Below, piece after piece: positions 1-64,000 of a stretch of 64,000 nt of DNA (position 1 is its first letter; each line of letters starts with the position of its first letter). The notes beneath the pieces were generated by a model, which ran no database searches, was not told the DNA's origin, and was given only the letters and a program-made list of their open reading frames with translations. The translations under genes were made by a program, and so were the position numbers. Origin of the DNA: an uncultured Chlorobiaceae bacterium (GTDB taxonomy: Bacteria > Bacteroidota > Chlorobiia > Chlorobiales > Chlorobiaceae); the NCBI GenBank assembly GCA_903895195.1, contig CAITSZ010000034.1, positions 47,104 through 111,103 of the forward strand, in the 5' to 3' direction.

Positions 1-1
1 G

Positions 2-448
2 CTTGCCGAGCTCAAAAAAACTCTGGAACGAGTTGATATTTTCATTATCAACGACAGTGAAGCAAGAATTCTAAGCGGTGACCCCAACCTTGTCAAATCG
101 GCCCGGATCATTCGCAACATGGGTCCAAAAACGCTTATCATCAAAAAAGGCGAACACGGAGCACTCCTGTTTACCGACAACGGCATATTTGCCGCACCGG
201 CATACCCGCTTGAGTCCATTTTTGACCCGACCGGTGCCGGCGATACCTTTGCCGGAGGCTTTATCGGGCATTTGGCCCGTTGCGGAACAATAAATGACCT
301 TGAAATGCGCAGAGCGGTTCTTTACGGCAGCGCCATGGCCAGCTTCTGTGTCGAAAAATTCGGCACCGAGAAAATTGCCGCGCTCAATATGCTTGAAATC
401 GAAGACCGATTCCAGAGCTTCCGTGAACTTTCACGAATCGACGGATAA
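2..448 (+). CDS. PfkB-family carbohydrate/ribokinase-like kinase, C-terminal part (5' end outside window)
   Basis: The reading frame is open from nt 2 with no upstream stop. The C-terminal PfkB signature DPTGAGDTFAGGFIGHL is present. Confidence 0.8.
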   Translation, partial: LAELKKTLERVDIFIINDSEARILSGDPNLVKSARIIRNMGPKTLIIKKGEHGALLFTDNGIFAAPAYPLESIFDPTGAGDTFAGGFIGHLARCGTINDLEMRRAVLYGSAMASFCVEKFGTEKIAALNMLEIEDRFQSFRELSRIDG

Positions 449-520
449 CCCTAACGCGACCCCCGGGAGAGCCACAGAAGAGTAAGGAGCACAGGAAAGA
501 AACACTTAAGAAAAAACGAC

Positions 521-2281
521 ATGGATCAACTCAACATTCTTGATTACAGTTTCATCCTTGGATACCTTCTCCTGACTCTGGTCATTGGACTGTGGTTCTC
601 TTCCCGAGCTTCGGAAAATGTCGATGAGTTTTTTCTCTCCGGACGCAAACTCCCCTGGTGGATAGCAGGTACAGGAATGGTGGCGACAACCTTTGCTGCC
701 GACACACCCCTTGCCGTTGCCGGATTTGTAGCCAAAAACGGCATCGCCGGCAACTGGGTATGGTGGACATTTGTTTCGGGAGGCATGCTGACGGTATTCT
801 TTTTTGCACGACTCTGGCGACGGGCGGAAATTCTTACTGACCTTGAATTTATTGAACTGCGCTACAGCGGCGCCGCCGCCAGATTTTTACGTGGATTCAA
901 GGCAGTCTATTTCGGCCTCTTTATTAATGCTGTCATTATCGGCTGGGTCAACCTGGCCATGTTCAAGATCATCAGAATCATGGTTCCGGAACTCAATCCG
1001 GAATGGACCATTGTTGCTCTTGTGCTGCTGACTACCTTTTACTCAGGCCTTTCCGGCCTTTGGGGTGTCTCCATTACCGATGCCGTTCAGTTTGTCATCG
1101 CCATGGCCGGCTGTATCATTCTTGCTGTACTTGCTGTTCAGTCACCGGCTGTCGTCTCTGCAGGTGGCCTCACAAAGGCACTCCCAGGATGGATGTTTGA
1201 CTTTTTTCCATCATTCGGAGCAGAATCAGGCACGTCAGCCACAGGCGCTGCAGCACTTCCTTTTGCATCGTTTGCCGCTATGGCATTTGTCCAGTGGTGG
1301 TCTTCATGGTACCCCGGCGCTGAGCCTGGTGGCGGCGGCTATATTGCCCAGCGCATGATGAGTGCAAAAAACGAAAAACACTCCCTGCTTGCAACATTAT
1401 GGTTTACCGTTGCCCACTACTGCCTCAGACCCTGGCCATGGATCATTGTCGGCCTTGTCAGCCTGGTGATGTTTCCAGATCTTCCGATGAATCAAAAGGA
1501 GGATGGTTTCGTCTACGTCATGAAAGCTGTTCTCCCTCCGGGACTTAAAGGCCTGTTGATTGCAGCCTTTCTTGCAGCCTACATGTCCACGCTTTCAACC
1601 CACCTCAACTGGGGCACGAGCTATCTGATCAACGATTTTTACAAGCGATTCCTTAAAACGGATGGCGATGCAAAACACTATGTCACTATTTCTAAAATCA
1701 CGACATTCCTGACCGCTGCGTTTGCTCTCTACATCACCTTCTTTGTACTCGAAACCATTACCGGTGCATGGGAATTCATTATCCAGTGCGGAGCAGGTAC
1801 CGGCTTTGTCCTTATTCTCCGCTGGTTCTGGTGGAGGCTCAACGCATGGTCGGAAATTACATCCATGGTTGCTCCTTTCATTGCGTTCACCTGGATACAA
1901 TTGTTTACAGCAATTACCTTTCCCTTTTCGATTTTCATCATTGTCGGCTTTACCATTACGGCGACCCTCATTGTCACCTTTCTGACACCACCAACAGAAA
2001 CGGCACAGCTGGAGACCTTCTACAGAACTACCAGAGTCGGAGGAGTGCTTTGGAAAAAAATATCAAAAAACCTGCCAGATGTTGAGTCCGACACCGGATT
2101 CGCCATGCTTTTTGTTGACTGGGCACTTGGCGTCATTATGATCTATGCAATCCTGTTCGGCACAGGAAGAGTTATCTTTGGTGATCTTTTTCAGGGATTC
2201 CTTTTTCTCGGCGTCGGATCTATTGCCGGAGCGCTTATCTTTGCAGACCTTAACCGAAGGGGCTGGAACAACCTGAACTGA
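521..2281 (+). CDS. Sodium:solute symporter (SSF) family transporter
   Basis: 586 aa with many hydrophobic helices. The N-terminal block FFLSGRKLPWWIAGTGMVATTFAADTPL and the later GGGGYIAQRMMSAK are typical of SSF permeases. Confidence 0.75.
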   Translation: MDQLNILDYSFILGYLLLTLVIGLWFSSRASENVDEFFLSGRKLPWWIAGTGMVATTFAADTPLAVAGFVAKNGIAGNWVWWTFVSGGMLTVFFFARLWRRAEILTDLEFIELRYSGAAARFLRGFKAVYFGLFINAVIIGWVNLAMFKIIRIMVPELNPEWTIVALVLLTTFYSGLSGLWGVSITDAVQFVIAMAGCIILAVLAVQSPAVVSAGGLTKALPGWMFDFFPSFGAESGTSATGAAALPFASFAAMAFVQWWSSWYPGAEPGGGGYIAQRMMSAKNEKHSLLATLWFTVAHYCLRPWPWIIVGLVSLVMFPDLPMNQKEDGFVYVMKAVLPPGLKGLLIAAFLAAYMSTLSTHLNWGTSYLINDFYKRFLKTDGDAKHYVTISKITTFLTAAFALYITFFVLETITGAWEFIIQCGAGTGFVLILRWFWWRLNAWSEITSMVAPFIAFTWIQLFTAITFPFSIFIIVGFTITATLIVTFLTPPTETAQLETFYRTTRVGGVLWKKISKNLPDVESDTGFAMLFVDWALGVIMIYAILFGTGRVIFGDLFQGFLFLGVGSIAGALIFADLNRRGWNNLN

Positions 2282-2293
2282 GAAATACAACAC

Positions 2294-2875
2294 ATGGCTA
2301 AACCCACGCTTATCCTTGCATCACAGTCACCGAGAAGAAAAGATATACTCTCATTAATGCAGATCCCGTTTGAAACCCTGGCAGTTGACACGGAAGAAAT
2401 TATTGACCCCGGCCTCTCTCTTGAAGATAACATCACCAGAATCGCTTTAGTGAAAGCTGAAGCTGCTGCTGCCGTAATAGCCGGCGACAAACGCAAGGCT
2501 GTTATTCTCGCAGCCGATACCGTCGTTGCAAAAGGGAACCAGATTCTTGGTAAACCTTCCGGATTCGATGAAGCATTCAACATGCTCAAAAGCCTGCAAA
2601 ACCGTTCACACCGGGTCTATACCGGATTTGTACTTCTCTTCGGCGAAAAGACCTACACGGAATGTGTGGTAACTACCGTTGAATTTGAGCCGATGTCAGA
2701 CAGTGAAATCCAGCGCTACCTTCTTTCAGTAAAGCCATACGACAAGGCCGGCGCCTATGGTATTCAGGATCCCCTTATGGCCTGTTACATCAAACGTATT
2801 GAAGGGTGCTACTACAATGTTGTCGGACTTCCGCTTTCGAGAGTCAACAAAGCGTTGAAGCCCCTTCTATGCTGA
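2294..2875 (+). CDS. maf: Maf-like nucleoside triphosphate pyrophosphatase (septum formation protein Maf)
   Basis: 193 aa. [14 protein letters not shown] at the N-terminus and KAGAYGIQD near the C-terminus are Maf family hallmarks. Confidence 0.9.
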
Positions 2876-3813
2876 TATCGTCCAAACAGCCCGTTCATGT
2901 TATCCTCGGCCCTACAGCTTCCGGTAAATCCGCACTCGCTCACGCACTGGCAAAAAAAATCGGAGCTGAAATCATTTCCGCCGATTCCCGCCAGATATAC
3001 CGCGAGCTCGACATAGGCTCGGCAAAGCCTTCTCCTGAATCGCTTCGGGACGTTCACCATCATTTTATCAATGAAAAAAATATCGGCGAGCCGTTTACTG
3101 CAGGCGACTTTGCCCTGGAAGCCAGAGAGCGGATTCAACAAATACATCGCAGGGGCATTCCTGCAGTGGTGACCGGCGGTTCCACTCTCTACCTTCAGGG
3201 GTTGCTGGAAGGCTTTGCTGAGCTGCCTCCCGGAAACCCGGAAATAAGAAAAAAGCTTCTTCAGGAACTGGAAAGCATCGGAAAAGAAGAGCTCTATAAA
3301 AAACTTCTCCAAAAGGACCCTCAGCAGGCTGCCACCCTCGATGCGACAAAAACACAGCGGCTCATACGAAGCCTTGAAATAATCGAAATAACAGGGATAA
3401 GCGTCACGGAACTGCAGGCAAAGGGAAAGGGAGCAACAGAGCTTCGATTTCTTGCCTGGGGCCTCTCTATGCCCCGCGAAACGCTTTACAACCGCATCAA
3501 CCAGCGCACGGAGGAAATGCTTGAGGCCGGCCTTCTAAAAGAAGCAGCAACGCTCCACAATAAATACCGGGAACTGCTTGCAGGTGAAAAAATACCCGCT
3601 CTGCAATCGGTGGGATATCAGGAACTGTTTCAATACTTTGACGGAAAGATCAATCTCTCCACCGCCATCCAGCTTATCAAACAGCATAGCCGCAACTATG
3701 CAAAACGCCAGTTGACTTTTTTTAAAAACAGACTCAATGTCACCTGGGTAGATGCTCCCGAGAACGACAGTGAACTGGGATCACTTGTCGAGAGGCTGAG
3801 TGCTGAGCTCTGA
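2869..3813 (+). CDS. miaA: tRNA dimethylallyltransferase
   Basis: P-loop [11 protein letters not shown], then [18 protein letters not shown] and [12 protein letters not shown] chose the start at the internal ATG, which overlaps the maf stop by 7 nt (ATGCTGA); the longer track ORF adds an unlikely N-terminus. Confidence 0.9.
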
Positions 3814-3876
3814 GGGGGGAGTACCTTGTCATCCCGAACTCCTGTGAGGGATCTATACACATGCAACACAAGGTAC

Positions 3877-4170
3877 TTATGGTATAGCGTAACGAACAAT
3901 AGAACTTATTTCTGATTTCCTCATCCGCATTCCCTCCTCAATATCATAGTCATCCTGCAGGCCTAACCAGAACTTTGCGGAATTCCCGAAATATTGTGCA
4001 AGACGCAACGCTGAGTCTGCCGTAATACGTCTCTTCCCTTTCAATATTTCAGATATCCGTGTCTGAGGTATCCCGATATCTTTGGAAAGCCTGTAAGCCG
4101 AAAGCTCTAATGGAATTAAAAACTCTTCCATCAAAACCTCTCCCGGATGAATATTTCTGAGTTCGTTCAT
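3877..4170 (-). CDS. higA: HigA-like XRE-family HTH antitoxin (no HigB partner present)
   Basis: IHPGEVLMEEFL...LSAYRLSKDIGIPQTRISEILKGKRRITADSALRLAQYFGNSAKFWLGLQDDYD matches the HigA/VapI antidote pattern. Start set at MNELRN, giving a typical length of about 97 aa. Confidence 0.8.
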   Translation of the reverse strand: MNELRNIHPGEVLMEEFLIPLELSAYRLSKDIGIPQTRISEILKGKRRITADSALRLAQYFGNSAKFWLGLQDDYDIEEGMRMRKSEISSIVRYAIP

Positions 4171-4226
4171 TTCAGTGATAGTCAATAATTTCCGCTTCGG
4201 ACGCTGTTTAGCTGAACGGGTTACCA

Positions 4227-4266
4227 CTTTATATTACAGTGGAATATACGTGATTACAATATAAAG
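4227..4266 (-). promoter_or_regulatory. Inverted repeat CTTTATATT-N22-AATATAAAG upstream of higA-like gene (possible operator)
   Basis: Perfect 9-bp arms at 4227-4235 and 4258-4266, read directly from the sequence. Located about 60-95 nt upstream of the chosen higA start. Confidence 0.25.
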
Positions 4267-4269
4267 TAA

Positions 4270-4287
4270 GGGTTTTGAACAAAACCC
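4270..4287 (-). terminator. Hairpin GGGTTTTG-AA-CAAAACCC, possible intrinsic terminator for the 4462-5953 gene pair
   Basis: Perfect 8-bp palindrome (effective stem about 7 bp). On the minus strand it is followed by the T-rich TTACTTTATATT, about 175 nt downstream of the 303-aa ORF stop. Confidence 0.35.
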
Positions 4288-4461
4288 TGTAAAAAACGAA
4301 ACCCTGCCCGGGTGCGCTGTTCAAGTGAGAAGCGTGGCAGGTATTATTGCTCGCAATTTTAAGCTATAGAACGTTTGCTATCAAGGGTTATTAGTCATTA
4401 CCTGCTCCTTGGGGCAAGTAAACAACTTAAACAGCTGCCTAAAATCGGGGTACACTGTACC

Positions 4462-5373
4462 CTATCGGATCAAATCGGTCATTGACATCAACGTATATCT
4501 CGGGCGCCCTTCACCGATCTGCATTATGTTTAGTGTTGCTGTCACAGGTTTATGCAGCCAATCCCGGTTTAAAACGTCTGGGTCTTCAATTGATGCATCC
4601 ACCTTACCACTAATCAAACCATCTTGATCCAGCAGCTTGAATTCAAACGTTCGTCCTGTCGGGAGAACTCCTTGAAATTCTCCACGGTAAGTACCTTGCG
4701 TCTCCCGAATATTTTCATCTTTCAAGCGAGCAGCGGAAAACTTGAGTTGTTCATAATCCGTATAACAAAAGGAAGTCTTTTCATACGACAAACCACACCA
4801 TGCGTGATACCTGACGAGAACATCCAGAAACTCATGAATTTTCTTTACAGCTCTGGGCTGAACTTCTTCGACAAGCTCTGCTACATCGTCATCACTCCCT
4901 TCAGCCGCCAACCGAAACAAAGCACTAATCTTATTTATCGCCGTCCTTGATTCTTCAAATTCCGGAAACTTATTCTGCCCCTTTTGAGGAAGCTCAAATT
5001 CAAAACCAAAAGAACCTATAGCAATTCCGGTAATCAACAACTGATTTTTGTCTTTATCAGGAATTGGGCCACTATGCCTTAACCTGTCGCACAACCCCGC
5101 AGCAACCGCGCTAAAGGCATCCGAAAAAGCGGATGCAGCTCTGGAAGCAAAATCAGCGGAAATACCATGTATACCGGACACAGGTCTTCCCCGAAAAGTC
5201 AATTGCGCTCTCGGTGCAGTGTACTGTGGTGGCAAATGAGATAAAAAATTATTCGCTTTCCGGAGCCGAGACTCAAGACTCATCTTATCAATAACATTCC
5301 CTTGAGGAACGGAAGAAATAAGCGCTTCCAACTCCTTAATCTCAGAGGATATGGTTTGGTATTCATTATTCAT
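4462..5373 (-). CDS. Hypothetical protein, 303 aa, no recognisable family (partner of DUF6932-like gene)
   Basis: Long ORF whose ATG overlaps the upstream gene's stop by 8 nt (ATGAATAA). N-terminal coiled-coil-like segment. No motif I can assign. Confidence 0.6.
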   Translation of the reverse strand: MNNEYQTISSEIKELEALISSVPQGNVIDKMSLESRLRKANNFLSHLPPQYTAPRAQLTFRGRPVSGIHGISADFASRAASAFSDAFSAVAAGLCDRLRHSGPIPDKDKNQLLITGIAIGSFGFEFELPQKGQNKFPEFEESRTAINKISALFRLAAEGSDDDVAELVEEVQPRAVKKIHEFLDVLVRYHAWCGLSYEKTSFCYTDYEQLKFSAARLKDENIRETQGTYRGEFQGVLPTGRTFEFKLLDQDGLISGKVDASIEDPDVLNRDWLHKPVTATLNIMQIGEGRPRYTLMSMTDLIR

Positions 5374-5953
5374 AAGTCAGTCCTCCGTCACTATCCAGAA
5401 TTGCGCTCGCATCAATATCCTGCGAAGGATCAAGATCAACTTGAACAAATCCTTTCCACAAACCGTCTCGGCGATGAGACCACATGCTATACCAATATGA
5501 AATAATTTTAACCTTCAAAGAATCCATTGGATCCCCAAGCACAACGTTATAGGAGTCTACAAAATACTTGTCCATAAGAGTCTCTTGATCGAACAAGGCC
5601 GCAAATCTGCCAGCTAAACTGGCTTGTGATTCTCCTTCTGGAAGGTAAAAAAAAGTTACGACATCCATATCGCGAGGAGGACGTCCTTCCGTAAGTTCGA
5701 CATTTTCCAAAAAACTTCCATCTATCCATTGAAAACCTGAAGTTATTCCTGCCTGATGCATCTCACCGCGAAATTGAAGTAACCCGCGAAGTATCATTAT
5801 ACGTTCCTCAGAAATAGCAAAACGGTCAACAACTGTCAACAGATTAGCGAGATAAGGAGAACGATCAGGCGAATGGCCCTTTTGTAGCGGGCTTACGGGA
5901 GGCATTACTCCGATGGAGTTCCACATCGGGATAGTTCCCTCAACTATCGTCAT
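5366..5953 (-). CDS. DUF6932-like minimal nucleotidyltransferase-fold protein
   Basis: GFQWIDGSFLENVELTEGRPPRDMDVVTFF fits the GS...DxD pol-beta nucleotidyltransferase core. The preceding SPY...VVDRFA.S..R..ILRGLLQFR resembles DUF6932 proteins as I remember them. Start set at MTIVEG; the longer track ORF has an implausible Cys/Lys-rich leader. Confidence 0.5.
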   Translation of the reverse strand: MTIVEGTIPMWNSIGVMPPVSPLQKGHSPDRSPYLANLLTVVDRFAISEERIMILRGLLQFRGEMHQAGITSGFQWIDGSFLENVELTEGRPPRDMDVVTFFYLPEGESQASLAGRFAALFDQETLMDKYFVDSYNVVLGDPMDSLKVKIISYWYSMWSHRRDGLWKGFVQVDLDPSQDIDASAILDSDGGLTYE

Positions 5954-6439
5954 AACAGCCACTCTCTTTGGTTGATGAAACTTCTTACAATACGAAAAGC
6001 ATTCGTTACATTTGCGCCAGGAAAGCGTATTATTGCCGCAAAGAATGGCAACTCCATTAGCGCTTCGTTTTATCCCCAACCGCTTTCCTCTTTTTTCCCT
6101 CACATTCAGCAGCAAGAGCATTTAAAGCTATCATACCCAAAGGACGGGTTGCTACCGGAAAATACAGTAAAATATACGCAATTACAATCTAAGATAAGGA
6201 TTTTGGATATTTACGGATATCAAATATGATGAGTAGTTTTTTTGGGGGAAGGAGAAAACAGAATAGTTTGATGCGGAAAATAAATATTAACTATGGGCTT
6301 TTTTTTTACCTTAGTGAGTAAAGGCTTCTGCAGAAGATACGTTTGATAAAATTCCTTGTTGATCATCCTGTTTTCACCCAGCACGGAATGCCTTTAAATA
6401 CTTGTATAGCAATTTTTTACGGTTATTAAAGTATAGGTT

Positions 6440-7042
6440 ATGAATTACTCAGTATCGAGCCGCAAAGAGTTAACCATCATGAAAATCGAAGAAGAGGTGT
6501 TTGATTTTCGTCATGGCGACTCATTCAAGGTGGCTATTGACGAAATAGTCAATAAGAACCAAAGCAAAAACCTCATCATAGATTTTTCTCAAGTAAAAGC
6601 TATTGATTCGTGCGGCATAAGTTCAATGCTGCTCGCTCATCAGCTATCCAATCAATCAAGCGGGCTGGCTATTTTTGTCTCTCTTGGCAAACAGATCAAG
6701 GATCTGCTGAAACTGACAAATCTGGACAAACAGCTCTACATTTTTTCATCTATCAATGAGGTAATAACACTCATTGAGCCAGCCATAAAAAGCAAGCGCG
6801 GCTCAAGAGGAAAATCACAGGCCCCCGCCTATGAAGCCATTGATGAACTGAGTGACGACCTTGATCTTATTGCCATACCGGAACTCAATGAAGCCCATCT
6901 TGATGCTCATCTTGAGGAAGATCTTGATGAGCACATGCTTGAATCTGATGACATACCCGAACACGCGGAACTCTCCGATCCAACTGCAGAAAAAGAGCCT
7001 GGATCAAAAAAAAGAGGGCGCCCGAAAAAAGCAAACATGTAG
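6440..7042 (+). CDS. STAS-domain protein (anti-sigma antagonist-like) with acidic C-terminal tail and terminal AT-hook
   Basis: The N-terminal ~115 aa have a STAS pattern (LIIDFSQVKAIDSCGISSMLL). This is followed by a D/E-rich segment and the C-terminal KKRGRPKKA. Confidence 0.7.
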   Translation: MNYSVSSRKELTIMKIEEEVFDFRHGDSFKVAIDEIVNKNQSKNLIIDFSQVKAIDSCGISSMLLAHQLSNQSSGLAIFVSLGKQIKDLLKLTNLDKQLYIFSSINEVITLIEPAIKSKRGSRGKSQAPAYEAIDELSDDLDLIAIPELNEAHLDAHLEEDLDEHMLESDDIPEHAELSDPTAEKEPGSKKRGRPKKANM

Positions 7043-7197
7043 CTCACTATGCGTCATCATTGATATGCCGAATAAAACTTGACTACTACAGCCTTAGTAC
7101 GTACATTACTGCATAGAGTTCGCGACTTCACCCTTGGAGCAGACAACCCCTGAATTTGCACCATTGGGCGGCCAAATATTAAAAAATTTGTCCACTC

Positions 7198-8424
7198 ATG
7201 ACACAAATTTATTCGCAAACCAAAAAGGCAACCACCCAGCCTGAAACTGTTAGAGCATCAGAGTTCCGTAATCATCATTCCCCTCCAGTACTCCACTCTC
7301 GAGAAGTCGTTGATAACTTCTGCAAAAAACAGCTCGAGCGAATCTTCGATGCCGCAGATATCAAAATCGGAGGCACCCGACCCTGGGATATCCACATACA
7401 CAAGCCCATTGTTTTTCGTCGCGCCATTACAGAAGGAAACCTTGGCCTTGGTGAATCCTACATGGACGGCTTATGGGATTGTGATGACCTTGAAGAGTTT
7501 GTATTCAGGCTGATCAGTTCAAAAGCAGATGAAAAAATCGTTGCACCGGTAATGTTCATAGGAAAATGGATCGGTAAAACATATAACCTGCAACGTCCAT
7601 CAAGGGCATACACCGTTGGAGAAACACACTACAATACCGGCAATGACCTTTTTAAGGCCATGCTCGACACTCGAATGATTTACAGTTGCGGATACTGGAA
7701 AGATGCCGATACTCTTGAAGAAGCCCAGGAAAAGAAGCTTCGGCTGATTTTCGATAAACTGCAGCTTCAACCCGGCATGCATCTGCTTGATATCGGATGC
7801 GGATGGGGTGGAGCTGCCCGGTTTGCAGCAGAGCACTACAACGTTTCAGTCACTGGAATAACCATCTCAACCGAACAGGCAAAATTTGCAAGGGAACAAT
7901 GTGCCGGACTGCCGGTTACCATTGAACTGGCTGATTACCGCAAGCAGCAGGGCTCCTTTGACAGAATTTATTCGATCGGCATGTTTGAACATGTCGGCTA
8001 TAAAAATTATCGCAACTATTTCGACCTTGCGAGCAGGTGTCTGAAGCCAGACGGCTTAACCCTTCTGCACACCGTAGGCTGTAACACTCCCTGCACGATT
8101 GGCGATCCTTGGAGCAGCAAATACATTTTTCCTAATTCGATGCTTCCATCTGCAAGCCAGATCACCAAAACCTACGAGGGGCTCTTTATGCTCGAAGACT
8201 GGCACGTCTTCACCTATGACTACTCTCTGACTCTTAAAGCGTGGCATGAGAACTTCGAACAACAGTGGCCGGTTCTTCGATCCAGCTATTCTGAAAGATT
8301 TCACCGCATGTGGCGCTACTATCTCCTGAGCTTCTCCGGTGCATTTCGATCCCGTTCCATTCAGCTGTGGCAAGTACTGCTTTCAAAAAACGGCCTGCAG
8401 GGCAGAACAAACATTGCGCGATAA
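7198..8424 (+). CDS. cfa: Cyclopropane-fatty-acyl-phospholipid synthase
   Basis: Near-colinear with E. coli Cfa as recalled: GNLGLGESYMDGLWDCDDLEEF, HYNTGNDLF, YSCGYWKDADTLEEAQ, LLDIGCGWGG, MFEHVG, IQLWQVL. Confidence 0.9.
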   Translation: MTQIYSQTKKATTQPETVRASEFRNHHSPPVLHSREVVDNFCKKQLERIFDAADIKIGGTRPWDIHIHKPIVFRRAITEGNLGLGESYMDGLWDCDDLEEFVFRLISSKADEKIVAPVMFIGKWIGKTYNLQRPSRAYTVGETHYNTGNDLFKAMLDTRMIYSCGYWKDADTLEEAQEKKLRLIFDKLQLQPGMHLLDIGCGWGGAARFAAEHYNVSVTGITISTEQAKFAREQCAGLPVTIELADYRKQQGSFDRIYSIGMFEHVGYKNYRNYFDLASRCLKPDGLTLLHTVGCNTPCTIGDPWSSKYIFPNSMLPSASQITKTYEGLFMLEDWHVFTYDYSLTLKAWHENFEQQWPVLRSSYSERFHRMWRYYLLSFSGAFRSRSIQLWQVLLSKNGLQGRTNIAR

Positions 8425-8434
8425 CACGGGTGAT

Positions 8435-9697
8435 TCAGTGATAGAGGAGCTTTGCTGAGGTTATGCGGCTGAACTGCTCTATCTCTCTCCGGCTCTCCTG
8501 CATAATATCATCAAGCGGCGCCTGTTTGATAATCATCTCCCGGAACAATGGAGTGCCTGCAAGCCTGTCAAAAAAAGTATTTACTTTCCCTAGACCGACT
8601 CTCTCCGGATAGAGATGCTGCAGGGCAAGAAGAATCGCTGCTCCAGTTTTGAACGGGATAAAAGCTTTTCTCTCTGTAATTGCAAGCTTCACGCCCTCGC
8701 AGCGCTCACCCTTGAACTTTCCCGACACCGGCTGAAAAACAACAGCATCAAATACAACGCCGGGCAGCTTATGCTGCCTGAGCATATCTGCAAGTTCCCG
8801 CCCATTGATAAACGGTGCACCAAGCTGCTCGAAGGGAGCCTCTGTCCCACGCCCCTCGCTCACCGTTGTCGCTTCAAGAAACACGACAGCAGGATAGACT
8901 AATGCCGTGTCAACACTTCTGATATTCGGTGAAGGAGAGATAAATCTGAAACCCTGATACTCATCGGCAAACTTCGCCCGAGTGTAGCCCGACATCGTTA
9001 TCACTCTCAGATCAAGTCGCTTATATTTTTCCTGCTTCAAGAGCAGGGCTATTTCGCCCACTGTCATGGAATGAATAAAAGGGATATCTACAGCCCCTAC
9101 AAACGACTCATATCCCGGCGCCAGCATAAACCCTGACGGAGCAAACGGAATAACAGGATTAGGCCGATCAAGCACCATAAAGGGGATGCCTGCCTCCTCA
9201 CAGGCCTGCATGGCATTGTTCATGGTCGAGATGTAGGTATAACAGCGGGAACCAATATCCTGAAGGTCAAAAAGCAGAATATCAATACTTTTCAGCTGCT
9301 TGATATCCGGTTTTTTTGATGCGCCATAGAGCGAAAAGACAGGAAGAGTATCATGAACCACTGAACCCCCGACACTTTTGCCGGCTTCAATATCAGCCGA
9401 AAATCCGTGCTCTGGTGCCATGATAAACTTAAGCCTCACTCCCCTTCGGAGCATGACGGCATAATCCGGTTCACCCTTCCTGTTGATGCCGGCAACATTG
9501 GTAATAAGCCCGACCTTCAAACCTTTGAGCTGATGGAACTGTGAAGCCTCAAGACGGTCTATACCGCAGAGTAAGGGTTCAGCAGAAACAGGAGCAATAA
9601 AAAAAAGAGCGCAGAGAATAAGGAGAAAAGAAAGGAAAGGCAGGCGTTTAGCCCCAACATGAAAACATGAAGAAAAAAAACAGCTCTCAATATCCAT
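8435..9697 (-). CDS. DUF1343 / NamZ-like exo-beta-N-acetylmuramidase family protein, secreted
   Basis: Signal-like N-terminus. Family blocks VGLITNVAGIN, APEHGF and DLQDIGSRCYTYIST are typical of DUF1343. Confidence 0.7.
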   Translation of the reverse strand: MDIESCFFSSCFHVGAKRLPFLSFLLILCALFFIAPVSAEPLLCGIDRLEASQFHQLKGLKVGLITNVAGINRKGEPDYAVMLRRGVRLKFIMAPEHGFSADIEAGKSVGGSVVHDTLPVFSLYGASKKPDIKQLKSIDILLFDLQDIGSRCYTYISTMNNAMQACEEAGIPFMVLDRPNPVIPFAPSGFMLAPGYESFVGAVDIPFIHSMTVGEIALLLKQEKYKRLDLRVITMSGYTRAKFADEYQGFRFISPSPNIRSVDTALVYPAVVFLEATTVSEGRGTEAPFEQLGAPFINGRELADMLRQHKLPGVVFDAVVFQPVSGKFKGERCEGVKLAITERKAFIPFKTGAAILLALQHLYPERVGLGKVNTFFDRLAGTPLFREMIIKQAPLDDIMQESRREIEQFSRITSAKLLYH

Positions 9698-9819
9698 GAC
9701 GCAGTAACTCTAAACGAACATTGTCAAGCCAGAAAGACGCAATCATCCCTAAACCTTAAAAGGACGAGGCAGTAATGGAATAAAATAAACAGTTAAGGAT
9801 ACAAAAAAACGACAGGGAC

Positions 9820-9850
9820 AAAAAAAAAGCCGCCTGTTGATGGGCGGCTT
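9820..9850 (-). terminator. Intrinsic terminator downstream of tRNA-fMet
   Basis: On the minus strand, the stem AGCCGCC / GGCGGCT with an 8-nt loop is followed by a run of 9 T. Confidence 0.8.
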
Positions 9851-9856
9851 TGCTTG

Positions 9857-9929
<73 letters not shown>

Positions 9930-9975
9930 ATGTTTGTGCTACAATGTACGGAATAAAATCACTTAAGCAAGCATT

Positions 9976-12084
9976 TTATTGTATTTTTTTACCATTAGTA
10001 TCTTGTTCATCAGGTTCTATGACAAAAAGTTTCCCGTCAGCCCCTTCAACAGCAAGAATCATCCCCTCTGAAACTTCGTCCCGGATGGTGCGCGGGGCAA
10101 GATTGGCAACCAGCACTACATTTTTGCCAACCATCTCTTCAGGAGTGTAGAAGCGCGCAATTCCGGCAAGTACCTGTTTTGTTACAGAACCAACCTGCAA
10201 TTGAAGTTTGAGGAGTTTGGCTGCTTTTTTAACAGATTCAGCTGCTATAACCTTGGCAACCCTAAGGTCAACCTTTAAAAAATCATCAAAACTGATCACC
10301 GGCTTGAACTCCATACGATCCTGCTCCTCTCCGGCCTCCCGCTTCTCTGCTTCGGCAAGCAGCCCCTCAATTTTCTTGAGTTCCGGAGCAATATCGGCAT
10401 CCTCGATTTTTGTAAACAGTATTTCCGATTCAGCTCTCAGCTTATGCCCTTTCGGGAGTGCTGGGTTAAGCAGAGATGCTGTAAGAGAGCAGCCCTTGGA
10501 AAAACGATCTTCAATGCTATCATGAAACCCGAGCATGGCATAAATCCTGTCGCTGGTTTCCGGAATCACCGGATAGAGCGCAACAGCAAGGGCATGACAA
10601 AGGTTCAGTGAAAGAGCCATAGCTTTTGCAGCCGCCTCGCGGTCAATCTTGATTACTTTCCAGGGCTCCGACTCTGTGAGAAACCGGTTGGCTGCACGGG
10701 CTATCTCCATTCCAAGAGAGGTCGCCTCCCTGAAATGAAACTCTTCAAATGCCGTGTCAAGCTGCCGAAGGGTATCCGGCCAGTCAATACCAAGAGAGTT
10801 CCACTCTTCTGAAGTTGACTCATGGGGCACCACACCATCAAAACGGGCATTGGTAAAATCAACCGACCGCTTGATAAAGTTTCCAAGAGTATCGGCCAGT
10901 TCGCCATTCGTCCTGTTCTGAAAATCCTGCCAGCTGAAATCACTATCCTTGTTTTCTGGATAATTCATTGCAATACTGTAGCGCAGGGTATCAGCCGGAA
11001 ACTTTTCAAGGAACTCACCAAGATAGACCGCATAGTTCCTTGACTTTGAAAACTTTCTTCCCTCGAAATTCATGAACTCCGATGCAGGCACATTATCGGC
11101 AAGATTATATTGCCCGCTCGTTCGCCCTTCGTTCCAAGCCATGAGAATTGCAGGAAACATCAGTGTATGAAACACAACGTTATCCTTGCCGATAAAGTGA
11201 ATGAGCCTGCTCTCAGGATCCTGCCAATACTCTTTCCAGCGATCACTCTGCCCCAGTTTTTCTGCCCACTCCCTGGTAAACGAAATATACCCAAGCACTG
11301 CATCGAACCAGACGTAGAGCACCTTGCCCACAGCTTCCGCCGTGTCGAGAGGCACCTTGATGCCCCAACTCAAATCACGGGTTATCGCCCGATCGTTCAG
11401 ACCCTGTTTAAGCCAGGTGCGGCTATAATTCACCACATTCTGCCGCCACTCATCCTCATGACTCTCTACATACTCCTCAAGCTGTTTCTGGAAGCGTCCA
11501 AGGGGAAAATACCAGTGCATTGTCTCACGCAACTCCGGTGTTGCATCTGAAAGCTTGCTTTTCGGGTTGATAAGCTCAAGGGGACTCAGATGGGTTCCGC
11601 ACTGTTCACACTGGTCACCGTTAGCCTCAGCGTTATTGCATATCGGGCAGGTCCCGGTAACATAGCGATCCGAAAGAAAGCGGTCTGCTTTGCGATCAAA
11701 GAAAAGCTTTTCAGTCTTTTTGGTAAAAATCCCTTTCTTCTCAATCTCAAGAAAAAATTCCTGAGCAGTTTTATGATGAAGCTGAGAAGTCGTTCTGCCA
11801 TAATAATCAAAAGAAATACCACACTTCCGGAACGCATCAAGGTTCATCGAATGGTAGCGATCGACGACGTCCTTGGGGGAAATCCCCTCTTTTTCTGCCG
11901 TAATGGTAATCGGTACACCGTGTTCATCAGACCCGCCGATATGAAGCACATCCTCACCCTTGAGTCTTTTGTAGCGAACATATATATCGGCAGGAAGGTA
12001 AACACCTGCCAGGTGGCCGAGGTGAACCGGGCCATTGGCGTACGGAAGAGCCGTTGTGACCAGAGTTCTTTTAAACTGAAGCAT
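9976..12084 (-). CDS. metG: Methionine--tRNA ligase (long form with C-terminal tRNA-binding domain)
   Basis: TTALPYANGPVHLGHL (HIGH-type motif), a Zn knuckle CPICNN...CEQCG, KFSKSR (KMSKS), and a C-terminal EMAP/Trbp111-like DLRVAKV...LKLQLQVG. Confidence 0.95.
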   Translation of the reverse strand: MLQFKRTLVTTALPYANGPVHLGHLAGVYLPADIYVRYKRLKGEDVLHIGGSDEHGVPITITAEKEGISPKDVVDRYHSMNLDAFRKCGISFDYYGRTTSQLHHKTAQEFFLEIEKKGIFTKKTEKLFFDRKADRFLSDRYVTGTCPICNNAEANGDQCEQCGTHLSPLELINPKSKLSDATPELRETMHWYFPLGRFQKQLEEYVESHEDEWRQNVVNYSRTWLKQGLNDRAITRDLSWGIKVPLDTAEAVGKVLYVWFDAVLGYISFTREWAEKLGQSDRWKEYWQDPESRLIHFIGKDNVVFHTLMFPAILMAWNEGRTSGQYNLADNVPASEFMNFEGRKFSKSRNYAVYLGEFLEKFPADTLRYSIAMNYPENKDSDFSWQDFQNRTNGELADTLGNFIKRSVDFTNARFDGVVPHESTSEEWNSLGIDWPDTLRQLDTAFEEFHFREATSLGMEIARAANRFLTESEPWKVIKIDREAAAKAMALSLNLCHALAVALYPVIPETSDRIYAMLGFHDSIEDRFSKGCSLTASLLNPALPKGHKLRAESEILFTKIEDADIAPELKKIEGLLAEAEKREAGEEQDRMEFKPVISFDDFLKVDLRVAKVIAAESVKKAAKLLKLQLQVGSVTKQVLAGIARFYTPEEMVGKNVVLVANLAPRTIRDEVSEGMILAVEGADGKLFVIEPDEQDTNGKKIQ

Positions 12085-12095
12085 ACTGAATGGAA

Positions 12096-13073
12096 CTATT
12101 TTTTTTCAAACATGGCGTTGAACTTTTCAACAGGAATCCTGCGAGTCTGGCCGCCCTGAAGATAACGAAGGAAGACAAGCTTTTTCTGAGCATCAATATT
12201 TTCAATAACTGCAGCTCCCTCAGGAGTGTTCACCCTGCTTCCCACCGGAGGCAGCGGTATCTGTGCTGCGGTCTGTGAAGGGCATCCCTTCTCATGTTTC
12301 GAATATCCTAGACAGCATTTGGGACGGTTACATATTCCTGTCACATTAAATGCATGGTTATCATTTCCGTTGGTTTCGGAATATTGAGATTTTTCAGAAA
12401 ATGGATTGGCGTGTATTTTTGGAAGCCAGCTCGAACAGCATAAAAGACATCCGCACGGTCCAAACGCATTTGCCCTTCTGGCCTCTTCACGGGTTGTAAT
12501 CTGCACCATCTGAATTCTTGCCTTGAACTCTCCAGCAAGGTCACGAACAAGAGTCCTGAAATCAACTCGATGTGAGGAGGTATAATAAACCGAGAGTTTC
12601 TGCTGGTCCATACGCAACTCCACATCAACCAGCTTCAGTTCAAGTTCATGCTTTTTAATCTTGTTCTGGCAGACCTCGCGAATCTCCGACTGCCGTTTTT
12701 TCAGTTCAATAATTGCCAGGTTGTCACTCTCGTCGGCAATTCGCAAAACCTCTGTACACTCAGTTCCATTCTTGTCCAGTCCTTTCAGCTGAAGCTTTTT
12801 GCGCGCAATCTGCCCTACGGAATAAACAACGCCAAAATCATACCCTCCATCTGACTCAATAATAACCTGTAATCCTATACTGAAAGGGATACCTGTATTA
12901 TTGCGAAAAAATTCACGACGGCATCCCTGAAGTTCAACCTCACAGATATCATCAACAACATCTTCAGAAACCGCCCCGTATATGGCCTCCATCTCACTAT
13001 GCAGCAATTGTGAAAGCCGCAGCCTTACCTTGGTATTATCACCTAAAAGACAACTGCATATAACATTACTCAT
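12096..13073 (-). CDS. PSP1 domain protein (RicT/YaaT-like)
   Basis: PSP1 core KLSVYYTSSHRVDFRTLVRDLAGEFKARIQMVQI, and a Cys-rich segment GPCGCLLCCSSWL as in YaaT-like proteins. Confidence 0.75.
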   Translation of the reverse strand: MSNVICSCLLGDNTKVRLRLSQLLHSEMEAIYGAVSEDVVDDICEVELQGCRREFFRNNTGIPFSIGLQVIIESDGGYDFGVVYSVGQIARKKLQLKGLDKNGTECTEVLRIADESDNLAIIELKKRQSEIREVCQNKIKKHELELKLVDVELRMDQQKLSVYYTSSHRVDFRTLVRDLAGEFKARIQMVQITTREEARRANAFGPCGCLLCCSSWLPKIHANPFSEKSQYSETNGNDNHAFNVTGICNRPKCCLGYSKHEKGCPSQTAAQIPLPPVGSRVNTPEGAAVIENIDAQKKLVFLRYLQGGQTRRIPVEKFNAMFEKK

Positions 13074-13109
13074 AAAAGATTGTTTATATAGTTCCGAATC
13101 ACCGCAATA

Positions 13110-13874
13110 CTACCTTTTTTCACGACCGAAAAAACGTGTAAACGCTTCTATACGCCTGTTTATTGAATCCTTACCTTTAACCAGAGTCATGGCTTCATCC
13201 AGCATCCCGTTCCTCACCTTTCCTCCAAGATCATCAAGGTGCCGCTCCGTCATCCCCTGCATGTAGGAGGTCAGGTCATCCGCACCGGAATTTTCAGCCC
13301 GGGAAAGTAACCGGGGCTCCAAAAAAGAGAGGAAGAGCTCAGGTTTTTGTTCACCAAGATATTCAATCCGACTGACAACTGAAACAAGGTAAATCGAAGG
13401 CGTTTTTTCAAGAACACGCGAAACAATAGATGCTGTCCCTTTTAAAAAAAGAAGTGGCCGCTGGTCTACAGGCTCTATCTTTCCCTGGGGGAAAATCCAC
13501 AGGGCATTCTGTCGATCACTATCGGCAGTGAGCAGCTCAGCCGCGTAACGAAGCGTATCGAGCAAACTTCTCGGGCGGGACCGATCAAGGGAAAACGCTC
13601 CTATACGGGTAAAAAAACGGTGTTTCTTTAACTGTTGATACTCGATAATAATATGCAGGTTCTGATGAAAATATTCTTCAGTGCAAATCGGCGACCAGAA
13701 CCCATCCCACCAATAGGCATGATTGGCATAAAAAATAACCGGAATACGGGGATTCATCTCCCGTACTCCGGCCTGCATAAAAACACGCACCGAGTTAAAA
13801 TACCGCTTGAACTGCCGGCGGGAATACCAGCTGAACCAGAGGGTATAAAGTATGCTCCGTCGGACTTTGAGCAT
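13110..13874 (-). CDS. PlsC-family acyltransferase (lysophospholipid acyltransferase-like)
   Basis: HX4D acyltransferase motif NHAYWWDG near the N-terminus, and FPQGK block III. Confidence 0.65.
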   Translation of the reverse strand: MLKVRRSILYTLWFSWYSRRQFKRYFNSVRVFMQAGVREMNPRIPVIFYANHAYWWDGFWSPICTEEYFHQNLHIIIEYQQLKKHRFFTRIGAFSLDRSRPRSLLDTLRYAAELLTADSDRQNALWIFPQGKIEPVDQRPLLFLKGTASIVSRVLEKTPSIYLVSVVSRIEYLGEQKPELFLSFLEPRLLSRAENSGADDLTSYMQGMTERHLDDLGGKVRNGMLDEAMTLVKGKDSINRRIEAFTRFFGREKR

Positions 13875-13880
13875 CCGCGC

Positions 13881-15089
13881 TTATTTAAACGCTCTCCTGA
13901 TACGGTTTATCGCCTCCTCCAACGAGGAGATTGAGGCCGCATAGGAAAGACGAAGGTTTTCAGGCGCACCGAAAGCATCACCAGGAACAGTGGCCACATG
14001 ATGCACTTTCAGAAGATATTCGGCAACATCTGCAGAATCCTTCATCACCACTCCGTTAAAGGTCCGACCAAACACTCCGCTCACGTCCGGGAAAATATAA
14101 AACGCCCCTTGTGGTAGGGCTGTTTTAAAGCCGGGAATGCTATTAAGAGCCTGATACATATAATCACGACGCTTTTCAAATTCAGCACGACGCTCTTCAA
14201 CAATCCCCTGATCCCCAGTCAATGCTGCTACAGCGGCTTTCTGGGCAATGGCATTGGCGTTTGAAGTGGTCTGCGACTGTATCTTGTCACAGGCGTTAAT
14301 CAACCATTTCGGTCCGGCAAGATACCCGATTCTCCAGCCGGTCATGGCATAGGTTTTCGATACGCCGTTACTGACGATAACCCAATCCTTGATAGCCGGA
14401 ATCCTTGCGGGAGAAAACGGACGGACATCGCCATAAACGATCATATCATACATCTCGTCAGAGACAATAAAAATTTCGCGTCCTTCAATAACCTTGACAA
14501 GCGCACGAACCTCATCTTCACTGTACACCGATCCTGTAGGATTGGATGGGGAATTGAGCACAAGAGCCTTCGTTTTTGGCGTAATGGCAGCCTCCAGCTG
14601 CTCCGGTGTCATTTTATACTCATTCTCCAGCGTGGTATGGACGATAACCGGTGTAGCACTCGCAAGTCGCACCATCTCAGGAAAACTCACCCAGTAGGGT
14701 GCGGGAACTATCACCTCATCCCCCTCCTGGCAAAGCGCTAGAAAGGTATTGGCAAGAGTCTGCTTGCCTCCATTGCTGACGATGATCTGGTTTGGCTGAA
14801 ACTCCAGCTCATTATCACGCTTGAACTTTGCAATAATGGCAGCTTTAAGTTCCGGGATGCCGGAATTGGCCGTATATCGGGTAAACCCTGCATTGATGGC
14901 CGCAATAGCCGCCTGATTAACGTTCTCAGGAGTTGGAAAATCCGGCTCTCCGGCTGAAAGACTGACAATGTCCTTACCTTCGGCCTTCATAGAAGCGGCA
15001 AGGTTGCTGATTCGCATGGTTTGCGACTCCTGCATGCTCAGTACCCTGCGTGTCAGATATTTTTCTTCGAGAATATGCGTTGAAGACAT
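13881..15089 (-). CDS. Class I PLP-dependent aminotransferase (aspartate aminotransferase-like)
   Basis: [19 protein letters not shown], and [13 protein letters not shown] containing the PLP lysine. The start may be the internal M19. Confidence 0.85.
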
Positions 15090-15101
15090 TCGAATGGTGA
15101 T

Positions 15102-15605
15102 TTATGATTTATTTATTTTTAGTTCATCTCGTTTTTGATGCAGCATTTCCAGAACACATGGATGCACAAATTTACTGACATCCCCGCCCAGTAAACCTAC
15201 CTCCTTGATAATCGACGAAGCAACATAGGTATATTTGACATTCGGCATCAAAAACACTGTTGTGACCTCCGGATAGAGCTGCCGGTTCAAAAGCGAGATC
15301 TGAAACTCATACTCAAAGTCCTTGACCTGCCTCACTCCCCTAACAATAGCCCTTGCACCTAACTGCCGGGCATAATCTGCAAGCAGACCGTCATGCAGCA
15401 TTTCGACACTGACAGTGGAGTAATCGGCAGTAACCTCCCTGATCATGCAAAGCCTCTCTTCAGCACTGAAGAGTGCGTGTTTAAGACTGTTCTCAGCAAT
15501 AACTACAATGACTTCCTCAAAAATATTAAGCGCACGCTCAAGGACATCAAGATGGCCATTGGTGAAAGGATCGAAGGTCCCGGGATATATGGCTTTCTGT
15601 TTCAT
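15102..15605 (-). CDS. coaD: Phosphopantetheine adenylyltransferase
   Basis: [16 protein letters not shown] (HxGH nucleotidyltransferase motif), 167 aa. Confidence 0.9.
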
Positions 15606-15621
15606 CGGCAGAAAAAATTCT

Positions 15622-16158
15622 TCAGTGCTGAAAAAAAGTAACTCTTGTCATACCATAATCCCTGTGAAAAGAGTAATACGACGACTGTATGAAATCAATA
15701 TGAGTACTATGCTCGATAAGCAGAAAGCCCTTTTCTGCAAGCAGTTTCCCTCCGACAATTTTTTCAATCAGCAGATTGTAGTCATGCCAGGAATAAGGCG
15801 GATCGCAAAAGACAAGATCGAACTCTCCTGTCGCACGACCAAGAAATGCACAAACATCCGAATTCACAACTTTGACACTATCCTGAACCCCTAACTGAAG
15901 GGCTGTAGACTTTAAAGCTTTGAGTGCATCAACATGCTGATCAACAAAACAAACTGAACCTGCACCACGGCTCAACGCCTCAAAACCAAGAGAACCGAAC
16001 CCGGCAAACACATCGAGAACCTCCATCCCCTCAAAGTCTACTCTTCCTTCAAGAATATCAAAGAGTGACTTTTTCACCCGGCTGCTGCAAGGACGTATTG
16101 CATGAGACGATGAGCTCCTGATTTTGCGCCCCCTGTATATTCCAGCCAGAATCTGCAC
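15622..16158 (-). CDS. rsmD: 16S rRNA (guanine966-N2)-methyltransferase RsmD
   Basis: [13 protein letters not shown] start typical of Rsm[24 protein letters not shown] motif, and DPPY catalytic motif. Confidence 0.85.
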
Positions 16159-16173
16159 TAAACACCTTTCAGG

Positions 16174-17085
16174 CTAAAAGTCACCGAACACGGTCTCCGT
16201 GAGAATGACAAGCGCTTTTTCAGCATCATCCTTTGTCGGCGGCTTTCCGTGCCAGTTAGATTTGTCCGGCATAGACCCCTCAAAAAAAGAAACGCCTTTA
16301 CCCATAATGGTTACAGCAAGCACAACCGATGGCCTCGTGCGATGTTCATCAGCCTGGATAGCTTCAACAGTGCTGATAAAATCTTCGATATTATTACCGT
16401 CGCAATGATAGACATCCCAGCCAAATGAGCGCCATTTATCAGCAAAAGGTTCAACGCTCATAATATCGGTTACCTCACCGTCGATCTGCAGATTATTGCA
16501 ATCAACAATACCTATAAGTTTTCCAAGCCCGTAATGAGAGGCACTCATGGCAGCTTCCCAAACCTGGCCTTCCTGACACTCTCCATCCCCCATCAGACAG
16601 AACACATCATGATTATTACCGTCAATACGCAGGCCAAGTGCGGCACCGACTGCTGCAGAAAGACCTTGACCCAGTGAGCCGGAAGCGATTCTGACACCAG
16701 GAAGTCTGGCTTCGGATGTCGGATGACCCTGCAGGTATGAGTTCACCTGACGCAGGGAGTTCAGCTCGCTGATCGGGAAATAGCCTGAACGGGCAAGGAC
16801 ACTGTACCAGACAGGAGCTATATGGCCGTTGGAAAGAAAAACAAAGTCCTGATCATCACTCTGCCAGAACTTATGCGGATCCTTTTTAAGGAGCCTGAAA
16901 TAGAGCGCTGTAAAAATATCAGCCATACCAAGCGAACCTCCCGTATGGCCGGAATTGGCCCTGGCAAGCATTCTGATAATATCCCGTCGAACCTGACGGG
17001 CCATCTCATTGAGTTCATCAATGGTGGCAAGCGTAAGAAGCTCGCCCTTTTTTTCCGCAGGATACACTTTTAAGTCTTTTGCCAT
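16174..17085 (-). CDS. Transketolase, N-terminal (TPP-binding) subunit
   Basis: SGHTGGSLG, LSNGH and GDGECQEGQVWEA TPP-binding blocks. The 303-aa length is typical of split transketolase subunit A. Confidence 0.85.
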   Translation of the reverse strand: MAKDLKVYPAEKKGELLTLATIDELNEMARQVRRDIIRMLARANSGHTGGSLGMADIFTALYFRLLKKDPHKFWQSDDQDFVFLSNGHIAPVWYSVLARSGYFPISELNSLRQVNSYLQGHPTSEARLPGVRIASGSLGQGLSAAVGAALGLRIDGNNHDVFCLMGDGECQEGQVWEAAMSASHYGLGKLIGIVDCNNLQIDGEVTDIMSVEPFADKWRSFGWDVYHCDGNNIEDFISTVEAIQADEHRTRPSVVLAVTIMGKGVSFFEGSMPDKSNWHGKPPTKDDAEKALVILTETVFGDF

Positions 17086-17159
17086 GGCAGATCAACAAAA
17101 TTCTCGCGAATTAATAAAAAAGGTGCAGTTTAAGGGTCGGGTGATAATAACAAAAAAAC

Positions 17160-17804
17160 TTATTCATGTTCACGCTTTCTTTCCCTGAAAAACTTCCAGA
17201 CCGAAAAAGAAAGAAGCAACACAAACAAAATCGATACAGGCACAGTGTAAAGTGCAACATAACCTCCTATATGCTTCCAGTTGCTTCCCAGTAAAAAACC
17301 GCCGTACAAGAGCAACACATTCCATGCTGTAGCACTTGCAGCGGCAGCAAGAAAGACAATCGGGGTTCTTAGATGCATCAACCCTGACATAACGGAAATA
17401 ACAGCTCTGGAACCAAACAGAAAGCGGTTTGCAAGCACAGCAACATAACCATGAGCGGCAAATTTCCGGCGGAGAAGATCCATATCGGAAGGAGGAAAAA
17501 ACTTATGAGCACTTTTTGAGAGCCAGTGTTCAACCGGTGTACCTCCCTCGGCATACAACTTCATGCCTAAATATTTACTGAGCAGGTACACAAGCATAAA
17601 CCCGGCAGTGGAGCCCGCAGAAGCCCAGAATAACGCGCCGACAAAAGTGATCCCGCTTGTATAGATCAAATAACCTATAAAAGCAACCGGCACATCTCCA
17701 GGAATCGGCGGCACTATATTTTCAAAAAAAGCAATCAGAAAAAGAAACAGATAGATCGAAAATGGATCCGCATGCTGCAGATAAGCAATTGCAGATTCAA
17801 GCAT
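17160..17804 (-). CDS. DedA-family (SNARE-associated) membrane protein
   Basis: 214 aa, multi-TM. FLIAFFENIVPPIPGDV is the DedA N-terminal signature. Confidence 0.7.
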   Translation of the reverse strand: MLESAIAYLQHADPFSIYLFLFLIAFFENIVPPIPGDVPVAFIGYLIYTSGITFVGALFWASAGSTAGFMLVYLLSKYLGMKLYAEGGTPVEHWLSKSAHKFFPPSDMDLLRRKFAAHGYVAVLANRFLFGSRAVISVMSGLMHLRTPIVFLAAAASATAWNVLLLYGGFLLGSNWKHIGGYVALYTVPVSILFVLLLSFSVWKFFRERKREHE

Positions 17805-17834
17805 TCAACCTCCCTTTCTTCTGTAAGTTAAGTC

Positions 17835-18545
17835 TCAATCGAGATCAAGCACCCTTCTCTGAACTTCGCTGTAGGCATCCTCTACACCGCCAAGATCAAA
17901 CCTGAAACGATCCTTATCCATTTTTTCATTTGTGTCAAGATCCCAGAACCGGCATGTATCAGGACTTATCTCATCACCAAGAAGAATTTCCCCATTGTGA
18001 CGGCCGAACTCGAGTTTGAAATCAACAAGCTTCAGTTTTCGGTCAGCAAAAAACTTCTTGAGCACAGTATTAATAGCTTCTGCACGGTTTTTCAGCACCG
18101 CAAGTTCCTCCAGAGTTGCAACACCAAGCGCAACTGCATGTGACTCATTCATCAAAGGATCATCCAGATCGTCATCTTTCAGATAAAACTCGACTATAGG
18201 TTTTGCAAGCACGGTTCCTTCAGCAAATCCATACCGCTTCACCAATGAACCTGCGGCAATGTTGCGAACAACAACTTCAACCTTTATAATATCAAGATGG
18301 CGGCAAAGCATATCGCGATCAGAAAGCTTTTCGACCAGATGCGTATGTATCCCTTCATTTTCAAGAAGAGTAAAGAGCTTGCAGGAAATAGCGTTGTTCA
18401 CAACACCCTTCTCTGCAATAGTGCCTTTTTTCTTGTTATTGAATGCAGTCGCATCGTCCTTGAACTCCTGTATGACCAGGTTGCTCTCTTCTGTTAAAAA
18501 AACCTTTTTAGCCTTCCCTTCGTAAAGTTGTGTCGTCTTTTTCAT
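17835..18545 (-). CDS. purC: Phosphoribosylaminoimidazole-succinocarboxamide (SAICAR) synthase
   Basis: LYEGKAKKVF, KDDATAFNNKKKG and LGDEISPDTCRFWD are PurC hallmarks. Confidence 0.9.
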   Translation of the reverse strand: MKKTTQLYEGKAKKVFLTEESNLVIQEFKDDATAFNNKKKGTIAEKGVVNNAISCKLFTLLENEGIHTHLVEKLSDRDMLCRHLDIIKVEVVVRNIAAGSLVKRYGFAEGTVLAKPIVEFYLKDDDLDDPLMNESHAVALGVATLEELAVLKNRAEAINTVLKKFFADRKLKLVDFKLEFGRHNGEILLGDEISPDTCRFWDLDTNEKMDKDRFRFDLGGVEDAYSEVQRRVLDLD

Positions 18546-18619
18546 GGAACCCGTTTTTATTGTGTATTGGCTATCGCAGCAGGATACCGTGCCCAGCCTC
18601 TTAAACTAATCTCTTCAAG

Positions 18620-19018
18620 CTACTCTTCATGATCAGAAGCCGCCTGTTCAACCGCTCCGGTAAGCACAATGGTAATCTGATCGTCAGTAAGGCCCTTATC
18701 TTTCAAAAAGCTCATAAACCTGAACACCCCAAGATCAGAAAGCATGGCTTTCGGCTGATCATTGACGGTAAGCCCTCTGGTACGGCTATACTCGCCGGAT
18801 GTCTTGATCCAGTCATCAATAAACTGTTCCGATTTTCCGTTTTCAAGAAAGAAACCGGTCACAATCCGTTCAACCTCATCCCTTGATGGTTCCGGATGAG
18901 CCGTAAACAGAAACTGCATCTCTTCAGAAATCCTTGCCAGCACTATAACCGCCTCCTTATCAAGGTTCTCTTCAAGGATATCTTTCGCCTGTTCCTTGAC
19001 ACCGCTCTTCTGGGTCAT
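18620..19018 (-). CDS. Hypothetical protein, 132 aa
   Basis: Clean ORF in a gene-dense same-strand run. No recognisable motif. Confidence 0.45.
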   Translation of the reverse strand: MTQKSGVKEQAKDILEENLDKEAVIVLARISEEMQFLFTAHPEPSRDEVERIVTGFFLENGKSEQFIDDWIKTSGEYSRTRGLTVNDQPKAMLSDLGVFRFMSFLKDKGLTDDQITIVLTGAVEQAASDHEE

Positions 19019-19404
19019 ACTGTTTTCCGGATCGTTGGATAATAAAATATTGACAGCTGAAAAATCCCGAATAAGTTACAAAGAAAAATAGCAAATACAT
19101 AAGAGATCATGCTTTGACTTACTTCCCTGTAAATACACGGCAGGCCTGAAAACCTGTCATAAAATGAAACGCCCCCACACTGGAGATACGTCTATAAATG
19201 AATAATTTTTGTTCGCGGTTTTTTATGCCGCAATATGCTAAAATACCATTATAGTATCGCATCTACTGTCACAGCAAGCAACCTTGATTCATATAGAGCA
19301 GTTGTTTCTCTTTTTAGTAAAATCAGATCCTTCCTGTCTTCTGCAGTTAATTGGTCAAGACCAATAAGATCTTCCTCTATTAGGGAAAAAGCGAACGTGT
19401 GCTG

Positions 19405-19590
19405 TTAAAAGGGGCCCTGCGATTGAAGGGGATGTGATTCCGGTTCAGGAAACACCAGTTCTTTTGCTCGAATAATGTCTTGCAGTTGTGTCGCCTTATT
19501 TCCTCCAATGAGCAAGATGTACAACGTCAAACCGTGCTGCATGAAATAACATTCGGTCTCCTGAATGACCCTGAATTTATTGCAGATCAA
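19405..19590 (-). pseudogene. Remnant of a RelE/ParE-superfamily addiction-module killer toxin (C-terminal half only)
   Basis: FRVIQ...YFMQHGLTLYILLIGGNKATQLQDIIRAKEL parallels the C-terminal YRVYF...VILLxGGDKSTQxxDIxRAKxL of killer proteins. The N-terminal half is missing or frame-broken upstream. Confidence 0.45.
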
Positions 19591-19718
19591 ATATTACGCA
19601 TAAATTATGTTTTTCTGAATTAAATTCACTTATCATTTCATTCATAACCGCCTTGGCAATTTTTCTCACGTAGGCATTCGTGGATACTCTACCGAAGAGT
19701 TGCTGATAGATCATCATA

Positions 19719-20774
19719 ATGGCTCAGAAAAAACAGAAAGTGCTCATGCGAAGATTAGACTCTTTTGTTTGTCTCTTTTTCGGGTTGGCATCTTGCATTT
19801 CCAGCCCTGCCACAGGCAGTCCAAAGTCTGAAAAAACAGTGCTTTTCATGTGGTGGAACGTCGAGAATCTCTTTGATCCCTCGAACGATCCGGCGACCGA
19901 TGACGATGATTTCACTCCTGAAGGGAGCATGAACTGGACAGAAAAGAAACTTCTCCTCAAACAGATGAGGCTCCGCCATACCCTTTCGGCAATACAGGCG
20001 CACCCCGACTACAGAAAGTACCCCGACATCGTTGCATTTGCGGAAGTGGAAAATGAGCGCGTCTTCAAGGGAACACTCTCCCCATTAAACGGCATCAAAT
20101 ACAAATCCATATACTATGAATCGTCCGACTCGAGAGGCATTGATGTTGCTCTGGCCTACAACCCGCAAACGCTTCGTCCCATAGCATCGAAAGCCTACAC
20201 CGTGCCAATGGAAGGCAGACCGACAAGAAAAATCATCGTCGCCGGATTTTCCGCAGCCAGCCACCCGTTTCATGTTATTCTGAACCACTGGCCATCACGT
20301 TCCTTCGATACAGAGTGGACCGAACGCAAGCGAATTTCAGCAGCAACGGTGACCCGCCACATTCTCGACAGCCTGCGTATCGGAAACCATGCAGCCGATA
20401 TCATTGTCATGGGCGATTTCAACGACGAACCCGAAAATCGCTCAATTAAAAAGTTCCTTGGCTCAACTGATGATGCTGCAAAGGTTAAAGCAAACGGCAG
20501 GGAGCTCCTCTACAACTGCTGGAGCGGCTATGATGGAATTGGAAGTTTCTCCTTCCATAACAAATGGCAGCACATCGACCAGATTCTCCTCTCCTCCGGC
20601 ATGCTCGACAGCAATGGCCTTTATGCCCGAAACAACGCATTCCGCTGCTTCTTTTTTTCAAAAATGCTGGACGACTCCGGCAAGAGAGCCTATGCAACCT
20701 ATGAAAAAAGAAAATATAAAGGCGGATATTCCGACCACCTGCCGCTTCTATTAAAAGCAGGCATTGCCGAATAG
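19719..20774 (+). CDS. Secreted endonuclease/exonuclease/phosphatase (EEP) family protein
   Basis: Signal-like N-terminus. MWWNVENLFD, VMGDFND and YSDHLPL are the EEP catalytic blocks. Confidence 0.8.
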   Translation: MAQKKQKVLMRRLDSFVCLFFGLASCISSPATGSPKSEKTVLFMWWNVENLFDPSNDPATDDDDFTPEGSMNWTEKKLLLKQMRLRHTLSAIQAHPDYRKYPDIVAFAEVENERVFKGTLSPLNGIKYKSIYYESSDSRGIDVALAYNPQTLRPIASKAYTVPMEGRPTRKIIVAGFSAASHPFHVILNHWPSRSFDTEWTERKRISAATVTRHILDSLRIGNHAADIIVMGDFNDEPENRSIKKFLGSTDDAAKVKANGRELLYNCWSGYDGIGSFSFHNKWQHIDQILLSSGMLDSNGLYARNNAFRCFFFSKMLDDSGKRAYATYEKRKYKGGYSDHLPLLLKAGIAE

Positions 20775-20775
20775 C

Positions 20776-32092: not shown

Positions 32093-33895
32093 GTGAAAAA
32101 TTTTTATCTGCCTTTTGAAAAAAAAGAGGGATTCAGCTACTCACCAGAGAGTATTGAAAAGCTGACCGAATACGAAAAGTATCAACTCTCCTTTCACCCC
32201 GAACGCCCCAAACACCTTGACTATCTTACAATTTTTGATGATACCGAAGAGTGTCTCGAGAACAATCTTTTCGGCAGCTGCATCATACAGACTCACCGGG
32301 CAGTTCTGCGCAGTGGAAAAAAAATCTGGCCATTAATGCTTATCGGGCAGCAATCAGGACCGACATCTGATTTCAAGCTCATACGCACACTGCTGAGAAA
32401 TCCTGTTGAAATGCAAAAATGGAATCAGGGCATGCCGACGCCAGCAGCATTTGAAAAAGCAATTGAGGCCATTAAGATTGCAGAACAGGAAAACCGTATC
32501 ATCATTACCGTCATCGACACCGCCGGTGCTGACCCCACGGAACAATCCGAGGCGGGTGGCATTGCATGGAAAATCGGCCGATGCATGCAGTTACTTGCCG
32601 AAGCGACAGTTCCCACCTTGTCAGTCATTATCAACCGGGGATGCAGTGGTGGTGCCATTGCTCTCACCGGATGCGATGCGGTTCTTGCAATGGAATACTC
32701 CACCTACATGGTTATTTCGCCCGAAGCATGTTCATCCATCCTGTACCGCACACGCGAAAAAGCCGGCTTCGCTGCTGATATTTCCCAAATTACAGCACAA
32801 AAGGCTTTGAATAACCGGATCATTGATGATATCATCCCTGAACCTGATGGCCCCGCACATCGTTACCGCAAGGCCGCCTTCAAGTCGTTTAAATCCTCAA
32901 TGCAGAAGTGGCTCGACAAACTGAGCAAAATCCCTTCGCACGAGATCTTTTCACAAAGAATGGAACGCTGGGAAAAAATCGGCCAGTGGAGCACTATTAC
33001 CGAAGAGGAAATTGTCGCCTTCGAAAAGCCGGTATCCTTTTTCATTCCTAAGCCCGAAAAGGTACTGTTTGTCGGTCGCCACAAAAACTGCCACAACCTG
33101 ATGGGCAAGAGGGTGCTCGACCCGATACTCTACACAAAACTGCTTGCAGACAACTTTGTGTGCGAAACATGCGGACACCGCTATCTAAGGCTCACTGCCC
33201 ATGATTACATCGACCTCATTCTCGACCCCGGCTCGTTCCATGAACACCCGGAAACCCGCTACATAATCGACAAGGATATCCTGAACTTCCCTGATTACCA
33301 GCATAAAGTTGAAGAAGCGCGATACAAAACCGGCGCGGCCGCATCGTTTATTACCGGCGACGCCACAATTAATGGCGAACCTGTTGTCTTTTGCGCAACC
33401 AACTTCAACTTCCTTGGCGGTTCGTTCTGCATGACCACTGCCGAAAAAATCTGGCTCGCCAGCAAATCCGCTATCAGGCAGGGCGTCCCTCTTATTGTAC
33501 AGGCAACAGGCGGTGGAGCAAGAATGCATGAAGGATGCTCCTCAATGGTCGGGCTCCCCAAACTGCATGTAGCCATATCAAGTGTTGAAAAAGCAGGACT
33601 CCCCGTCATCTCAATCATTACCGACCCTACACTCGGCGGTGTTGCTATCGGTATCGCATCGAGGGGAATCAAACTCTTTGAACACAATGCCGGCAATATC
33701 GGATTTTCCGGTAAACGGGTCATTGAGCAGTATACAGGAAAACCAACCACACGCGATTTCCAGACAACCTGGTGGCTGCAGCAGAAAGGATTTGTTGAAA
33801 GAACAGCACTGCCATCAAATATCAAGTTTGCTATCACCGACATCCTTAACGAGCAAAAAATCGAGCAATACCAGCTTCATGAGCAGGAGGCGTAA
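32093..33895 (+). CDS. Fused carboxyltransferase, AccA-like N-terminal half plus AccD-like C-terminal half (GTG start)
   Basis: N-terminal half: IITVIDTAGADP...RGCSGGAIAL...YSTYMVISPEACSSIL parallels E. coli AccA. C-terminal half: CETCGHRYLRLTAHDYIDLILDPGSF...GGARMHEG...ITDPTLGGV...GFSGKRVIEQ parallels AccD. Confidence 0.8.
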   Translation: MKNFYLPFEKKEGFSYSPESIEKLTEYEKYQLSFHPERPKHLDYLTIFDDTEECLENNLFGSCIIQTHRAVLRSGKKIWPLMLIGQQSGPTSDFKLIRTLLRNPVEMQKWNQGMPTPAAFEKAIEAIKIAEQENRIIITVIDTAGADPTEQSEAGGIAWKIGRCMQLLAEATVPTLSVIINRGCSGGAIALTGCDAVLAMEYSTYMVISPEACSSILYRTREKAGFAADISQITAQKALNNRIIDDIIPEPDGPAHRYRKAAFKSFKSSMQKWLDKLSKIPSHEIFSQRMERWEKIGQWSTITEEEIVAFEKPVSFFIPKPEKVLFVGRHKNCHNLMGKRVLDPILYTKLLADNFVCETCGHRYLRLTAHDYIDLILDPGSFHEHPETRYIIDKDILNFPDYQHKVEEARYKTGAAASFITGDATINGEPVVFCATNFNFLGGSFCMTTAEKIWLASKSAIRQGVPLIVQATGGGARMHEGCSSMVGLPKLHVAISSVEKAGLPVISIITDPTLGGVAIGIASRGIKLFEHNAGNIGFSGKRVIEQYTGKPTTRDFQTTWWLQQKGFVERTALPSNIKFAITDILNEQKIEQYQLHEQEA

Positions 33896-33931
33896 ATTGC
33901 CTGTTTTGTATGAACAACTCTAAACGAAGTT

Positions 33932-35707
33932 ATGACACACTCCCGGCCTGATTCTCTCTTTCATGAGTTCCCGGCGGTCAGCCGGGAGGATTGGAAAAAA
34001 AAGGCGATCGCAGAACTCAAGGAAACCCCCTACGACAGCATTGTCTGGCATACGCCTGATGGTTTTATTCTTGAGCCCTGGTACAGCCATGAAGAAAAAA
34101 CACAACAGCTTGATATCCCTCCTTATAAAGCGGTCAACAGCTGGAAAAATTGCCGGCAGATTACTGTTCACGATCCCGAAACAGCCAACAAAGCTGCATT
34201 AAAAAGCTTTGAACTGGATGCCGCAGCAATTGAATTTCTGATCACAGACCCACTCCTTTGCACTAAGGAAAATCTCAAAAAACTTCTTGCCGGCATTAAA
34301 CCGTCTGCAGTAGCCATCTACTTTTCCGGCAAACTCCCTGCAGCTTCCGAACTCTTGAAAACCCTTCTTCCCATTCCAGGGTTCAGTGACAATTGCGGCG
34401 GCCTGTTAAGTGAAACGCCAGTCGGAACAACCACTCTCGACACTGAGCTTTTCGCCTGCGGAACATTGCTGCATGACTTCAGGTTCCTCACCGTCGACAC
34501 CATTCCTTACCACGAAAAAGGCTCAACCGCCGCCGAGGAAATTGCGCTTGCGCTTGCCGGAGTAAGCGACTGCCTTCACCGTTATCTTAAGGCAGGCGTT
34601 CCGGCAGAGACCATTGTATCGGCTATGAACATCATTCTGCCGGTTTGTTCAAGCCATTTTACTGAACTTGCAAAACCAAGAGCCCTGCGTTACCTCCTTG
34701 GTCATCTGCTCAAAGCATACGGCGCTTCGGAGGCTTCCCTTCCCGCCCTTTTTGCCAGAACATCCCAAAGGAACCGCTCTCTGCTCGACCCCTACACCAA
34801 TGTGCTCCGGTTGACAACCGAAGCAGTTTCAGCTGTACTCGGCGGCTACGACACGCTGCAGATAGGGGCCTTTGATACCGGTCTTTCCGTAAACACTGAT
34901 GTTGCCGAACGAATCACCGCCAATATCCACCTAATTCTCAAAGAAGAGGCATCTCTCGACCGGGTTGTCGATCCCGGACATGGTTCCTATTACATTGAAA
35001 CCCTCACCAAAAGCCTCGCTGAATCGGCATGGACGATCTTCAAGGCAATTGAAACCCAGGGCGGTCTCAGCGAAGCGAACAAGAACGGCTTCATCCACGC
35101 AATGATCTCAGAAGCAGAAACGAAACGCCGTAAAACCCTCGACAACCGCAAAAAAACACTCATCGGCGTCAACCGCTATCCGTGGCCTCTGGTTGGCGAA
35201 CAGGTTGAAAACATTGATGCCCTTGAACTCGCAGTTGCAAATTTGCCCGATGGCAATGAAACAGCAGGCTATGAGTTGCTGCGACTCAAAACCCTCTCTT
35301 TTGCCCACAAAACAGGCCGTACACCCTCGGTATTTATCTGGATGCTCGGCGACCCCGCTGTAAGCTTCCGCCAGGCGGGATTTACGGAAGACTTTTTCAA
35401 CTGTGGCGGATTTGACATAGCCGGCAAAGCTTCTCTTCCTCTTGAAGAAAGCTCATACCAGACTGCACTCGAAAGCAAACCCGACATTATTGTTCTCTGC
35501 ATCGCTGAAAAAGATCCCATACCTGCTGGCTCAGCAATTGCCTCAGCACTTCGCACACTTCACCCCGGCATTATCCAGGTCATGGCCGGCAAACCGCCTA
35601 AAGAGCATGAACAGCTTCTCAATGCAGGAGTTGACAGCTTTATATATACCGGCGTCAACGTCCTTGAAATGCTGAAATCCTACCAACATAAAACCGGAGT
35701 GAAATGA
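33932..35707 (+). CDS. mutA: Methylmalonyl-CoA mutase small (beta, non-catalytic) subunit
   Basis: 591 aa and mutase-like ([24 protein letters not shown]), but its C-terminal domain lacks the DxHxxG cobalamin-ligand motif. Overlaps the mutB start by 4 nt. Confidence 0.75.
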
Positions 35708-37848
35708 GACCGGACTTTTCAGAGATTGATATTTTTTCTTCCAATCCCGCAACCACTCAAAAGAGCCCTGAGGCTCAGCCTGAAACCTGGACAACGGCCG
35801 AAGGCATCGGAATAAAATCCATATACAGCGAATCGGACCTCACGGAAACAGAGCATCTGAAATTTGCTCCAGGTTTTGCGCCCTACATTGGCGGACCATA
35901 CACCACCATGTACACCACAAGACCCTGGACTATCCGCCAGTACGCCGGATTTTCCACTGCTGAAGAATCAAACAGATTCTACCGCAAAAATCTTGCAGCA
36001 GGCCAGAAAGGGCTCTCCGTAGCATTCGATCTGCCAACCCACCGCGGCTACGATTCCGATCACGAGCGGGTCATTGGCGACGTCGGCAAAGCCGGTGTAG
36101 CTATCGACTCTATCGAAGACATGAAAATCCTCTTCGATCAGATTCCTCTTGGCGATATCTCCGTATCCATGACCATGAACGGAGCAGTCCTTCCCATCAT
36201 GGCGTTTTATATCGTCGCAGCAGAAGAGCAGGGTGTAGGGCCCGAAAAGCTCAGCGGCACAATCCAGAATGACATTCTCAAAGAGTTCATGGTGCGCAAC
36301 ACCTATATCTACCCACCTGAACCCTCTATCAGAATTATCGCCGATATCTTCAGCTACACCAGCAAGCACATGCCGAAGTTCAACTCCATCAGCATCTCAG
36401 GCTACCACATGCAGGAAGCCGGAGCCACAGCTGACCTCGAGCTGGCCTTCACCCTTGCCGATGGGCTCGAATATATCCGAACCGGCCTTAAAGCAGGGCT
36501 CGACATCGATGCCTTTGCTCCCCGGCTCTCCTTCTTCTGGGCTACAGGCATGAACTATTTTATCGAAATAGCCAAGCTGAGAGCTGCAAGAATGCTCTGG
36601 GCAAAAATTGTCAAACAGTTCAATCCTAAAAATCCGAAGTCTCTGATGCTTCGCTCCCACTGCCAGACCTCTGGCTGGAGCCTTACGGAACAGGACCCGT
36701 TCAACAATATCACCCGCACCTGCCTTGAGGCCCTTGCATCAACTCTCGGCCACACCCAGTCACTGCACACCAATGCCCTTGACGAGGCCATCGCGCTTCC
36801 CTCACCCTTTTCAGCACGAATTGCCCGTAACACCCAGCTCTACCTGCAGGAAGAGACCGATATCACCAAAAGCATCGATCCATGGGCAGGCTCCAGCTAT
36901 GTCGAATACCTTACCGGAGAGCTCGCCGCCAAAGCATGGAAAATCATCAGCGATATCGAAGCTGCAGGCGGAATGGTCAAGGCAATCGAACAGGGACTTC
37001 CAAAACTGCAGATCGAAGAGGCAGCAACCCGCAAGCAGGCCCGCATCGACAGCGGCAAAGAGATTATTGTAGGCGTTAACGGCTATAAAACCACGAGCAA
37101 AACGGATATCGAACTCCTCGAGGTTGACAACACTCTTGTTCTCGACCAGCAGCTCCGGCGCCTTAAAACGCTCAAGGCTGATCGCAACAATGAAGAGACG
37201 GCCCTGGCTCTCCGTGCAATCGAGGAAGCAGCTGCATCAGGCGAAGGCAATCTGCTTGAACTTGCCGTGGACGCTGCCAGAAAAAGAGCTACATTGGGAG
37301 AAATATCATCAGCCTGCGAGAAAACCTTCGGTAGATACCGCGCCGTCACCAGGCTCAACACCAGTGTCTATATGTCGCAGATGCAGGATAACAAACTCTT
37401 TCAGGAAGCTCAGAAGCTTGCCGACACCTTTGCCGAGCTCGAAGGCCGCCGTCCGAGAATCATGGTCTCCAAAGTCGGTCAGGACGGCCACGACCGTGGA
37501 GCAAAAGTTATAGCAGCAGGCTTTGCCGATATCGGTTTTGATGTCGATATAAGCCCTCTTTTTCAGACCCCTGAGGAAGTTGTTCAGCAGGCCCTTGATA
37601 ACGATGTTCACCTCATCGGCATATCAAGCCTTGCGGCAGGCCACAAAACCCTTATTCCAAAAATCATCGAGGAGCTCAAAGCCCGCCAGCGTGAGGATAT
37701 CCTTGTCATTGCCGGCGGTATCATTCCGGAAAAAGATCACGCATTCCTTTATGAAAAGGGAGTTGCAGGCATTTTCGGGCCCGGTACCGTTATTGCCGAA
37801 GCTGCCTCTAAAATTCTCAACCTGCTTATTGCACGCTTTCCCCAATGA
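35704..37848 (+). CDS. mutB: Methylmalonyl-CoA mutase large (alpha) subunit, B12-binding
   Basis: [35 protein letters not shown], and the C-terminal cobalamin domain [13 protein letters not shown] (DxHxxG). Confidence 0.9.
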
Positions 37849-38867
37849 GCACACCTCCACTGCAAGGCAGTTTAAAGCCCTATCACGACCCGGATGTCGA
37901 TACGGTCGTTAACGGCATCACGAGTGGCGACCGCCACATGCTGAGTCGAGCGATTACACTGATTGAATCGCAAAAGCCCGAGCATGAGCGCAAAGCCCAT
38001 GAAATTCTTGACCGCTGCCTTGCAAAAAAAAAACCATCAATCCGCATCGGGATAACCGGCTCACCGGGAGCCGGCAAAAGCACCTTTATCGAATCGCTGG
38101 GTGAGTTGATCATCAACGAGGGGCTCACTCTGGCAGTGCTGGCCATTGACCCGAGCAGCCGCCAGTCCAAAGGGAGCATCCTCGGCGATAAGGCGCGCAT
38201 GGAAAAACTTACCGGCCGAAAAGAGGCCTATATCCGCCCCACAGCCTCTTCAGGCTATCTGGGGGGCACTTCGCCGAAGACTCACGAAGTTATCGTCCTC
38301 TGCGAAGCTGCCGGGTATGATGTCATTCTGGTTGAAACTGTAGGCGTCGGCCAATCGGAAGTGCTTGTAGACACCATGGTCGACTTTATACTGCTGCTGA
38401 TGCTGCCCGGCTCAGGCGACGAACTCCAGGGCATCAAACGCGGTATCATGGAAATTGCCGATGCAGTAGCCATCACAAAAACCGACGGCGATCAATCCGG
38501 CATAGCCGCCATTTCAAGAGCGGAATTTGAAGCCGCACTTAGAATGCTGCCGCTAAAACATGCTGCATGGCAGCGTCAGGTTATTCTCACTTCAGCACTT
38601 ACCGGCAAAGGCATCGCGGAAGTCTGGCAGAATATTTCCGATTTTTTCGCGGAAATGCAGAACGGCAATATCCTCGAAACCCGACGGCGCGAACAGCTCA
38701 AAAGCCTGCTCTACACCGTGCTCGAAGAGATGCTGAAAAAAAAGTTTCTCTCCCACCCCGATGTCAAAGCGTCCAGAGAACATGTCGAGCAACAGGTTCT
38801 CTCTGCAGAATTAAGCCCCTTCAGCGGTGCCAAAAAGCTCATAGAGGCTTTTACTCGTCGCCAATAA
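37845..38867 (+). CDS. meaB: MeaB/ArgK-type G-protein chaperone of methylmalonyl-CoA mutase
   Basis: P-loop [20 protein letters not shown] and ITKTDG (NKxD-like). Overlaps the mutB stop by 4 nt. Confidence 0.9.
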
Positions 38868-39309
38868 ACTCCTTCTCTTCCGATTTTACAATCAGTACGG
38901 GGCAATTAGCCTTGCGGACAACAGTCTCAGCCACACTGCCCATAATCAGACGGCTCAGTCCTTTTTTACCGTGCGACCCCATGATAACAAGGTTGACATT
39001 ACACATCTCGATGTTTTCAAGAATCGAGTCCGCAGGATTACCTATCACCACTCCGCACTCAGCCTTTAGCCCCACACGCTTGAATTCCTGAACTATACCA
39101 TCAAGATCCTCTTGAGCCGCTTTTTCCATATCGGCTTCAAAAGGGACATAACTGAGCGATACATCCACAGCCATCGGCCTTGGTTCAACCACATTCAGCA
39201 GATAGACAGAAGCCCCCATATTGCCTGCAAACTCCTTGGCGTAGCGTATTGCTTTTTTGGAAGCATCCGAAAAATCAACTGGACACAGGATCGTATGAAT
39301 CTTGAACAT
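38851..39309 (-). CDS. Universal stress protein (UspA family)
   Basis: ILCPVDFSDASKKA...VIMGSHGKKGLSRLIMGSVAETVVRKANCPVLIV is the canonical Usp pattern. Confidence 0.85.
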   Translation of the reverse strand: MFKIHTILCPVDFSDASKKAIRYAKEFAGNMGASVYLLNVVEPRPMAVDVSLSYVPFEADMEKAAQEDLDGIVQEFKRVGLKAECGVVIGNPADSILENIEMCNVNLVIMGSHGKKGLSRLIMGSVAETVVRKANCPVLIVKSEEKEFIGDE

Positions 39310-39322
39310 GAGTGAAAATCGT

Positions 39323-40093
39323 TTAGGTTGTCGGAGGATTTACAGGTGCCTTGATTTCAAAAAATGGCCTGAAGAGATCCATTGGTATTGGAAAAACTGT
39401 GGTAGAGTTATTCTCGGCTGCAATATCCTTCAATGTCTGCAGATACCGAAGCTGCAGCGCTGCCGGAGTACCTGAAATAATAGCCGCCGCATCTGCAAGG
39501 CGCTGGGCAGCCTGAAACTCCCCTTCCGCATTGATAATTGCCGACCGCCGCTCCCGCTCCGCCTCAGCCTGCTTTGCCATAGCCCGTCGCATAGTCTCCG
39601 GCAGATCAATCTCCTTCACTTCAACCTTGCTCACCTTGACTCCCCATGGCTCTGTATCCTTGTCCAGTATTGACTGGATACGGTCATTGATTTCATCCCG
39701 TTCAGCAAGCAGATTATCAAGTTCCCCCTGTCCGCAAACGCTTCTGAGCGTGGTCTGGGCTAGCTGAGAGGTTGCAAAATGAAAATCCGCAACATCAATA
39801 ATAGCCTTGATTGCATCAATCACACGAAAATATACGACCGCGCTGACCTTGACCGATACGTTATCACGCGTAATGATATCCTGTGGAGGCACATCAAGCG
39901 TTACTGTTCGAAGGTCAACCTTCACCATTTTATCAATTCCGGGAATCAGAATAATCAGCCCCGGCCCCTTGGCCCCGATAATACGCCCCAGTCGAAAAAC
40001 AACTCCCCGTTCATACTCCCTGAGAATCTTAACCGACGAAACCAGAAACAGAACCACAACAACCAATACAGTCATAAAATCAAATGCCATCAT
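39323..40093 (-). CDS. SPFH/Band-7 (stomatin/prohibitin-like) membrane protein
   Basis: [19 protein letters not shown] and an A/E-rich coiled coil [11 protein letters not shown]. Start set at MMAFDF, which has AAGGAGA 6 nt upstream; the longer track ORF is unlikely. Confidence 0.85.
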
Positions 40094-40256
40094 AATCGTC
40101 TCCTTTATGGTGAATTCACCTTTACGTCCACCTACAATATACTGCTCATTTACATTTATACGAGCTTTCAAGCATCCATCGTTTTTCTTTGAAACCAATA
40201 TTCAGTAAATAGACAAGCATCTCTTTCATCTAAAAGAACCAACAATAGAACCGTTC

Positions 40257-40502
40257 ATGGATACCCCGCAAAATACAGATAACGCTTTAGCTGAGCAGAT
40301 AGTCGAACGTTGGGCCAAGGGCAAACCGCTACTCGACACAACCGGCAAACCAAGCGGCTACTACCGCCTCACCAACTATCTTCGCGACTATATCGCCACC
40401 CATAAAACCCTTCCCACAGGCATCCACACCATGCCCGATGGACGCGACCGCAACAACAACATCGAGCCATCATTCCCGGTAAACTTCGACACAATTCCCT
40501 GA
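40257..40502 (+). CDS. Hypothetical protein, 81 aa
   Basis: ORF only. No recognisable motif. Confidence 0.35.
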   Translation: MDTPQNTDNALAEQIVERWAKGKPLLDTTGKPSGYYRLTNYLRDYIATHKTLPTGIHTMPDGRDRNNNIEPSFPVNFDTIP

Positions 40503-40589
40503 CCTCCCCCTTTTATTTAAAGTAATTATTTTGTAAATAACATAAACTGTAGGTTGGGGTGATTCCTGAACCCCAACAAAACAAAAAAA

Positions 40590-40643
40590 GAGTTGTGCTT
40601 TCGGACCGGAAGAAATTATCCTGAGCCCTTGAAAGCACAACTC
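40590..40643 (-). terminator. Long hairpin (perfect 13-bp stem GAGTTGTGCTTTC, 28-nt loop) followed by T7 on the minus strand
   Basis: Arms at 40590-40602 and 40631-40643 are exact reverse complements. The minus-strand read ends in TTTTTTT, about 115 nt downstream of the 40761 gene stop. Confidence 0.45.
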
Positions 40644-40760
40644 TCACACATCAACCATTTGTAAAAAAAATCTGCCGGCTCCGAAAGAATATTAACAAGC
40701 TACCAATCACAGCAACTCAACAACATACGTTACCGGCAGACAAAAGAGTTTGTAGAGGGA

Positions 40761-41369
40761 TTAATTAGCCGTTTTGATTACAACAGGAGCTGTTTCTCCT
40801 TCTGTCACAGTGACTGTGGTTTTCTCCTTAAGAGTCAGTTTTTTGCTCCAGATACCGATCTCGTAGGTACCCGCTGGGACATTAGGGATAGAGAACTTGC
40901 CATCATGATCGGTCAATGCTGCATATTGATTCTTCCCGACAATAACCCATGCGACGATGTCAGGATGGCAACTGCACAGCAATTGAACAACGCCGGGGTT
41001 TTCAAAAGTAATCGACTTCGATATACCGTTATTAAAGGGGTCTATCCTGAATTTCTTTGCTGCGCTTATTGAAAAAACACTATGATCGAGCTTGTCATAA
41101 CTTGTAAAGAGAATGGTAGACCCTACAGGAATAGCCGTCACTTTAGGTGTAAAATTCATTTTTCGCATATCAATAGATGCCTGCTGAGGAACAACAACGC
41201 CCTTAACATCTTTCAGGTAGACAACGGCATTTTCCTTGTACTTTGTCAAGTCGGTATCAATTGACCCTGTGATCGTTCCTCCACAGAATGCATTCGAGGT
41301 GATGAGTGCCAAACTTGCCGTTAAGAAACCGGTTTTGAGGAACTTGACAGTTCTGTTCATTTGTAACAT
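40761..41369 (-). CDS. Secreted two-domain protein: cupredoxin-like N-terminal part plus carboxypeptidase-regulatory-like beta-sandwich (paralog A)
   Basis: Signal-like N-terminus. His...Cys-x2-His spacing (DKLDHSV ... LLCSCHPD) resembles type-1 copper ligands. The C-terminal DGKFSIPNVPAGTYEIGIW is typical of CarboxypepD_reg-like folds. Confidence 0.5.
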   Translation of the reverse strand: MLQMNRTVKFLKTGFLTASLALITSNAFCGGTITGSIDTDLTKYKENAVVYLKDVKGVVVPQQASIDMRKMNFTPKVTAIPVGSTILFTSYDKLDHSVFSISAAKKFRIDPFNNGISKSITFENPGVVQLLCSCHPDIVAWVIVGKNQYAALTDHDGKFSIPNVPAGTYEIGIWSKKLTLKEKTTVTVTEGETAPVVIKTAN

Positions 41370-41517
41370 TATTTGCTCTTGAAGTTTTAATGTTGACGAT
41401 TACGTCTATGGTAATTCAGTAATCTCAAGCATCAGGTTGTATAAAAAGGGCCCGACTCTCTCTGTCACTCATGAAAAAGAGAGCGAGCCTTATTGTCCAT
41501 TCTTACCCGACTCTCAA

Positions 41518-42816
41518 TTACAGTGCAAATCCTATCGCTAGAACAACTGTATCCACTGCGGTATTACCTGCAACGGTTGCTGCTTTTGGGGATGCTTGAG
41601 TATAGGCGAATTCTTTTGTTGGATGAGTCCAGGTTAATGCAAGTGAAGCATTGGCCCTGAGCCATGCAGTAATGCCTGTTGCAATGCTTGGATTCAAGCC
41701 GTCCTGAAGTGATGTATAGTTAACGGTAGCTTTAAGCCATGGGTAAAAAAAGTACCCTGTCTGAACGACATAGTTGTTATAACCCAGATCCTTGTCCTTA
41801 CTGAACGCAGCACCACCAGTAAAATTCCCCTGGTTGCCGGTGATATCGACTTCAGAAATCAAGGTTTCCCCTTGATTATGAGGAGCAGTAAAAATTGTGC
41901 TTCCAGCTGCGGCGGTTGGAATGTCAGACCGTAAGCTGATAAGAGATCCGCCGATAGCAATATGATTGTCCAGCCCGACAAACTCATTGCCATAAATTCC
42001 ACCTGCACCACTCAATAGACCTGCACCACCGAACTTGTACTTGACCCTGACATATCTGATGTCATCAAAGTGATTAGCGTTAGTAGGTAATGATACTGCA
42101 GCAGTAGTCGTAGTAGCTTCAGTGAGTCCCAGTGTAACTTTGAACCTTTCCTTGGTGTATATAAATTCCGCACCTGTTCCAAGACCGTTAGGTGTAGGGT
42201 CTGACGGAAGTACTGCACTGCTGGTTGAGATGGCCTGTCCGAAATTCAAGTCACTGAAAAAATTTCCAACGCTTAAATTGATGCCTGGTTTAAAGGCCCA
42301 TACAAAGTGGCCTCTTGCAGCACCGGCAGTGGGATCATAAGTTCCTAAAACTGAGAGTTGCTCTCCTAACGTACCACCAAAGAAAAGTGAGGTACCTGTA
42401 CCCATTGGCCCAGCCCCATAATTAAATGTCTGTGGTGTTACAACCTTACCGGTCTTGTCCTGGACCTGATTGGCATAATTGACCAGAGTTCCTCTTACCC
42501 AGACGGATAAAGGACCAAAATTTGGTATCTCTGAAGGCCATGGAGCTGAAGGAAACACCCCTTTCCAGCCATCATTGCCTATCTTTAGCTGTTCCTGCTT
42601 GGTAAACTCTTCATCATCACCACCCGGCCAGCGGTAGCCGTTGTTTCTGAAGGCTTCACCAAAAGCGTTTCTTGTAGGAAAGCCTGAATGGCAGGTATAG
42701 CAGGATGTTTGATACTTTCTCGCAAAAGCAGGTATAGCTTGGCTGTCCTGACTCCAGAACAGAGCTGCCGGCACCATACAAAGCGAAGCGATGAACGCAA
42801 AATTCAATTTTCTCAT
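41518..42816 (-). CDS. Outer-membrane beta-barrel protein with a single N-terminal CxxCH heme c motif (Cyc2-like fused cytochrome-porin)
   Basis: Signal peptide MRKLNFAFIASLCMVPAALFWSQDSQA, then IPAFARKYQTSCYTCHSGFPTRNAFGEAFRNNGY. CYTCH at nt 42688-42702 was verified on the sequence. The rest is Cys-free, Gly/Thr/Asn-rich, with alternating hydrophobic residues suggesting beta strands. Confidence 0.6.
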   Translation of the reverse strand: MRKLNFAFIASLCMVPAALFWSQDSQAIPAFARKYQTSCYTCHSGFPTRNAFGEAFRNNGYRWPGGDDEEFTKQEQLKIGNDGWKGVFPSAPWPSEIPNFGPLSVWVRGTLVNYANQVQDKTGKVVTPQTFNYGAGPMGTGTSLFFGGTLGEQLSVLGTYDPTAGAARGHFVWAFKPGINLSVGNFFSDLNFGQAISTSSAVLPSDPTPNGLGTGAEFIYTKERFKVTLGLTEATTTTAAVSLPTNANHFDDIRYVRVKYKFGGAGLLSGAGGIYGNEFVGLDNHIAIGGSLISLRSDIPTAAAGSTIFTAPHNQGETLISEVDITGNQGNFTGGAAFSKDKDLGYNNYVVQTGYFFYPWLKATVNYTSLQDGLNPSIATGITAWLRANASLALTWTHPTKEFAYTQASPKAATVAGNTAVDTVVLAIGFAL

Positions 42817-43070
42817 GGGGGATATTTTTTGATTGGTTAAAAATATTATGAACAACAAAGGGAAAAAAATTAAGTCACGCCTGTTGATTAAAAATTAATT
42901 ATGAATGTGCCAAAAAATTCAAATGCGCTTTAATAAAAGCATGCACAGGCACATTACTCTTAATAACAATTGTTACATAATTTCTTTAAACAAGCATTAT
43001 TTGCCATGAATTAGTGATAGTTTCATGAAAAAGTCTGGTAATTTTGAGCATATAATCATCCTGACTTACA

Positions 43071-44006
43071 TCAATTCAACGTCCCAACGAGATCCTCTTC
43101 TTTGAGTGGCGCTTTCAGACAAAAAAATTGGTGAACTAATGAATCAATTTCGGTAGGCTTGAATTCAGTCGGTGTGATGCCTGTCAATTTTTTGAAAACT
43201 TTGGTAAAATAGGAGTGCTCTCCAAAGCCTAGCTCGAAAGCGATTTCCTTGATACTGAGATCCGATATAAGAATCAACCGCCTTGCTTCTACGATCAGGC
43301 GTTCATCGATGACCTCGGAAACACATTTACCAGTGTAATACTTGACTATCTCTCCCAGTTTCCTCGTTGATACATTCAACCTTAAGGCATAAAAGCTTAC
43401 CCTATGTTCAGTCTTGAACTTCTCTTCAAGAATGGCATTGAATCGGGCCCACATTGATTGAGTCTGGGTTAAATTTTTAGGATCTGACTGTGATTGAAAA
43501 AGTCGCAGTTCCTCAATAAATATGATGAAAACAGAAACCAGATGTTGGAGTTTTTCGTGAGAATAGGAGCTAGGGTGGTTGTATTCATAATGCATCAGTC
43601 CAATATAGCCTTCTATGATGGCAGCTTGTTCCTGATTCATCTGGATGACTGTATGAGCACTATGCTGGGAAAAAATCATGTGCGAAGCAAGCTGGAGAAA
43701 TTCTTTCTTGAACTTGATCCCGGTAGTCTTACAGTCAGGGGAAGGATAAAGCTTGTGTATACGGGAGGCAGGGATGCAAACAAGGGTATGCCTGGGAAAA
43801 TCGAGGCTCTCGCCGTCAAGTACGTGTACTGCAGATCCTTGCCGAACCCAAATTATTTCATGATATGCATGTCGATGCTCAGCCTTATTGGAGAGATTCA
43901 GATCAGCGACCGCTTTCTCGTCCATGTCGATAATCATGAACTGCTTTAAAAGCTCGTCTAAATCGCCATGCACCGGCGAGCCCTGGCTGTTAATAACAAA
44001 ATCCAT
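43071..44006 (-). CDS. AraC-family transcriptional regulator (cupin-like N-terminal domain)
   Basis: C-terminal dual HTH LSIKEIAFELGFGEHSYFTKVFKKLTGITPTEF. The N-terminal HRHAYHEIIWVRQG is cupin-like. Confidence 0.85.
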   Translation of the reverse strand: MDFVINSQGSPVHGDLDELLKQFMIIDMDEKAVADLNLSNKAEHRHAYHEIIWVRQGSAVHVLDGESLDFPRHTLVCIPASRIHKLYPSPDCKTTGIKFKKEFLQLASHMIFSQHSAHTVIQMNQEQAAIIEGYIGLMHYEYNHPSSYSHEKLQHLVSVFIIFIEELRLFQSQSDPKNLTQTQSMWARFNAILEEKFKTEHRVSFYALRLNVSTRKLGEIVKYYTGKCVSEVIDERLIVEARRLILISDLSIKEIAFELGFGEHSYFTKVFKKLTGITPTEFKPTEIDSLVHQFFCLKAPLKEEDLVGTLN

Positions 44007-44562
44007 AGTAAACGGTTAAAAGGGAACCCCAGTAATCGACGACCTCTGCTGAGTTGAGACTGGTGGTTTGAGCTGAGCTGATTGAAAACAACTCCATGAC
44101 AGCAACAGCTGAAATACTAATGATACTTATTCTCATAAGCTTAAAGGTAATGAGGCTGCTTATTAAGAGATTGAATACAGGTCACTAAGGATACCCATAA
44201 CGTGACTACCAATACAAGGCATTATTTATCATTTTTTGTTAAAGGATTACAACGTAAAAAAACAACGTTAGTACCGTTTTATCGCCTTTTTTAAATCTTT
44301 TTTTAAGAATTCTGTGCGATTGCTGTGCTATCTAAACTTGCCGTCGCCAGACTGGAGTTTTTCAGATAAAAAGGGCCGCCACCGAAGTGCTTTCAGAGTT
44401 CTATAAACTAAATGACTGAGTCGCGCCAGTATGCTCTCTACCCCGGAAGGTTACCAGCTGGGGTGATTTTGTACGGTTTGGGAAAAGCTGAGCTGCCTGG
44501 GGATTGCGACTGATAGAGAATGGGGGGTCATAACAGCGAAGGCCATAGTTTTGGCGAAAAAC

Positions 44563-44592
44563 AAAAACCCCGGTGATAGTCCCGGGGTTTTT
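44563..44592. terminator. Bidirectional intrinsic terminator AAAAACCCCGG-loop-CCGGGGTTTTT
   Basis: 6-bp GC stem (44568-44573 / 44582-44587) flanked by A5 and T5. It lies about 65 nt downstream of the 44657 minus-strand gene. Confidence 0.7.
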
Positions 44593-44656
44593 CTGTAACG
44601 CTTTTTTCGCTCAACTATTCCTGCTGGTTAAACGGAGAGTTCTTCACAGTACCATG

Positions 44657-45148
44657 TCAATGGAAATAATAGCGAACACCAATAGCCGCATTCCAATTGA
44701 GATTAATAGAAGGTTTCAGATCCAGCACAGGAGTGATTTCACCAAAAATATCTATCGGAGCTTCAGCGAGCAGATAGGTAACTCCTACAGGGACCCGAAC
44801 GCCTATATGAGATTTGTTATTGATATTTTTAACCCGTCCGCCAATACCGTAATACCATGGAAGAGATCCCTTTATCTCGGAAGAGCTTGTAGTTAAAGAG
44901 GATCCGTGAATCAGGTAGTCTGCATGCAACTGAAAAGGGCTATTGTCTGTAAGCGACCAGGCACAAGCTGCATCAAAAGCCGTGGTCTGATCAAGCCAGT
45001 ATTTAACACTCACGCCTGTCGGCTCGCCGACAATGGCGCCAAATCCAATACCATCTCGGCCGTAAGCTTGAGGTAAGGCAGCACTTACAAACAATGAGCC
45101 GGCAGCAATAATCGTTGCGAATCGGGCCAGAACATTCTTTTTGATCAT
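44657..45148 (-). CDS. Small outer-membrane beta-barrel protein
   Basis: 163 aa with a signal peptide, GIGFGAIVGEPTGVSVKYW, alternating-hydrophobic strands, and C-terminal GVRYYFH. Confidence 0.6.
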   Translation of the reverse strand: MIKKNVLARFATIIAAGSLFVSAALPQAYGRDGIGFGAIVGEPTGVSVKYWLDQTTAFDAACAWSLTDNSPFQLHADYLIHGSSLTTSSSEIKGSLPWYYGIGGRVKNINNKSHIGVRVPVGVTYLLAEAPIDIFGEITPVLDLKPSINLNWNAAIGVRYYFH

Positions 45149-45647
45149 ATGTTTATCCTCTTGTTATCGGTTGTTACAATAAGTAAAAAGGCTCGCTGTT
45201 AATTAAACAATAAGGTTGATTATAATCAACACTCTTATCACTGCTCCTGAAAAAAGCTTTTTTTTTTAACCGCATATATTGACTGCGAATGTTGAAAATC
45301 ATGGCTATTTCAGAAGTGATACGTGGCATTCCCACCTATTAACCTGAATATTTTGTAGTCGTGCCAAAAGGCACAGAATGACGGAGCGCAATTCAGCCTC
45401 ACCATACTTCGCTCGCACTTTGCTGTTAGGGTACAACAATAAGAAATCAGATAGAGCTTCTTGCCTAGTGTTATCGTCGCATAATCGTGAACCTTACCTG
45501 TAACTATAAGTATATAGAATAAATATGTCGGAATCAGCCTTGCAGACAGATCCATTATTCGCTATAGTGGGTGTGATAATAAAGAAAATGCGGTGTTAAA
45601 ATCGCGCGATTTATCACTTCGGAAATAACTAATCCACAAGGTCACAC

Positions 45648-45803
45648 ATGGCAAGCAAGAAGAAAGAGATTCCAGTGAAGTCACCAGAGCAGTTCGAAGA
45701 GGATATTAGACTTATGGCTTATTACCTATGGGAAGAAAAAGGCTCAACCGATGGCGGAGATGTCGAGGATTGGATTGCCGCCGAACTATATTTGAATAAC
45801 TGA
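45648..45803 (+). CDS. DUF2934-like small protein (51 aa; below the ORF-track cutoff)
   Basis: Hand translation: MASKKKEIPVKSPEQFEEDIRLMAYYLWEEKGSTDGGDVEDWIAAELYLNN. The I..AYY.WE..G...G...DW..AE pattern is the DUF2934 core. A terminator follows. Confidence 0.6.
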   Translation: MASKKKEIPVKSPEQFEEDIRLMAYYLWEEKGSTDGGDVEDWIAAELYLNN

Positions 45804-45831
45804 ATACCCTCTTCGCAATATCACATTTCAA

Positions 45832-45862
45832 AGGCCACTCCTCAGCGGGTGGCTTTTTTTTT
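45832..45862 (+). terminator. Intrinsic terminator after the DUF2934-like gene
   Basis: Short stem GCCAC...GTGGC followed by a T10 run, with further T runs after it. Confidence 0.55.
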
Positions 45863-45995
45863 TATTTTTTTTTGAAATTTTTAAGCTTTCATAAAGGCCC
45901 CTTTAAGGAAGTGTTGCGTAAAATAATCCCTGTAAATAGTGACTTGTCTGAAGAACACTACAGGTTTTAAAAACACTCAACAAAAGGAGCAGAAC

Positions 45996-46598
45996 ATGAT
46001 TAAAAGCACTACCCGTTTCATCAAAACCGCTGTGTTAATGGCTGGCTTAGGGTTCATCACCACAAATGCATTGTGCAACGGAACAATTACAGGCACAATT
46101 GATACCAACATGCCGAAGTACAAAGGTGATGCTGTTGTCTATCTGGTAGGGGTCAACGGACCGGCTGTGTGCGAAAATAAAACTATTGAGCAGCAGAGTC
46201 TTACTTTTTCGCCTAAAGTGACAACTGTACAGGCTGGATGTCCCATTGTATTCACAAACAACGATAAGCTCAACTCAAGCGTTACCTCATTCAGCCCGGC
46301 AAAAAAATTCAACGTGGAGAAATTGGATTCAGGTACATCCAGAAAGCTTACCTTTGAAAAGTCAGGTGTTGTTCAGTTGCTGAGCAAGCCCCATGCCGAA
46401 ATGACCGGCTTTGTAGTCGTCACCAACAATAAATATGCAGCAGTGACTGAACATGACGGCAAGTTCACTATTCCCAATGTTCCGGCCGGCACATACGAAA
46501 TCGGTGTATGGAGTGAAAAACTCAAGGCAGAGGGCAAAACAACTGTTACCGTAGCAGAGGGCGAAACGGCTCCTGTTGTCCTCAAAATGGCGATATAA
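45996..46598 (+). CDS. Secreted cupredoxin-like / CarboxypepD_reg-like protein (paralog B, ligand positions altered)
   Basis: Colinear with the 40761-41369 product; about half of positions are identical by eye, and the C-terminal blocks are nearly identical. Start set at MIKSTTRF, which has AAGGAG upstream. DKLNSSV and LLSKPHAEM replace the His and Cys positions of paralog A. Confidence 0.55.
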   Translation: MIKSTTRFIKTAVLMAGLGFITTNALCNGTITGTIDTNMPKYKGDAVVYLVGVNGPAVCENKTIEQQSLTFSPKVTTVQAGCPIVFTNNDKLNSSVTSFSPAKKFNVEKLDSGTSRKLTFEKSGVVQLLSKPHAEMTGFVVVTNNKYAAVTEHDGKFTIPNVPAGTYEIGVWSEKLKAEGKTTVTVAEGETAPVVLKMAI

Positions 46599-46675
46599 CT
46601 ACCCATGAGCCCATTTAAAAGCCTCCCCCTCGGACAGACTGAATAAACTTCGTATCCAAGGGGGGTGGAAAGGGA

Positions 46676-47218
46676 TTACGGCGAAGCTTTCTTTGCCAAC
46701 GTGCTCAACGTATCATTCAACGTATTACTTTTCTTTGCACTGCTACTCGAACTACCGAAATAGTAACTATAGATTGATGTTAATATTGATGAAAGAACAC
46801 CCAATATATACAAGATGATTTCTTTTACCGTAGTTCGTTGGTCTTGCTTTTCTTTCAAAGCGGTTCTTGCATACGCAACTTTATTTTTAAGAAATTGTTT
46901 GTCTTCTTTGAGACCTTCTTCTCGTGTTTTTTGACGAGTGGAATCGATTTTCGATAATTTGACATGTAACTTTTTCTCAGTTGCTTGACGAGTAGAATCA
47001 ACTATAGCAAGTTTTGATGCCTTTTCGTATATCTCTTCGGCAGAAGAAACTGCCTTGATTTCATCGCTGGGAGTAACCTTAAGCACAAAAATAAATACCC
47101 CAAACGTTATAAAGGTGAGGATAACCGTAACCAAAGCAAGAATTGGCGATATATTCTTACTAAGCCCACCATCAACTTGATCAGACGCCTGTTTTTTCTG
47201 TTCAGCATTATCAGACAT
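46676..47218 (-). CDS. Hypothetical membrane protein, 180 aa
   Basis: Strong SD (GAGGAGGG) upstream of the ATG. Two hydrophobic helices flank a charged coiled-coil-like region. No family recognised. Confidence 0.55.
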   Translation of the reverse strand: MSDNAEQKKQASDQVDGGLSKNISPILALVTVILTFITFGVFIFVLKVTPSDEIKAVSSAEEIYEKASKLAIVDSTRQATEKKLHVKLSKIDSTRQKTREEGLKEDKQFLKNKVAYARTALKEKQDQRTTVKEIILYILGVLSSILTSIYSYYFGSSSSSAKKSNTLNDTLSTLAKKASP

Positions 47219-47497
47219 ACAATACCCTCCTCTATGACGTTGGTTATGCTGTATGAACTTTTCATTCAGCTGTTTGACCGGTGATGAACGACTTAATAAA
47301 TTATCGAGAAAACGACAGTGTAATATATAAATTAAGTATAATTTTAAAGATAGATTGATCCAATATGTATTCCGGATTTGAGTTCAGTCAAAGCAAACCG
47401 TTATCATTTGAAATGTTGACCGCTGGAGTCATCAAACAAACAGCAGAAAAGCAGATCGCGGTGATACACATGAACTGAAATAAAAAAAGGAGTTATT

Positions 47498-48526
47498 ATG
47501 CAGCGTGAACCTGGAACAAATGAGCAAAAGCTTGCGGAAACAGCAAACGCTCTTGTCGCTCTCGATAAGGGTCTCCTGGCATTGGATGAGAGTAATCCAA
47601 CCTGTAACAAACGATTTGCCCGGTATGGAATTCCTCAAACAGAGGAGATGAGACGAAACTACCGTGAGCTGATTGTGACAACTGAAGGACTCGGAGAGTT
47701 CATTGGCGGCGCCATCCTCTACGATGAGACCATCCGCCAGAAGAAAAAAGACGGGACACCCCTTATTAAACTCATCATTGATGCCGGAATTATTCCCGGT
47801 ATTAAAGTGGACGGCGGGGTAAAGGAGATGGCTGGTCATCCCGGAGAGCAAATATGCGAAGGTCTTGACGGATTGAGAGCGCGTCTGGCCGAATACTCTC
47901 AGCTGGGGGCCCGTTTTGCCAAATGGCGCGCGGTCATTACCATTGGAAATGGTATTCCCAGCCAGGCTTGCATTGAAGCCAATGCCCACACGCTGGCCCG
48001 TTATGCCGCGTTTTGCCAGGAAGCTGGCATGGTGCCTGTTGTCGAACCGGAAGTGCTTATGGACGGTGATCATACACTGGAAAGGTGCCGCGAAGTGACT
48101 GAGGAAGTTCTTCACTCGGTTTTCGATCAGCTTTACCGCCAGCGAGTAACTCTTGAGGGCATGATTCTTAAAGCCAACATGGTTCTTCCGGGATTGAGCT
48201 GCCCTCAACAGGAAACAACTATTGAGATTGCAGAAGCTACCGTAAAATGTCTCATGCGGGTTGTCCCTGCAGCTGTTCCGGGAATCACGTTTTTGTCAGG
48301 AGGGCAATCTGCTGAATTGGCATCTGAGAGGTTAAATGCCATGAATATGAGATTCAAAGCACGATCACCCTGGGCATTGGCATTTTCATTTGCCCGTGCC
48401 ATCCAGCAACCTGCCTGGGAGATATGGCAAGGAAAAGAGGCTAATGTAGTTGCGGCACAGCAGGCCCTATTGCATCGAGCGAAATGCAACCGTGACGCAC
48501 GCCGTGGAGAATATCAGGGTGACTGA
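47498..48526 (+). CDS. Class I (Schiff-base) fructose-bisphosphate aldolase
   Basis: GLLALDESNPTCNKRF, ILYDETI, GIKVD and the LEGMILKANMV region match class I aldolases. AAAGGAG SD upstream. Confidence 0.85.
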   Translation: MQREPGTNEQKLAETANALVALDKGLLALDESNPTCNKRFARYGIPQTEEMRRNYRELIVTTEGLGEFIGGAILYDETIRQKKKDGTPLIKLIIDAGIIPGIKVDGGVKEMAGHPGEQICEGLDGLRARLAEYSQLGARFAKWRAVITIGNGIPSQACIEANAHTLARYAAFCQEAGMVPVVEPEVLMDGDHTLERCREVTEEVLHSVFDQLYRQRVTLEGMILKANMVLPGLSCPQQETTIEIAEATVKCLMRVVPAAVPGITFLSGGQSAELASERLNAMNMRFKARSPWALAFSFARAIQQPAWEIWQGKEANVVAAQQALLHRAKCNRDARRGEYQGD

Positions 48527-48867
48527 CTTCTGCCGGTTGAAAAGGAAGATGATTGTCATGGAGAGCGAAAATAAAGAGTTGTTGGCGGTTACTCATGAAA
48601 AGTTCTCAACATTCAAGGAGCTTAGCGAATAATCAGGGCCTGAGTTTGCCTGGGAAAAAATACTGGAAGGGTTTCCAGAGCAGCAACAGCATCGAATGAG
48701 CCCGTTTATTGAACATGCCACTCTGGCTGAGGGATTTAACAAAGCCATTCCTTTTATTAAAAGCATCGGCATGGAGATGGAGGTTGCTTGTGTAGGTTTA
48801 CATATGAGTTCCGTAATGTGTATTATACACCTTCAAGGAGCAAACCTTTTATGACATTGAAAAGCTA

Positions 48868-49575
48868 ATGGTACAGAGCAACAGCATTTATTTCTCTACT
48901 CCTGTTAACGCACTTGTTGAGGGAATATACATCCAGAAAATTCCATTTTCCGACATCAAGAAGCATGGGGATTTCGGGTTGGGCACCTTTGATAATCTGG
49001 ACGGCGAAATGGCTATGCTTGATGGTGCGATTTACCAGATCACGTCAAATGGTGTTGCAGCGAGAGTAAGCGAAGAGACATTAACACCGTTTACCTGCGT
49101 TACCTTTTACAAGCCGGTGAGCCACGACCAACTTCAGGAAGAGTGCTCTTATAAGGTTTTTCTTGACTGGTTGTTCAGTCTTCTTCCTTCGCCCAACATT
49201 TTTTATGCTATTAGGATAGAAGGTTCTTTTGCCGAAATCAAAGTCCGTTCGGTTCCTCGACAGGAGAATTATCGCCCGTTAGCAGAAGTGGCAAAAGATC
49301 AGCCGGTATTTAATTATAAAGGGATAGAGGGGACTCTGGTAGGATTTTATACACCTGCATTCATGGGATCAGTAAGTGTTCCCGGCATGCACCTTCATTT
49401 TCTTTCGGCAGACCGAACTCTTGGAGGGCACTTGCTGGAATGCAGACCATCTGATATCAGGGCGGGCATACAGTTTATCACTACCCTTGAATTGGGACTG
49501 CCAATGAGCTTTGATTATCTGACCTGTGATTTTCAACGCGATGTGCAGCAGGATTTGGAGAGCGCTGAACGGTAA
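48868..49575 (+). CDS. budA: Alpha-acetolactate decarboxylase
   Basis: HGDFGLGTFDNLDGEMAMLDGAIYQ and GFYTPAFMGSVSVPGMHLHFLS are AlsD/BudA hallmarks. Confidence 0.85.
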   Translation: MVQSNSIYFSTPVNALVEGIYIQKIPFSDIKKHGDFGLGTFDNLDGEMAMLDGAIYQITSNGVAARVSEETLTPFTCVTFYKPVSHDQLQEECSYKVFLDWLFSLLPSPNIFYAIRIEGSFAEIKVRSVPRQENYRPLAEVAKDQPVFNYKGIEGTLVGFYTPAFMGSVSVPGMHLHFLSADRTLGGHLLECRPSDIRAGIQFITTLELGLPMSFDYLTCDFQRDVQQDLESAER

Positions 49576-49616
49576 ACGTGGATAGTTTAGGGGCTGCTTC
49601 GATTACATTCCTGACG

Positions 49617-49913
49617 TTATGGCTCAAACCGCAAATAAATGCGCTCCTTTTCCTTTTGCTTGTCAATGACTACTTTATTGGCGTATTGCCGAATAAGTGC
49701 TACCGAAAGACTGGTAATGGCAACGGCAAGAAAGCCCGCAGTCACAATCCCTTCTGCCTCATGCTGTGTTCCATGAACCTCAGCAACCAGCATAAGGGGA
49801 TAAACGATAAAGACAAGAGCAAGCACAGCATGCTGAAACGCCAGAAAAAACAGGGTAGAAAAGGGTGGCAGATCATCGACGCCATAAATGATATTGGAGG
49901 GCTTCTGATTCAT
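49617..49913 (-). pseudogene. Truncated N-terminal fragment of an NCS2 (xanthine/uracil-type) permease
   Basis: IIYGVDDLPPFSTLFFLAFQHAVLALVFIVYPLML matches the NCS2 N-terminus (YG.DD.PP....LL..QH.LAM). The ORF is only 98 aa versus more than 400 expected, and its tail is unrelated. Confidence 0.5.
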
Positions 49914-49927
49914 GGGAATAATGCTTA

Positions 49928-50359
49928 TTAGAGCCTGCCCGTTGACGATGAACGATTGACAACCAATCTCAGGACGTTTTGATCATTTCGCCTCCGATAA
50001 CTGACGCTGTCGGAAAATTTGCGGATAAAATAGCCACCAAGCCCCCCGATTTCACGGTCAGCAATATCAAGAGAGGTATCAGGGTCGGGAAGCGATAATA
50101 CATTAAAAGGGCTTCCTGAATCCAAAATTTCAACGACAAGCGCATCGTCAACCCTGTCACACAAAACTTCAATCCTCCCCTTCCGGTCAGGAGAGGAATA
50201 GTTGCAGACATTGACGAAAGCCTCTTCAACGGCGATCAGCAGTCCGAACTTTTTTTTCGAATCAAGTCCGAATTGATCAGCACATCCCTCAATGAATTCA
50301 GTGATTTCCGGCAGCTTCTCAACATTGGCTGCCACTATTTTATTGCATGTGTCCGTCAT
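49928..50359 (-). CDS. RsbW/SpoIIAB-type anti-sigma regulatory factor (GHKL Ser/Thr kinase)
   Basis: 143 aa. LLIAVEEAFVNVCNY (N-box), ILDSGSPFN (G1) and GGLGGYFIRKFSD (G2). Confidence 0.85.
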   Translation of the reverse strand: MTDTCNKIVAANVEKLPEITEFIEGCADQFGLDSKKKFGLLIAVEEAFVNVCNYSSPDRKGRIEVLCDRVDDALVVEILDSGSPFNVLSLPDPDTSLDIADREIGGLGGYFIRKFSDSVSYRRRNDQNVLRLVVNRSSSTGRL

Positions 50360-50698
50360 TTAACCAAGCGAAGCACTCAATGCGCTTGCCACCGAGTCGT
50401 GCGTTGGAAAAAGGGTGCAGAAACCAGAAATCTCGAATACATCTTTGACCACTCCCGTGATATTTGCAAGAAGGAGTTTTCCGTTTACAGCTTTGACCCT
50501 TTTAGCTGTAGCAAGGAGAACACGCAGCCCGGCACTGCTGATATAGTCGACCTGTTCAAAGTCAACGATAAAGCTTATCTCTCCTTCAGCAATCAGCTCG
50601 CTGAACTTCTTTTCATATTCCGGTGCAGTTAGGGCATCCATCTTTCCGGTTATTGTCACTATAAGGGCTGTTGTTTCTTTACTGGTCTGAATAGGCAT
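50360..50698 (-). CDS. STAS-domain anti-sigma-factor antagonist (RsbV/SpoIIAA-like)
   Basis: 112 aa. IVDFEQVDYISSAGLRVLL carries the conserved phosphorylatable Ser loop. It ends directly adjacent to the RsbW-like start. Confidence 0.85.
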   Translation of the reverse strand: MPIQTSKETTALIVTITGKMDALTAPEYEKKFSELIAEGEISFIVDFEQVDYISSAGLRVLLATAKRVKAVNGKLLLANITGVVKDVFEISGFCTLFPTHDSVASALSASLG

Positions 50699-50752
50699 GT
50701 TCTCTTTCCTTTTTAATAGTTGCGTAAATATGACCCTCTTAATATGACATCA

Positions 50753-51844
50753 CTACTGTTTTTTCAAAATCAGAGTTACCCTGTTTTTATTATTCAGTCG
50801 CTGGTAATCGATGCTCTCCGTTACGCTCTGGATAAGGGTCAATCCCAACTCGTCAGATAATAGATTTTTGTCAAGCACATTCATTGCCTCACCGGTGCTT
50901 TCAAAGACAACTTCCAGACTCTCCTTTTTTTCTGAATAGGCAAGATTGATATCAAGGAGTGCCTTAGAGAGAAAAGGATTGTATATCTGCAGCATCTCTT
51001 CAACAATCAGGAGAAGATTGTATCTCTGCTTCACAGCCAGAATCTGTTTATCGCAAAAGGTCTCTATTTCAGCATTCATTGCATACAAATCATAGTCAGG
51101 AGAAGCGATATGATAGGTAAAACTTCTTACCCTGTTTATGAATGTCTTGGTCTTTTCTTTTTGGGGATGAACAAAAATCTGCTCAGGAGTACCTTCTTCG
51201 TAGATAATACCGTCATCCATATAGAGCACCCGATTTGAAACGTCCCTGGCAAAATCCATTTCATGGGTGACAATTGCCATGGTCATGCCGGCTTTAGCCA
51301 ATCGGCGGATAACCGACAAAACTTCGCTTACCATGGTGGGATCAAGCGCCGAAGTCGGCTCGTCAAAAAGAATAATTTTAGGATCCATAGCCATGCAGCG
51401 GGCGATGGCAACGCGTTGTTTCTGACCGCCGGAAAGTTCGTCAGGGTAACTTTCGGCCTTTTCAGCAAGACCTACAAGTTTAAGAAGGTCAACGGCTTTA
51501 CTCCCTGCATCCTCCTTACTCATCCCTAAAAGCTTAATCGGCCCGAGAGTCAGATTATCCATCACAGAGAGATGAGAAAAAAGATTAAACGATTGAAAAA
51601 CCATGTTCATCTTCTGCCGGACTTTTGGTACGTCGGCTTTTGGATCCAGGATGTCAACTCCATCAATCCGGATTGAACCGCCACTTGGTCGATCAAGCAG
51701 GTTGATACAGCGCAAAAAAGTGCTTTTACCAGTTCCGGAAGGTCCAATAATTGAAATAACTTCTCCTGCCTTTATTTCAACAGTGATATCTTTCAGCACT
51801 TCCAGATTCCCGAAACTCTTGGAAAGATGATCTATCTTTATCAT
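50753..51844 (-). CDS. Polar-amino-acid ABC transporter ATPase with ~115-aa C-terminal RsbW-like extension
   Basis: Walker [10 protein letters not shown], signature LSGGQKQR, Walker [12 protein letters not shown] and H-loop VTHEM within residues 1-245. Residues ~250-363 align by eye with the adjacent RsbW-like protein (see findings). Confidence 0.85.
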
Positions 51845-53580
51845 GCGTTTGTTATCGGTTTTCTGTTGAGTTTAGGGTTAGCCAACCGTTCAGCATACTC
51901 CATGAACAACATGAGAAACCATGAAATCAGGTAATACAAAACGGCAACCATGATAAGGGGAAAAAAGGCATCAAAGGTACGACTGCGAATGATGTCACTT
52001 GCCTTCGTCAAATCCTGCACGGCAATGTATCCTACTATGGAGGTCATTTTAACCAGCGAAATAAATTCGCCCTTATAGACTGGCAGTATGCGCTGAACGG
52101 TTTGCGGGAGAACAATAAAAATAAAGGTGTTGACCCTGGTAAAGCCCATGGCAATTCCAGCTTCAGACTGCCCTTTATCTATACTCTCTATGCCTGAACG
52201 GTATATTTCCGCAACATACGCCGCAAAATTCATCCCGAATGCAATAACTGAAACAATAACAGGATCAATATTTACCGAAGCAAAGACGACATAAAATATC
52301 AGCATTAAAAACACCAGTACAGGTGTTCCCCGTAAAATAGAGATATAGGTTTTCGCCAGCACATTGAGTATTGCGTTTTTAGACATTCTCATAAAACAGA
52401 CAATCGCACCAAGGACGGTGCCGAAAAAAGTTGAGAGCACTGAAATAATCACAGTTGTTTTCAGCCCTTCCAGAATAAGCAGATAACGATTTTCCTGAAC
52501 GATATTACTCTGCATGCTGTTAGCTATACCGGCAAAAAATGAGGGGATCTCTCCCGTCTTTTTACTCACCCTCACCTCTTTATTGAGTGCTATATTTTTT
52601 TTCAGCACAAACATATTGGCCAGAACAATATCAGAAGGGGTTTTGTAGTGCAGGATTGTTGCTTTTGGATATGTTTTTATAGCATAAGCGTCATGAACAG
52701 AACCAAGCGAAACCCCAATCCGCCTGTCTTTCAGATCGGCAGCAGATGAAATTTCAGTTGCTTCTTTTTTTCCGGCAACTCCGGGTTTATTGACGAGCAT
52801 GACCTGTGCATTGAGAAAGTAAGACTGTGTGAAGTTCACCTTTTTTTTGCGCTCTTCTGTTGCAGTCATCCCTGATATAATAAGATCCACCTTGCCTGAT
52901 TGCAATGCAGGTATAAGCGCCATAAATTTCATGTTATGAAATTCAATCGGCCGATGGAGTCTGGCCCCGATGATGCGTGCCAGCTCACCATCAAATCCAA
53001 TCACTCTGCCATTTTTGTCAACAAAATTAATCGGTTCACGCGTAGCGGTTACCCCTATTTTTAAAATCTGACCGCGCGAAGGAAGTGCAATCTGCTTTTC
53101 TTCATAGGGAGTCATCTCCTTTTTGAACCAGCGCCTGTTCATATCCGCCAGCGTGCCATTGGCTTTCAATTCACCTACAATCCTGTCGACTGCGGCAAAG
53201 AGCTGTTCATCCTCTTTTTTAACCGCAATAGACGTATCCTCGTCTTTAAGCCTCTCGTTGAGGCATACAAGTTCCGGATTTTTCTTTGATACCTGAAGAG
53301 CTGTAACGGATGTTGTAACAATAGCATCAAGCTGACCTGACTTTATTGCCGCAACTGCGTCCATGATGTCATCAAAACTTTTGATCTGCGCATCCGGAAA
53401 CTTCGCATTGGCAATAGTCTCTCCGGTTGTACCGGTCATCACACCGATTTTTGCAAATTTGGCATCAGCAAAACTCGTTATGAACAACTCATTTTTACGG
53501 CACCCGGCAAAAGCAATAACAAACAAAAAAAATGAAAGCAGCGGGACTACCCTCTTTTTCATCTTCCACTCTTTATTCAT
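51841..53580 (-). CDS. Fusion of periplasmic amino-acid-binding domains with an ABC permease (His/Glu/Gln/Arg/opine family)
   Basis: Lipoprotein-like signal FAGC. SBP_bac_3-type blocks ([38 protein letters not shown]). The C-terminal permease has the EAA-like loop [14 protein letters not shown]. Confidence 0.8.
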
Positions 53581-54358
53581 TGACCACTGCTGCTATACCG
53601 CCAATGTAGTAAGGGTCAGAAAAGAGAACTTTTTTGGCTCGCTCATCGGTAATAGTGATACATGCAGCAATCATATCAACCTTGCCGGAAATCAATGCCG
53701 GAATCATTGCGCCGAACTCCATATTGACAACTTCAAGTTTCATATCAAGCTTTTTAGCAACATAACGGGCAAGTTCGATATCAAATCCCACAATACCCCC
53801 TGAGCCATCAACAAAAGAAAACGGTTCTGTTACACTTGATGTACCAAGCCTCAAAACACCTTTGTTGCCGGTTAATGGAATCGCCGGCATAGGAGCTGGA
53901 TTGCCTGTTTTGGGAAACCAGCGCTGCATCATGGCATCATAACCGCCATTTTTTTTCAGCTCGCCCACAACAAGATCAATATTTCTTTTCAGCTCACGAT
54001 TATCTGGCTGAACTGCAAAGCCGTAATTATCCGTTGTGATCATCTCTGGAAGCACCAGAAGTCCACTGTTTTTTGCCACTATGTTTTTCAGAATCGGTTC
54101 ATCATATGCTGCCGCATCAGCCTTGCCGGTTTTAACCGCCAACACTGCGTCCATGACACTGTTGAAGTACTTGAATTTGGCATTGGGTAATTTTGAGAGT
54201 ACCAGCTTGTCAGCAACGGTTCCGGTCGGTACTGCAATCTCCATGCCGTCAAGTTGTTGAAGCTTTGTAATTTTTTCTCTTTTGCTGTTGCAGCCTGACA
54301 GCATGAAAAATGAAGAAAAAATTACTACCAGTAGAATCCTGAAATTATTAGCGATCAT
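53573..54358 (-). CDS. Periplasmic polar-amino-acid-binding protein (SBP_bac_3), apparently circularly permuted
   Basis: Signal plus lipobox-like LSGC. The canonical N-terminal block (PFSFVD..G.IVGFDIELARYVAKKL...IPALISGKVDMIAA.ITIT.ERAK) lies in the C-terminal half of this protein. Confidence 0.75.
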   Translation of the reverse strand: MIANNFRILLVVIFSSFFMLSGCNSKREKITKLQQLDGMEIAVPTGTVADKLVLSKLPNAKFKYFNSVMDAVLAVKTGKADAAAYDEPILKNIVAKNSGLLVLPEMITTDNYGFAVQPDNRELKRNIDLVVGELKKNGGYDAMMQRWFPKTGNPAPMPAIPLTGNKGVLRLGTSSVTEPFSFVDGSGGIVGFDIELARYVAKKLDMKLEVVNMEFGAMIPALISGKVDMIAACITITDERAKKVLFSDPYYIGGIAAVVNE

Positions 54359-54440
54359 AACACTTCTTTTTTTTGGTTAAACAGAAATTCCCCGAGGAAA
54401 ATATAAAACTAAAAACTTCTCCCCCTGATACATGCAGGCA

Positions 54441-56381
54441 TCATACATCGGTAACAATGCCGCGATATTTTATGGCAACCATGGTAACATCATCGGACTG
54501 AGGTGCCCCGTTGGCATGACGGGTCACTTCTGCCCGGATGGTGTGAATCATGTCGGTAAGGTCATCTTTTGAGCCATCATTCAACGCCTGCAAAAGCCTC
54601 GACTCTCCGTAGAGCTCTTCTTCAGGATTTTTCGCCTCAGTCACCCCGTCAGTATAAAGAAAAAGGATATCCCCCTTCTGGAGGGTCAAGTGCTCGGTTT
54701 CATAAACAGAATCCGGCATAGGCCCAAGCACAAATCCATGTTTCGGTGCAAGATACCGTATTCCCAGGGAGTCAATAATCAGGGGCGGATTATGGCCCGC
54801 ATTGGCAAAACGAACCTCTCCACTTCCGGTATCAAGAATTGCGCAAAAAACAGTCGCAAACATGCAACTCTCATTATCTGCCGCAAGAATGTTATTGACA
54901 TAGGAAAGGATCATAGCGGGTTCTCCAAGGCGCTGTCCTTCTGACTTCAAGAGGGTCTTGGCAACCATCATGTAAAGGGCAGCGGGGACCCCCTTATCAG
55001 CTACATCTGCAATAAGAAAACAGAGATTGTTGTCGTCAATAAAAAAGAAATCGTAAAAGTCGCCACCGACCTCTTTAGCCGGGTCCATAGAGGCAAAAAT
55101 ATCGAACTCGGGACGATCCGGAAATGCAGGAAACAACCGCGGCAAAAGACTGGCTTGAATATCAGTTGCCACCTTGAGCTCGCTCTGTATACGTTCTTTT
55201 GCAGCGGTGGTCTCCGTGAGATTTTTAATGTACTCCTTAAGCGACGTGACCATCAACTGAAACGATGAAGTCAGCACACCAACTTCATCATTCGACCTAA
55301 CCACTGGAAGTTCAATATCAAAGTTGCCAGAAGCCATAACCTCTGTAGCCTCAGCAAGTGATCGGAGAGGTTTGGTAATGGAGCTTGCAATTGAGTATAC
55401 CGCCAATGTCAAAAGCAGAATTCCTGCAAGTCCCATGCCGGCCATGGTTAAGCTCAGCTTTCTGACGTTTTCGACCAGCTCCTCTTCAGGGAATACCACA
55501 GCAAGAGTCCATCCAGTTGAACGGATCGGAGCAAAATACATCCAGCTTTTAACCCCGACAAGACTTGTATAGTGCACAAACCCGGACTCCCCCTGGACCA
55601 TCTTCTTGCCAAGGTCCCGCAAGGAAGTATCATGCCTCGACTCTGCAATACTAAAAAAAGTCTCATTCATGATCGCATCCTTCAAAGGATGAGCAAGCAC
55701 CATCCCGTTACGGGAGAGAAGCGCTGCATAACCGGTTTTAAGAATTTTAACAGAAGAGATAAGCTCTGTCAGCGAGACAAGAGGAATATCCGATGTCACA
55801 ATTCCCTTGAGAATCCTCGTTCCACCTCGGTCCAGGTAGAAAGGAACCGAACAGGTAGCCATCGCAATATTAGCGCCTCCATCATCATAATAGGGTTCAC
55901 TCCATTCAAGTTTACCCAACTCCCGCGGAATCTGATACCAGTCCCAATAAACATAAGGCACATACTGATAAGAGTCTTCCAGGCGTATGAATGTGATTTT
56001 TCCTTTTTCCCTGTAAAAATAAGGAGCATACAGGCGATTAGCTTTTCTGAAGGCATAGGGCTCAAATGCAATTCCAGCCCCATATATCCTGGGATTATCC
56101 TCTAAAGTCGTCCTGATCCGGGCAAGAAGTTCATTTTCAGTATACCTGCCCGTTTCCATCGATCGGGCCACTCCTTCAGTAACCTTAGTAACCGACACAA
56201 GCTCACTCTCTACCCTGTTCACCAAAGACATTGCAAGATTACGGGCATTGTTTTCCAGCTCTTGTTCGAGAATAAGGCGCGACTCGTAATAATTATAACC
56301 AAGCGTGAAAGCAAAAATAAGCACACTGCAAAACGTGATCACAAGAATCAGCTTAAAGACAATGCTTTTATGGCCGGGCAT
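54441..56381 (-). CDS. Membrane sensor phosphatase: double-Cache-like periplasmic domain, HAMP, PP2C/SpoIIE (RsbU-type) domain
   Basis: TM1, then a ~280-aa extracytoplasmic region and TM2. HAMP (ITKPLRSLAEATEVMASGNFD). PP2C blocks GGDFYDFF, ADVADKGVPAAL, NAGHNPP, LYTDGVTEA and DDVTMVAI. Confidence 0.85.
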   Translation of the reverse strand: MPGHKSIVFKLILVITFCSVLIFAFTLGYNYYESRLILEQELENNARNLAMSLVNRVESELVSVTKVTEGVARSMETGRYTENELLARIRTTLEDNPRIYGAGIAFEPYAFRKANRLYAPYFYREKGKITFIRLEDSYQYVPYVYWDWYQIPRELGKLEWSEPYYDDGGANIAMATCSVPFYLDRGGTRILKGIVTSDIPLVSLTELISSVKILKTGYAALLSRNGMVLAHPLKDAIMNETFFSIAESRHDTSLRDLGKKMVQGESGFVHYTSLVGVKSWMYFAPIRSTGWTLAVVFPEEELVENVRKLSLTMAGMGLAGILLLTLAVYSIASSITKPLRSLAEATEVMASGNFDIELPVVRSNDEVGVLTSSFQLMVTSLKEYIKNLTETTAAKERIQSELKVATDIQASLLPRLFPAFPDRPEFDIFASMDPAKEVGGDFYDFFFIDDNNLCFLIADVADKGVPAALYMMVAKTLLKSEGQRLGEPAMILSYVNNILAADNESCMFATVFCAILDTGSGEVRFANAGHNPPLIIDSLGIRYLAPKHGFVLGPMPDSVYETEHLTLQKGDILFLYTDGVTEAKNPEEELYGESRLLQALNDGSKDDLTDMIHTIRAEVTRHANGAPQSDDVTMVAIKYRGIVTDV

Positions 56382-57384
56382 TAGACCTCCTCGAAAACGC
56401 TGTATAATCCGGATAACTGTGAATCAGGCCTTCACGTTGCATAGTATTTCCAACCGCTTCATAATCCATGCTGTTAAGCGTCCCCATACCTCCCTTACCC
56501 TTGCCGGGTTTCACAAGGTCCTGCATTCGGTCAAGCATCCATTTCTGGTGGATCCGATTCGCAGGAACCTGAGCCAGATGCATATACTTGATAACGATCT
56601 CAAGCGCCTCGTCAGGATGAGCAAAAGCATATTGCCACCCTTCAAGCGAAGCACTGACAAAGGCATCTGCCAGAGCCGGATCCCTTGTAATGGTTTTTTC
56701 CAGAGTGTAAAGACCATCCTCGGGAAAATTCATACCCTGGTCACTGAGAAACACAGCATTCAGCTGCTCCGCATCCACACCGGAATTAAGGATAACGTGA
56801 TACTCGTTATACCACATGGCCGAGGTCACATCAATTCCCCCCCGCAAAAAAAGGTTCACCGTGTGCGAAAGGGGCACTTCCCTTACTGCAATGCCATGTT
56901 TTAAAAATAACGTCCTGGGAGGAATGGAAAGGTCTCCCCCCCACAGACCGACCTTTTTGCCTTTCATATCTTCCAAGCTTCTGATTCCGCTGGATTTTTT
57001 GGAAATCAGCATCATAGAAGACCTCTGAATAATTTGCGACACATTGACAAGCTTTGTGCCGGCATTCCGATGCTGAAGAGCTGTAGTGAGCCATAGAACA
57101 GCAAAATCAGCCTGACCACTCTGTAAAGATTCTGCAGCAGAATGACCTGCACCACCATTAAGAATTGTCAAATCAATCCCATGCCTGGCATAAATCCCTT
57201 TATCAAGAGCCACATAATACCCTGCAAACTGGGCTTGTGGGCTCCAAAGGGGAATGAGTGTGGCTTTTTTGAGGGCAATATGAGCTATTGCAGATTGCGT
57301 ATAAACAGAGCAGAAGATGAACATCTGAAGAATTCCCAGGATACGCACGAATAACTGCATTTGATTGGAACTCTTGTACCTCAT
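56368..57384 (-). CDS. NMT1/THI5-like (NitT/TauT-type) periplasmic substrate-binding protein
   Basis: Signal-like MRYKSSNQMQLFVRILGILQMFIFCSV. PLWSPQAQFAGYYVALDKGIY and GKKVGLWGGD are typical of NMT1-like SBPs. The start is uncertain (57384, 57360 or 57447). Confidence 0.7.
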   Translation of the reverse strand: MRYKSSNQMQLFVRILGILQMFIFCSVYTQSAIAHIALKKATLIPLWSPQAQFAGYYVALDKGIYARHGIDLTILNGGAGHSAAESLQSGQADFAVLWLTTALQHRNAGTKLVNVSQIIQRSSMMLISKKSSGIRSLEDMKGKKVGLWGGDLSIPPRTLFLKHGIAVREVPLSHTVNLFLRGGIDVTSAMWYNEYHVILNSGVDAEQLNAVFLSDQGMNFPEDGLYTLEKTITRDPALADAFVSASLEGWQYAFAHPDEALEIVIKYMHLAQVPANRIHQKWMLDRMQDLVKPGKGKGGMGTLNSMDYEAVGNTMQREGLIHSYPDYTAFSRRSNARP

Positions 57385-57563
57385 TGTAATCCTGAGCATC
57401 TCCGTTCCCCTTTTCATGAATAGATCTGGCAGAGGGAATCCGTGCATGAACCAATAGTTACGGCGTCAGAGGATATTGTGCTAAAAACAACTACAGCCCT
57501 CCTGCTCTTTTTTTAAGCAACTTTCCAATGTAACTATATTTCAGATGATCTGTTATCCCCAAT

Positions 57564-57775
57564 CTCAGCCCTCAGCCCTGAATACTCATAACTCCGAAAC
57601 CTGCCCACTGCCAACTACCAACTTTTCCCCCTTTCCCTCAGCACTCAGCACTTTTTTCCCTTGCCAACTGCTTCATCTTCGCTCAGCACTCAGCACTCAG
57701 CACTCAGCACTCAGCACTCAGCACTTTTTTCCCTTGCCAACTGCCAACTGCCAACTTTTCCCCCTTTCCCTCGGC
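57564..57775. repeat. Composite heptanucleotide tandem-repeat array (CTCAGCC x2, CTGCCMA x3, CTCAGCA x2 and x6, TGCCAAC x3) with T/C-rich linkers
   Basis: Read directly: 57682-57724 is 6 consecutive CTCAGCA units, and 57735-57755 is 3 TGCCAAC units. The linkers TTTTCCCCCTTTCCC and TTTTTTCCCT each occur twice. Confidence 0.9.
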
Positions 57776-57782
57776 ACTATAT

Positions 57783-58616
57783 TTAAAGCCCCGGCCAATC
57801 TTCCAGTTTAGGGGCTGAACTCTTTTCTCTCAATAAGTCAGGCGGAAGTGCAGGGAAAAAAGTAACACCTGTTTCTTTGGTAATATCCGATATCGGCACA
57901 GCGTATTTGGGTAAATCACTTGCCGAAACGGCAGCATTCGGGATCTTGAAACCGATAAACTTGCCTGCCTTTTTGTCCACGATCACCTTCCACATAGCCA
58001 TCGGCACACCAATACTATCCTTCCCGATCTTTCTGTATGGTGAACCATAGATTGTACCGGTTACCACGTAAAGGTCTTTTCCTTTTCTGACCCAGTTCCG
58101 CACAACAGTTTCAAGTTTTTTCCATATCCCTCGATTGAGGTTTGGATTTTGCGGCACAATATTACTTAGCAAAAAACACTCCGACATAATTTTTGCTGAT
58201 TGCGTGTTATCGTCAGCAGGATCAAGATGACCTCTGTCATAAGTCTTATCGTAGTCGCTCAAATTAGCACGTACTGAATCCGCCAATTCAGGATCAGCCC
58301 GAAAATCGTCTTTTCGCTTTGCCGGTCCGCTTATTGCTTTTTTGGTAAGATGTTCACAAACATATTCAGCGGTTTTTGTCCTGTAGAGATAATGCACTGC
58401 ATACGTCGTCCTGATAAGATACTGATCACTTTTGGTTACCGGACTTTCAGGCGCTCCCCAGCAGACAAGTTGCGAAGCTTTATCGTCAATCGGGTTGGCA
58501 TATGCAAAGATGGAGTTGAGGGCCTGAAAAGAGAGGATAAGGCAGAGCGACATTGCCGCCATGCTGAATTTGGCGGTATTTTTTTTCATCACTTTAGTCC
58601 TGTTCTGAATGTTCAT
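57783..58616 (-). CDS. Secreted DNA/RNA non-specific endonuclease (NucA / Endonuclease_NS family)
   Basis: Signal peptide. Catalytic YDRGHLDPADDN (DRGH motif) and a downstream NIVPQ...N..IW. Confidence 0.85.
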   Translation of the reverse strand: MNIQNRTKVMKKNTAKFSMAAMSLCLILSFQALNSIFAYANPIDDKASQLVCWGAPESPVTKSDQYLIRTTYAVHYLYRTKTAEYVCEHLTKKAISGPAKRKDDFRADPELADSVRANLSDYDKTYDRGHLDPADDNTQSAKIMSECFLLSNIVPQNPNLNRGIWKKLETVVRNWVRKGKDLYVVTGTIYGSPYRKIGKDSIGVPMAMWKVIVDKKAGKFIGFKIPNAAVSASDLPKYAVPISDITKETGVTFFPALPPDLLREKSSAPKLEDWPGL

Positions 58617-58860
58617 GAGTTATCGTCAGAAACAACACCGCCAGACATCAAACGAAGTGTTAAAATGCCCGCTCTCACCACTTTTATCAATCACCCTGTA
58701 ATTGATAACGAAATGGCAGAACTGTAAATGTGTACTATCTGAAAAAAAAATAATTCGTGGGTATCTACATGACTGCCTGCCAATGCTCTTTCATTTTTTG
58801 AAAAAGCATTGATGATATATGAAACCATTCGTTGTGAACAAAAGAATCCTTTACAAATTT

Positions 58861-59169
58861 CTATGCAATGTCATCTTTCAAGCTGTCACTGACGGCGTGC
58901 TTGAACTCCTTTGAAATCTTGAATGCCGGTACTTTTTTAGCATCCACAGTAACTTTTTCTCCAGTTCTTGGATTTCTTGCATCCCGCAGATTTTTGTGCC
59001 TGATATTGAACGAGCCGAAACCTCTTATCTCAATTCTTTTACCTGCTTTAAGTGAATCAATAACACTTTCAAAAAAAGCGTCCACAACCGATTCTGTCTC
59101 GTATTTCGTCAGACCTGTTTTTCCGGAAATAGAATTAACAAGATCTGCTTTTGTTGTTGTCGTTCCCAT
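58861..59169 (-). CDS. HU/IHF-family DNA-binding protein (IHF-beta-like)
   Basis: RIEIRGFGSFNIRHKNLRDARNPRTGEKVTV is the IHF/HU beta-arm signature. 102 aa. Confidence 0.85.
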   Translation of the reverse strand: MGTTTTKADLVNSISGKTGLTKYETESVVDAFFESVIDSLKAGKRIEIRGFGSFNIRHKNLRDARNPRTGEKVTVDAKKVPAFKISKEFKHAVSDSLKDDIA

Positions 59170-59320
59170 GATGATGTATATAAATTAACCGTTAAAAGTA
59201 AGCGCAGTTTACAATGTACATATATATAAGCAAATGAAGTCCACAATGCACATATATATCTTAAACGTTTTAATACAATAAGAGTTCCCGGGAGAAGGGT
59301 AAAGTCGGCACCCAGCACTC

Positions 59321-60385
59321 TCATTGACTTCCCCTCGTCAACCCCGGATAATCAGTATACCCTTCCGGGCCACTGGCAAAGAATGAAGCCGGAAGAGGCA
59401 CGTTGAGCCCTGCATTCAGACGGAGGCGCTCTGGAAGATCAGGATTGGCTATGAATAAAACGCCGAATGATACTGCATCAGCCTCCCCGTCAGCCAGCAG
59501 TTGCTCAGCTGTTGATTTGGTCAGGCCTTCGTTGGCAATATAAATACCGCCGAACGCTTTTTTGAGTTCCGGCCCCAGGCGATCTTCGCCGAGATGTTCG
59601 CGAGCGAAAATGAACGCTATCTTGCGCTTTCCAAGCTCGCGGGCAATATAGCCGAAAGTGGCTGACGGATTGGAATCTCCCATCGATTGCGTGTCACAAC
59701 GAGGTGCCAAATGCATACCGACGCGACCAGCTCCCCACACCGAGACGACAGCATCGGTCACTTCGAGCATTAATCGGCTTCGATTTTCAATTGAACCGCC
59801 ATAGTGATCTGTGCGTTTGTTTGAACCGTCTTGTAAAAACTGGTCCAGCAGATATCCGTTTGCACCATGGATTTCCACAGCATCAAATCCGGCTTCCATG
59901 GCATTTTCAGCACCTTTGCGGAATGCTTCAACAACTGCTGGTATCTCCTCAAGCCGCAGTGAACGGGGAACTGGATAGGCAACAGACTTGTCCAGCAGCC
60001 GCACATGACCTTCCGCGGCTATGGCACTTGGTGCTACGGGCTCTGCGCCGTTCAGAAAATACGAATGAGAAATGCGGCCGACATGCCATAGCTGCATGAG
60101 TATTCTGCCCCCGGCTGCATGCACCGCTTTGGTAATAAGCTTCCACCCCTCAATCTGCTCTCGGCTCCAGATACCTGGTGTATCGGGGTAGCCGACTCCC
60201 ATGGGGGTAACTGAAGTGGCTTCTGAAAAAATAAGTCCAGCCGAGGCGCGCTGAACATAGTACTCTGCCATCAAGGCATTTGGCACACGACCTTCACTGG
60301 CCCGGCAGCGCGTCAGCGGGGCCATAAAAATACGATTCGGCAAAACAAGGTCTCCGATTTTCAGGGGGTCGAACAAGCCCGGCAT
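59321..60385 (-). CDS. Old Yellow Enzyme family NADH:flavin oxidoreductase (alkene / N-ethylmaleimide reductase-like)
   Basis: MAPLTRCRA, QLWHVGR, HGANGYLLDQFL and GRVGMHLAP are OYE blocks. Confidence 0.85.
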   Translation of the reverse strand: MPGLFDPLKIGDLVLPNRIFMAPLTRCRASEGRVPNALMAEYYVQRASAGLIFSEATSVTPMGVGYPDTPGIWSREQIEGWKLITKAVHAAGGRILMQLWHVGRISHSYFLNGAEPVAPSAIAAEGHVRLLDKSVAYPVPRSLRLEEIPAVVEAFRKGAENAMEAGFDAVEIHGANGYLLDQFLQDGSNKRTDHYGGSIENRSRLMLEVTDAVVSVWGAGRVGMHLAPRCDTQSMGDSNPSATFGYIARELGKRKIAFIFAREHLGEDRLGPELKKAFGGIYIANEGLTKSTAEQLLADGEADAVSFGVLFIANPDLPERLRLNAGLNVPLPASFFASGPEGYTDYPGLTRGSQ

Positions 60386-60785
60386 GATTATACTCCTTTA
60401 ATAATATTAACGGTTATATCCGCTGTTATGCACTGCATCATACCTCATCAGGGTTGAGTATTTCATGAATAGTTTTCATCAGCGATTTGAAAGAGAATGG
60501 TTTCCGGATAACGCAAAGGGATTCATTCAACTCATTAGTTGAACAAATAATTGGATGAACGCACAATGTACATACTCACAGGAATAAATCGAGCTTCTCT
60601 GATAAAACTGAGCATGGCAGAGCGATCATAAAGCTTTCAACGCAATTGATTATTCCCCCGAACCGCTATCAGGTTCACATCCAAAAAAGCTCTGCTTGCT
60701 TTGATTTTTCACTCATATTGTGGACATTGATTTTATATGCAGGCATTTGTTGAGGATACTTACGATAACGATAATTATTACTTCC

Positions 60786-61478
60786 ATGTATTTTGATCCA
60801 ATGTATTTTGTTTTTGCCATGCCCCCTATGGTTCTCGGGTTATGGGCACAGTTCAAGGTCAAATCCTCTTTCAAGAAATATTCACAGGTACGAACCCAGA
60901 CCGGGATTACCGGAGCCGAAGCGGCGAGGCGGATTCTCCAGCAGGGTGGCCTCGTCAATGTAACAATTGAAACTGCCCAGGGCATGCTTTCCGACCACTA
61001 TGATCCGCGCAGCAAATCGCTGCGATTGAGCGAAGAGGTGTTCAACGTGCCCAGTATTGCCTCAGTGGGCGTTGCGGCCCATGAAGCCGGACATGCACTT
61101 CAGGACAAGTCAGGCTATATGCCCCTGCAGCTGCGTTCTTTCATGGTCCCGGCTGTGTCCATCGGCAGCAATCTCGGCCCGATTATCTTTATGGCAGGCA
61201 TCTTTCTTGCAGGAACACTTGGAACAACTCTTGCATGGGCAGGCATTCTGCTTTTTGGAGCAACGGCACTTTTTGCGCTTGTGACACTTCCTGTCGAATT
61301 CGATGCCAGCCGCCGTGCAAAAGCACTTCTTGTTTCACAAGGCATTGTTTCAAGTGCCGAAATGAAGGGGGTCAACGCTGTGCTTGATGCTGCCGCGCTG
61401 ACCTATGTTGCCGCCGCTGCCCAGGCCATTACACAGCTGCTTTATTTCCTCACGGTAATGAACCGCAGAAACTCGTAA
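60786..61478 (+). CDS. Membrane zinc metallopeptidase (Zn_peptidase_2 family)
   Basis: MYFDP...LWAQFKVKSSFKKYS N-terminus typical of the family, HEAGHALQ zinc motif, and C-terminal TM helices. Start set at the internal ATG rather than the GTG at 60720. Confidence 0.75.
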   Translation: MYFDPMYFVFAMPPMVLGLWAQFKVKSSFKKYSQVRTQTGITGAEAARRILQQGGLVNVTIETAQGMLSDHYDPRSKSLRLSEEVFNVPSIASVGVAAHEAGHALQDKSGYMPLQLRSFMVPAVSIGSNLGPIIFMAGIFLAGTLGTTLAWAGILLFGATALFALVTLPVEFDASRRAKALLVSQGIVSSAEMKGVNAVLDAAALTYVAAAAQAITQLLYFLTVMNRRNS

Positions 61479-61493
61479 CATCTTTACTGAAAA

Positions 61494-61520
61494 AGGGCAT
61501 CAACCGGTGCCCCTTTTTTT
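61494..61520 (+). terminator. Intrinsic terminator after the metallopeptidase gene
   Basis: The stem GGGCA...TGCCC contains an ACCGGT palindrome and is followed by T7. Confidence 0.6.
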
Positions 61521-61682
61521 GCGGTTTATTTTCAGATCACGATCTGAATCCCCGATAGAGCCGCTATGGAAGAAAAACTTTATATTCAAACGGTGTAACT
61601 TGCCATTGAAAAAGCGTTTGCACTCCCGGTCATCCTGCGTTTTTTTATAATACGTTTCAACCTGGTCAATCCCATTATACCC

Positions 61683-63188
61683 TTGAAAAACAGTTTCAGA
61701 AAAAAACCGCTTGCACTTCTGCTCGAGGAAATGAAAAGCGAGCATAGATTAAACAGGGTTCTCGGGCCGGTGGCGCTGACAAGTTTAGGCATAGGAGCCA
61801 TTATTGGAACGGGAATTTTTGTACTCATAGGTGTCGCTGCTCATGACAAGGCCGGCCCAGCTGTCAGTCTTTCTTTTGCCCTTGCCGGTCTGGCCTGTAT
61901 TTTTGCGGCTCTCTGTTATGCGGAGTTCGCCTCTATGGTTCCCGTCGCCGGCTCAGCCTATACCTATGCCTATGCGACTCTTGGAGAGCTTGTCGCCTGG
62001 ATTATCGGATGGGATCTTATTCTGGAATATGGAGTAGCTTCGGCAACTGTTGCACATGGCTGGTCACACTATTTTCAGGATTTTATAGGGATATTCGGTC
62101 TGGGCGTTCCCCTGCTCCTTACCAAAGCCCCGCTTGACTTTGATCCGAATACAGGAGTCATGAGCTATACCGGTGCATGGTTTGACCTTCCTGCTGTACT
62201 GATTACTGTTGCAGTTACTGCTATCCTTGTCAAGGGAATCAAGGAGAGTGCCCGGGTCAATGCCGGAATGGTCATTGTTAAAATAGCAATTGTGCTTCTG
62301 GTCATAGTGCTTGGCGCAATGTATGTAAACCCTGCCAACTGGAAGCCTTTTGCTCCGTTCGGTTATTCAGGGCTCAGCATTTTCGGCCATACCATTCTCG
62401 GTGAAGCGAGTCCCGGTGGTGCTCCAGTTGGAGTCCTTGCCGGAGCTGCCATGATATTTTTTGCCTATATCGGCTTCGACTCCATTTCAACCCATGCCGA
62501 AGAGGCCAAAAACCCCCAGAGAGACATCCCCATTGCCCTGATCAGCTCGCTTGTGATCTGCACAGTGCTCTATATTGCTGTAGCGATGGTCATAACCGGA
62601 ATGGTACCCTACAATCAAATCAATATTGACGCACCTGTTTCCAACGCCTTCAAGCAGGTCGGTATCGGCTGGGCACAATTTGTCATCTCTCTTGGAGCGA
62701 TTACCGGCATCACTTCCGTACTGCTGGTGATGATGCTGAGCCAACCGAGAATCTTTCTTGCCATGGCCCGCGATGGCCTGCTGCCGAAATCTTTTTTCGG
62801 AGCTATTCATCCAACATTCCGGACGCCATGGAAATCAACTATTCTGACCGGGGTTTTTGTAGCCGTGCTTGGAGCTTTGCTTCCACTGAGATTACTGGCG
62901 GAACTGGTAAATATCGGCACTCTCTTCGCTTTTGTCATTGTTTGCAGCGCAGTTCTCATTATGAGAAAAAAACATCCTGAAGCACACCGTCCCTTCAGGG
63001 CACCGTTTGTTCCCTTTGTTCCTCTTGCCGGTATTTTCACCTGCGTCATTCTCATGCTCTCCCTGCCTGCCGAAAACTGGATAAGGCTTGTCGGCTGGCT
63101 CCTTATCGGGTTTGTCATCTACTTTTTCTATGGCCGCAGGCACAGTGTACTGAACCAGAGCAAAGCGTCATTGCAAGATGGACAATAA
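61683..63188 (+). CDS. APC-superfamily amino acid permease (cationic amino acid transporter-like); TTG start as given by the ORF track
   Basis: FRKKPL...LNRVLGPVALTSLGIGAIIGTGIFVL and about 12-13 TM helices. The conserved N-terminal block precedes the first ATG, so a non-ATG start is likely. Confidence 0.8.
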   Translation: MKNSFRKKPLALLLEEMKSEHRLNRVLGPVALTSLGIGAIIGTGIFVLIGVAAHDKAGPAVSLSFALAGLACIFAALCYAEFASMVPVAGSAYTYAYATLGELVAWIIGWDLILEYGVASATVAHGWSHYFQDFIGIFGLGVPLLLTKAPLDFDPNTGVMSYTGAWFDLPAVLITVAVTAILVKGIKESARVNAGMVIVKIAIVLLVIVLGAMYVNPANWKPFAPFGYSGLSIFGHTILGEASPGGAPVGVLAGAAMIFFAYIGFDSISTHAEEAKNPQRDIPIALISSLVICTVLYIAVAMVITGMVPYNQINIDAPVSNAFKQVGIGWAQFVISLGAITGITSVLLVMMLSQPRIFLAMARDGLLPKSFFGAIHPTFRTPWKSTILTGVFVAVLGALLPLRLLAELVNIGTLFAFVIVCSAVLIMRKKHPEAHRPFRAPFVPFVPLAGIFTCVILMLSLPAENWIRLVGWLLIGFVIYFFYGRRHSVLNQSKASLQDGQ

Positions 63189-63879
63189 AGTATTTCTCAT
63201 TACAGGAGCCTCTACCGGAATCGGCGAAGCAACTGCCAGGCGAGCCATAGAAGCCGGATTCAATGTTGTGCTTGCCGCTCGGTCCACCGATAAGCTTGAA
63301 CGCCTGCGGGATGAGCTTGGCCATGCAAGGGCACTTGCCGTAACTTGCGATGTAGCAGAGTGGAAATCTCAGAAGGGAATGGTTGAAAAAACCATAACAC
63401 ACTTCGGCAGAATTGATGTTGTTTTTGCAAATGCCGGTTTTTCAAAAGGTTCAACATTTTACGGTGGTGAAGACAAACCAGAAGAGTGGCAGCAGCTGGT
63501 CATGGTCAATGTCTATGGCGCTGCCGCAACGGCTCGCCTGACGCTTCCCGAACTTGTAAAAAACAAAGGACATCTTCTTATCACCGGCTCTGTGGCAGGA
63601 CGGGTTACCTCCATACGGAACCTCTACTCGGCAACCAAGTGGGCCGTAACCGGCATGGCTCAGGCTATCCGTAATGAGATGGTTGGAACAGGAGTTCGAG
63701 TAACCCTCGTTGAACCGGGAATCGTTGATACACCGTTCTGGGATAATCTGCAAAAACCAGACTCCGCCAAAGAACTGCAGCCTGACGATATTGCCCGGGC
63801 AGTCATGTTCGCCGTAAGCCAGCCTCCCCATGTCGATGTAAACGACATCCTCATCAGGCCAACCGGTCAGCTCCACTAA
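63178..63879 (+). CDS. Short-chain dehydrogenase/reductase (SDR)
   Basis: ITGASTGIGEATA (TGxxxGxG), NAG, and YSATKWAV (YxxxK). Overlaps the permease stop by 11 nt. Confidence 0.85.
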   Translation: MDNKVFLITGASTGIGEATARRAIEAGFNVVLAARSTDKLERLRDELGHARALAVTCDVAEWKSQKGMVEKTITHFGRIDVVFANAGFSKGSTFYGGEDKPEEWQQLVMVNVYGAAATARLTLPELVKNKGHLLITGSVAGRVTSIRNLYSATKWAVTGMAQAIRNEMVGTGVRVTLVEPGIVDTPFWDNLQKPDSAKELQPDDIARAVMFAVSQPPHVDVNDILIRPTGQLH

Positions 63880-63938
63880 AAGGCACCTCCTCTTATTCAA
63901 ATCGGATGCATCAAGAAAATTGATTATCAACCCCCGCA

Positions 63939-63994
63939 CTCAGCACTGCCCACCGCCAACTGCCAACCGCCAACCGCCCACTGCCAACTGCCCA
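63939..63994. repeat. Second heptanucleotide repeat array (8 units: CTCAGCA CTGCCCA CCGCCAA CTGCCAA CCGCCAA CCGCCCA CTGCCAA CTGCCCA); may continue past the window end
   Basis: Read directly. It has the same unit family as the 57.6-kb array. Confidence 0.85.
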
Positions 63995-64000
63995 CTTTCT

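Follow-up and report, generated by a model that had tools for sequence, protein, structure and literature searches.

A Cyc2-type cytochrome-porin gene beside a blue-copper protein gene in an uncultured Chlorobiaceae bacterium

The locus and its predicted products

The stretch of DNA analysed here (the window, 64 kb from an uncultured Chlorobiaceae bacterium) contains a gene for a putative fused monoheme cytochrome-porin of the Cyc2 type, two copies of a blue-copper protein gene and a gene for an AraC-family regulator. The cytochrome-porin gene lies on the minus strand at 41518-42816, with its stop codon at 41518-41520. The open reading frame extends up to a TTG (41518-42858, 446 aa), and the ATG at 42816 gives a product of 432 aa. 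Homologues begin with MRK or MKK at the position matching this ATG, and an identical 432-aa product has been called on 171 public contigs. The N-terminal sequence is MRKLNFAFIASLCMVPAALFWSQDSQA, followed after the signal-peptide cleavage point by IPAFARKYQTSCYTCHSGFPTRNAFGEAFRNNGYRWPGG. By inspection of the sequence only, residues 1-27 (42736-42816, minus strand) form a Sec signal peptide, with MRK, a hydrophobic core and SQA in front of the cleavage point and IP behind it.

The protein has three Cys residues in total, one (C13) within the signal peptide and two more (C39, C42) within a CxxCH motif (codons 42688-42702, minus strand), which is the sole one among all open reading frames of at least 80 aa on both strands of the 64-kb window. 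Residues 71-432 are free of Cys and contain 12.4% G, 10.8% T, 10.2% A and 6.1% N. The original prediction had described a secreted 432-aa protein with one CxxCH, no other Cys past the signal peptide and a Cys-free, Gly/Asn/Thr-rich remainder, and each part of this description agreed with what we found. When compared with four orthologues, the gene showed a dN/dS of 0.10-0.20 and is under purifying selection.

For the part that follows the heme motif, the AlphaFold2 model gave strands over residues 103-431 with a pTM of 0.70. Block means of pLDDT within the barrel were mostly 62-92, with three blocks at 43-58, and DSSP on the model counted 16-18 strands, not cleanly 16. The best Foldseek matches were the 16-stranded general porins OmpU, OmpC, OmpF and Omp32 (E ~1e-10, top 4e-10; TM ~0.55). 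Based on the model and these fold matches, residues ~103-432 (41521-42510, minus strand) are confidently predicted to form a porin-like beta barrel of ~16 strands, as had been expected before the model was made. The likeness to OmpF, OmpC, OmpU and Omp32 is structural, whereas sequence identity is ~10%, no Pfam porin family matched and porins have no N-terminal cytochrome domain. Scans of the 432-aa protein against Pfam and NCBIfam gave no match, and neither the single protein nor the family profile had a meaningful sequence match in the PDB, where no solved Cyc2 structure came up. The N-terminal 100 residues had pLDDT below 50, too low for the model to place the heme domain in the pore.

Downstream of the cytochrome-porin gene by 148 bp, on the same strand, we found a gene that we call cupCPD (copy A, 40761-41369, minus strand). 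It encodes 202 aa with an amicyanin-like blue-copper domain and a CarboxypepD_reg Ig-like domain, as recognised by Pfam, ligand alignment, a structural model (pLDDT 89) and Foldseek, which matched the model to pseudoazurin, amicyanin and plastocyanin. The cupCPD family has a type-1 copper fold with a C-x2-H-x2-M ligand loop. The ligand alignment placed H95, C132 and H135 as ligands in copy A, with the axial Met replaced by Ile138, a substitution expected to raise the midpoint potential. Copy B (45996-46598, plus strand; found by Pfam, with the start taken from the gene call) appears degenerate because its first His ligand and its Cys ligand are both replaced by Ser. A cupCPD gene stands beside the Cyc2-like gene in the window, at the closest orthologous locus (L053/L058, with two tandem copies), at locus L033 and in an Acidobacteria MAG (L052). 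At L056, an orthologue 82% identical to the window protein has no cupCPD neighbour.

Upstream by 254 bp, also on the same strand, is the AraC-family gene (43071-44006, minus strand), whose product has a cupin-type ligand domain and an HTH_18 domain by Pfam and NCBIfam. The intergenic region between the two genes contains the palindrome TAACAATTGTTA (42964-42975), which occurs once in the window and is kept upstream of the orthologues in L053 and L006; one match also appeared in 20 of 100 shuffles, and we regard the palindrome as at most a tentative candidate operator. A scan for sigma-70 promoters and terminators around the locus stayed at background level. The regulator is where the original prediction had put it, but the conditional expression read from it can be kept only as a suggestion, as AraC is not adjacent to the orthologue in the closest orthologous locus, L053. 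There, a 7TMR-DISM kinase and response regulators flank the Cyc2-like gene.

The gene had also been said to sit in an AT-richer block of acquired function. The block is present, with a GC content of 42.4% over 40200-47300 vs 47.1% in the rest (the second lowest of 114 sliding 7.1-kb windows), but the gene itself is at 46.2%, near the window average. This low-GC core lies within a near-identical block of at least 12 kb (from 39600 to 51478 or beyond) that carries the locus and was traced by sliding identity, GC and BLAST. Between the window and contig L002 the block is ~99.5-100% identical, whereas adjacent core genes are only 75-91% identical. Acquisition is therefore supported, chiefly because two contigs that otherwise diverge are nearly identical across the block and less because of GC alone, and these comparisons support the view that the locus is in a strain-variable, recently exchanged genomic block. 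We also considered whether a 1.33-kb indel beside the AraC gene is an insertion sequence and rejected this, as it has no transposase family match and no terminal inverted repeats.

The heme signature and the Cyc2 family

Proteins were admitted as Cyc2 by Keffer et al. (2021, PMC8406198) when they had at least 365 aa, a CXXCH motif and, upstream of it, the motif PXFAR[Q/K][T/Y], which is stated there to be unique to Cyc2. The window protein has 432 aa, a single N-terminal heme-c motif (C39-Y-T-C-H43) and an upstream segment, A27-I-P-A-F-A-R-K-Y35, that fits AXPXFAR[Q/K][T/Y]. Drawn from motif conservation and the published definition, the putative heme-binding signature covers residues 27-49 (42670-42738, minus strand), in which QTS joins these two segments and SGF and P-T-R follow. 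PXL, located four residues downstream of CXXCH, is a Cyc2 consensus feature and not a screening criterion (Keffer et al. 2021, PMC8406198). In the window protein Pro47 stands in its place, with Arg49 as the third residue (PxR, not PxL); Arg49 is invariant in the Chlorobia clade, where the wider family has PKL.

Among 39 aligned Chlorobiaceae homologues, A27-x-P-x-F-A-R-K-Y35, C39xxCH43 and P47 are invariant or nearly so; R33, K34 and Y35 do not vary at all, and conservation is at least 90% at P29, F31 and A32. In the full-length homologues checked, the heme motif and ~40 flanking residues make up the best-conserved region of the protein. Because every full-length homologue examined has a single CxxCH, set in one and the same sequence context that hardly varies, the motif is not there by chance. 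Our results support that the gene product is a Cyc2 by its sequence features. This assignment was made by the published motif, which is what links the gene product to a tested protein. The architecture originally proposed (signal peptide, single heme-c motif at the N-terminus, porin-type barrel) was borne out by motif, length and AlphaFold barrel alike.

A profile search of 1.84 billion representatives found 2381 relatives at E<=1e-3, including 154 at E<=1e-30. Nearly all of the full-length relatives listed carry AIPAFARKYxTSCxTCHxxFPKLNxFGEAFRxNGY, that is, AxPxFAR with CXXCH and PxL, and hhalign against the wider family set gave a full-length match (probability 100%, E 1.6e-69). By these profile comparisons, the protein belongs to a large Cyc2-type superfamily of 2381 representatives. 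When the profile search was run with 52 distant representatives, it reached MAG proteins from Ignavibacteria, Bacteroidota, Calditrichota, Zixibacteria, Acidobacteriota and Gammaproteobacteria; the names Gallionellaceae, Zetaproteobacteria and Acidithiobacillus were absent among the 120 matches listed. Looking up the clusters of 20 distant representatives yielded nothing but 'hypothetical protein' or nameless entries, and tblastn against plasmids found no match.

Relatives in Chlorobia and their gene neighbours

Genome loci (n=48) were gathered with clade-specific peptide patterns, so the loci from the genome collection are almost all from Chlorobiaceae MAGs. We found an 8-heme cytochrome ~3 kb downstream of the homologue in 32 of the 48. 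In annotated cluster loci, the genes between the homologue and the 8-heme cytochrome encode a Rieske protein, a 2x[4Fe-4S] protein, a cytochrome b and a split cytochrome b C-terminal subunit; a monoheme cytochrome comes after the 8-heme cytochrome, and ResB/CcsA lie upstream. At locus L060 a cupCPD gene stands directly behind the monoheme cytochrome. Most Chlorobia relatives head this conserved cluster, made up of the Cyc2-like gene and genes for Rieske, ferredoxin, cytochrome b, 8-heme cytochrome, monoheme cytochrome and blue-copper protein.

The 64-kb window has no Rieske, cytochrome b or 8-heme cytochrome gene, and the cytochrome-porin gene at 41518-42816 lies outside any such cluster. Its product belongs to a separate sub-clade that branches from within the cluster-linked copies, and in this sub-clade the L055 member has kept its place at the cluster. 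The gene is a dispersed paralogue that retains only the amicyanin-like copper-protein partner from the cluster.

Lake Chlorobium populations have several Cyc2 homologues, including one with very high transcription. Such multiple copies are already published, and the gene described here is a further member of that set; the new detail is the pairing of an extra Cyc2-type copy with a small blue-copper protein. Homologues in MAGs of the lake studies (GSB_A, GSB_B, L227, L304) were among our loci, with identities of 46-51%. The gene shares family, superfamily and the occurrence of multiple copies per genome with the cyc2 of Chl. ferrooxidans, phaeoferrooxidans, N1, luteolum and lake Chlorobium (Tsuji 2020, Garcia 2021, Olmsted/He), but the published genes have a c5-family cytochrome neighbour, which is missing here, and the window protein is in a sub-clade of its own. 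Chlorobia cyc2 has been described as always adjoining a c5-family cytochrome (Tsuji et al. 2020). We did not find this neighbour beside the gene, as the window has no second open reading frame of at least 80 aa with CxxCH, and none of the 48 loci showed it either; at L028, L031 and L040, from Tsuji's MAGs, no small cytochrome directly adjoined the homologue. Two candidates for the published arrangement were rejected. A 467-aa Chlorobium paralogue (P0297) was considered as the published cyc2 with its c5 neighbour, and its upstream gene turned out to encode a membrane protein without CxxCH. The monoheme cytochrome at the cluster end in 'Ca. Chl. canadense' was considered as Tsuji's CCxCH c5 cytochrome, and its motif reads YCGVCH.

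Proposed function and alternative readings

By analogy, the gene product most likely conducts electrons from Fe(II) or reduced organic matter through the outer membrane. We think it probable, with considerable room for doubt, that this Cyc2-superfamily conduit passes electrons from either donor to a periplasmic copper carrier and serves the cell as an accessory paralogue. One polypeptide would join a small N-terminal c-type cytochrome, carrying a single covalent heme, to a porin-type outer-membrane barrel of ~330 residues, and by analogy with characterised Cyc2 the heme domain would lie in or under the pore. A soluble reductant from outside the cell, either Fe(II) or reduced humic or dissolved organic matter, would enter the pore and donate electrons to the heme, which would hand them to a periplasmic carrier, for which the co-encoded amicyanin-like copper protein (40761-41369) is the likeliest candidate. 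The copper protein could then supply the cytochromes that re-reduce the green-sulfur-bacterial reaction centre; a cytochrome or other carrier to join the module to the reaction centre was not found in the 64-kb window. As a dispersed copy, the gene would be accessory to the main Chlorobia copies, which head the Rieske/cytochrome b/octaheme-cytochrome cluster. The original prediction had cautioned against fixing the substrate, and we share this caution.

Cyc2PV-1 of Mariprofundus ferrooxydans (Cluster 1; McAllister 2020, Keffer 2021) is among the closest known relations in design; it also has a signal peptide, CXXCH near the mature N-terminus, AxPxFAR[Q/K][T/Y], ~430 aa and, at its C-terminus, a porin-like barrel with 16 predicted strands. 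The window protein differs from it in having PxR instead of PxL, in its anoxygenic phototroph host and in the lack of Cyc1 or ACIII-type partners nearby. The rus operon of Acidithiobacillus ferrooxidans, whose Cyc2-rusticyanin pathway is summarised in He et al. 2017, likewise co-encodes an outer-membrane Cyc2-type cytochrome-porin with a periplasmic type-1 copper protein, the would-be acceptor of its electrons. In contrast to that operon, the copper protein of the window is amicyanin-like with an Ig-like CarboxypepD_reg domain and is not a rusticyanin, its axial Met is changed to Ile, the window has no cyc1 or cox genes, and the setting is anoxic and at neutral pH. MtrCAB, MtoAB and PioAB perform a broadly similar task, with a beta barrel as the route for electrons through the outer membrane, but MtrCAB-type complexes consist of separate proteins in which a 26-strand barrel sheathes a decaheme cytochrome (Keffer et al. 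2021, PMC8406198), whereas the window encodes a fused polypeptide with one heme motif and ~16 strands, has no multiheme gene and falls outside MtrAB/PioAB.

A narrower reading is that the protein is a specific Fe(II) oxidase, the entry point of light-driven Fe(II) oxidation (photoferrotrophy). [quoted passage not shown] 2021, PMC8406198), cyc2 is present in all cultured photoferrotrophic Chlorobium, and the family signature is present in our protein. However, the gene is a dispersed extra copy without the published c5-family cytochrome arrangement, and the window has no iron-related content. 'Ca. Chl. canadense' has cyc2 and did not oxidise Fe(II) in culture (Tsuji et al. 2020), and work on Trout Bog Chlorobium favours reduced dissolved organic matter as the donor. 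We consider a dedicated Fe(II) oxidase possible but doubtful. It is distinctly less probable that in the dark electrons leave the cell through the heme-porin to reach extracellular acceptors, or that the protein senses the periplasmic or extracellular redox state. Regulators that flank the gene (AraC in the window, the 7TMR-DISM kinase and response regulators in L053) would suit such a role, published work addresses the dark metabolism of lake Chlorobium, and Keffer et al. (2021, PMC8406198) allow for other Cyc2 functions outside known iron oxidisers. Against this, the family partners (Rieske/cytochrome b, multiheme cytochromes and the blue-copper protein) resemble an energy-conserving electron-transfer chain, and the protein carries no fused sensor output domain.

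The heme motif with its ~40 flanking residues is the best-conserved region in the full-length homologues checked, dN/dS is 0.1-0.2 and the identical protein is found on 171 contigs. These findings make it very improbable that the CxxCH has lost heme binding, with the product being a plain diffusion porin or a paralogue in decay, despite the missing Pfam and NCBIfam matches, a barrel like that of general porins, the changed PxL consensus and the ligand loss in the neighbouring copper proteins, all of which would fit such a protein.

An electron-uptake conduit of the Cyc2 type would bear on how environmental genomes are read. Cyc2 is the main genomic marker for iron oxidation and extracellular electron uptake in such genomes, and it underlies claims of photoferrotrophy for lakes taken as early-Earth analogues. 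Lake Chlorobium has several distinct Cyc2-type paralogues in differing genetic settings, so 'cyc2 present' alone does not tell whether an electron-transfer chain is attached, or which one. The recurrent pairings with the copper protein and with Rieske/cytochrome b/octaheme genes provide testable candidates for the missing periplasmic steps from Cyc2 to the reaction centre.

We also put forward, as a rather unlikely extension, that the Cyc2-like and blue-copper genes form a self-contained mobile two-protein electron-uptake module. It would have split from the larger, apparently undescribed Cyc2/Rieske-cytochrome b/octaheme/cupredoxin cluster and been swapped between co-occurring Chlorobium populations by recombination. 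If this is true, an anoxygenic phototroph living at neutral pH would have a functional counterpart of the Cyc2-rusticyanin step of Acidithiobacillus, and the supply of a type-I reaction centre by a copper protein would be a novelty for green sulfur bacteria. The Acidobacteria MAG has part of the cluster, namely the Cyc2-like, cupredoxin, Rieske and cytochrome b genes.

The Cyc2 signature and predicted barrel

The open reading frame of the Cyc2-like gene (41518-42858, minus strand) opens at a TTG, and starting from the ATG at 42816 yields a product of 432 aa (41518-42816). The equivalent methionine is the start in orthologues, and the identical 432-aa product is called on 171 public contigs. 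The N-terminus reads MRKLNFAFIASLCMVPAALFWSQDSQA followed by IPAFARKYQTSCYTCHSGFPTRNAFGEAFRNNGYRWPGG. Of the protein's three cysteines, C13 belongs to the signal peptide and the other two (C39 and C42) are those of the CxxCH motif; a six-frame scan of all ORFs of at least 80 aa in the 64-kb window revealed no second CxxCH. Beyond the heme region, about 360 residues contain no Cys and are abundant in Gly, Thr and Ala. These results bear out the original prediction of a secreted protein with a lone CxxCH, no other Cys outside the signal peptide and a Cys-free remainder. The dN/dS against four orthologues was 0.10-0.20, indicating that the gene is kept under selection.

No Pfam or NCBIfam model matched the protein, and no PDB chain matched it by sequence. 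Searching 5.8 billion proteins returned 230 relatives; among the 120 matches listed, all named relatives were from Chlorobiaceae MAGs. Every full-length relative has exactly one CxxCH, surrounded by the near-invariant block A[IV]PAFARKY[QG]TSCYTCHSGFPxRNAFGEAF[RK]NNGYRWPGG. Cyc2 has been defined operationally by its signal peptide, by the possession of one CXXCH and by AXPXFAR[Q/K][T/Y] upstream of that motif, the last being called unique to Cyc2; further features are a consensus PXL four residues C-terminal to CXXCH and a porin of 16 strands, and sequences shorter than 365 aa were filtered out (Keffer et al. 2021, PMC8406198). In the window protein, A27-I-P-A-F-A-R-K-Y35 and Pro47 stand at the positions expected for Cyc2. 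The sole deviation from the consensus is Arg49, where PXL has Leu, and this Arg is invariant in 39 aligned Chlorobia homologues. An exhaustive search of 1.84 billion cluster representatives with a sequence profile found 2381 relatives at E<=1e-3; among the matches listed, nearly all full-length relatives carry AIPAFARKYxTSCxTCHxxFPKLNxFGEAFRxNGY, with PKL retained. Profile-profile comparison of the Chlorobia clade with 52 distant members gave a probability of 100% and an E of 1.6e-69 over the full length. Judged by the published sequence criteria, the window protein is a member of the Cyc2 superfamily.

An AlphaFold2 model was built from a 39-sequence alignment with the heme left out (pTM 0.70). 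Strands run across residues 103-431, with block-mean pLDDT mostly 62-92 and three blocks at 43-58; residues 1-100 (signal peptide and heme domain), modelled without heme, had pLDDT below 50. DSSP counted 16-18 strands, and Foldseek against the PDB matched the 16-stranded general porins OmpU, OmpC, OmpF and Omp32 (E ~4e-10, target-normalised TM ~0.55), in keeping with the beta barrel that had been proposed. Together, the architecture, the Cyc2 signature and the barrel model agree, and the Cyc2-like reading is sound.

Paralogues and a conserved Chlorobia gene cluster

When one genome per species was scanned, 48 loci with Cyc2-like genes were recovered, nearly all of them in MAGs titled Chlorobiaceae, Chlorobiales, Chlorobium or Chlorobaculum; among these are Boreal Shield lake MAGs (L227, L304) as well as GSB_A and GSB_B, two Trout Bog populations. 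At 32 of the 48 an 8-CxxCH protein of ~873 aa is encoded ~3 kb 3' of the Cyc2-like gene, usually followed by a small monoheme cytochrome; most of the remaining 16 lie on contigs too short to reveal the octaheme gene. As annotated at one related locus (L031:3003-13173), the cluster comprises genes for the Cyc2-like protein, a Rieske protein, a 2x[4Fe-4S] ferredoxin, cytochrome b, a split cytochrome b C-terminal subunit and the octaheme cytochrome, with the cytochrome c maturation genes ResB and CcsA upstream in divergent orientation. L060:1-7195 and L055:6101-15462 are further annotated examples, and all three are outside the window. The Cyc2-like gene of the cluster occurs in 1-3 tandem copies, and at the far end come a monoheme cytochrome, then an amicyanin-like copper protein and, in some cases, DUF3570 barrels or another Cyc2-like gene.

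In a neighbour-joining tree, the window protein falls in its own sub-clade (members 71-87% identical to it), nested among cluster-linked copies. One member of this sub-clade, at L055, opens a tandem array of three Cyc2-like genes ahead of the Rieske cluster; the other members are dispersed. The nesting and the L055 gene order therefore indicate that the window gene is a duplicated copy that moved out of the main cluster. More divergent Cyc2-like lineages are also found in Chlorobium (proteins P0297, at L057:5001-6404, P0149, P0148 and P0152), and at least four members of the family (07530, 02455, 09355 and 08770) occur in a single MAG with the locus-tag prefix WCL43.

The window protein is thus a dispersed paralogue of a kind of protein already reported in Chlorobium. 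Published work placed cyc2 homologues in 40% of Chlorobium mOTUs, and Trout Bog Chlorobium populations were reported to have three Cyc2 homologues each, one very highly transcribed. The published Chlorobia cyc2 is described as always having an adjacent c5-family cytochrome (Tsuji et al. 2020). No adjacent c5-family cytochrome was seen at any of our 48 loci, including those from the MAGs L304-S-6D, L227-S-6D and L227-2013-56 (L040, L028 and L031), for which one had been reported directly upstream of cyc2. This suggests that the published marker may be another paralogue, at a different place in those genomes.

The copper-protein neighbour and the proposed electron route

A gene 148 bp 3' of the window gene on the same strand (copy A, 40761-41369, minus strand) encodes an amicyanin-like blue-copper domain fused to a CarboxypepD_reg Ig-like domain (cupCPD), with weak Pfam plastocyanin/azurin matches and a clear CarboxypepD_reg match. 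The family comprises 96 clusters, mostly Chlorobiaceae, and has canonical type-1 copper ligands, namely an upstream His and then a compact, amicyanin-type C-x2-H-x2-M loop. The N-terminal domain of the copy A AlphaFold model (pLDDT 89) matches pseudoazurin, amicyanin, plastocyanin and a Nitrosopumilus cupredoxin. The axial Met is replaced by Ile138 in copy A of this population and is retained in a 77%-identical homologue, P0425. In other cupredoxins, such a replacement usually leaves copper bound and raises the redox potential. In copy B (45996-46598, plus strand), the first His and the Cys ligand are both Ser, and type-1 copper binding is therefore unlikely. An entire sub-family of such ligand-less copies occurs in Chlorobiaceae (for example P0430-P0441).

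The pairing with Cyc2-like genes recurs. The commonest cupCPD, P0447, comes directly after the monoheme cytochrome that ends the main Cyc2/Rieske/octaheme cluster, and at the locus most closely orthologous to the window the Cyc2-like gene is directly followed by a tandem pair of intact cupCPD genes. At locus L033 the order is monoheme cytochrome, copper protein, second Cyc2-like gene. An Acidobacteria MAG (L052, JACPPM010000204.1, 5054-12122) has, in order, a PAS/LuxR regulator, Cyc2-like, cupCPD, Fe-S flavoprotein, Rieske, cytochrome b and cytochrome b C-terminal subunit genes; its Cyc2-like protein has the canonical PKL and its cupCPD all four copper ligands. Because this adjacency recurs across contexts and phyla, we propose that the copper protein accepts the electrons in the periplasm. 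In our limited library, where silence is absence of evidence only, we found no account of the Cyc2/Rieske/cytochrome b/octaheme/cupredoxin cluster or of Cyc2-cupredoxin pairing in Chlorobia. The greater significance would lie in this partnership and in the conserved cluster, mostly outside the window, rather than in the gene itself.

With the architecture, motif conservation, barrel fold, purifying selection and linkage observed here, the best-supported reading is a Cyc2-type outer-membrane electron conduit. We infer heme attachment, flow direction, substrate and partner as follows: a soluble reductant would reach the single heme via the pore, and electrons would go on to a periplasmic carrier, for which the blue-copper protein is the most plausible candidate. 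Among known systems, the A. ferrooxidans rus operon offers the closest functional parallel: there, Cyc2 passes electrons to the blue-copper rusticyanin (He et al. 2017). Fe(II) is a possible substrate, as the Cluster 1 Cyc2 of Mariprofundus ferrooxydans PV-1 oxidises it (Keffer et al. 2021, PMC8406198); however, a Chlorobium carrying cyc2 did not oxidise Fe(II) in culture (Tsuji et al. 2020), and published work on lake Chlorobium favoured reduced dissolved organic matter as donor. The same protein could conceivably work in reverse, exporting electrons, or in sensing. The way conservation is distributed around CxxCH makes an ordinary porin without heme very unlikely.

Genomic block and regulation

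The gene had been placed in an AT-richer block behind an AraC regulator, suggesting acquired and conditionally expressed function. The block is indeed GC-poor (40200-47300, 42.4% versus 47.1% elsewhere; second lowest of 114 equal-size sliding windows), but the gene itself is not markedly so, at 46.2%. Comparison with L002, a contig from the same lake series, was more telling than GC. Identity is 99.5-100% from ~39.6 kb (39600) to at least 51.5 kb (51478), against 75-91% at 31.5-39.5 kb, over the propionyl-CoA carboxylase, methylmalonyl-CoA mutase, MeaB and Usp genes. This near-identity beside diverged core genes suggests that at least 12 kb of sequence, its right-hand boundary beyond the region compared, was recently recombined or transferred between diverged Chlorobium populations, and it is the main support for acquisition. 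A chimeric metagenome assembly could also give this pattern.

Within the block, a 1.33-kb strain-variable indel lies at 44537-44545, the insertion being present in a related contig (L001:6943-8271) with a 9-bp overlap at the flanks. Its 328-aa ORF has internal 27-nt repeats and no Pfam or NCBIfam match. An insertion sequence was considered and rejected, since there was no transposase match and no terminal inverted repeats.

The AraC-family regulator gene lies 254 bp upstream of the window gene on the same strand, as predicted. At the closest orthologous locus the genes immediately upstream are different ones, for a 7TMR-DISM histidine kinase (divergently oriented) and for response regulators, and the AraC link is therefore not conserved. 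A palindrome, TAACAATTGTTA (42964-42975), between the AraC gene and the window gene is common to the upstream regions of the window and loci L053 and L006, making it a weak candidate operator. Elsewhere in the low-GC block, a 163-aa secreted protein (44657-45148, minus strand) weakly matches DUF3996 (E 0.004) and is possibly a small barrel of the outer membrane.

Follow-up and report, generated by a model that had tools for sequence, protein, structure and literature searches.

Partner switches of the Bacillus RsbU-RsbV-RsbW and SpoIIE-SpoIIAA-SpoIIAB type combine a SpoIIE-family PP2C phosphatase, a STAS antagonist and a GHKL serine kinase, and those controlling a sigma factor normally keep its gene adjacent (rsbV-rsbW-sigB, spoIIAA-AB-sigF). 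Among ABC importers, known C-terminal domains of the ATPases pair under the NBD dimer and regulate its closure via ligands or proteins (EIIA-Glc, MalT), and sequestration of MalT by the C-terminal domain of MalK is an established precedent for a 'trigger transporter'. The polar amino-acid importer GlnPQ of Lactococcus lactis has one or more SBDs in the same chain as its TMD, on the N-terminal side, and its ATPase, GlnQ, has no C-terminal domain.

Partner switches with non-sigma outputs include SiaABCD of Pseudomonas aeruginosa (PMC7647112) and HenR/All4160 of Anabaena (bioRxiv 10.64898/2026.04.08.717354), which control a diguanylate cyclase or a glycosyltransferase; in SiaABCD-type switches, the unphosphorylated STAS form acts on the non-sigma target. 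In MlaFEDB of E. coli, the STAS protein MlaB binds and controls the ABC ATPase MlaF, docking directly on the NBD core of a protein that has just a short C-terminal 'handshake' tail; the canonical phospho-site Ser/Thr of MlaB lies in the MlaF interface and a phosphomimetic weakens binding, but phosphoregulation is an open question, with no kinase or phosphatase for MlaB known (PMC7367683).

The locus described here lies in a window of 64,000 nt (the whole stretch of DNA analysed) from an uncultured Chlorobiaceae bacterium (contig CAITSZ010000034.1, GCA_903895195.1, positions 47,104-111,103). As in the Bacillus systems, a SpoIIE-family PP2C phosphatase, a STAS antagonist and a GHKL serine kinase are all present and look intact; unlike in those systems, neither the window nor the surroundings of related loci contain a sigma factor gene, the phosphatase sits in the membrane, senses through a dCache domain in the periplasm and is associated with a binding protein, and an ABC ATPase carries a second RsbW copy, apparently without catalytic activity. 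The membrane HAMP-PP2C phosphatase, small RsbW-like kinase and STAS-like protein recall SiaABCD-type switches, whereas the targets of SiaABCD and HenR/All4160 lack an RsbW-like docking domain. As in MlaFEDB, a small STAS protein and the ATPase of an ABC transporter form a pair, but that system is an MCE lipid transporter rather than a putative polar amino-acid importer, and here the ATPase carries a whole RsbW-like receptor domain, with a dedicated kinase and phosphatase co-encoded. Like the NIL/ferredoxin-like domain of MetN and the TOBE domains of MalK, ModC and PotA, this is an extra domain of ~100-130 aa after the NBD, but its modelled fold is GHKL/Bergerat-like, not TOBE or ferredoxin-like. 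At least one SBD is fused to the permease and the ATPase is of GlnQ type, as in GlnPQ, from which the locus differs in the C-terminal domain of its ATPase and in SBDs that are circularly permuted relative to TcyJ. No published description of this arrangement was found in the literature.

Gene order and switch proteins

A sequence-only reading of the window had described seven minus-strand ORFs packed as one apparent operon. All seven coordinates were matched in the ORF list, the domain calls for all seven genes were matched by Pfam HMM searches, and the six junctions recomputed from the coordinates were again an overlap of 14 nt (the stop of the NMT1-like gene overlapping the PP2C start), a gap of 82 nt, overlaps of 8 nt and then 4 nt, a gap of 54 nt and a gap of 0 nt, where the stop of the STAS gene runs straight into the ATG of the kinase gene (TAAATG). 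Because the junctions are tight, the STAS and kinase genes meet at TAAATG and neither intergenic gap (82 nt, 54 nt) contains a terminator-like hairpin, the seven genes are consistent with a single operon, as judged from spacing and hairpin absence only. A ribosome-binding-site-like GGAAAGAG lies upstream of the STAS ATG.

The first gene (56368..57447, minus strand, as are all features below) encodes an NMT1/SsuA-like periplasmic solute-binding protein of 359 aa (Pfam NMT1, 7.6e-41) with a hydrophobic signal-like segment at its N-terminus; the NCBIfam model SsuA_fam matches with 52 bits, under its cutoff. Since homologues are 340-353 aa long, the true start probably lies 10-30 codons downstream of 57447. 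The gene accompanies the PP2C gene in 18 of the 21 loci having both STAS and PP2C, and the protein is a likely co-sensor of the phosphatase. That phosphatase (54441..56381, 646 aa) has the architecture TM-dCache-TM-HAMP-PP2C, with Pfam matches to SpoIIE (1.7e-51, residues 449-639), MCP-like_PDC_1 (2e-25), dCache_1 (6.7e-19) and HAMP (5.9e-13), and its sequence contains GGDFYD, DVADKG, TDGVTE and DDVT as metal-binding motifs. The NCBIfam model that fits it best is SiaA, with 93.7 bits against an equivalog cutoff of 700 bits, so it is not a SiaA orthologue; we propose that it forms the input arm of the switch.

The single-domain STAS protein (50360..50698, 112 aa; Pfam STAS, 1e-21) is of the anti-sigma-factor antagonist type (TIGR00377, 88.4 bits, over cutoff). 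The DYISSAGL motif of its phosphorylatable loop, noted in the sequence-only reading, is present; DYISSAGLR is near-invariant across 35 STAS orthologues, and S55, matched in the alignment to the phosphorylated serine of B. subtilis SpoIIAA (S58), is the predicted phospho-site. The last gene (49928..50359, 143 aa) encodes an RsbW-type GHKL serine kinase (Pfam HATPase_c_2, 1.8e-25) in which E45, E46, N50, D80, G82 and G105-G106-L107-G108 are invariant among 15 orthologues. In the profile match of this kinase to B. subtilis RsbW (6m36, 2.9e-8), the N, G1 and G2 boxes line up. We propose this soluble, motif-intact kinase as the resetting arm of the switch. Judged by their residues, the catalytic motifs of kinase, phosphatase and STAS are intact.

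The importer and the additional domain of its ATPase

Three genes between the phosphatase and the STAS/kinase pair encode what their sequences identify as a GlnPQ-type polar amino-acid importer, consisting of a lipoprotein SBP, an SBD-fused permease and a GlnQ-like ATPase. The free SBP (53573..54358, 261 aa; Pfam SBP_bac_3, 1e-34) has an LSGC lipobox and aligns with E. coli TcyJ (BLASTP) in two halves of swapped order, that is, circularly permuted. Its NCBIfam matches to Lys/Arg/Orn, GlnH and cystine SBPs all fall under cutoff. The permease (51841..53580, 579 aa) carries an N-terminal SBD (SBP_bac_3, 2.8e-35) before its BPD_transp_1 domain (9.7e-19), exceeds the cutoff of the NCBIfam model HEQRo_perm_3TM and is, by its domain composition, a GlnP-like SBD-TMD fusion. 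We leave the substrate of the importer unassigned because all equivalog matches are under cutoff. In other loci 2-4 SBDs are fused to the permease, giving proteins of up to 1250 aa, and in P0216 and P0241 the whole transporter is a single chain, SBP-TMD-NBD-CTD.

The ATPase ORF (50753-51844) had been described simply as an ABC ATPase. The ABC_tran domain stands, but the protein is not a plain ATPase: at 363 aa, compared with ~240 aa for ordinary ones, it ends in ~125 residues that form an overlooked extra domain. The NBD (51140..51844, residues 1-235; ABC_tran, 2.8e-35) is of GlnQ/ArtP/HisP type, with both Walker motifs and the signature LSGGQ, GlnQ as best NCBIfam match of the ATPase, and Foldseek matches to 4yms/2olj/4u02 at TMt 0.81-0.85. 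It matches ArtP-type PDB chains at 1.7e-90 with the alignment confined to residues 1-239, and no PDB chain or NCBIfam model covers the C-terminal domain (50756..51139, residues 236-363). For this domain HATPase_c_2 is the sole Pfam family match, at E = 2.3e-4 in the window's own protein, and the only one in 17 of 20 members of the C-terminal-domain family (best 4.9e-8); aligned with hhalign to the profile of the co-encoded kinase, it matches with 95.6% probability (E = 1.2e-8). An AF2 model of the domain (pLDDT 90.4, pTM 0.84) gave Foldseek matches of which the top 18 in the PDB are all SpoIIAB, RsbW or UsfX (TM 0.55-0.76 by query length), several of them in complexes with a STAS partner (8ih8, 1th8, 6m36/6m37); SiaB-SiaC (6kko) is also among the matches. 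The Pfam match, the profile-profile match and the AlphaFold model thus agree on an RsbW/SpoIIAB-like fold, the last as a prediction. No solved ABC ATPase with an RsbW-like C-terminal domain is among the PDB matches.

In the profile alignment the N-box Asn is gone, the G1 segment is deleted and GGLG of G2 is replaced by ELGL. Because these ATP-binding and catalytic motifs are lost while the fold appears to be kept, we classify the domain, from its sequence, as a pseudokinase derived from an RsbW/SpoIIAB kinase. It always accompanies the NBD of this importer, also within the single-chain proteins.

Distribution and the sigma factor search

The fused ATPase is present in about 240 species-level genomes. 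Of 79 species-level loci, 33, which represent at least four phyla, have a STAS gene directly downstream of it, and a dCache-HAMP-PP2C gene is found in 21 of the 22 STAS-bearing loci with enough upstream sequence. These 33 switch-bearing loci belong to Chlorobiaceae, Desulfobacterota, Victivallales and Gamma-/Betaproteobacteria, and the arrangement NMT1 - PP2C - SBP/permease - ATPase - STAS - RsbW is shared among Chlorobiaceae, Desulfuromonadales/Geobacteraceae, Desulfobulbales, Victivallales, Methylococcaceae, Nitrotoga and Burkholderiaceae.

The claim that the 64-kb window contains no sigma factor holds: sigma-70 and sigma-54 families had no Pfam match among its 64 non-overlapping ORFs (>=70 aa), and phmmer searches with E. 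coli RpoE, FliA, RpoS and RpoN returned nothing under E = 0.5. The sequence-only reading had also raised the prospect that homologous loci carry an adjacent sigma factor; one was found within ±10 kb in 0 of 85 related loci. The soluble kinase could still bind a sigma factor whose gene lies elsewhere in the genome, the search having covered the window and ±10 kb of the loci. A functional coupling of switch and transporter, in either direction and without a sigma factor, had been suggested from this window; it gains support from the 0/85 count, the conserved gene order and the RsbW-like domain of the ATPase.

The importer as candidate output of the switch

We interpret the locus as a partner switch that works without a sigma factor and has the ABC importer itself for its output, with unphosphorylated STAS docking on the pseudokinase domain and gating transport, and give this reading a probability of about 0.5. 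The opposite direction of coupling would make the transporter a sensor, like MalK-MalT, rather than the target, with the soluble RsbW binding the real output, a sigma factor or enzyme whose gene lies elsewhere; the pseudokinase domain would then sequester STAS, the soluble kinase or even the sigma factor according to the transport cycle, so that flux would be a second input beside the dCache phosphatase. The facts that link switch and transporter fit such a sensor equally well, the soluble kinase is, by sequence, a complete RsbW homologue that could retain anti-sigma activity, and at one locus (L090) STAS, RsbW, NMT1 and PP2C form a compact four-gene module with no transporter within 8 kb, so that the module can work, or at least exist, apart from the transporter. 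We nevertheless consider a sensor role unlikely, because no other neighbour family recurs in more than 3 of the 33 switch-bearing loci to offer a conserved candidate output, no locus has a sigma factor within ±10 kb although sigma-controlling switches normally keep theirs adjacent, and a dedicated receptor domain fused to the ATPase fits control of the ATPase more economically. Least probable by far is a fortuitous adjacency, in which an unrelated transporter was inserted into a sigma-controlling Rsb operon and the sigma gene was lost or relocated: its one support is the position of the transporter between the phosphatase and the STAS/kinase pair in this single window, and it is effectively refuted by the comparative data, the same order recurring across four phyla in 33 or more species-level genomes, sigma factors being absent from all 85 loci and the ATPase itself containing an RsbW homologue.

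Counting against the importer as output, about half of the fused ATPases have no switch genes next to them, and in 35 of the 79 fused-ATPase loci none lies within 10 kb. These 35 loci include Chlorobium L004/L005, which share the window's chromosomal site and of which L004 encodes a free SBP orthologue whose gene is 81% DNA-identical to the window's. The C-terminal domain is almost equally conserved in such loci, so its partners there would be encoded elsewhere or it would have a STAS-independent role. It may be an autonomous regulatory or dimerisation domain (compare MetN NIL and MalK/ModC TOBE), perhaps one through which a small ligand in the degenerate nucleotide pocket exerts trans-inhibition, with the switch genes a signalling unit of their own, merely co-transcribed or co-inherited in some lineages. 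Besides its presence and constraint in those 35 loci, this would agree with the Chlorobiaceae, in which the switch genes are accessory blocks flanking the core transporter on both sides at the same chromosomal site, with the interleaving of switch-bearing and switch-less loci on the ATPase tree, and with the fact that self-associating C-terminal regulatory domains are common in ABC importers (PMC7367683). However, the fold is specifically the one found in STAS-binding anti-sigma kinases and does not belong to the known ABC regulatory folds that bind small ligands; MetN, MalK, PotA and GlcV superpose on the NBD only, with full-length rmsd >10 Å; the ATP-pocket motifs are lost; and a STAS gene right after the ATPase in four phyla is hard to ascribe to chance co-inheritance. 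We regard an autonomous domain as a doubtful explanation, about as improbable as the sensor role.

With the importer as output, uptake would probably be switched by protein phosphorylation and not by transcription. The dCache domain of the HAMP-PP2C phosphatase would sense an external ligand, probably with the translationally coupled NMT1-like protein, and the phosphatase would remove the phosphate from STAS-S55~P. Unphosphorylated STAS would then partition between the soluble kinase and the pseudokinase domains below the two NBDs, where its binding would alter NBD closure and ATPase activity, and with them uptake, until re-phosphorylation by the soluble kinase released STAS and reset the pump. 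We infer the binding of STAS to the pseudokinase domain, its effect on transport and whether that effect is activating or inhibitory; for the sign there are two possible analogies, MlaB, which supports its ATPase, and the C-terminal domains of MetN and MalK, which mediate inhibition. As the natural docking partner of STAS, the anti-sigma-kinase fold is our proposed physical basis for coupling switch and transporter. In SpoIIAB-SpoIIAA complexes the G2/lid region presumably faces the STAS phospho-loop, and its counterpart here, the DELGLxII segment, is more conserved in STAS-encoding than in STAS-less loci, by a small difference uncorrected for phylogeny.

Layout of the putative operon and its parts

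Seven minus-strand genes at 49928–57447 form a compact cassette in which the genes of a partner switch flank those of an ABC importer. From the upstream end they encode an NMT1-like binding protein (56368–57447; Pfam NMT1, 7.6e-41), a dCache/PDC, HAMP and SpoIIE (PP2C) phosphatase (54441–56381; SpoIIE, 1.7e-51), a free binding protein or SBP (53573–54358; SBP_bac_3, 1e-34), an SBD–permease fusion (51841–53580; SBP_bac_3, about 1e-35, and BPD_transp_1, 9.7e-19), a 363-aa ABC ATPase (50753–51844; ABC_tran, 2.8e-35), a STAS protein (50360–50698; STAS, 1e-21) and a 143-aa RsbW-type kinase (49928–50359; HATPase_c_2, 1.8e-25). The sequence-only reading had proposed these seven ORFs, with overlaps of 14, 8 and 4 nt at the first, third and fourth junctions and gaps of 82, 54 and 0 nt at the second, fifth and sixth; its coordinates match the ORF list exactly, the same junctions follow from them, and Pfam confirmed the domain calls of all seven genes. 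Since no terminator-like hairpin was found in either intergenic gap and the STAS stop codon abuts the kinase start, a single operon is plausible from the sequence; the promoter and terminator scans were at chance level (11 promoter-like sites versus 12.9 expected; 11 terminator-like sites versus 8.1 expected, none in the intergenic gaps). Upstream of the operon, the intergenic region between the endonuclease and NMT1-like genes holds perfect and dense heptamer tandem arrays at 57564–57756, comprising (GTGCTGA)x6.3 at 57682–57725, (CAGTTGG)x3 and (GGCTGAG)x2.3 (operon strand) plus longer composite repeats, and a GTGCTGA array also lies upstream of the transporter in another Chlorobiaceae locus (L012, 5942–5962); these arrays are a possible length-variable promoter region.

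As judged from its sequence, the transporter has the tested NBD, permease and SBP features of a polar amino-acid ABC importer (PAAT; GlnPQ/HisQMP/Art type). Walker A, Walker B, the signature motif and the H-loop can all be read in the NBD, which matches ArtP-type PDB chains at 1.7e-90 and 59–60% identity, and the permease is a BPD_transp_1 protein whose TIGR01726 score of 78.6 bits (cutoff 42.2) places it in the HEQRo 3-TM subfamily. The ATPase scored 299.9 bits with the GlnQ equivalog model, below its cutoff of 379, and all scores with the SBP equivalog models GlnH, ArtI/J, cystine, ArgT, HisJ and EhuB were below cutoff; an Rfam scan of 49000–59500 gave no riboswitch or leader match at E ≤ 1 and thus no hint to the substrate. 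The free SBP (53573–54358, minus strand) and the permease-fused SBD (52600–53580, minus strand) are circularly permuted relative to Escherichia coli TcyJ, with TcyJ residues 120–260 aligning to residues 14–148 and TcyJ residues 39–135 to residues 165–261. The out-of-order SBD halves prompted the alternative that the 261-aa SBP and 579-aa permease are a single frameshifted gene, which was rejected because the 261-aa SBP has its own lipobox and the same 260-aa gene occurs elsewhere, both in locus L006, where it also has an 8-nt overlap, and in loci without the switch; each of the two proteins carries its own lipobox or signal sequence.

The catalytic parts of the switch look functional at the level of their motifs. 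The phosphatase has readable metal-binding motifs (GGDFYD, DVADKG, TDGVTE and DDVT); the STAS protein scores above the TIGR00377 cutoff, its S55 aligns with the SpoIIAA phospho-serine S58, and the phospho-site motif is kept in 35 orthologues; and the 143-aa kinase has N, G1 and G2 boxes that do not vary among orthologues and align with Bacillus subtilis RsbW (6m36). The trio fits the definition of an RsbU/V/W-type switch in every feature but the sigma factor. The claim that the 64-kb window holds no sigma factor stood: a Pfam scan of every non-overlapping ORF of 70 aa or more (64 in all) gave no sigma-70 or sigma-54 family match, and phmmer with E. coli RpoE, FliA, RpoS and RpoN, queries that detect one another, gave no match below E = 0.5 among the window ORFs. 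The same four queries found nothing below that value in about 7,000 ORFs of 85 related loci with flanks up to 10 kb, so that a sigma factor adjoining homologous loci, a possibility raised in the sequence-only reading, is not present within ±10 kb of any of them.

The C-terminal domain of the ATPase

At 363 aa, the cassette ATPase is far longer than GlnQ, ArtP or HisP (about 240 aa), and its PDB and NCBIfam matches end at residue ~239. The remainder is an extra C-terminal domain (CTD; residues 236–363, window 50756–51139, minus strand) that the sequence-only reading had overlooked. Its sole Pfam match is HATPase_c_2, the RsbW/SpoIIAB family, which is sub-threshold in the window protein and reported in 17 of 20 CTD family members (best E 4.9e-8). 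Profile comparison of the CTD with the co-encoded 138–145-aa kinases gave a probability of 95.6% (hhalign; E 1.2e-8), and a confident AlphaFold2 model (pLDDT 90.4, pTM 0.84) had only anti-sigma kinases, namely SpoIIAB, RsbW and mycobacterial UsfX, as its top 18 PDB matches (Foldseek TM by query length 0.55–0.76, and at least 0.70 for the first six), several of them solved in complex with their own STAS partner. This kinship is visible only by profile methods and structure: pairwise BLASTP of the CTD against the neighbouring kinase gave no match (E 8.2), and a CTD profile search of PDB sequences returned chance matches only (Spc25, PdhR).

The hhalign alignment also shows what the CTD has lost. 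Its N-box reads VEEML-QIY in place of VEEAFVNIC, without the Asn, the G1 segment is deleted, and the G2 motif GGLG is replaced by ELGL; by its sequence, the CTD is therefore a pseudokinase, a homologue of the RsbW/SpoIIAB family without the kinase motifs. It is a candidate receptor for STAS, to which two indirect observations point: the STAS gene next to the ATPase gene in 33 of 79 loci, and the better conservation, in those loci, of the CTD segment equivalent to the kinase lid. The full-length ATPase model has a pTM of 0.61 and thus does not define the placement of the CTD relative to the NBD; only the NBD superposes on PDB structures (TM by query length at most 0.58). No solved ABC ATPase with a CTD-like domain was among the PDB matches, and MetN, MalK, PotA and GlcV, ATPases with other C-terminal domains, showed no superposition over the CTD part.

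Distribution and gene neighbourhoods of the fused ATPase

Close full-length homologues of the ATPase (73–91% identical, 361–389 aa) occur in Chlorobiaceae, Lentisphaerota, Desulfuromonadaceae and Geobacteraceae. An exhaustive CTD profile search of 1.84 billion cluster representatives returned just 335 clusters at E ≤ 1e-3, most of them fragments or proteins of ~360–373 aa with the CTD at the C-terminus, and when one genome was scanned for each of 185,579 species, 240 genomes proved to carry the domain, with Methylobacter tundripaludum, M. svalbardensis, Trichlorobacter thiogenes, Pelodictyon luteolum, ‘Ca. Nitrotoga fabula’ and Chlorobium limicola among the cultured carriers. Three longer matches that were scanned are transporter fusions of 569–882 aa, two of them single-chain SBP–TMD–NBD–CTD proteins. 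In one further predicted protein from the cluster search (P0127, 298 aa), the pseudokinase domain (residues 171–297) comes after a FliG_C domain; this is probably a gene-calling or assembly chimera.

The ORFs of 80 loci encoding the fused ATPase were searched with the seven window proteins (counts are out of 79), and in 33 of the 79 the ATPase gene is immediately followed by a STAS gene. Among STAS-bearing loci with enough upstream sequence, 21 of 22 have a dCache–HAMP–PP2C gene, preceded in 18 of those 21 by an NMT1-like gene. The RsbW-type kinase gene comes after STAS and is on the opposite strand in Methylococcaceae and Nitrotoga; dismissal of the weak opposite-strand matches in Methylococcaceae as spurious was considered and rejected, Pfam identifying them as genuine HATPase_c_2 proteins. 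Switch-bearing loci span Chlorobiaceae, Desulfuromonadales/Geobacteraceae, Desulfobulbales, Victivallales, Methylococcaceae, Nitrotoga and Burkholderiaceae. The feature is real and conserved.

The STAS orthologue group at ≥50% identity appears cassette-specific in the sampled cases, and below 49% identity other gene contexts turn up. At the boundary, a locus whose STAS is 49% identical to that of the window (L090, 8001–11749) encodes STAS, RsbW, NMT1-like and dCache–HAMP–PP2C proteins as a compact same-strand module, and no ABC transporter gene occurs within 8 kb of it. It follows that the switch and the NMT1-like protein are a unit complete in itself; in the cassette this unit is divided, with the transporter genes in between.

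Several other arrangements were observed. Four Trichlorobacter/Geobacter loci (L030, L050, L066 and L074) have a dCache–HAMP–PP2C gene (716–727 aa) downstream of the fused ATPase, sometimes with two unassigned ORFs between them, and no STAS or kinase gene in the available sequence. In locus L092 (6515–8333), an ammonium transporter (Amt) gene is followed, 65 nt downstream, by a distant STAS gene (44% identity), and an RsbW-like kinase and a HAMP–PP2C protein are encoded 7 kb away; this may be another transporter-linked switch. Locus L091 (9598–13206) encodes a single 1202-aa protein with SBP_bac_3, PAS, SpoIIE (PP2C) and HATPase_c_2 domains, which is a fused sensor–phosphatase–kinase, and a STAS gene ~1.3 kb upstream with one unannotated gene between.

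Candidate mechanism, rivals and precedents

The best-supported reading, which we hold at about even odds (probability roughly 0.5), is a partner switch without a sigma factor that has the importer as its output. The periplasmic dCache–HAMP–PP2C protein and the translationally coupled NMT1-like protein would set the phosphorylation of STAS S55 against the soluble kinase, and unphosphorylated STAS would dock on the pseudokinase domains beneath the NBD dimer. Docking would in turn alter ATPase activity and uptake, whether upwards or downwards.

Beyond the seven cassette families, no gene family recurs in more than 3 of the 33 STAS-bearing loci, which makes the transporter genes the sole conserved partners of the switch genes. 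The lack of a conserved candidate output among the neighbours counts against the reading in which the transporter is the trigger, feeding the switch while the output lies elsewhere; a sigma factor may be located distally in the genome, and we regard this direction of signalling as possible, if rather unlikely. Chance adjacency of switch and transporter is largely excluded by the comparative data and is very improbable. The two are also found apart: 35 of the 79 loci have the fused ATPase and no switch gene within 10 kb. Two Chlorobium loci of this kind (L004 and L005) represent the same chromosomal site as the window and, compared over window 46001–63338, share four blocks of DNA homology with it, namely flanking genes (63338–59346), the SBP gene (54360–53572), the permease TMD and the ATPase to its stop codon (52509–50749), and a distal gene (46599–46001). 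The NMT1, PP2C, STAS and kinase genes all fall within non-aligned stretches, and the homology breaks off no more than a few bases from the ATPase stop codon. These related Chlorobium loci have the same transporter, including the pseudokinase domain, without the four switch genes and also without the HU gene, the endonuclease gene and the permease SBD.

The switch-less loci speak for a further rival reading, that the CTD is an autonomous regulatory domain and the switch unrelated and merely co-located. Switch-bearing and switch-less loci are interleaved in the ATPase tree, and conservation of the CTD is nearly equal with and without switch genes; the CTD thus predates its link to the switch and is the more widespread of the two. 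Of the CTD, just the DELGLxII segment, which corresponds to the G2/lid region, is clearly better conserved where STAS is encoded. We consider this rival reading improbable, at much the same level as the transporter-as-trigger reading. In switch-less loci, the CTD may have partners encoded at other sites, as the stand-alone L090 module suggests, or it may have a STAS-independent role as well.

The closest functional precedents are MlaB–MlaF, in which a STAS protein binds an ABC ATPase with no known kinase or phosphatase and phosphoregulation is an open question for the authors (PMC7367683), the non-sigma partner switches SiaABCD (PMC7647112) and HenR/All4160, and the C-terminal regulatory domains of ABC importers, whose folds differ from that of the CTD. 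The cassette belongs to neither the Mla nor the Sia family; the defining features of both were tested and are absent. MlaFB belongs to an MCE/MlaE-type transporter, whereas the cassette has a BPD_transp_1 TMD, family 3 SBPs and no MCE protein; in MlaFB, STAS sits on the core of an NBD that ends in a C-terminal handshake tail, whereas the cassette ATPase ends in a 125-aa GHKL-like domain and resembles MlaF through the generic NBD only. The SiaA model scores the cassette phosphatase at 93.7 bits against a cutoff of 700, and the window holds no GGDEF protein, the diguanylate cyclase output of SiaABCD. Full-text searches of a literature collection mostly outside subscription journals turned up no account of an RsbW-like domain on an ABC ATPase, nor of an ABC importer under the control of a partner switch, which is absence of evidence only. 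Public records misannotate the cassette piecemeal, naming its ATPase ‘amino acid ABC transporter ATP-binding protein’ and its STAS protein ‘anti-sigma factor antagonist’, and this naming hides the link between ATPase and STAS.

Post-translational regulation of ABC transporters is poorly understood, and MlaB–MlaF is the one known STAS–ABC pair. Because one apparent operon here holds the sensor phosphatase, the kinase, STAS and an ATPase with a proposed receptor domain, phosphoregulation of ABC transporters by STAS becomes directly testable. Cultured organisms that carry the cassette include Chlorobium limicola, Pelodictyon luteolum, Methylobacter tundripaludum and ‘Ca. Nitrotoga fabula’. If the importer is indeed the output, partner-switching would reach nutrient uptake directly, beyond transcription, c-di-GMP synthesis and polysaccharide synthesis; a new fold would join the short list of regulatory domains on ABC ATPases; and the CTD would exemplify a bacterial pseudokinase reused as a docking module. 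A broader and more speculative proposal, which we think rather unlikely to hold, is that RsbW-like pseudokinase domains serve as portable ‘STAS receptors’, through which partner-switching connects directly to machines besides RNA polymerase, with control that could run both ways. The ABC importer would then stand in the sigma factor's place, with STAS alternating between the soluble kinase and the transporter: its phosphorylation state would gate uptake, and the conformational cycle of the transporter would set the amounts of free STAS and kinase, so that nutrient flux would feed into a wider signalling network, perhaps one with a distal sigma factor.

Elsewhere in the window, a second STAS-domain protein of 200 aa (6440–7042, plus strand; STAS at residues ~8–107, Pfam 7.4e-11, TIGR02886 3.5e-10) has a DSCG loop and then a long acidic tail ending in KKRGRPKK, an AT-hook-like motif. 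No kinase or phosphatase gene adjoins it, and RsbW-like domains could have it as a partner acting in trans. A plus-strand cluster at 29732–38867 encodes an acyl-CoA synthetase, a carboxyltransferase, two methylmalonyl-CoA mutase subunits (one with a B12-binding domain) and MeaB, and together with tRNA-Met (9856–9929) and tRNA-Pro plus tRNA-Arg (24888–25050) is ordinary housekeeping content, in keeping with a Chlorobiaceae chromosome.

Follow-up and report, generated by a model that had tools for sequence, protein, structure and literature searches.

A kinase-dead RsbW-type domain in the ATPase of an amino-acid-type ABC importer, a candidate receptor for the STAS protein of its operon

We analysed a stretch of 64,000 nucleotides (the window) from an uncultured Chlorobiaceae bacterium and found that residues ~240–363 of an ABC transporter ATPase encoded on its minus strand make up an RsbW/SpoIIAB-type GHKL/Bergerat domain. 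With moderate confidence, on the basis of comparative sequence analysis, we propose that this kinase-dead domain serves the importer ATPase as a built-in receptor for the STAS protein of the same operon, whereby unphosphorylated STAS would dock on it and gate transport. The proposal suggests that amino-acid uptake is switched by protein phosphorylation, not by gene expression. The genes of the operon and the parts of the ATPase are as follows.

56368–57447, minus strand: NMT1/THI5-like periplasmic binding protein, 359 aa (Pfam NMT1, E 7.6e-41)
54441–56381, minus strand: membrane sensor phosphatase with dCache, HAMP, and PP2C (SpoIIE family) domains, 646 aa (Pfam)
53573–54358, minus strand: family-3 solute-binding lipoprotein, 261 aa (Pfam SBP_bac_3, E 1e-34)
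51841–53580, minus strand: solute-binding domain fused to an ABC permease, 579 aa (SBP_bac_3, E 2.8e-35; BPD_transp_1, E 9.7e-19)
50753–51844, minus strand: ABC ATPase, 363 aa (ORF translation)
51128–51844, minus strand: nucleotide-binding domain of the ABC ATPase, residues 1–239 (Pfam ABC_tran, E 2.8e-35)
50753–51127, minus strand: C-terminal kinase-dead GHKL (RsbW/SpoIIAB-like) domain, residues 240–363 plus stop (Pfam, hhalign, profiles, AlphaFold2/Foldseek, MAFFT)
51074–51100, minus strand: PDYDLYAMN, residues 249–257, at the beta1–alpha1 junction (alignment)
50996–51001, minus strand: E282-E283, remnant of the N-box (alignments)
50840–50854, minus strand: D331-E-L-G-L335, what is left of the G2 box, which reads GGLGG in the neighbour kinase; located where alpha3 begins, behind the shortened lid (alignments)
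50360–50698, minus strand: STAS-domain protein of the anti-sigma-antagonist type, 112 aa (Pfam STAS, E 1e-21)
49928–50359, minus strand: RsbW-like Ser kinase, 143 aa (HATPase_c_2, E 1.8e-25)

A sequence search of the PDB matched residues 1–239 of the ATPase to ArtP, GlnQ, and HisP chains (E 1e-90 to 1e-71), and beyond about residue 264 no PDB chain matched by sequence. In the translation, both Walker motifs, the signature, and the H-loop can be read directly, and the nucleotide-binding domain looks catalytically intact. This complete domain, Q-loop included, and the SBP_bac_3 and BPD_transp_1 genes upstream, of which the permease fusion overlaps the start of the ATPase gene by 4 nt, identify the protein as the ATPase of a polar-amino-acid ABC importer of the GlnQ/HisP/ArtP type. 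The closest NCBIfam families of the 261-aa lipoprotein were the Lys/Arg/Orn-, Gln-, and Arg-binding proteins, all under their equivalog cut-offs; because no such cut-off was reached, the substrate of the importer was left unassigned. Operons of Trichlorobacter include genes for a GH3 (NagZ-like) enzyme and an MR_MLE-family enzyme, which may hint at amino acids or dipeptides derived from the cell wall.

The same operon carries a partner-switch set of the RsbU/RsbV/RsbW type, recognized from the genes alone: a PP2C phosphatase, a STAS protein with a conserved Ser, and a kinase with intact motifs. The phosphatase, which we presume acts on phosphorylated STAS (STAS-P), matched SpoIIE (1.7e-51), MCP-like_PDC_1 (2e-25), dCache_1 (6.7e-19), and HAMP (5.9e-13) in Pfam, and its best NCBIfam match was SiaA, far under the cut-off of that family. 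Its start is overlapped by 14 nt by the end of the gene for the NMT1-like binding protein, a probable co-sensor; among 38 related loci with a PP2C gene, at least 21 have an ortholog of this binding protein directly upstream of PP2C (E ~1e-130 to 1e-153). The STAS protein matched NCBIfam TIGR00377 above the cut-off (88 bits) and the SpoIIAA and RsbV chains of the PDB (7e-11 to 8e-7); its S55, within DYISSAGLR, aligns with the phospho-acceptors Ser56 of RsbV and Ser58 of SpoIIAA and is invariant in 48 of 48 STAS orthologs. The kinase gene starts directly after the STAS stop, and its product, whose closest PDB chain is B. subtilis RsbW, has an intact N-box (E45, E46, N50), G1 (D80-S-G82), and G2 (G105-G-L-G-G109). 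These motifs are kept in 29–31 of ~31 orthologs, except that position 82 has Gly in 18 of them and Ala in 12; among the 32 neighbour kinases aligned, E46, N50, D80, R102, and GGLG are present in 30–31. No sigma factor gene was found in the operon or among the genes inspected on its flanks, for an aldolase, an acetolactate decarboxylase, an endonuclease, and an OYE-type reductase, nor did one recur in the related loci examined by Pfam.

The original prediction had placed the extension at window positions 50756–51097 (minus strand; ATPase residues 250–363, ending in LILKKQ), coordinates that proved exact, and had described it as a degenerate copy of the neighbouring RsbW-like kinase. Judged by eye alone, the likeness of the two proteins could be chance. 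Pairwise BLASTP between them returned nothing significant (E = 11), and the case for homology therefore rests on profiles and structure. Pfam HATPase_c_2 (PF13581) matched residues 253–359 of the window ATPase over profile positions 8–126 of 127, with E 0.004 and 17.6 bits for the whole protein and 2.8e-4 and 21.3 bits for the extension alone, against a gathering cut-off of 27.4 bits; the same family was found in 19 of 19 homologous extensions (E<=1, best E 3.7e-8), and some extension homologs carry a precomputed PF13581 annotation. Using hhalign, 78 extensions were aligned with 32 neighbour kinases at a probability of 95.9% (E 5.1e-9, 94 columns). A profile of the neighbour kinases aligned end to end with 15 ABC-extension ORFs (E 1.3e-6 at best), and a profile of the ABC-ATPase family, built from whole ORFs, matched three neighbour kinases via extension positions 253–362. 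The AlphaFold2 model of the extension (pLDDT 90.8, pTM 0.84) has the order beta1, alpha1, alpha2, beta2, beta3, alpha3, beta4, beta5, and this model and Foldseek together identify a Bergerat alpha/beta sandwich with RsbW-like topology: the best 22 PDB matches were all anti-sigma kinases (UsfX, RsbW, SpoIIAB, Rv1364c, and SiaB), with E from 8e-6, TM 0.52–0.73 normalised to the query, and ~130 of 134 columns aligned. The similarity to GHKL kinases that had been predicted was thus recovered by both hhalign and Foldseek. Searched against PDB sequences, the extension profile found no kinase, with noise only at E>0.2.

That the resemblance is a matter of chance or composition, or that the extension is a functionless relic of a gene fusion, draws on the BLASTP result, on window-protein scores below the gathering cut-off, and on the extension profile finding no PDB kinase. 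We regard this explanation as highly improbable, since four independent profile and structure methods concur and the domain, spread over 167 species-representative genomes and 701 clusters, is more conserved than the STAS protein or the kinase.

A joint MAFFT alignment gave 29 identical residues at 123 positions between the extension and the neighbour kinase and recovered exactly the second and third of the alignment blocks of the original prediction. What stands of the "degenerate copy" is homology to the HATPase_c_2 family; local duplication of the neighbouring gene does not, because the general Pfam profile matches about equally well (best E 3.7e-8, versus 1.3e-6 with the neighbour-family profile, in searches that differ in size). 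A C-terminal pattern common to both proteins, Y-x-R ... N-x-L-x-L, hints that they come from one subfamily. Within Pfam (E<=1), TOBE, NIL/MetN C2, ACT, and CBS were all absent from the whole ATPase, and across 19 extensions HATPase_c_2 was the sole family matched in more than one member. A known ABC regulatory domain (TOBE, NIL, ACT, or CBS) was rejected as the identity of the extension, there being no Pfam match and the structural matches being GHKL kinases; the TOBE- or NIL/ACT-like domain against which the original prediction had been set was not detected.

Degradation of the N-box, G1, and G2 motifs, which had been noted for the single window protein, turned out to be family-wide. The position of the N-box Asn holds I/L/V/M or an adjacent conserved Q in 78 of 78 extensions and N in none, versus N in 31 of 31 neighbour kinases. 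The G1 Asp is replaced by S in 57 of the 78, by N in 6, by G in 4, and by T in 4, and the Gly that follows is kept in all of them. The G2 box, GGLG in the kinases, reads D-[ED]-L-G in these 78 sequences, and the ATP lid lacks its conserved Arg and is shortened by 11 residues, as seen in the MAFFT alignment. Since every nucleotide-binding motif is lost, "pseudokinase-type domain" is fair wording, and the extension can almost certainly neither bind ATP nor phosphorylate. Two other sites are conserved. In B. subtilis RsbW the residue aligned with E283 is E49, the Glu of the catalytic base, which touches the phospho-acceptor Ser of RsbV (PMC7340262); the Mg-binding Asn expected after E282-E283 is Gln or aliphatic, depending on the alignment. 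PDYDLYAMN is near-invariant across the extension family and reads PRYDPHTMS in loci without switch genes.

A survey of ABC ATPases for the extension domain found the fusion in at least 167 species-representative genomes of several phyla, in 701 clusters at 50% identity. The usual cassette consists of a binding protein, a sensor PP2C phosphatase, a binding-protein/permease, the ATPase-pseudokinase, STAS, and the kinase, and a sigma factor is absent. In eight complete cassettes of other phyla, the extension was 62% identical to that of the window, STAS 54%, and the live kinase 35%; judged by these values, the extension is well conserved and no decaying relic. STAS was present in 45 and the kinase in 35 of the 73 loci whose downstream flank spans 1.5 kb or more, and among the 50 loci with both flanks STAS was found in 33, PP2C in 33, and all three genes in 23. 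Where STAS was called just downstream (36 loci), it usually starts ~1–90 nt past the ATPase stop. The sensor side varies: a Burkholderiales locus has the ABC-pseudokinase beside divergently transcribed STAS, HATPase_c_2, and cNMP-binding PP2C genes, and an Acidobacteriota locus has it beside divergent genes for STAS and a 509-aa HATPase_c_2 protein. A varying sensor input with a constant ABC-pseudokinase fits the transporter as the output. We tentatively describe the whole as a widespread, probably horizontally transferred cassette in which a phospho-switchable STAS protein would gate an amino-acid ABC importer via a kinase-dead GHKL receptor in its ATPase.

Docking of STAS on the extension, with a partner-switch between kinase and ATPase, was already part of the original prediction, and the comparative support for it is circumstantial. 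The proposed cycle, in which STAS binding, the binding site, and the role of the transporter as output are inferred, would run as follows. The dCache-HAMP-PP2C phosphatase, probably with the NMT1-like binding protein, would sense an external ligand and dephosphorylate STAS-P at S55. Unphosphorylated STAS would then settle on the pseudokinase domain at the face formed by alpha1, alpha2, and alpha3, like RsbV on RsbW. Because two pseudokinase domains would hang below the nucleotide-binding-domain dimer and affect how easily it closes, docking would alter the rate of ATP hydrolysis and of transport. The separate RsbW-like kinase would rephosphorylate STAS and reset the switch, and the acidic pair E282/E283 would repel phospho-Ser55.

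In RsbW, the residues that hydrogen-bond RsbV are R23 in alpha1, D42, K44, S48, and E49 in alpha2, and Y118 in alpha3 (PMC7340262). In the extension they correspond, among others, to the conserved E261 (D265 in the other alpha1 register), to the pair E282/E283, and to the residue that follows D-E-L-G-L, a mapping made by low-identity alignments in which the alpha1 register varies by 3–4 residues between methods. In the Chlorobiaceae subclade without switch genes, drift has affected the helices that correspond to the face with which RsbW binds STAS. Twelve positions with a conservation of 85% or more in linked loci drop to 55% or less in the switch-less Chlorobiaceae loci; they cluster at 250–254, 286, and 332–343, plus single positions at 242 and 361. 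Drift was strongest in the D331–L335 segment, and conservation of E282 and E283 fell from 1.00 in linked loci to 0.77 and 0.69, respectively. The drift was seen in essentially two lineages and therefore counts as about two evolutionary events. In partial Mantel tests, STAS divergence followed that of the extension (r 0.44, p 0.0005), versus r 0.06 (p 0.26) for the nucleotide-binding domain; it also followed the permease (r 0.44, extension controlled), and with the permease controlled the STAS–extension correlation was r 0.23 (p 0.045). This mirror-tree signal is weak and non-specific.

The switch-less loci bear on a second explanation, in which the extension regulates or dimerises the ATPase independently of STAS, as a domain comparable to MetN C2 and the C-terminal domains of MalK/ModC that joins the ATPase subunits or binds a small molecule in the remodelled nucleotide pocket, e.g., an internal amino acid for trans-inhibition, and the partner-switch genes regulate something else. 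Thirteen of the 50 fully flanked loci, mostly from one Chlorobiaceae group, have the extension and no STAS, kinase, or phosphatase within ~8 kb, and in five of them (L002 and L004–L007) it is still 77–80% identical to that of the window; its conservation there implies some role without an adjacent switch, or a STAS protein encoded elsewhere. L002 also adjoins the same cupredoxin/CarboxypepD_reg-type gene as the window region, and the switch genes may therefore have come or gone around a working transporter. In addition, allosteric control of ABC importers usually runs through C-terminal domains that form dimers beneath the nucleotide-binding domains (PMC10710835). We nevertheless consider a STAS-independent domain unlikely: the STAS gene usually follows the ATPase gene by ~1–90 nt in most loci of several phyla, independently acquired switch modules of different type stand beside the same ATPase, and no known ligand-binding ABC regulatory fold was detected. 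The Glu pair of the catalytic base, which would be useless for a ligand without the rest of the pocket, is moreover conserved where the switch is linked and relaxed where it is missing.

A third explanation reverses the flow of information and treats the transporter as the input. The pseudokinase domain would sequester STAS, or heterodimerise with the kinase via beta1/alpha1, according to the transport state, and so report flux to a partner-switch whose target, a sigma factor or an enzyme, lies elsewhere. RsbW-type dimerisation uses beta1 and alpha1, apart from the RsbV site (PMC7340262), and PDYDLYAMN, the most conserved motif of the extension, sits exactly in the region equivalent to this dimer interface and not to the RsbV site. 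There is also a precedent in M. smegmatis RsbW3, a non-kinase paralog that works by binding another RsbW (PMC7693655), and the operon kinase has no visible sigma partner. On the other side, the cassette has a sensor of its own (dCache-HAMP-PP2C plus a binding protein), which elsewhere is swapped for a cNMP-binding PP2C with the ABC-pseudokinase constant. The kinase, at 35% identity the least conserved part, frequently lies on the opposite strand, and in several loci with STAS no kinase was found near the ATPase. No conserved candidate target gene was seen beside the cassette. We therefore regard the input role as quite unlikely and retain the STAS receptor with the transporter as output as the preferred reading.

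Among known systems, RsbW, SpoIIAB, and UsfX (HATPase_c_2, GHKL) are the best structural matches of the extension and share its fold and order of secondary structure, and the extension retains the catalytic-base Glu position that touches the phospho-acceptor Ser of STAS; these proteins stand alone, whereas the extension is a C-terminal fusion to an ABC ATPase, with its motifs lost and no sigma partner in sight. In the SigF switch of M. smegmatis, RsbW1 binds STAS as the effector, RsbW2 only phosphorylates, and RsbW3 acts by protein binding (PMC7693655). This division of labour matches the proposed pseudokinase receptor with a separate kinase, except that the effector there is a free anti-sigma factor controlling SigF, and here the proposed binding paralog is covalently built into the transporter ATPase. 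The STAS protein MlaB of E. coli binds the ABC ATPase MlaF, a phosphomimetic at its conserved Thr weakens binding, and its phospho-regulation was raised by the authors as an open possibility (PMC7367683). In both systems an ABC ATPase would have an accessory regulator in the form of a single-domain STAS protein, a role predicted here from gene linkage and comparative evidence. However, MlaB binds the nucleotide-binding domain itself and has no known kinase or phosphatase, whereas a putative GHKL-type receptor domain and both enzymes are encoded in the operon described here; Mla is, moreover, a lipid transporter and the window system a polar-amino-acid-type importer.

Partner-switches with a non-sigma output include SiaABCD of P. 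aeruginosa, which acts on a diguanylate cyclase (PMC7647112), and HenR/All4160 of Anabaena, which acts on a glycosyltransferase (bioRxiv 10.64898/2026.04.08.717354). They resemble the window system in having a HAMP-PP2C membrane phosphatase, an RsbW-type kinase, and a STAS-like substrate; when unphosphorylated, their substrate acts directly on an enzyme, as we propose for STAS. Unlike the window ATPase with its GHKL-like candidate receptor, their outputs carry no such domain. The MetN C2/NIL domain and the TOBE-type domains of MalK and ModC (PMC10710835) occupy the same position, right after the nucleotide-binding domain, and two copies under the ATPase dimer control its closure, a logic we would expect of the extension as well; their fold is unrelated, and they bind small molecules or EIIA-Glc.

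In full-text literature drawn largely from outside the subscription journals, neither an ABC_tran + HATPase_c_2 architecture nor a partner-switch with an ABC transporter as its target was found to be described. To our knowledge, few mechanisms of post-translational control of bacterial ABC importers are known (trans-inhibition through the C-terminal domains of MetN and ModC, EIIA-Glc on MalK, PII on NrtC/CmpC, and MlaB on MlaF). In bacteria that lack a matching sigma factor, partner-switching modules abound, and few outputs of these modules are known. To such an "orphan" partner-switch the cassette offers a concrete, testable output, the transporter ATPase, and a concrete candidate receptor, a kinase domain that has kept its STAS-facing helices and lost catalysis. 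If the proposal is correct, this would be the first partner-switch with a transporter output and the first GHKL pseudokinase domain in an ABC protein, a signalling kinase fold recycled as a docking module. It would also be a natural and complete version, with kinase and phosphatase, of the phospho-regulation by STAS that has only been conjectured for MlaFB.

None of the ten long matches examined was an extension–STAS "Rosetta stone" fusion; the long matches join binding protein, permease, ATPase, and extension. Members of the family occur in the cultured organisms Methylobacter, Nitrosomonas communis, Trichlorobacter thiogenes, and Candidatus Nitrotoga fabula, and experiments are therefore feasible.

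The C-terminal extension under study is formed by the last 114 codons of a 363-aa ABC ATPase open reading frame (orf), which sits within a tightly packed run of minus-strand genes, as follows:

56368-57447, minus strand, NMT1/THI5-like (NMT1-like) periplasmic binding protein
54441-56381, minus strand, dCache-HAMP-PP2C membrane phosphatase
53573-54358, minus strand, family-3 solute-binding lipoprotein
51841-53580, minus strand, binding-domain/permease fusion
50753-51844, minus strand, ABC ATPase with the extension
50360-50698, minus strand, STAS protein (112 aa)
49928-50359, minus strand, HATPase_c_2 protein (143 aa), the neighbouring RsbW-like kinase

Neighbouring genes overlap at several junctions (by 14, 8, and 4 nt) or directly adjoin (0 nt), and no sigma factor gene was found in the operon or its flanks. 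As originally predicted, a complete nucleotide-binding domain precedes the extension: residues 1-239 form an ordinary domain of the polar-amino-acid type, matched over exactly this range by ArtP, GlnQ, and HisP chains (E 1e-90 to 1e-71). Past about residue 264, the ATPase has no sequence match to any solved ABC protein. Pfam detected no TOBE, NIL, ACT, or CBS domain in the extension, which argues against a known ABC regulatory family; no NCBIfam model covers it, and the source annotation of its homologs is merely "polar amino acid transport system ATP-binding protein".

We gathered 25 extension homologs, and the 19 in the alignment all matched Pfam HATPase_c_2 and essentially no other family (best E 3.7e-8); the window extension matched profile positions 7-126 of 127 (E 2.8e-4) with a score below the Pfam gathering score. 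Family alignments were built from 80 related genomic loci, and hhalign comparison of 78 extensions with 32 neighbouring kinases gave 95.9% probability (E 5.1e-9). The kinase profile matched 15 ABC-extension orfs end to end, and a profile of whole ABC ATPase orfs matched three kinases via its extension positions. AlphaFold2 modelled the extension with high confidence (pLDDT 90.8, pTM 0.84), and the secondary-structure elements of the model run beta1, alpha1, alpha2, beta2, beta3, alpha3, beta4, beta5. The 22 PDB structures that match it best are without exception anti-sigma-factor kinases or relatives of these (UsfX of M. tuberculosis, RsbW of B. subtilis, SpoIIAB, Rv1364c, and SiaB), with E from 8e-6 and query-normalised TM scores of 0.52-0.73; classical histidine-kinase CA domains rank below them. 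The claimed similarity to the neighbouring kinase stands at the level of family profiles and structure, but not in pairwise BLASTP, which was not significant (E = 11); a joint MAFFT alignment of the two (29/123 identities) recovers the second and third of the claimed blocks. Collectively, these results confirm the similarity between extension and kinase, for which duplication of the cassette's own kinase is one possible origin.

The catalytic motifs have been lost, and the predicted degradation of the GHKL nucleotide-binding residues extends to the whole family. The Mg-ATP-binding Asn of the N-box is present in none of the 78 extensions, its position being occupied by I, L, V, or M beside a conserved Gln; the adenine-binding Asp of G1 is replaced by Ser, Asn, Gly, or Thr, and the GGLG motif of G2 reads D-[ED]-L-G. 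The ATP lid, shorter by 11 residues, has lost its conserved Arg. Meanwhile, E46, N50, D80, R102, and GGLG are retained in 30-31 of the 32 neighbouring kinases. Judged from these residues, the extension is a predicted pseudokinase. An acidic pair, E282-E283, occurs in 74/78 extensions, with E283 at the alignment position of the catalytic-base Glu. In the B. subtilis RsbV-RsbW crystal structure, this Glu (E49) hydrogen-bonds the RsbV phospho-acceptor Ser56 (PMC7340262).

When one genome per species was scanned, at least 167 species proved to encode the extension, among Chlorobiaceae, Geobacterales, Methylococcaceae, Nitrosomonas, Candidatus Nitrotoga, Burkholderiaceae, Acidobacteriota, Gemmatimonadota, and Bacteroidota, and searching 1.84 billion cluster representatives with a profile yielded 701 clusters (E<=0.001). 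Over the domain, the window copy is 88% identical to that of a Chlorobiaceae MAG. In the 80 loci, the extension is always joined to an ABC ATPase where the gene is intact (the orf is split in three), and the whole transporter is sometimes a single chain of 880-1150 aa. Eight complete cassettes of other phyla were compared with the window: the nucleotide-binding domain is the most similar part (81.5% identity), followed by the permease (75%), phosphatase (73%), NMT1-like protein (65%), extension (62%), STAS protein (54%), and kinase (35%). The live kinase has therefore diverged further than the dead domain. The extension is under selection, and that its resemblance to the kinase is due to chance or is a relic is scarcely credible beside the profile and structure matches. 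The whole cassette is similar in different phyla, which suggests that it spread horizontally. Two proteins have unusual architectures. P0030 (298 aa), a metagenomic protein from the profile search, matches the FliG C-terminal domain at residues 18-121 (Pfam 8.8e-38) and then, strongly, the extension at residues 165-297 (E 4e-43); it is either a genuine, odd fusion or a chimera created by assembly or gene calling. In P0016 (140 aa, on a 590-nt contig), the first ~25 residues (MEFQSRKEAGATILTISGRLDAVT) resemble the cassette STAS N-terminus and join the extension at "TPDY", probably reflecting chimeric assembly or the deletion of sequence between the similar sites "APEY" and "SPDY".

Among the 73 loci with enough downstream sequence, 45 encode the STAS protein and 35 the kinase, and the STAS start usually lies ~1-90 nt after the ATPase stop (36 loci with STAS called just downstream). 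In the 50 loci with both flanks, STAS is present in 33, the phosphatase in 33, all three switch genes in 23, and none in 13. The same transporter is accompanied in a Burkholderiales MAG (L080, 3370-5506) by a divergent STAS, an HATPase_c_2 protein, and a cNMP-binding PP2C, and in an Acidobacteriota MAG (L036, 3025-4837) by a divergent STAS together with an HATPase_c_2 protein of 509 aa, whose C-terminal 350 aa are uncharacterised. The sensor input therefore differs between loci while the ABC-pseudokinase is constant, which is what one would expect of a transporter serving as the output; the reverse direction, in which the transporter reports flux into the switch, seems rather improbable to us.

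With the transporter as output, STAS may dock on the pseudokinase domain and gate transport, a sequence-based proposal in which our confidence is evenly divided. The sensor phosphatase would dephosphorylate STAS-P, and free STAS would dock on the pseudokinase domains beneath the ATPase dimer, altering nucleotide-binding-domain closure and hence transport; the separate kinase would rephosphorylate STAS, and E282/E283 would repel the resulting phospho-Ser55. Each step is plausible because it has precedents. The STAS protein MlaB is a binding partner of the ABC ATPase MlaF, and the interaction is weakened by a phosphomimetic at the conserved Thr of MlaB (PMC7367683), although no kinase is known for MlaFB, whereas the window operon encodes one. 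In M. smegmatis, STAS-binding RsbW1 and STAS-phosphorylating RsbW2 are different proteins (PMC7693655), and SiaABCD (PMC7647112) and Anabaena HenR/All4160 (bioRxiv 10.64898/2026.04.08.717354) are partner-switches acting directly on enzymes. A mirror-tree test of STAS against the ATPase-extension was weakly supportive and non-specific.

Thirteen Chlorobiaceae loci (L002, L004-L007, L015, L016, L019, L021-L024, and L027) contain the binding protein, permease, and ATPase-extension only, with phosphatase, STAS, and kinase absent. One of them, L002, may be orthologous to the window locus, since both have the same cupredoxin/CarboxypepD_reg-type gene nearby; a single locus may thus have acquired or lost its switch genes. 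The extension therefore persists without an adjacent switch, and it could be a STAS-independent dimerisation or ligand-binding domain, which we consider unlikely, if less so than flux reporting. At 12 extension positions, conservation drops from at least 85% in switch-linked loci, which included nine Chlorobiaceae loci as matched controls, to at most 55% in the switch-less ones. They fall at 250-254 (beta1-alpha1 junction, PDYDLY to PRYDPH), at 286 (alpha2, beside the EE pair, where E282/E283 conservation drops to 0.77 and 0.69), at 332-343 (start of alpha3, DELGLxII to DxSAESAVW), and at 242 and 361. RsbW holds RsbV through alpha1, alpha2, and alpha3 (PMC7340262), and this drift, which represents about two evolutionary events, is the best available evidence that the extension may hold STAS via the ancestral face; residue-level mapping in alpha1 is approximate, because the alignment register varies by 3-4 residues between methods.

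No STAS or kinase gene was found near the ATPase-extension gene in four further loci (Trichlorobacter thiogenes L044, 3131-12927, and also L018, L030, and L054), where it lies amid enzyme genes. The Trichlorobacter order is GH3 (NagZ-like), triple binding-domain-permease, ATPase-extension, MR_MLE-family enzyme, DUF819, and dCache-HAMP-PP2C, and these neighbouring enzymes tentatively point to amino acids or dipeptides from the cell wall as a possible substrate.

The literature searched, including reviews of STAS-only proteins (PMC8256260) and transporter regulation (PMC10710835), describes neither an ABC ATPase with an HATPase_c_2-type domain nor a partner-switch controlling an ABC transporter. 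Related known kinds are partner-switching with non-sigma output and the C-terminal regulatory domains of ABC importers, and the cassette concerns both fields.

In the window, the NMT1-like gene overlaps the start of the phosphatase gene by 14 nt and lies directly 5' of it in at least 21 related loci; its product is probably a co-sensor delivering ligand to the phosphatase. By eye, the dCache sensor (phosphatase residues ~125-180) reads ...YVYWDWYQ.... Amino-acid-binding dCache domains have a carboxylate-binding Arg, at whose site this phosphatase seems to have Trp; if so, something other than a free amino acid may be the signal. Directly 3' of the kinase gene, a hydrophobic, membrane-protein-like 98-aa orf (49617-49913, minus strand) without a Pfam match may be a gene fragment. 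Both solute-binding orfs (53573-54358 and 51841-53580, minus strand) show partial profile matches in an unusual order: an N-terminal segment resembling the second half of binding-protein profiles (weak in the 579-aa orf), then SBP_bac_3 positions 1-91. The 261-aa orf stops mid-domain at its SBP_bac_3 segment, 8 nt into the gene that follows. In related loci, several binding domains are joined in fused chains of 770-1270 aa, and the window orfs may represent a tandem binding-domain gene that was split or rearranged.
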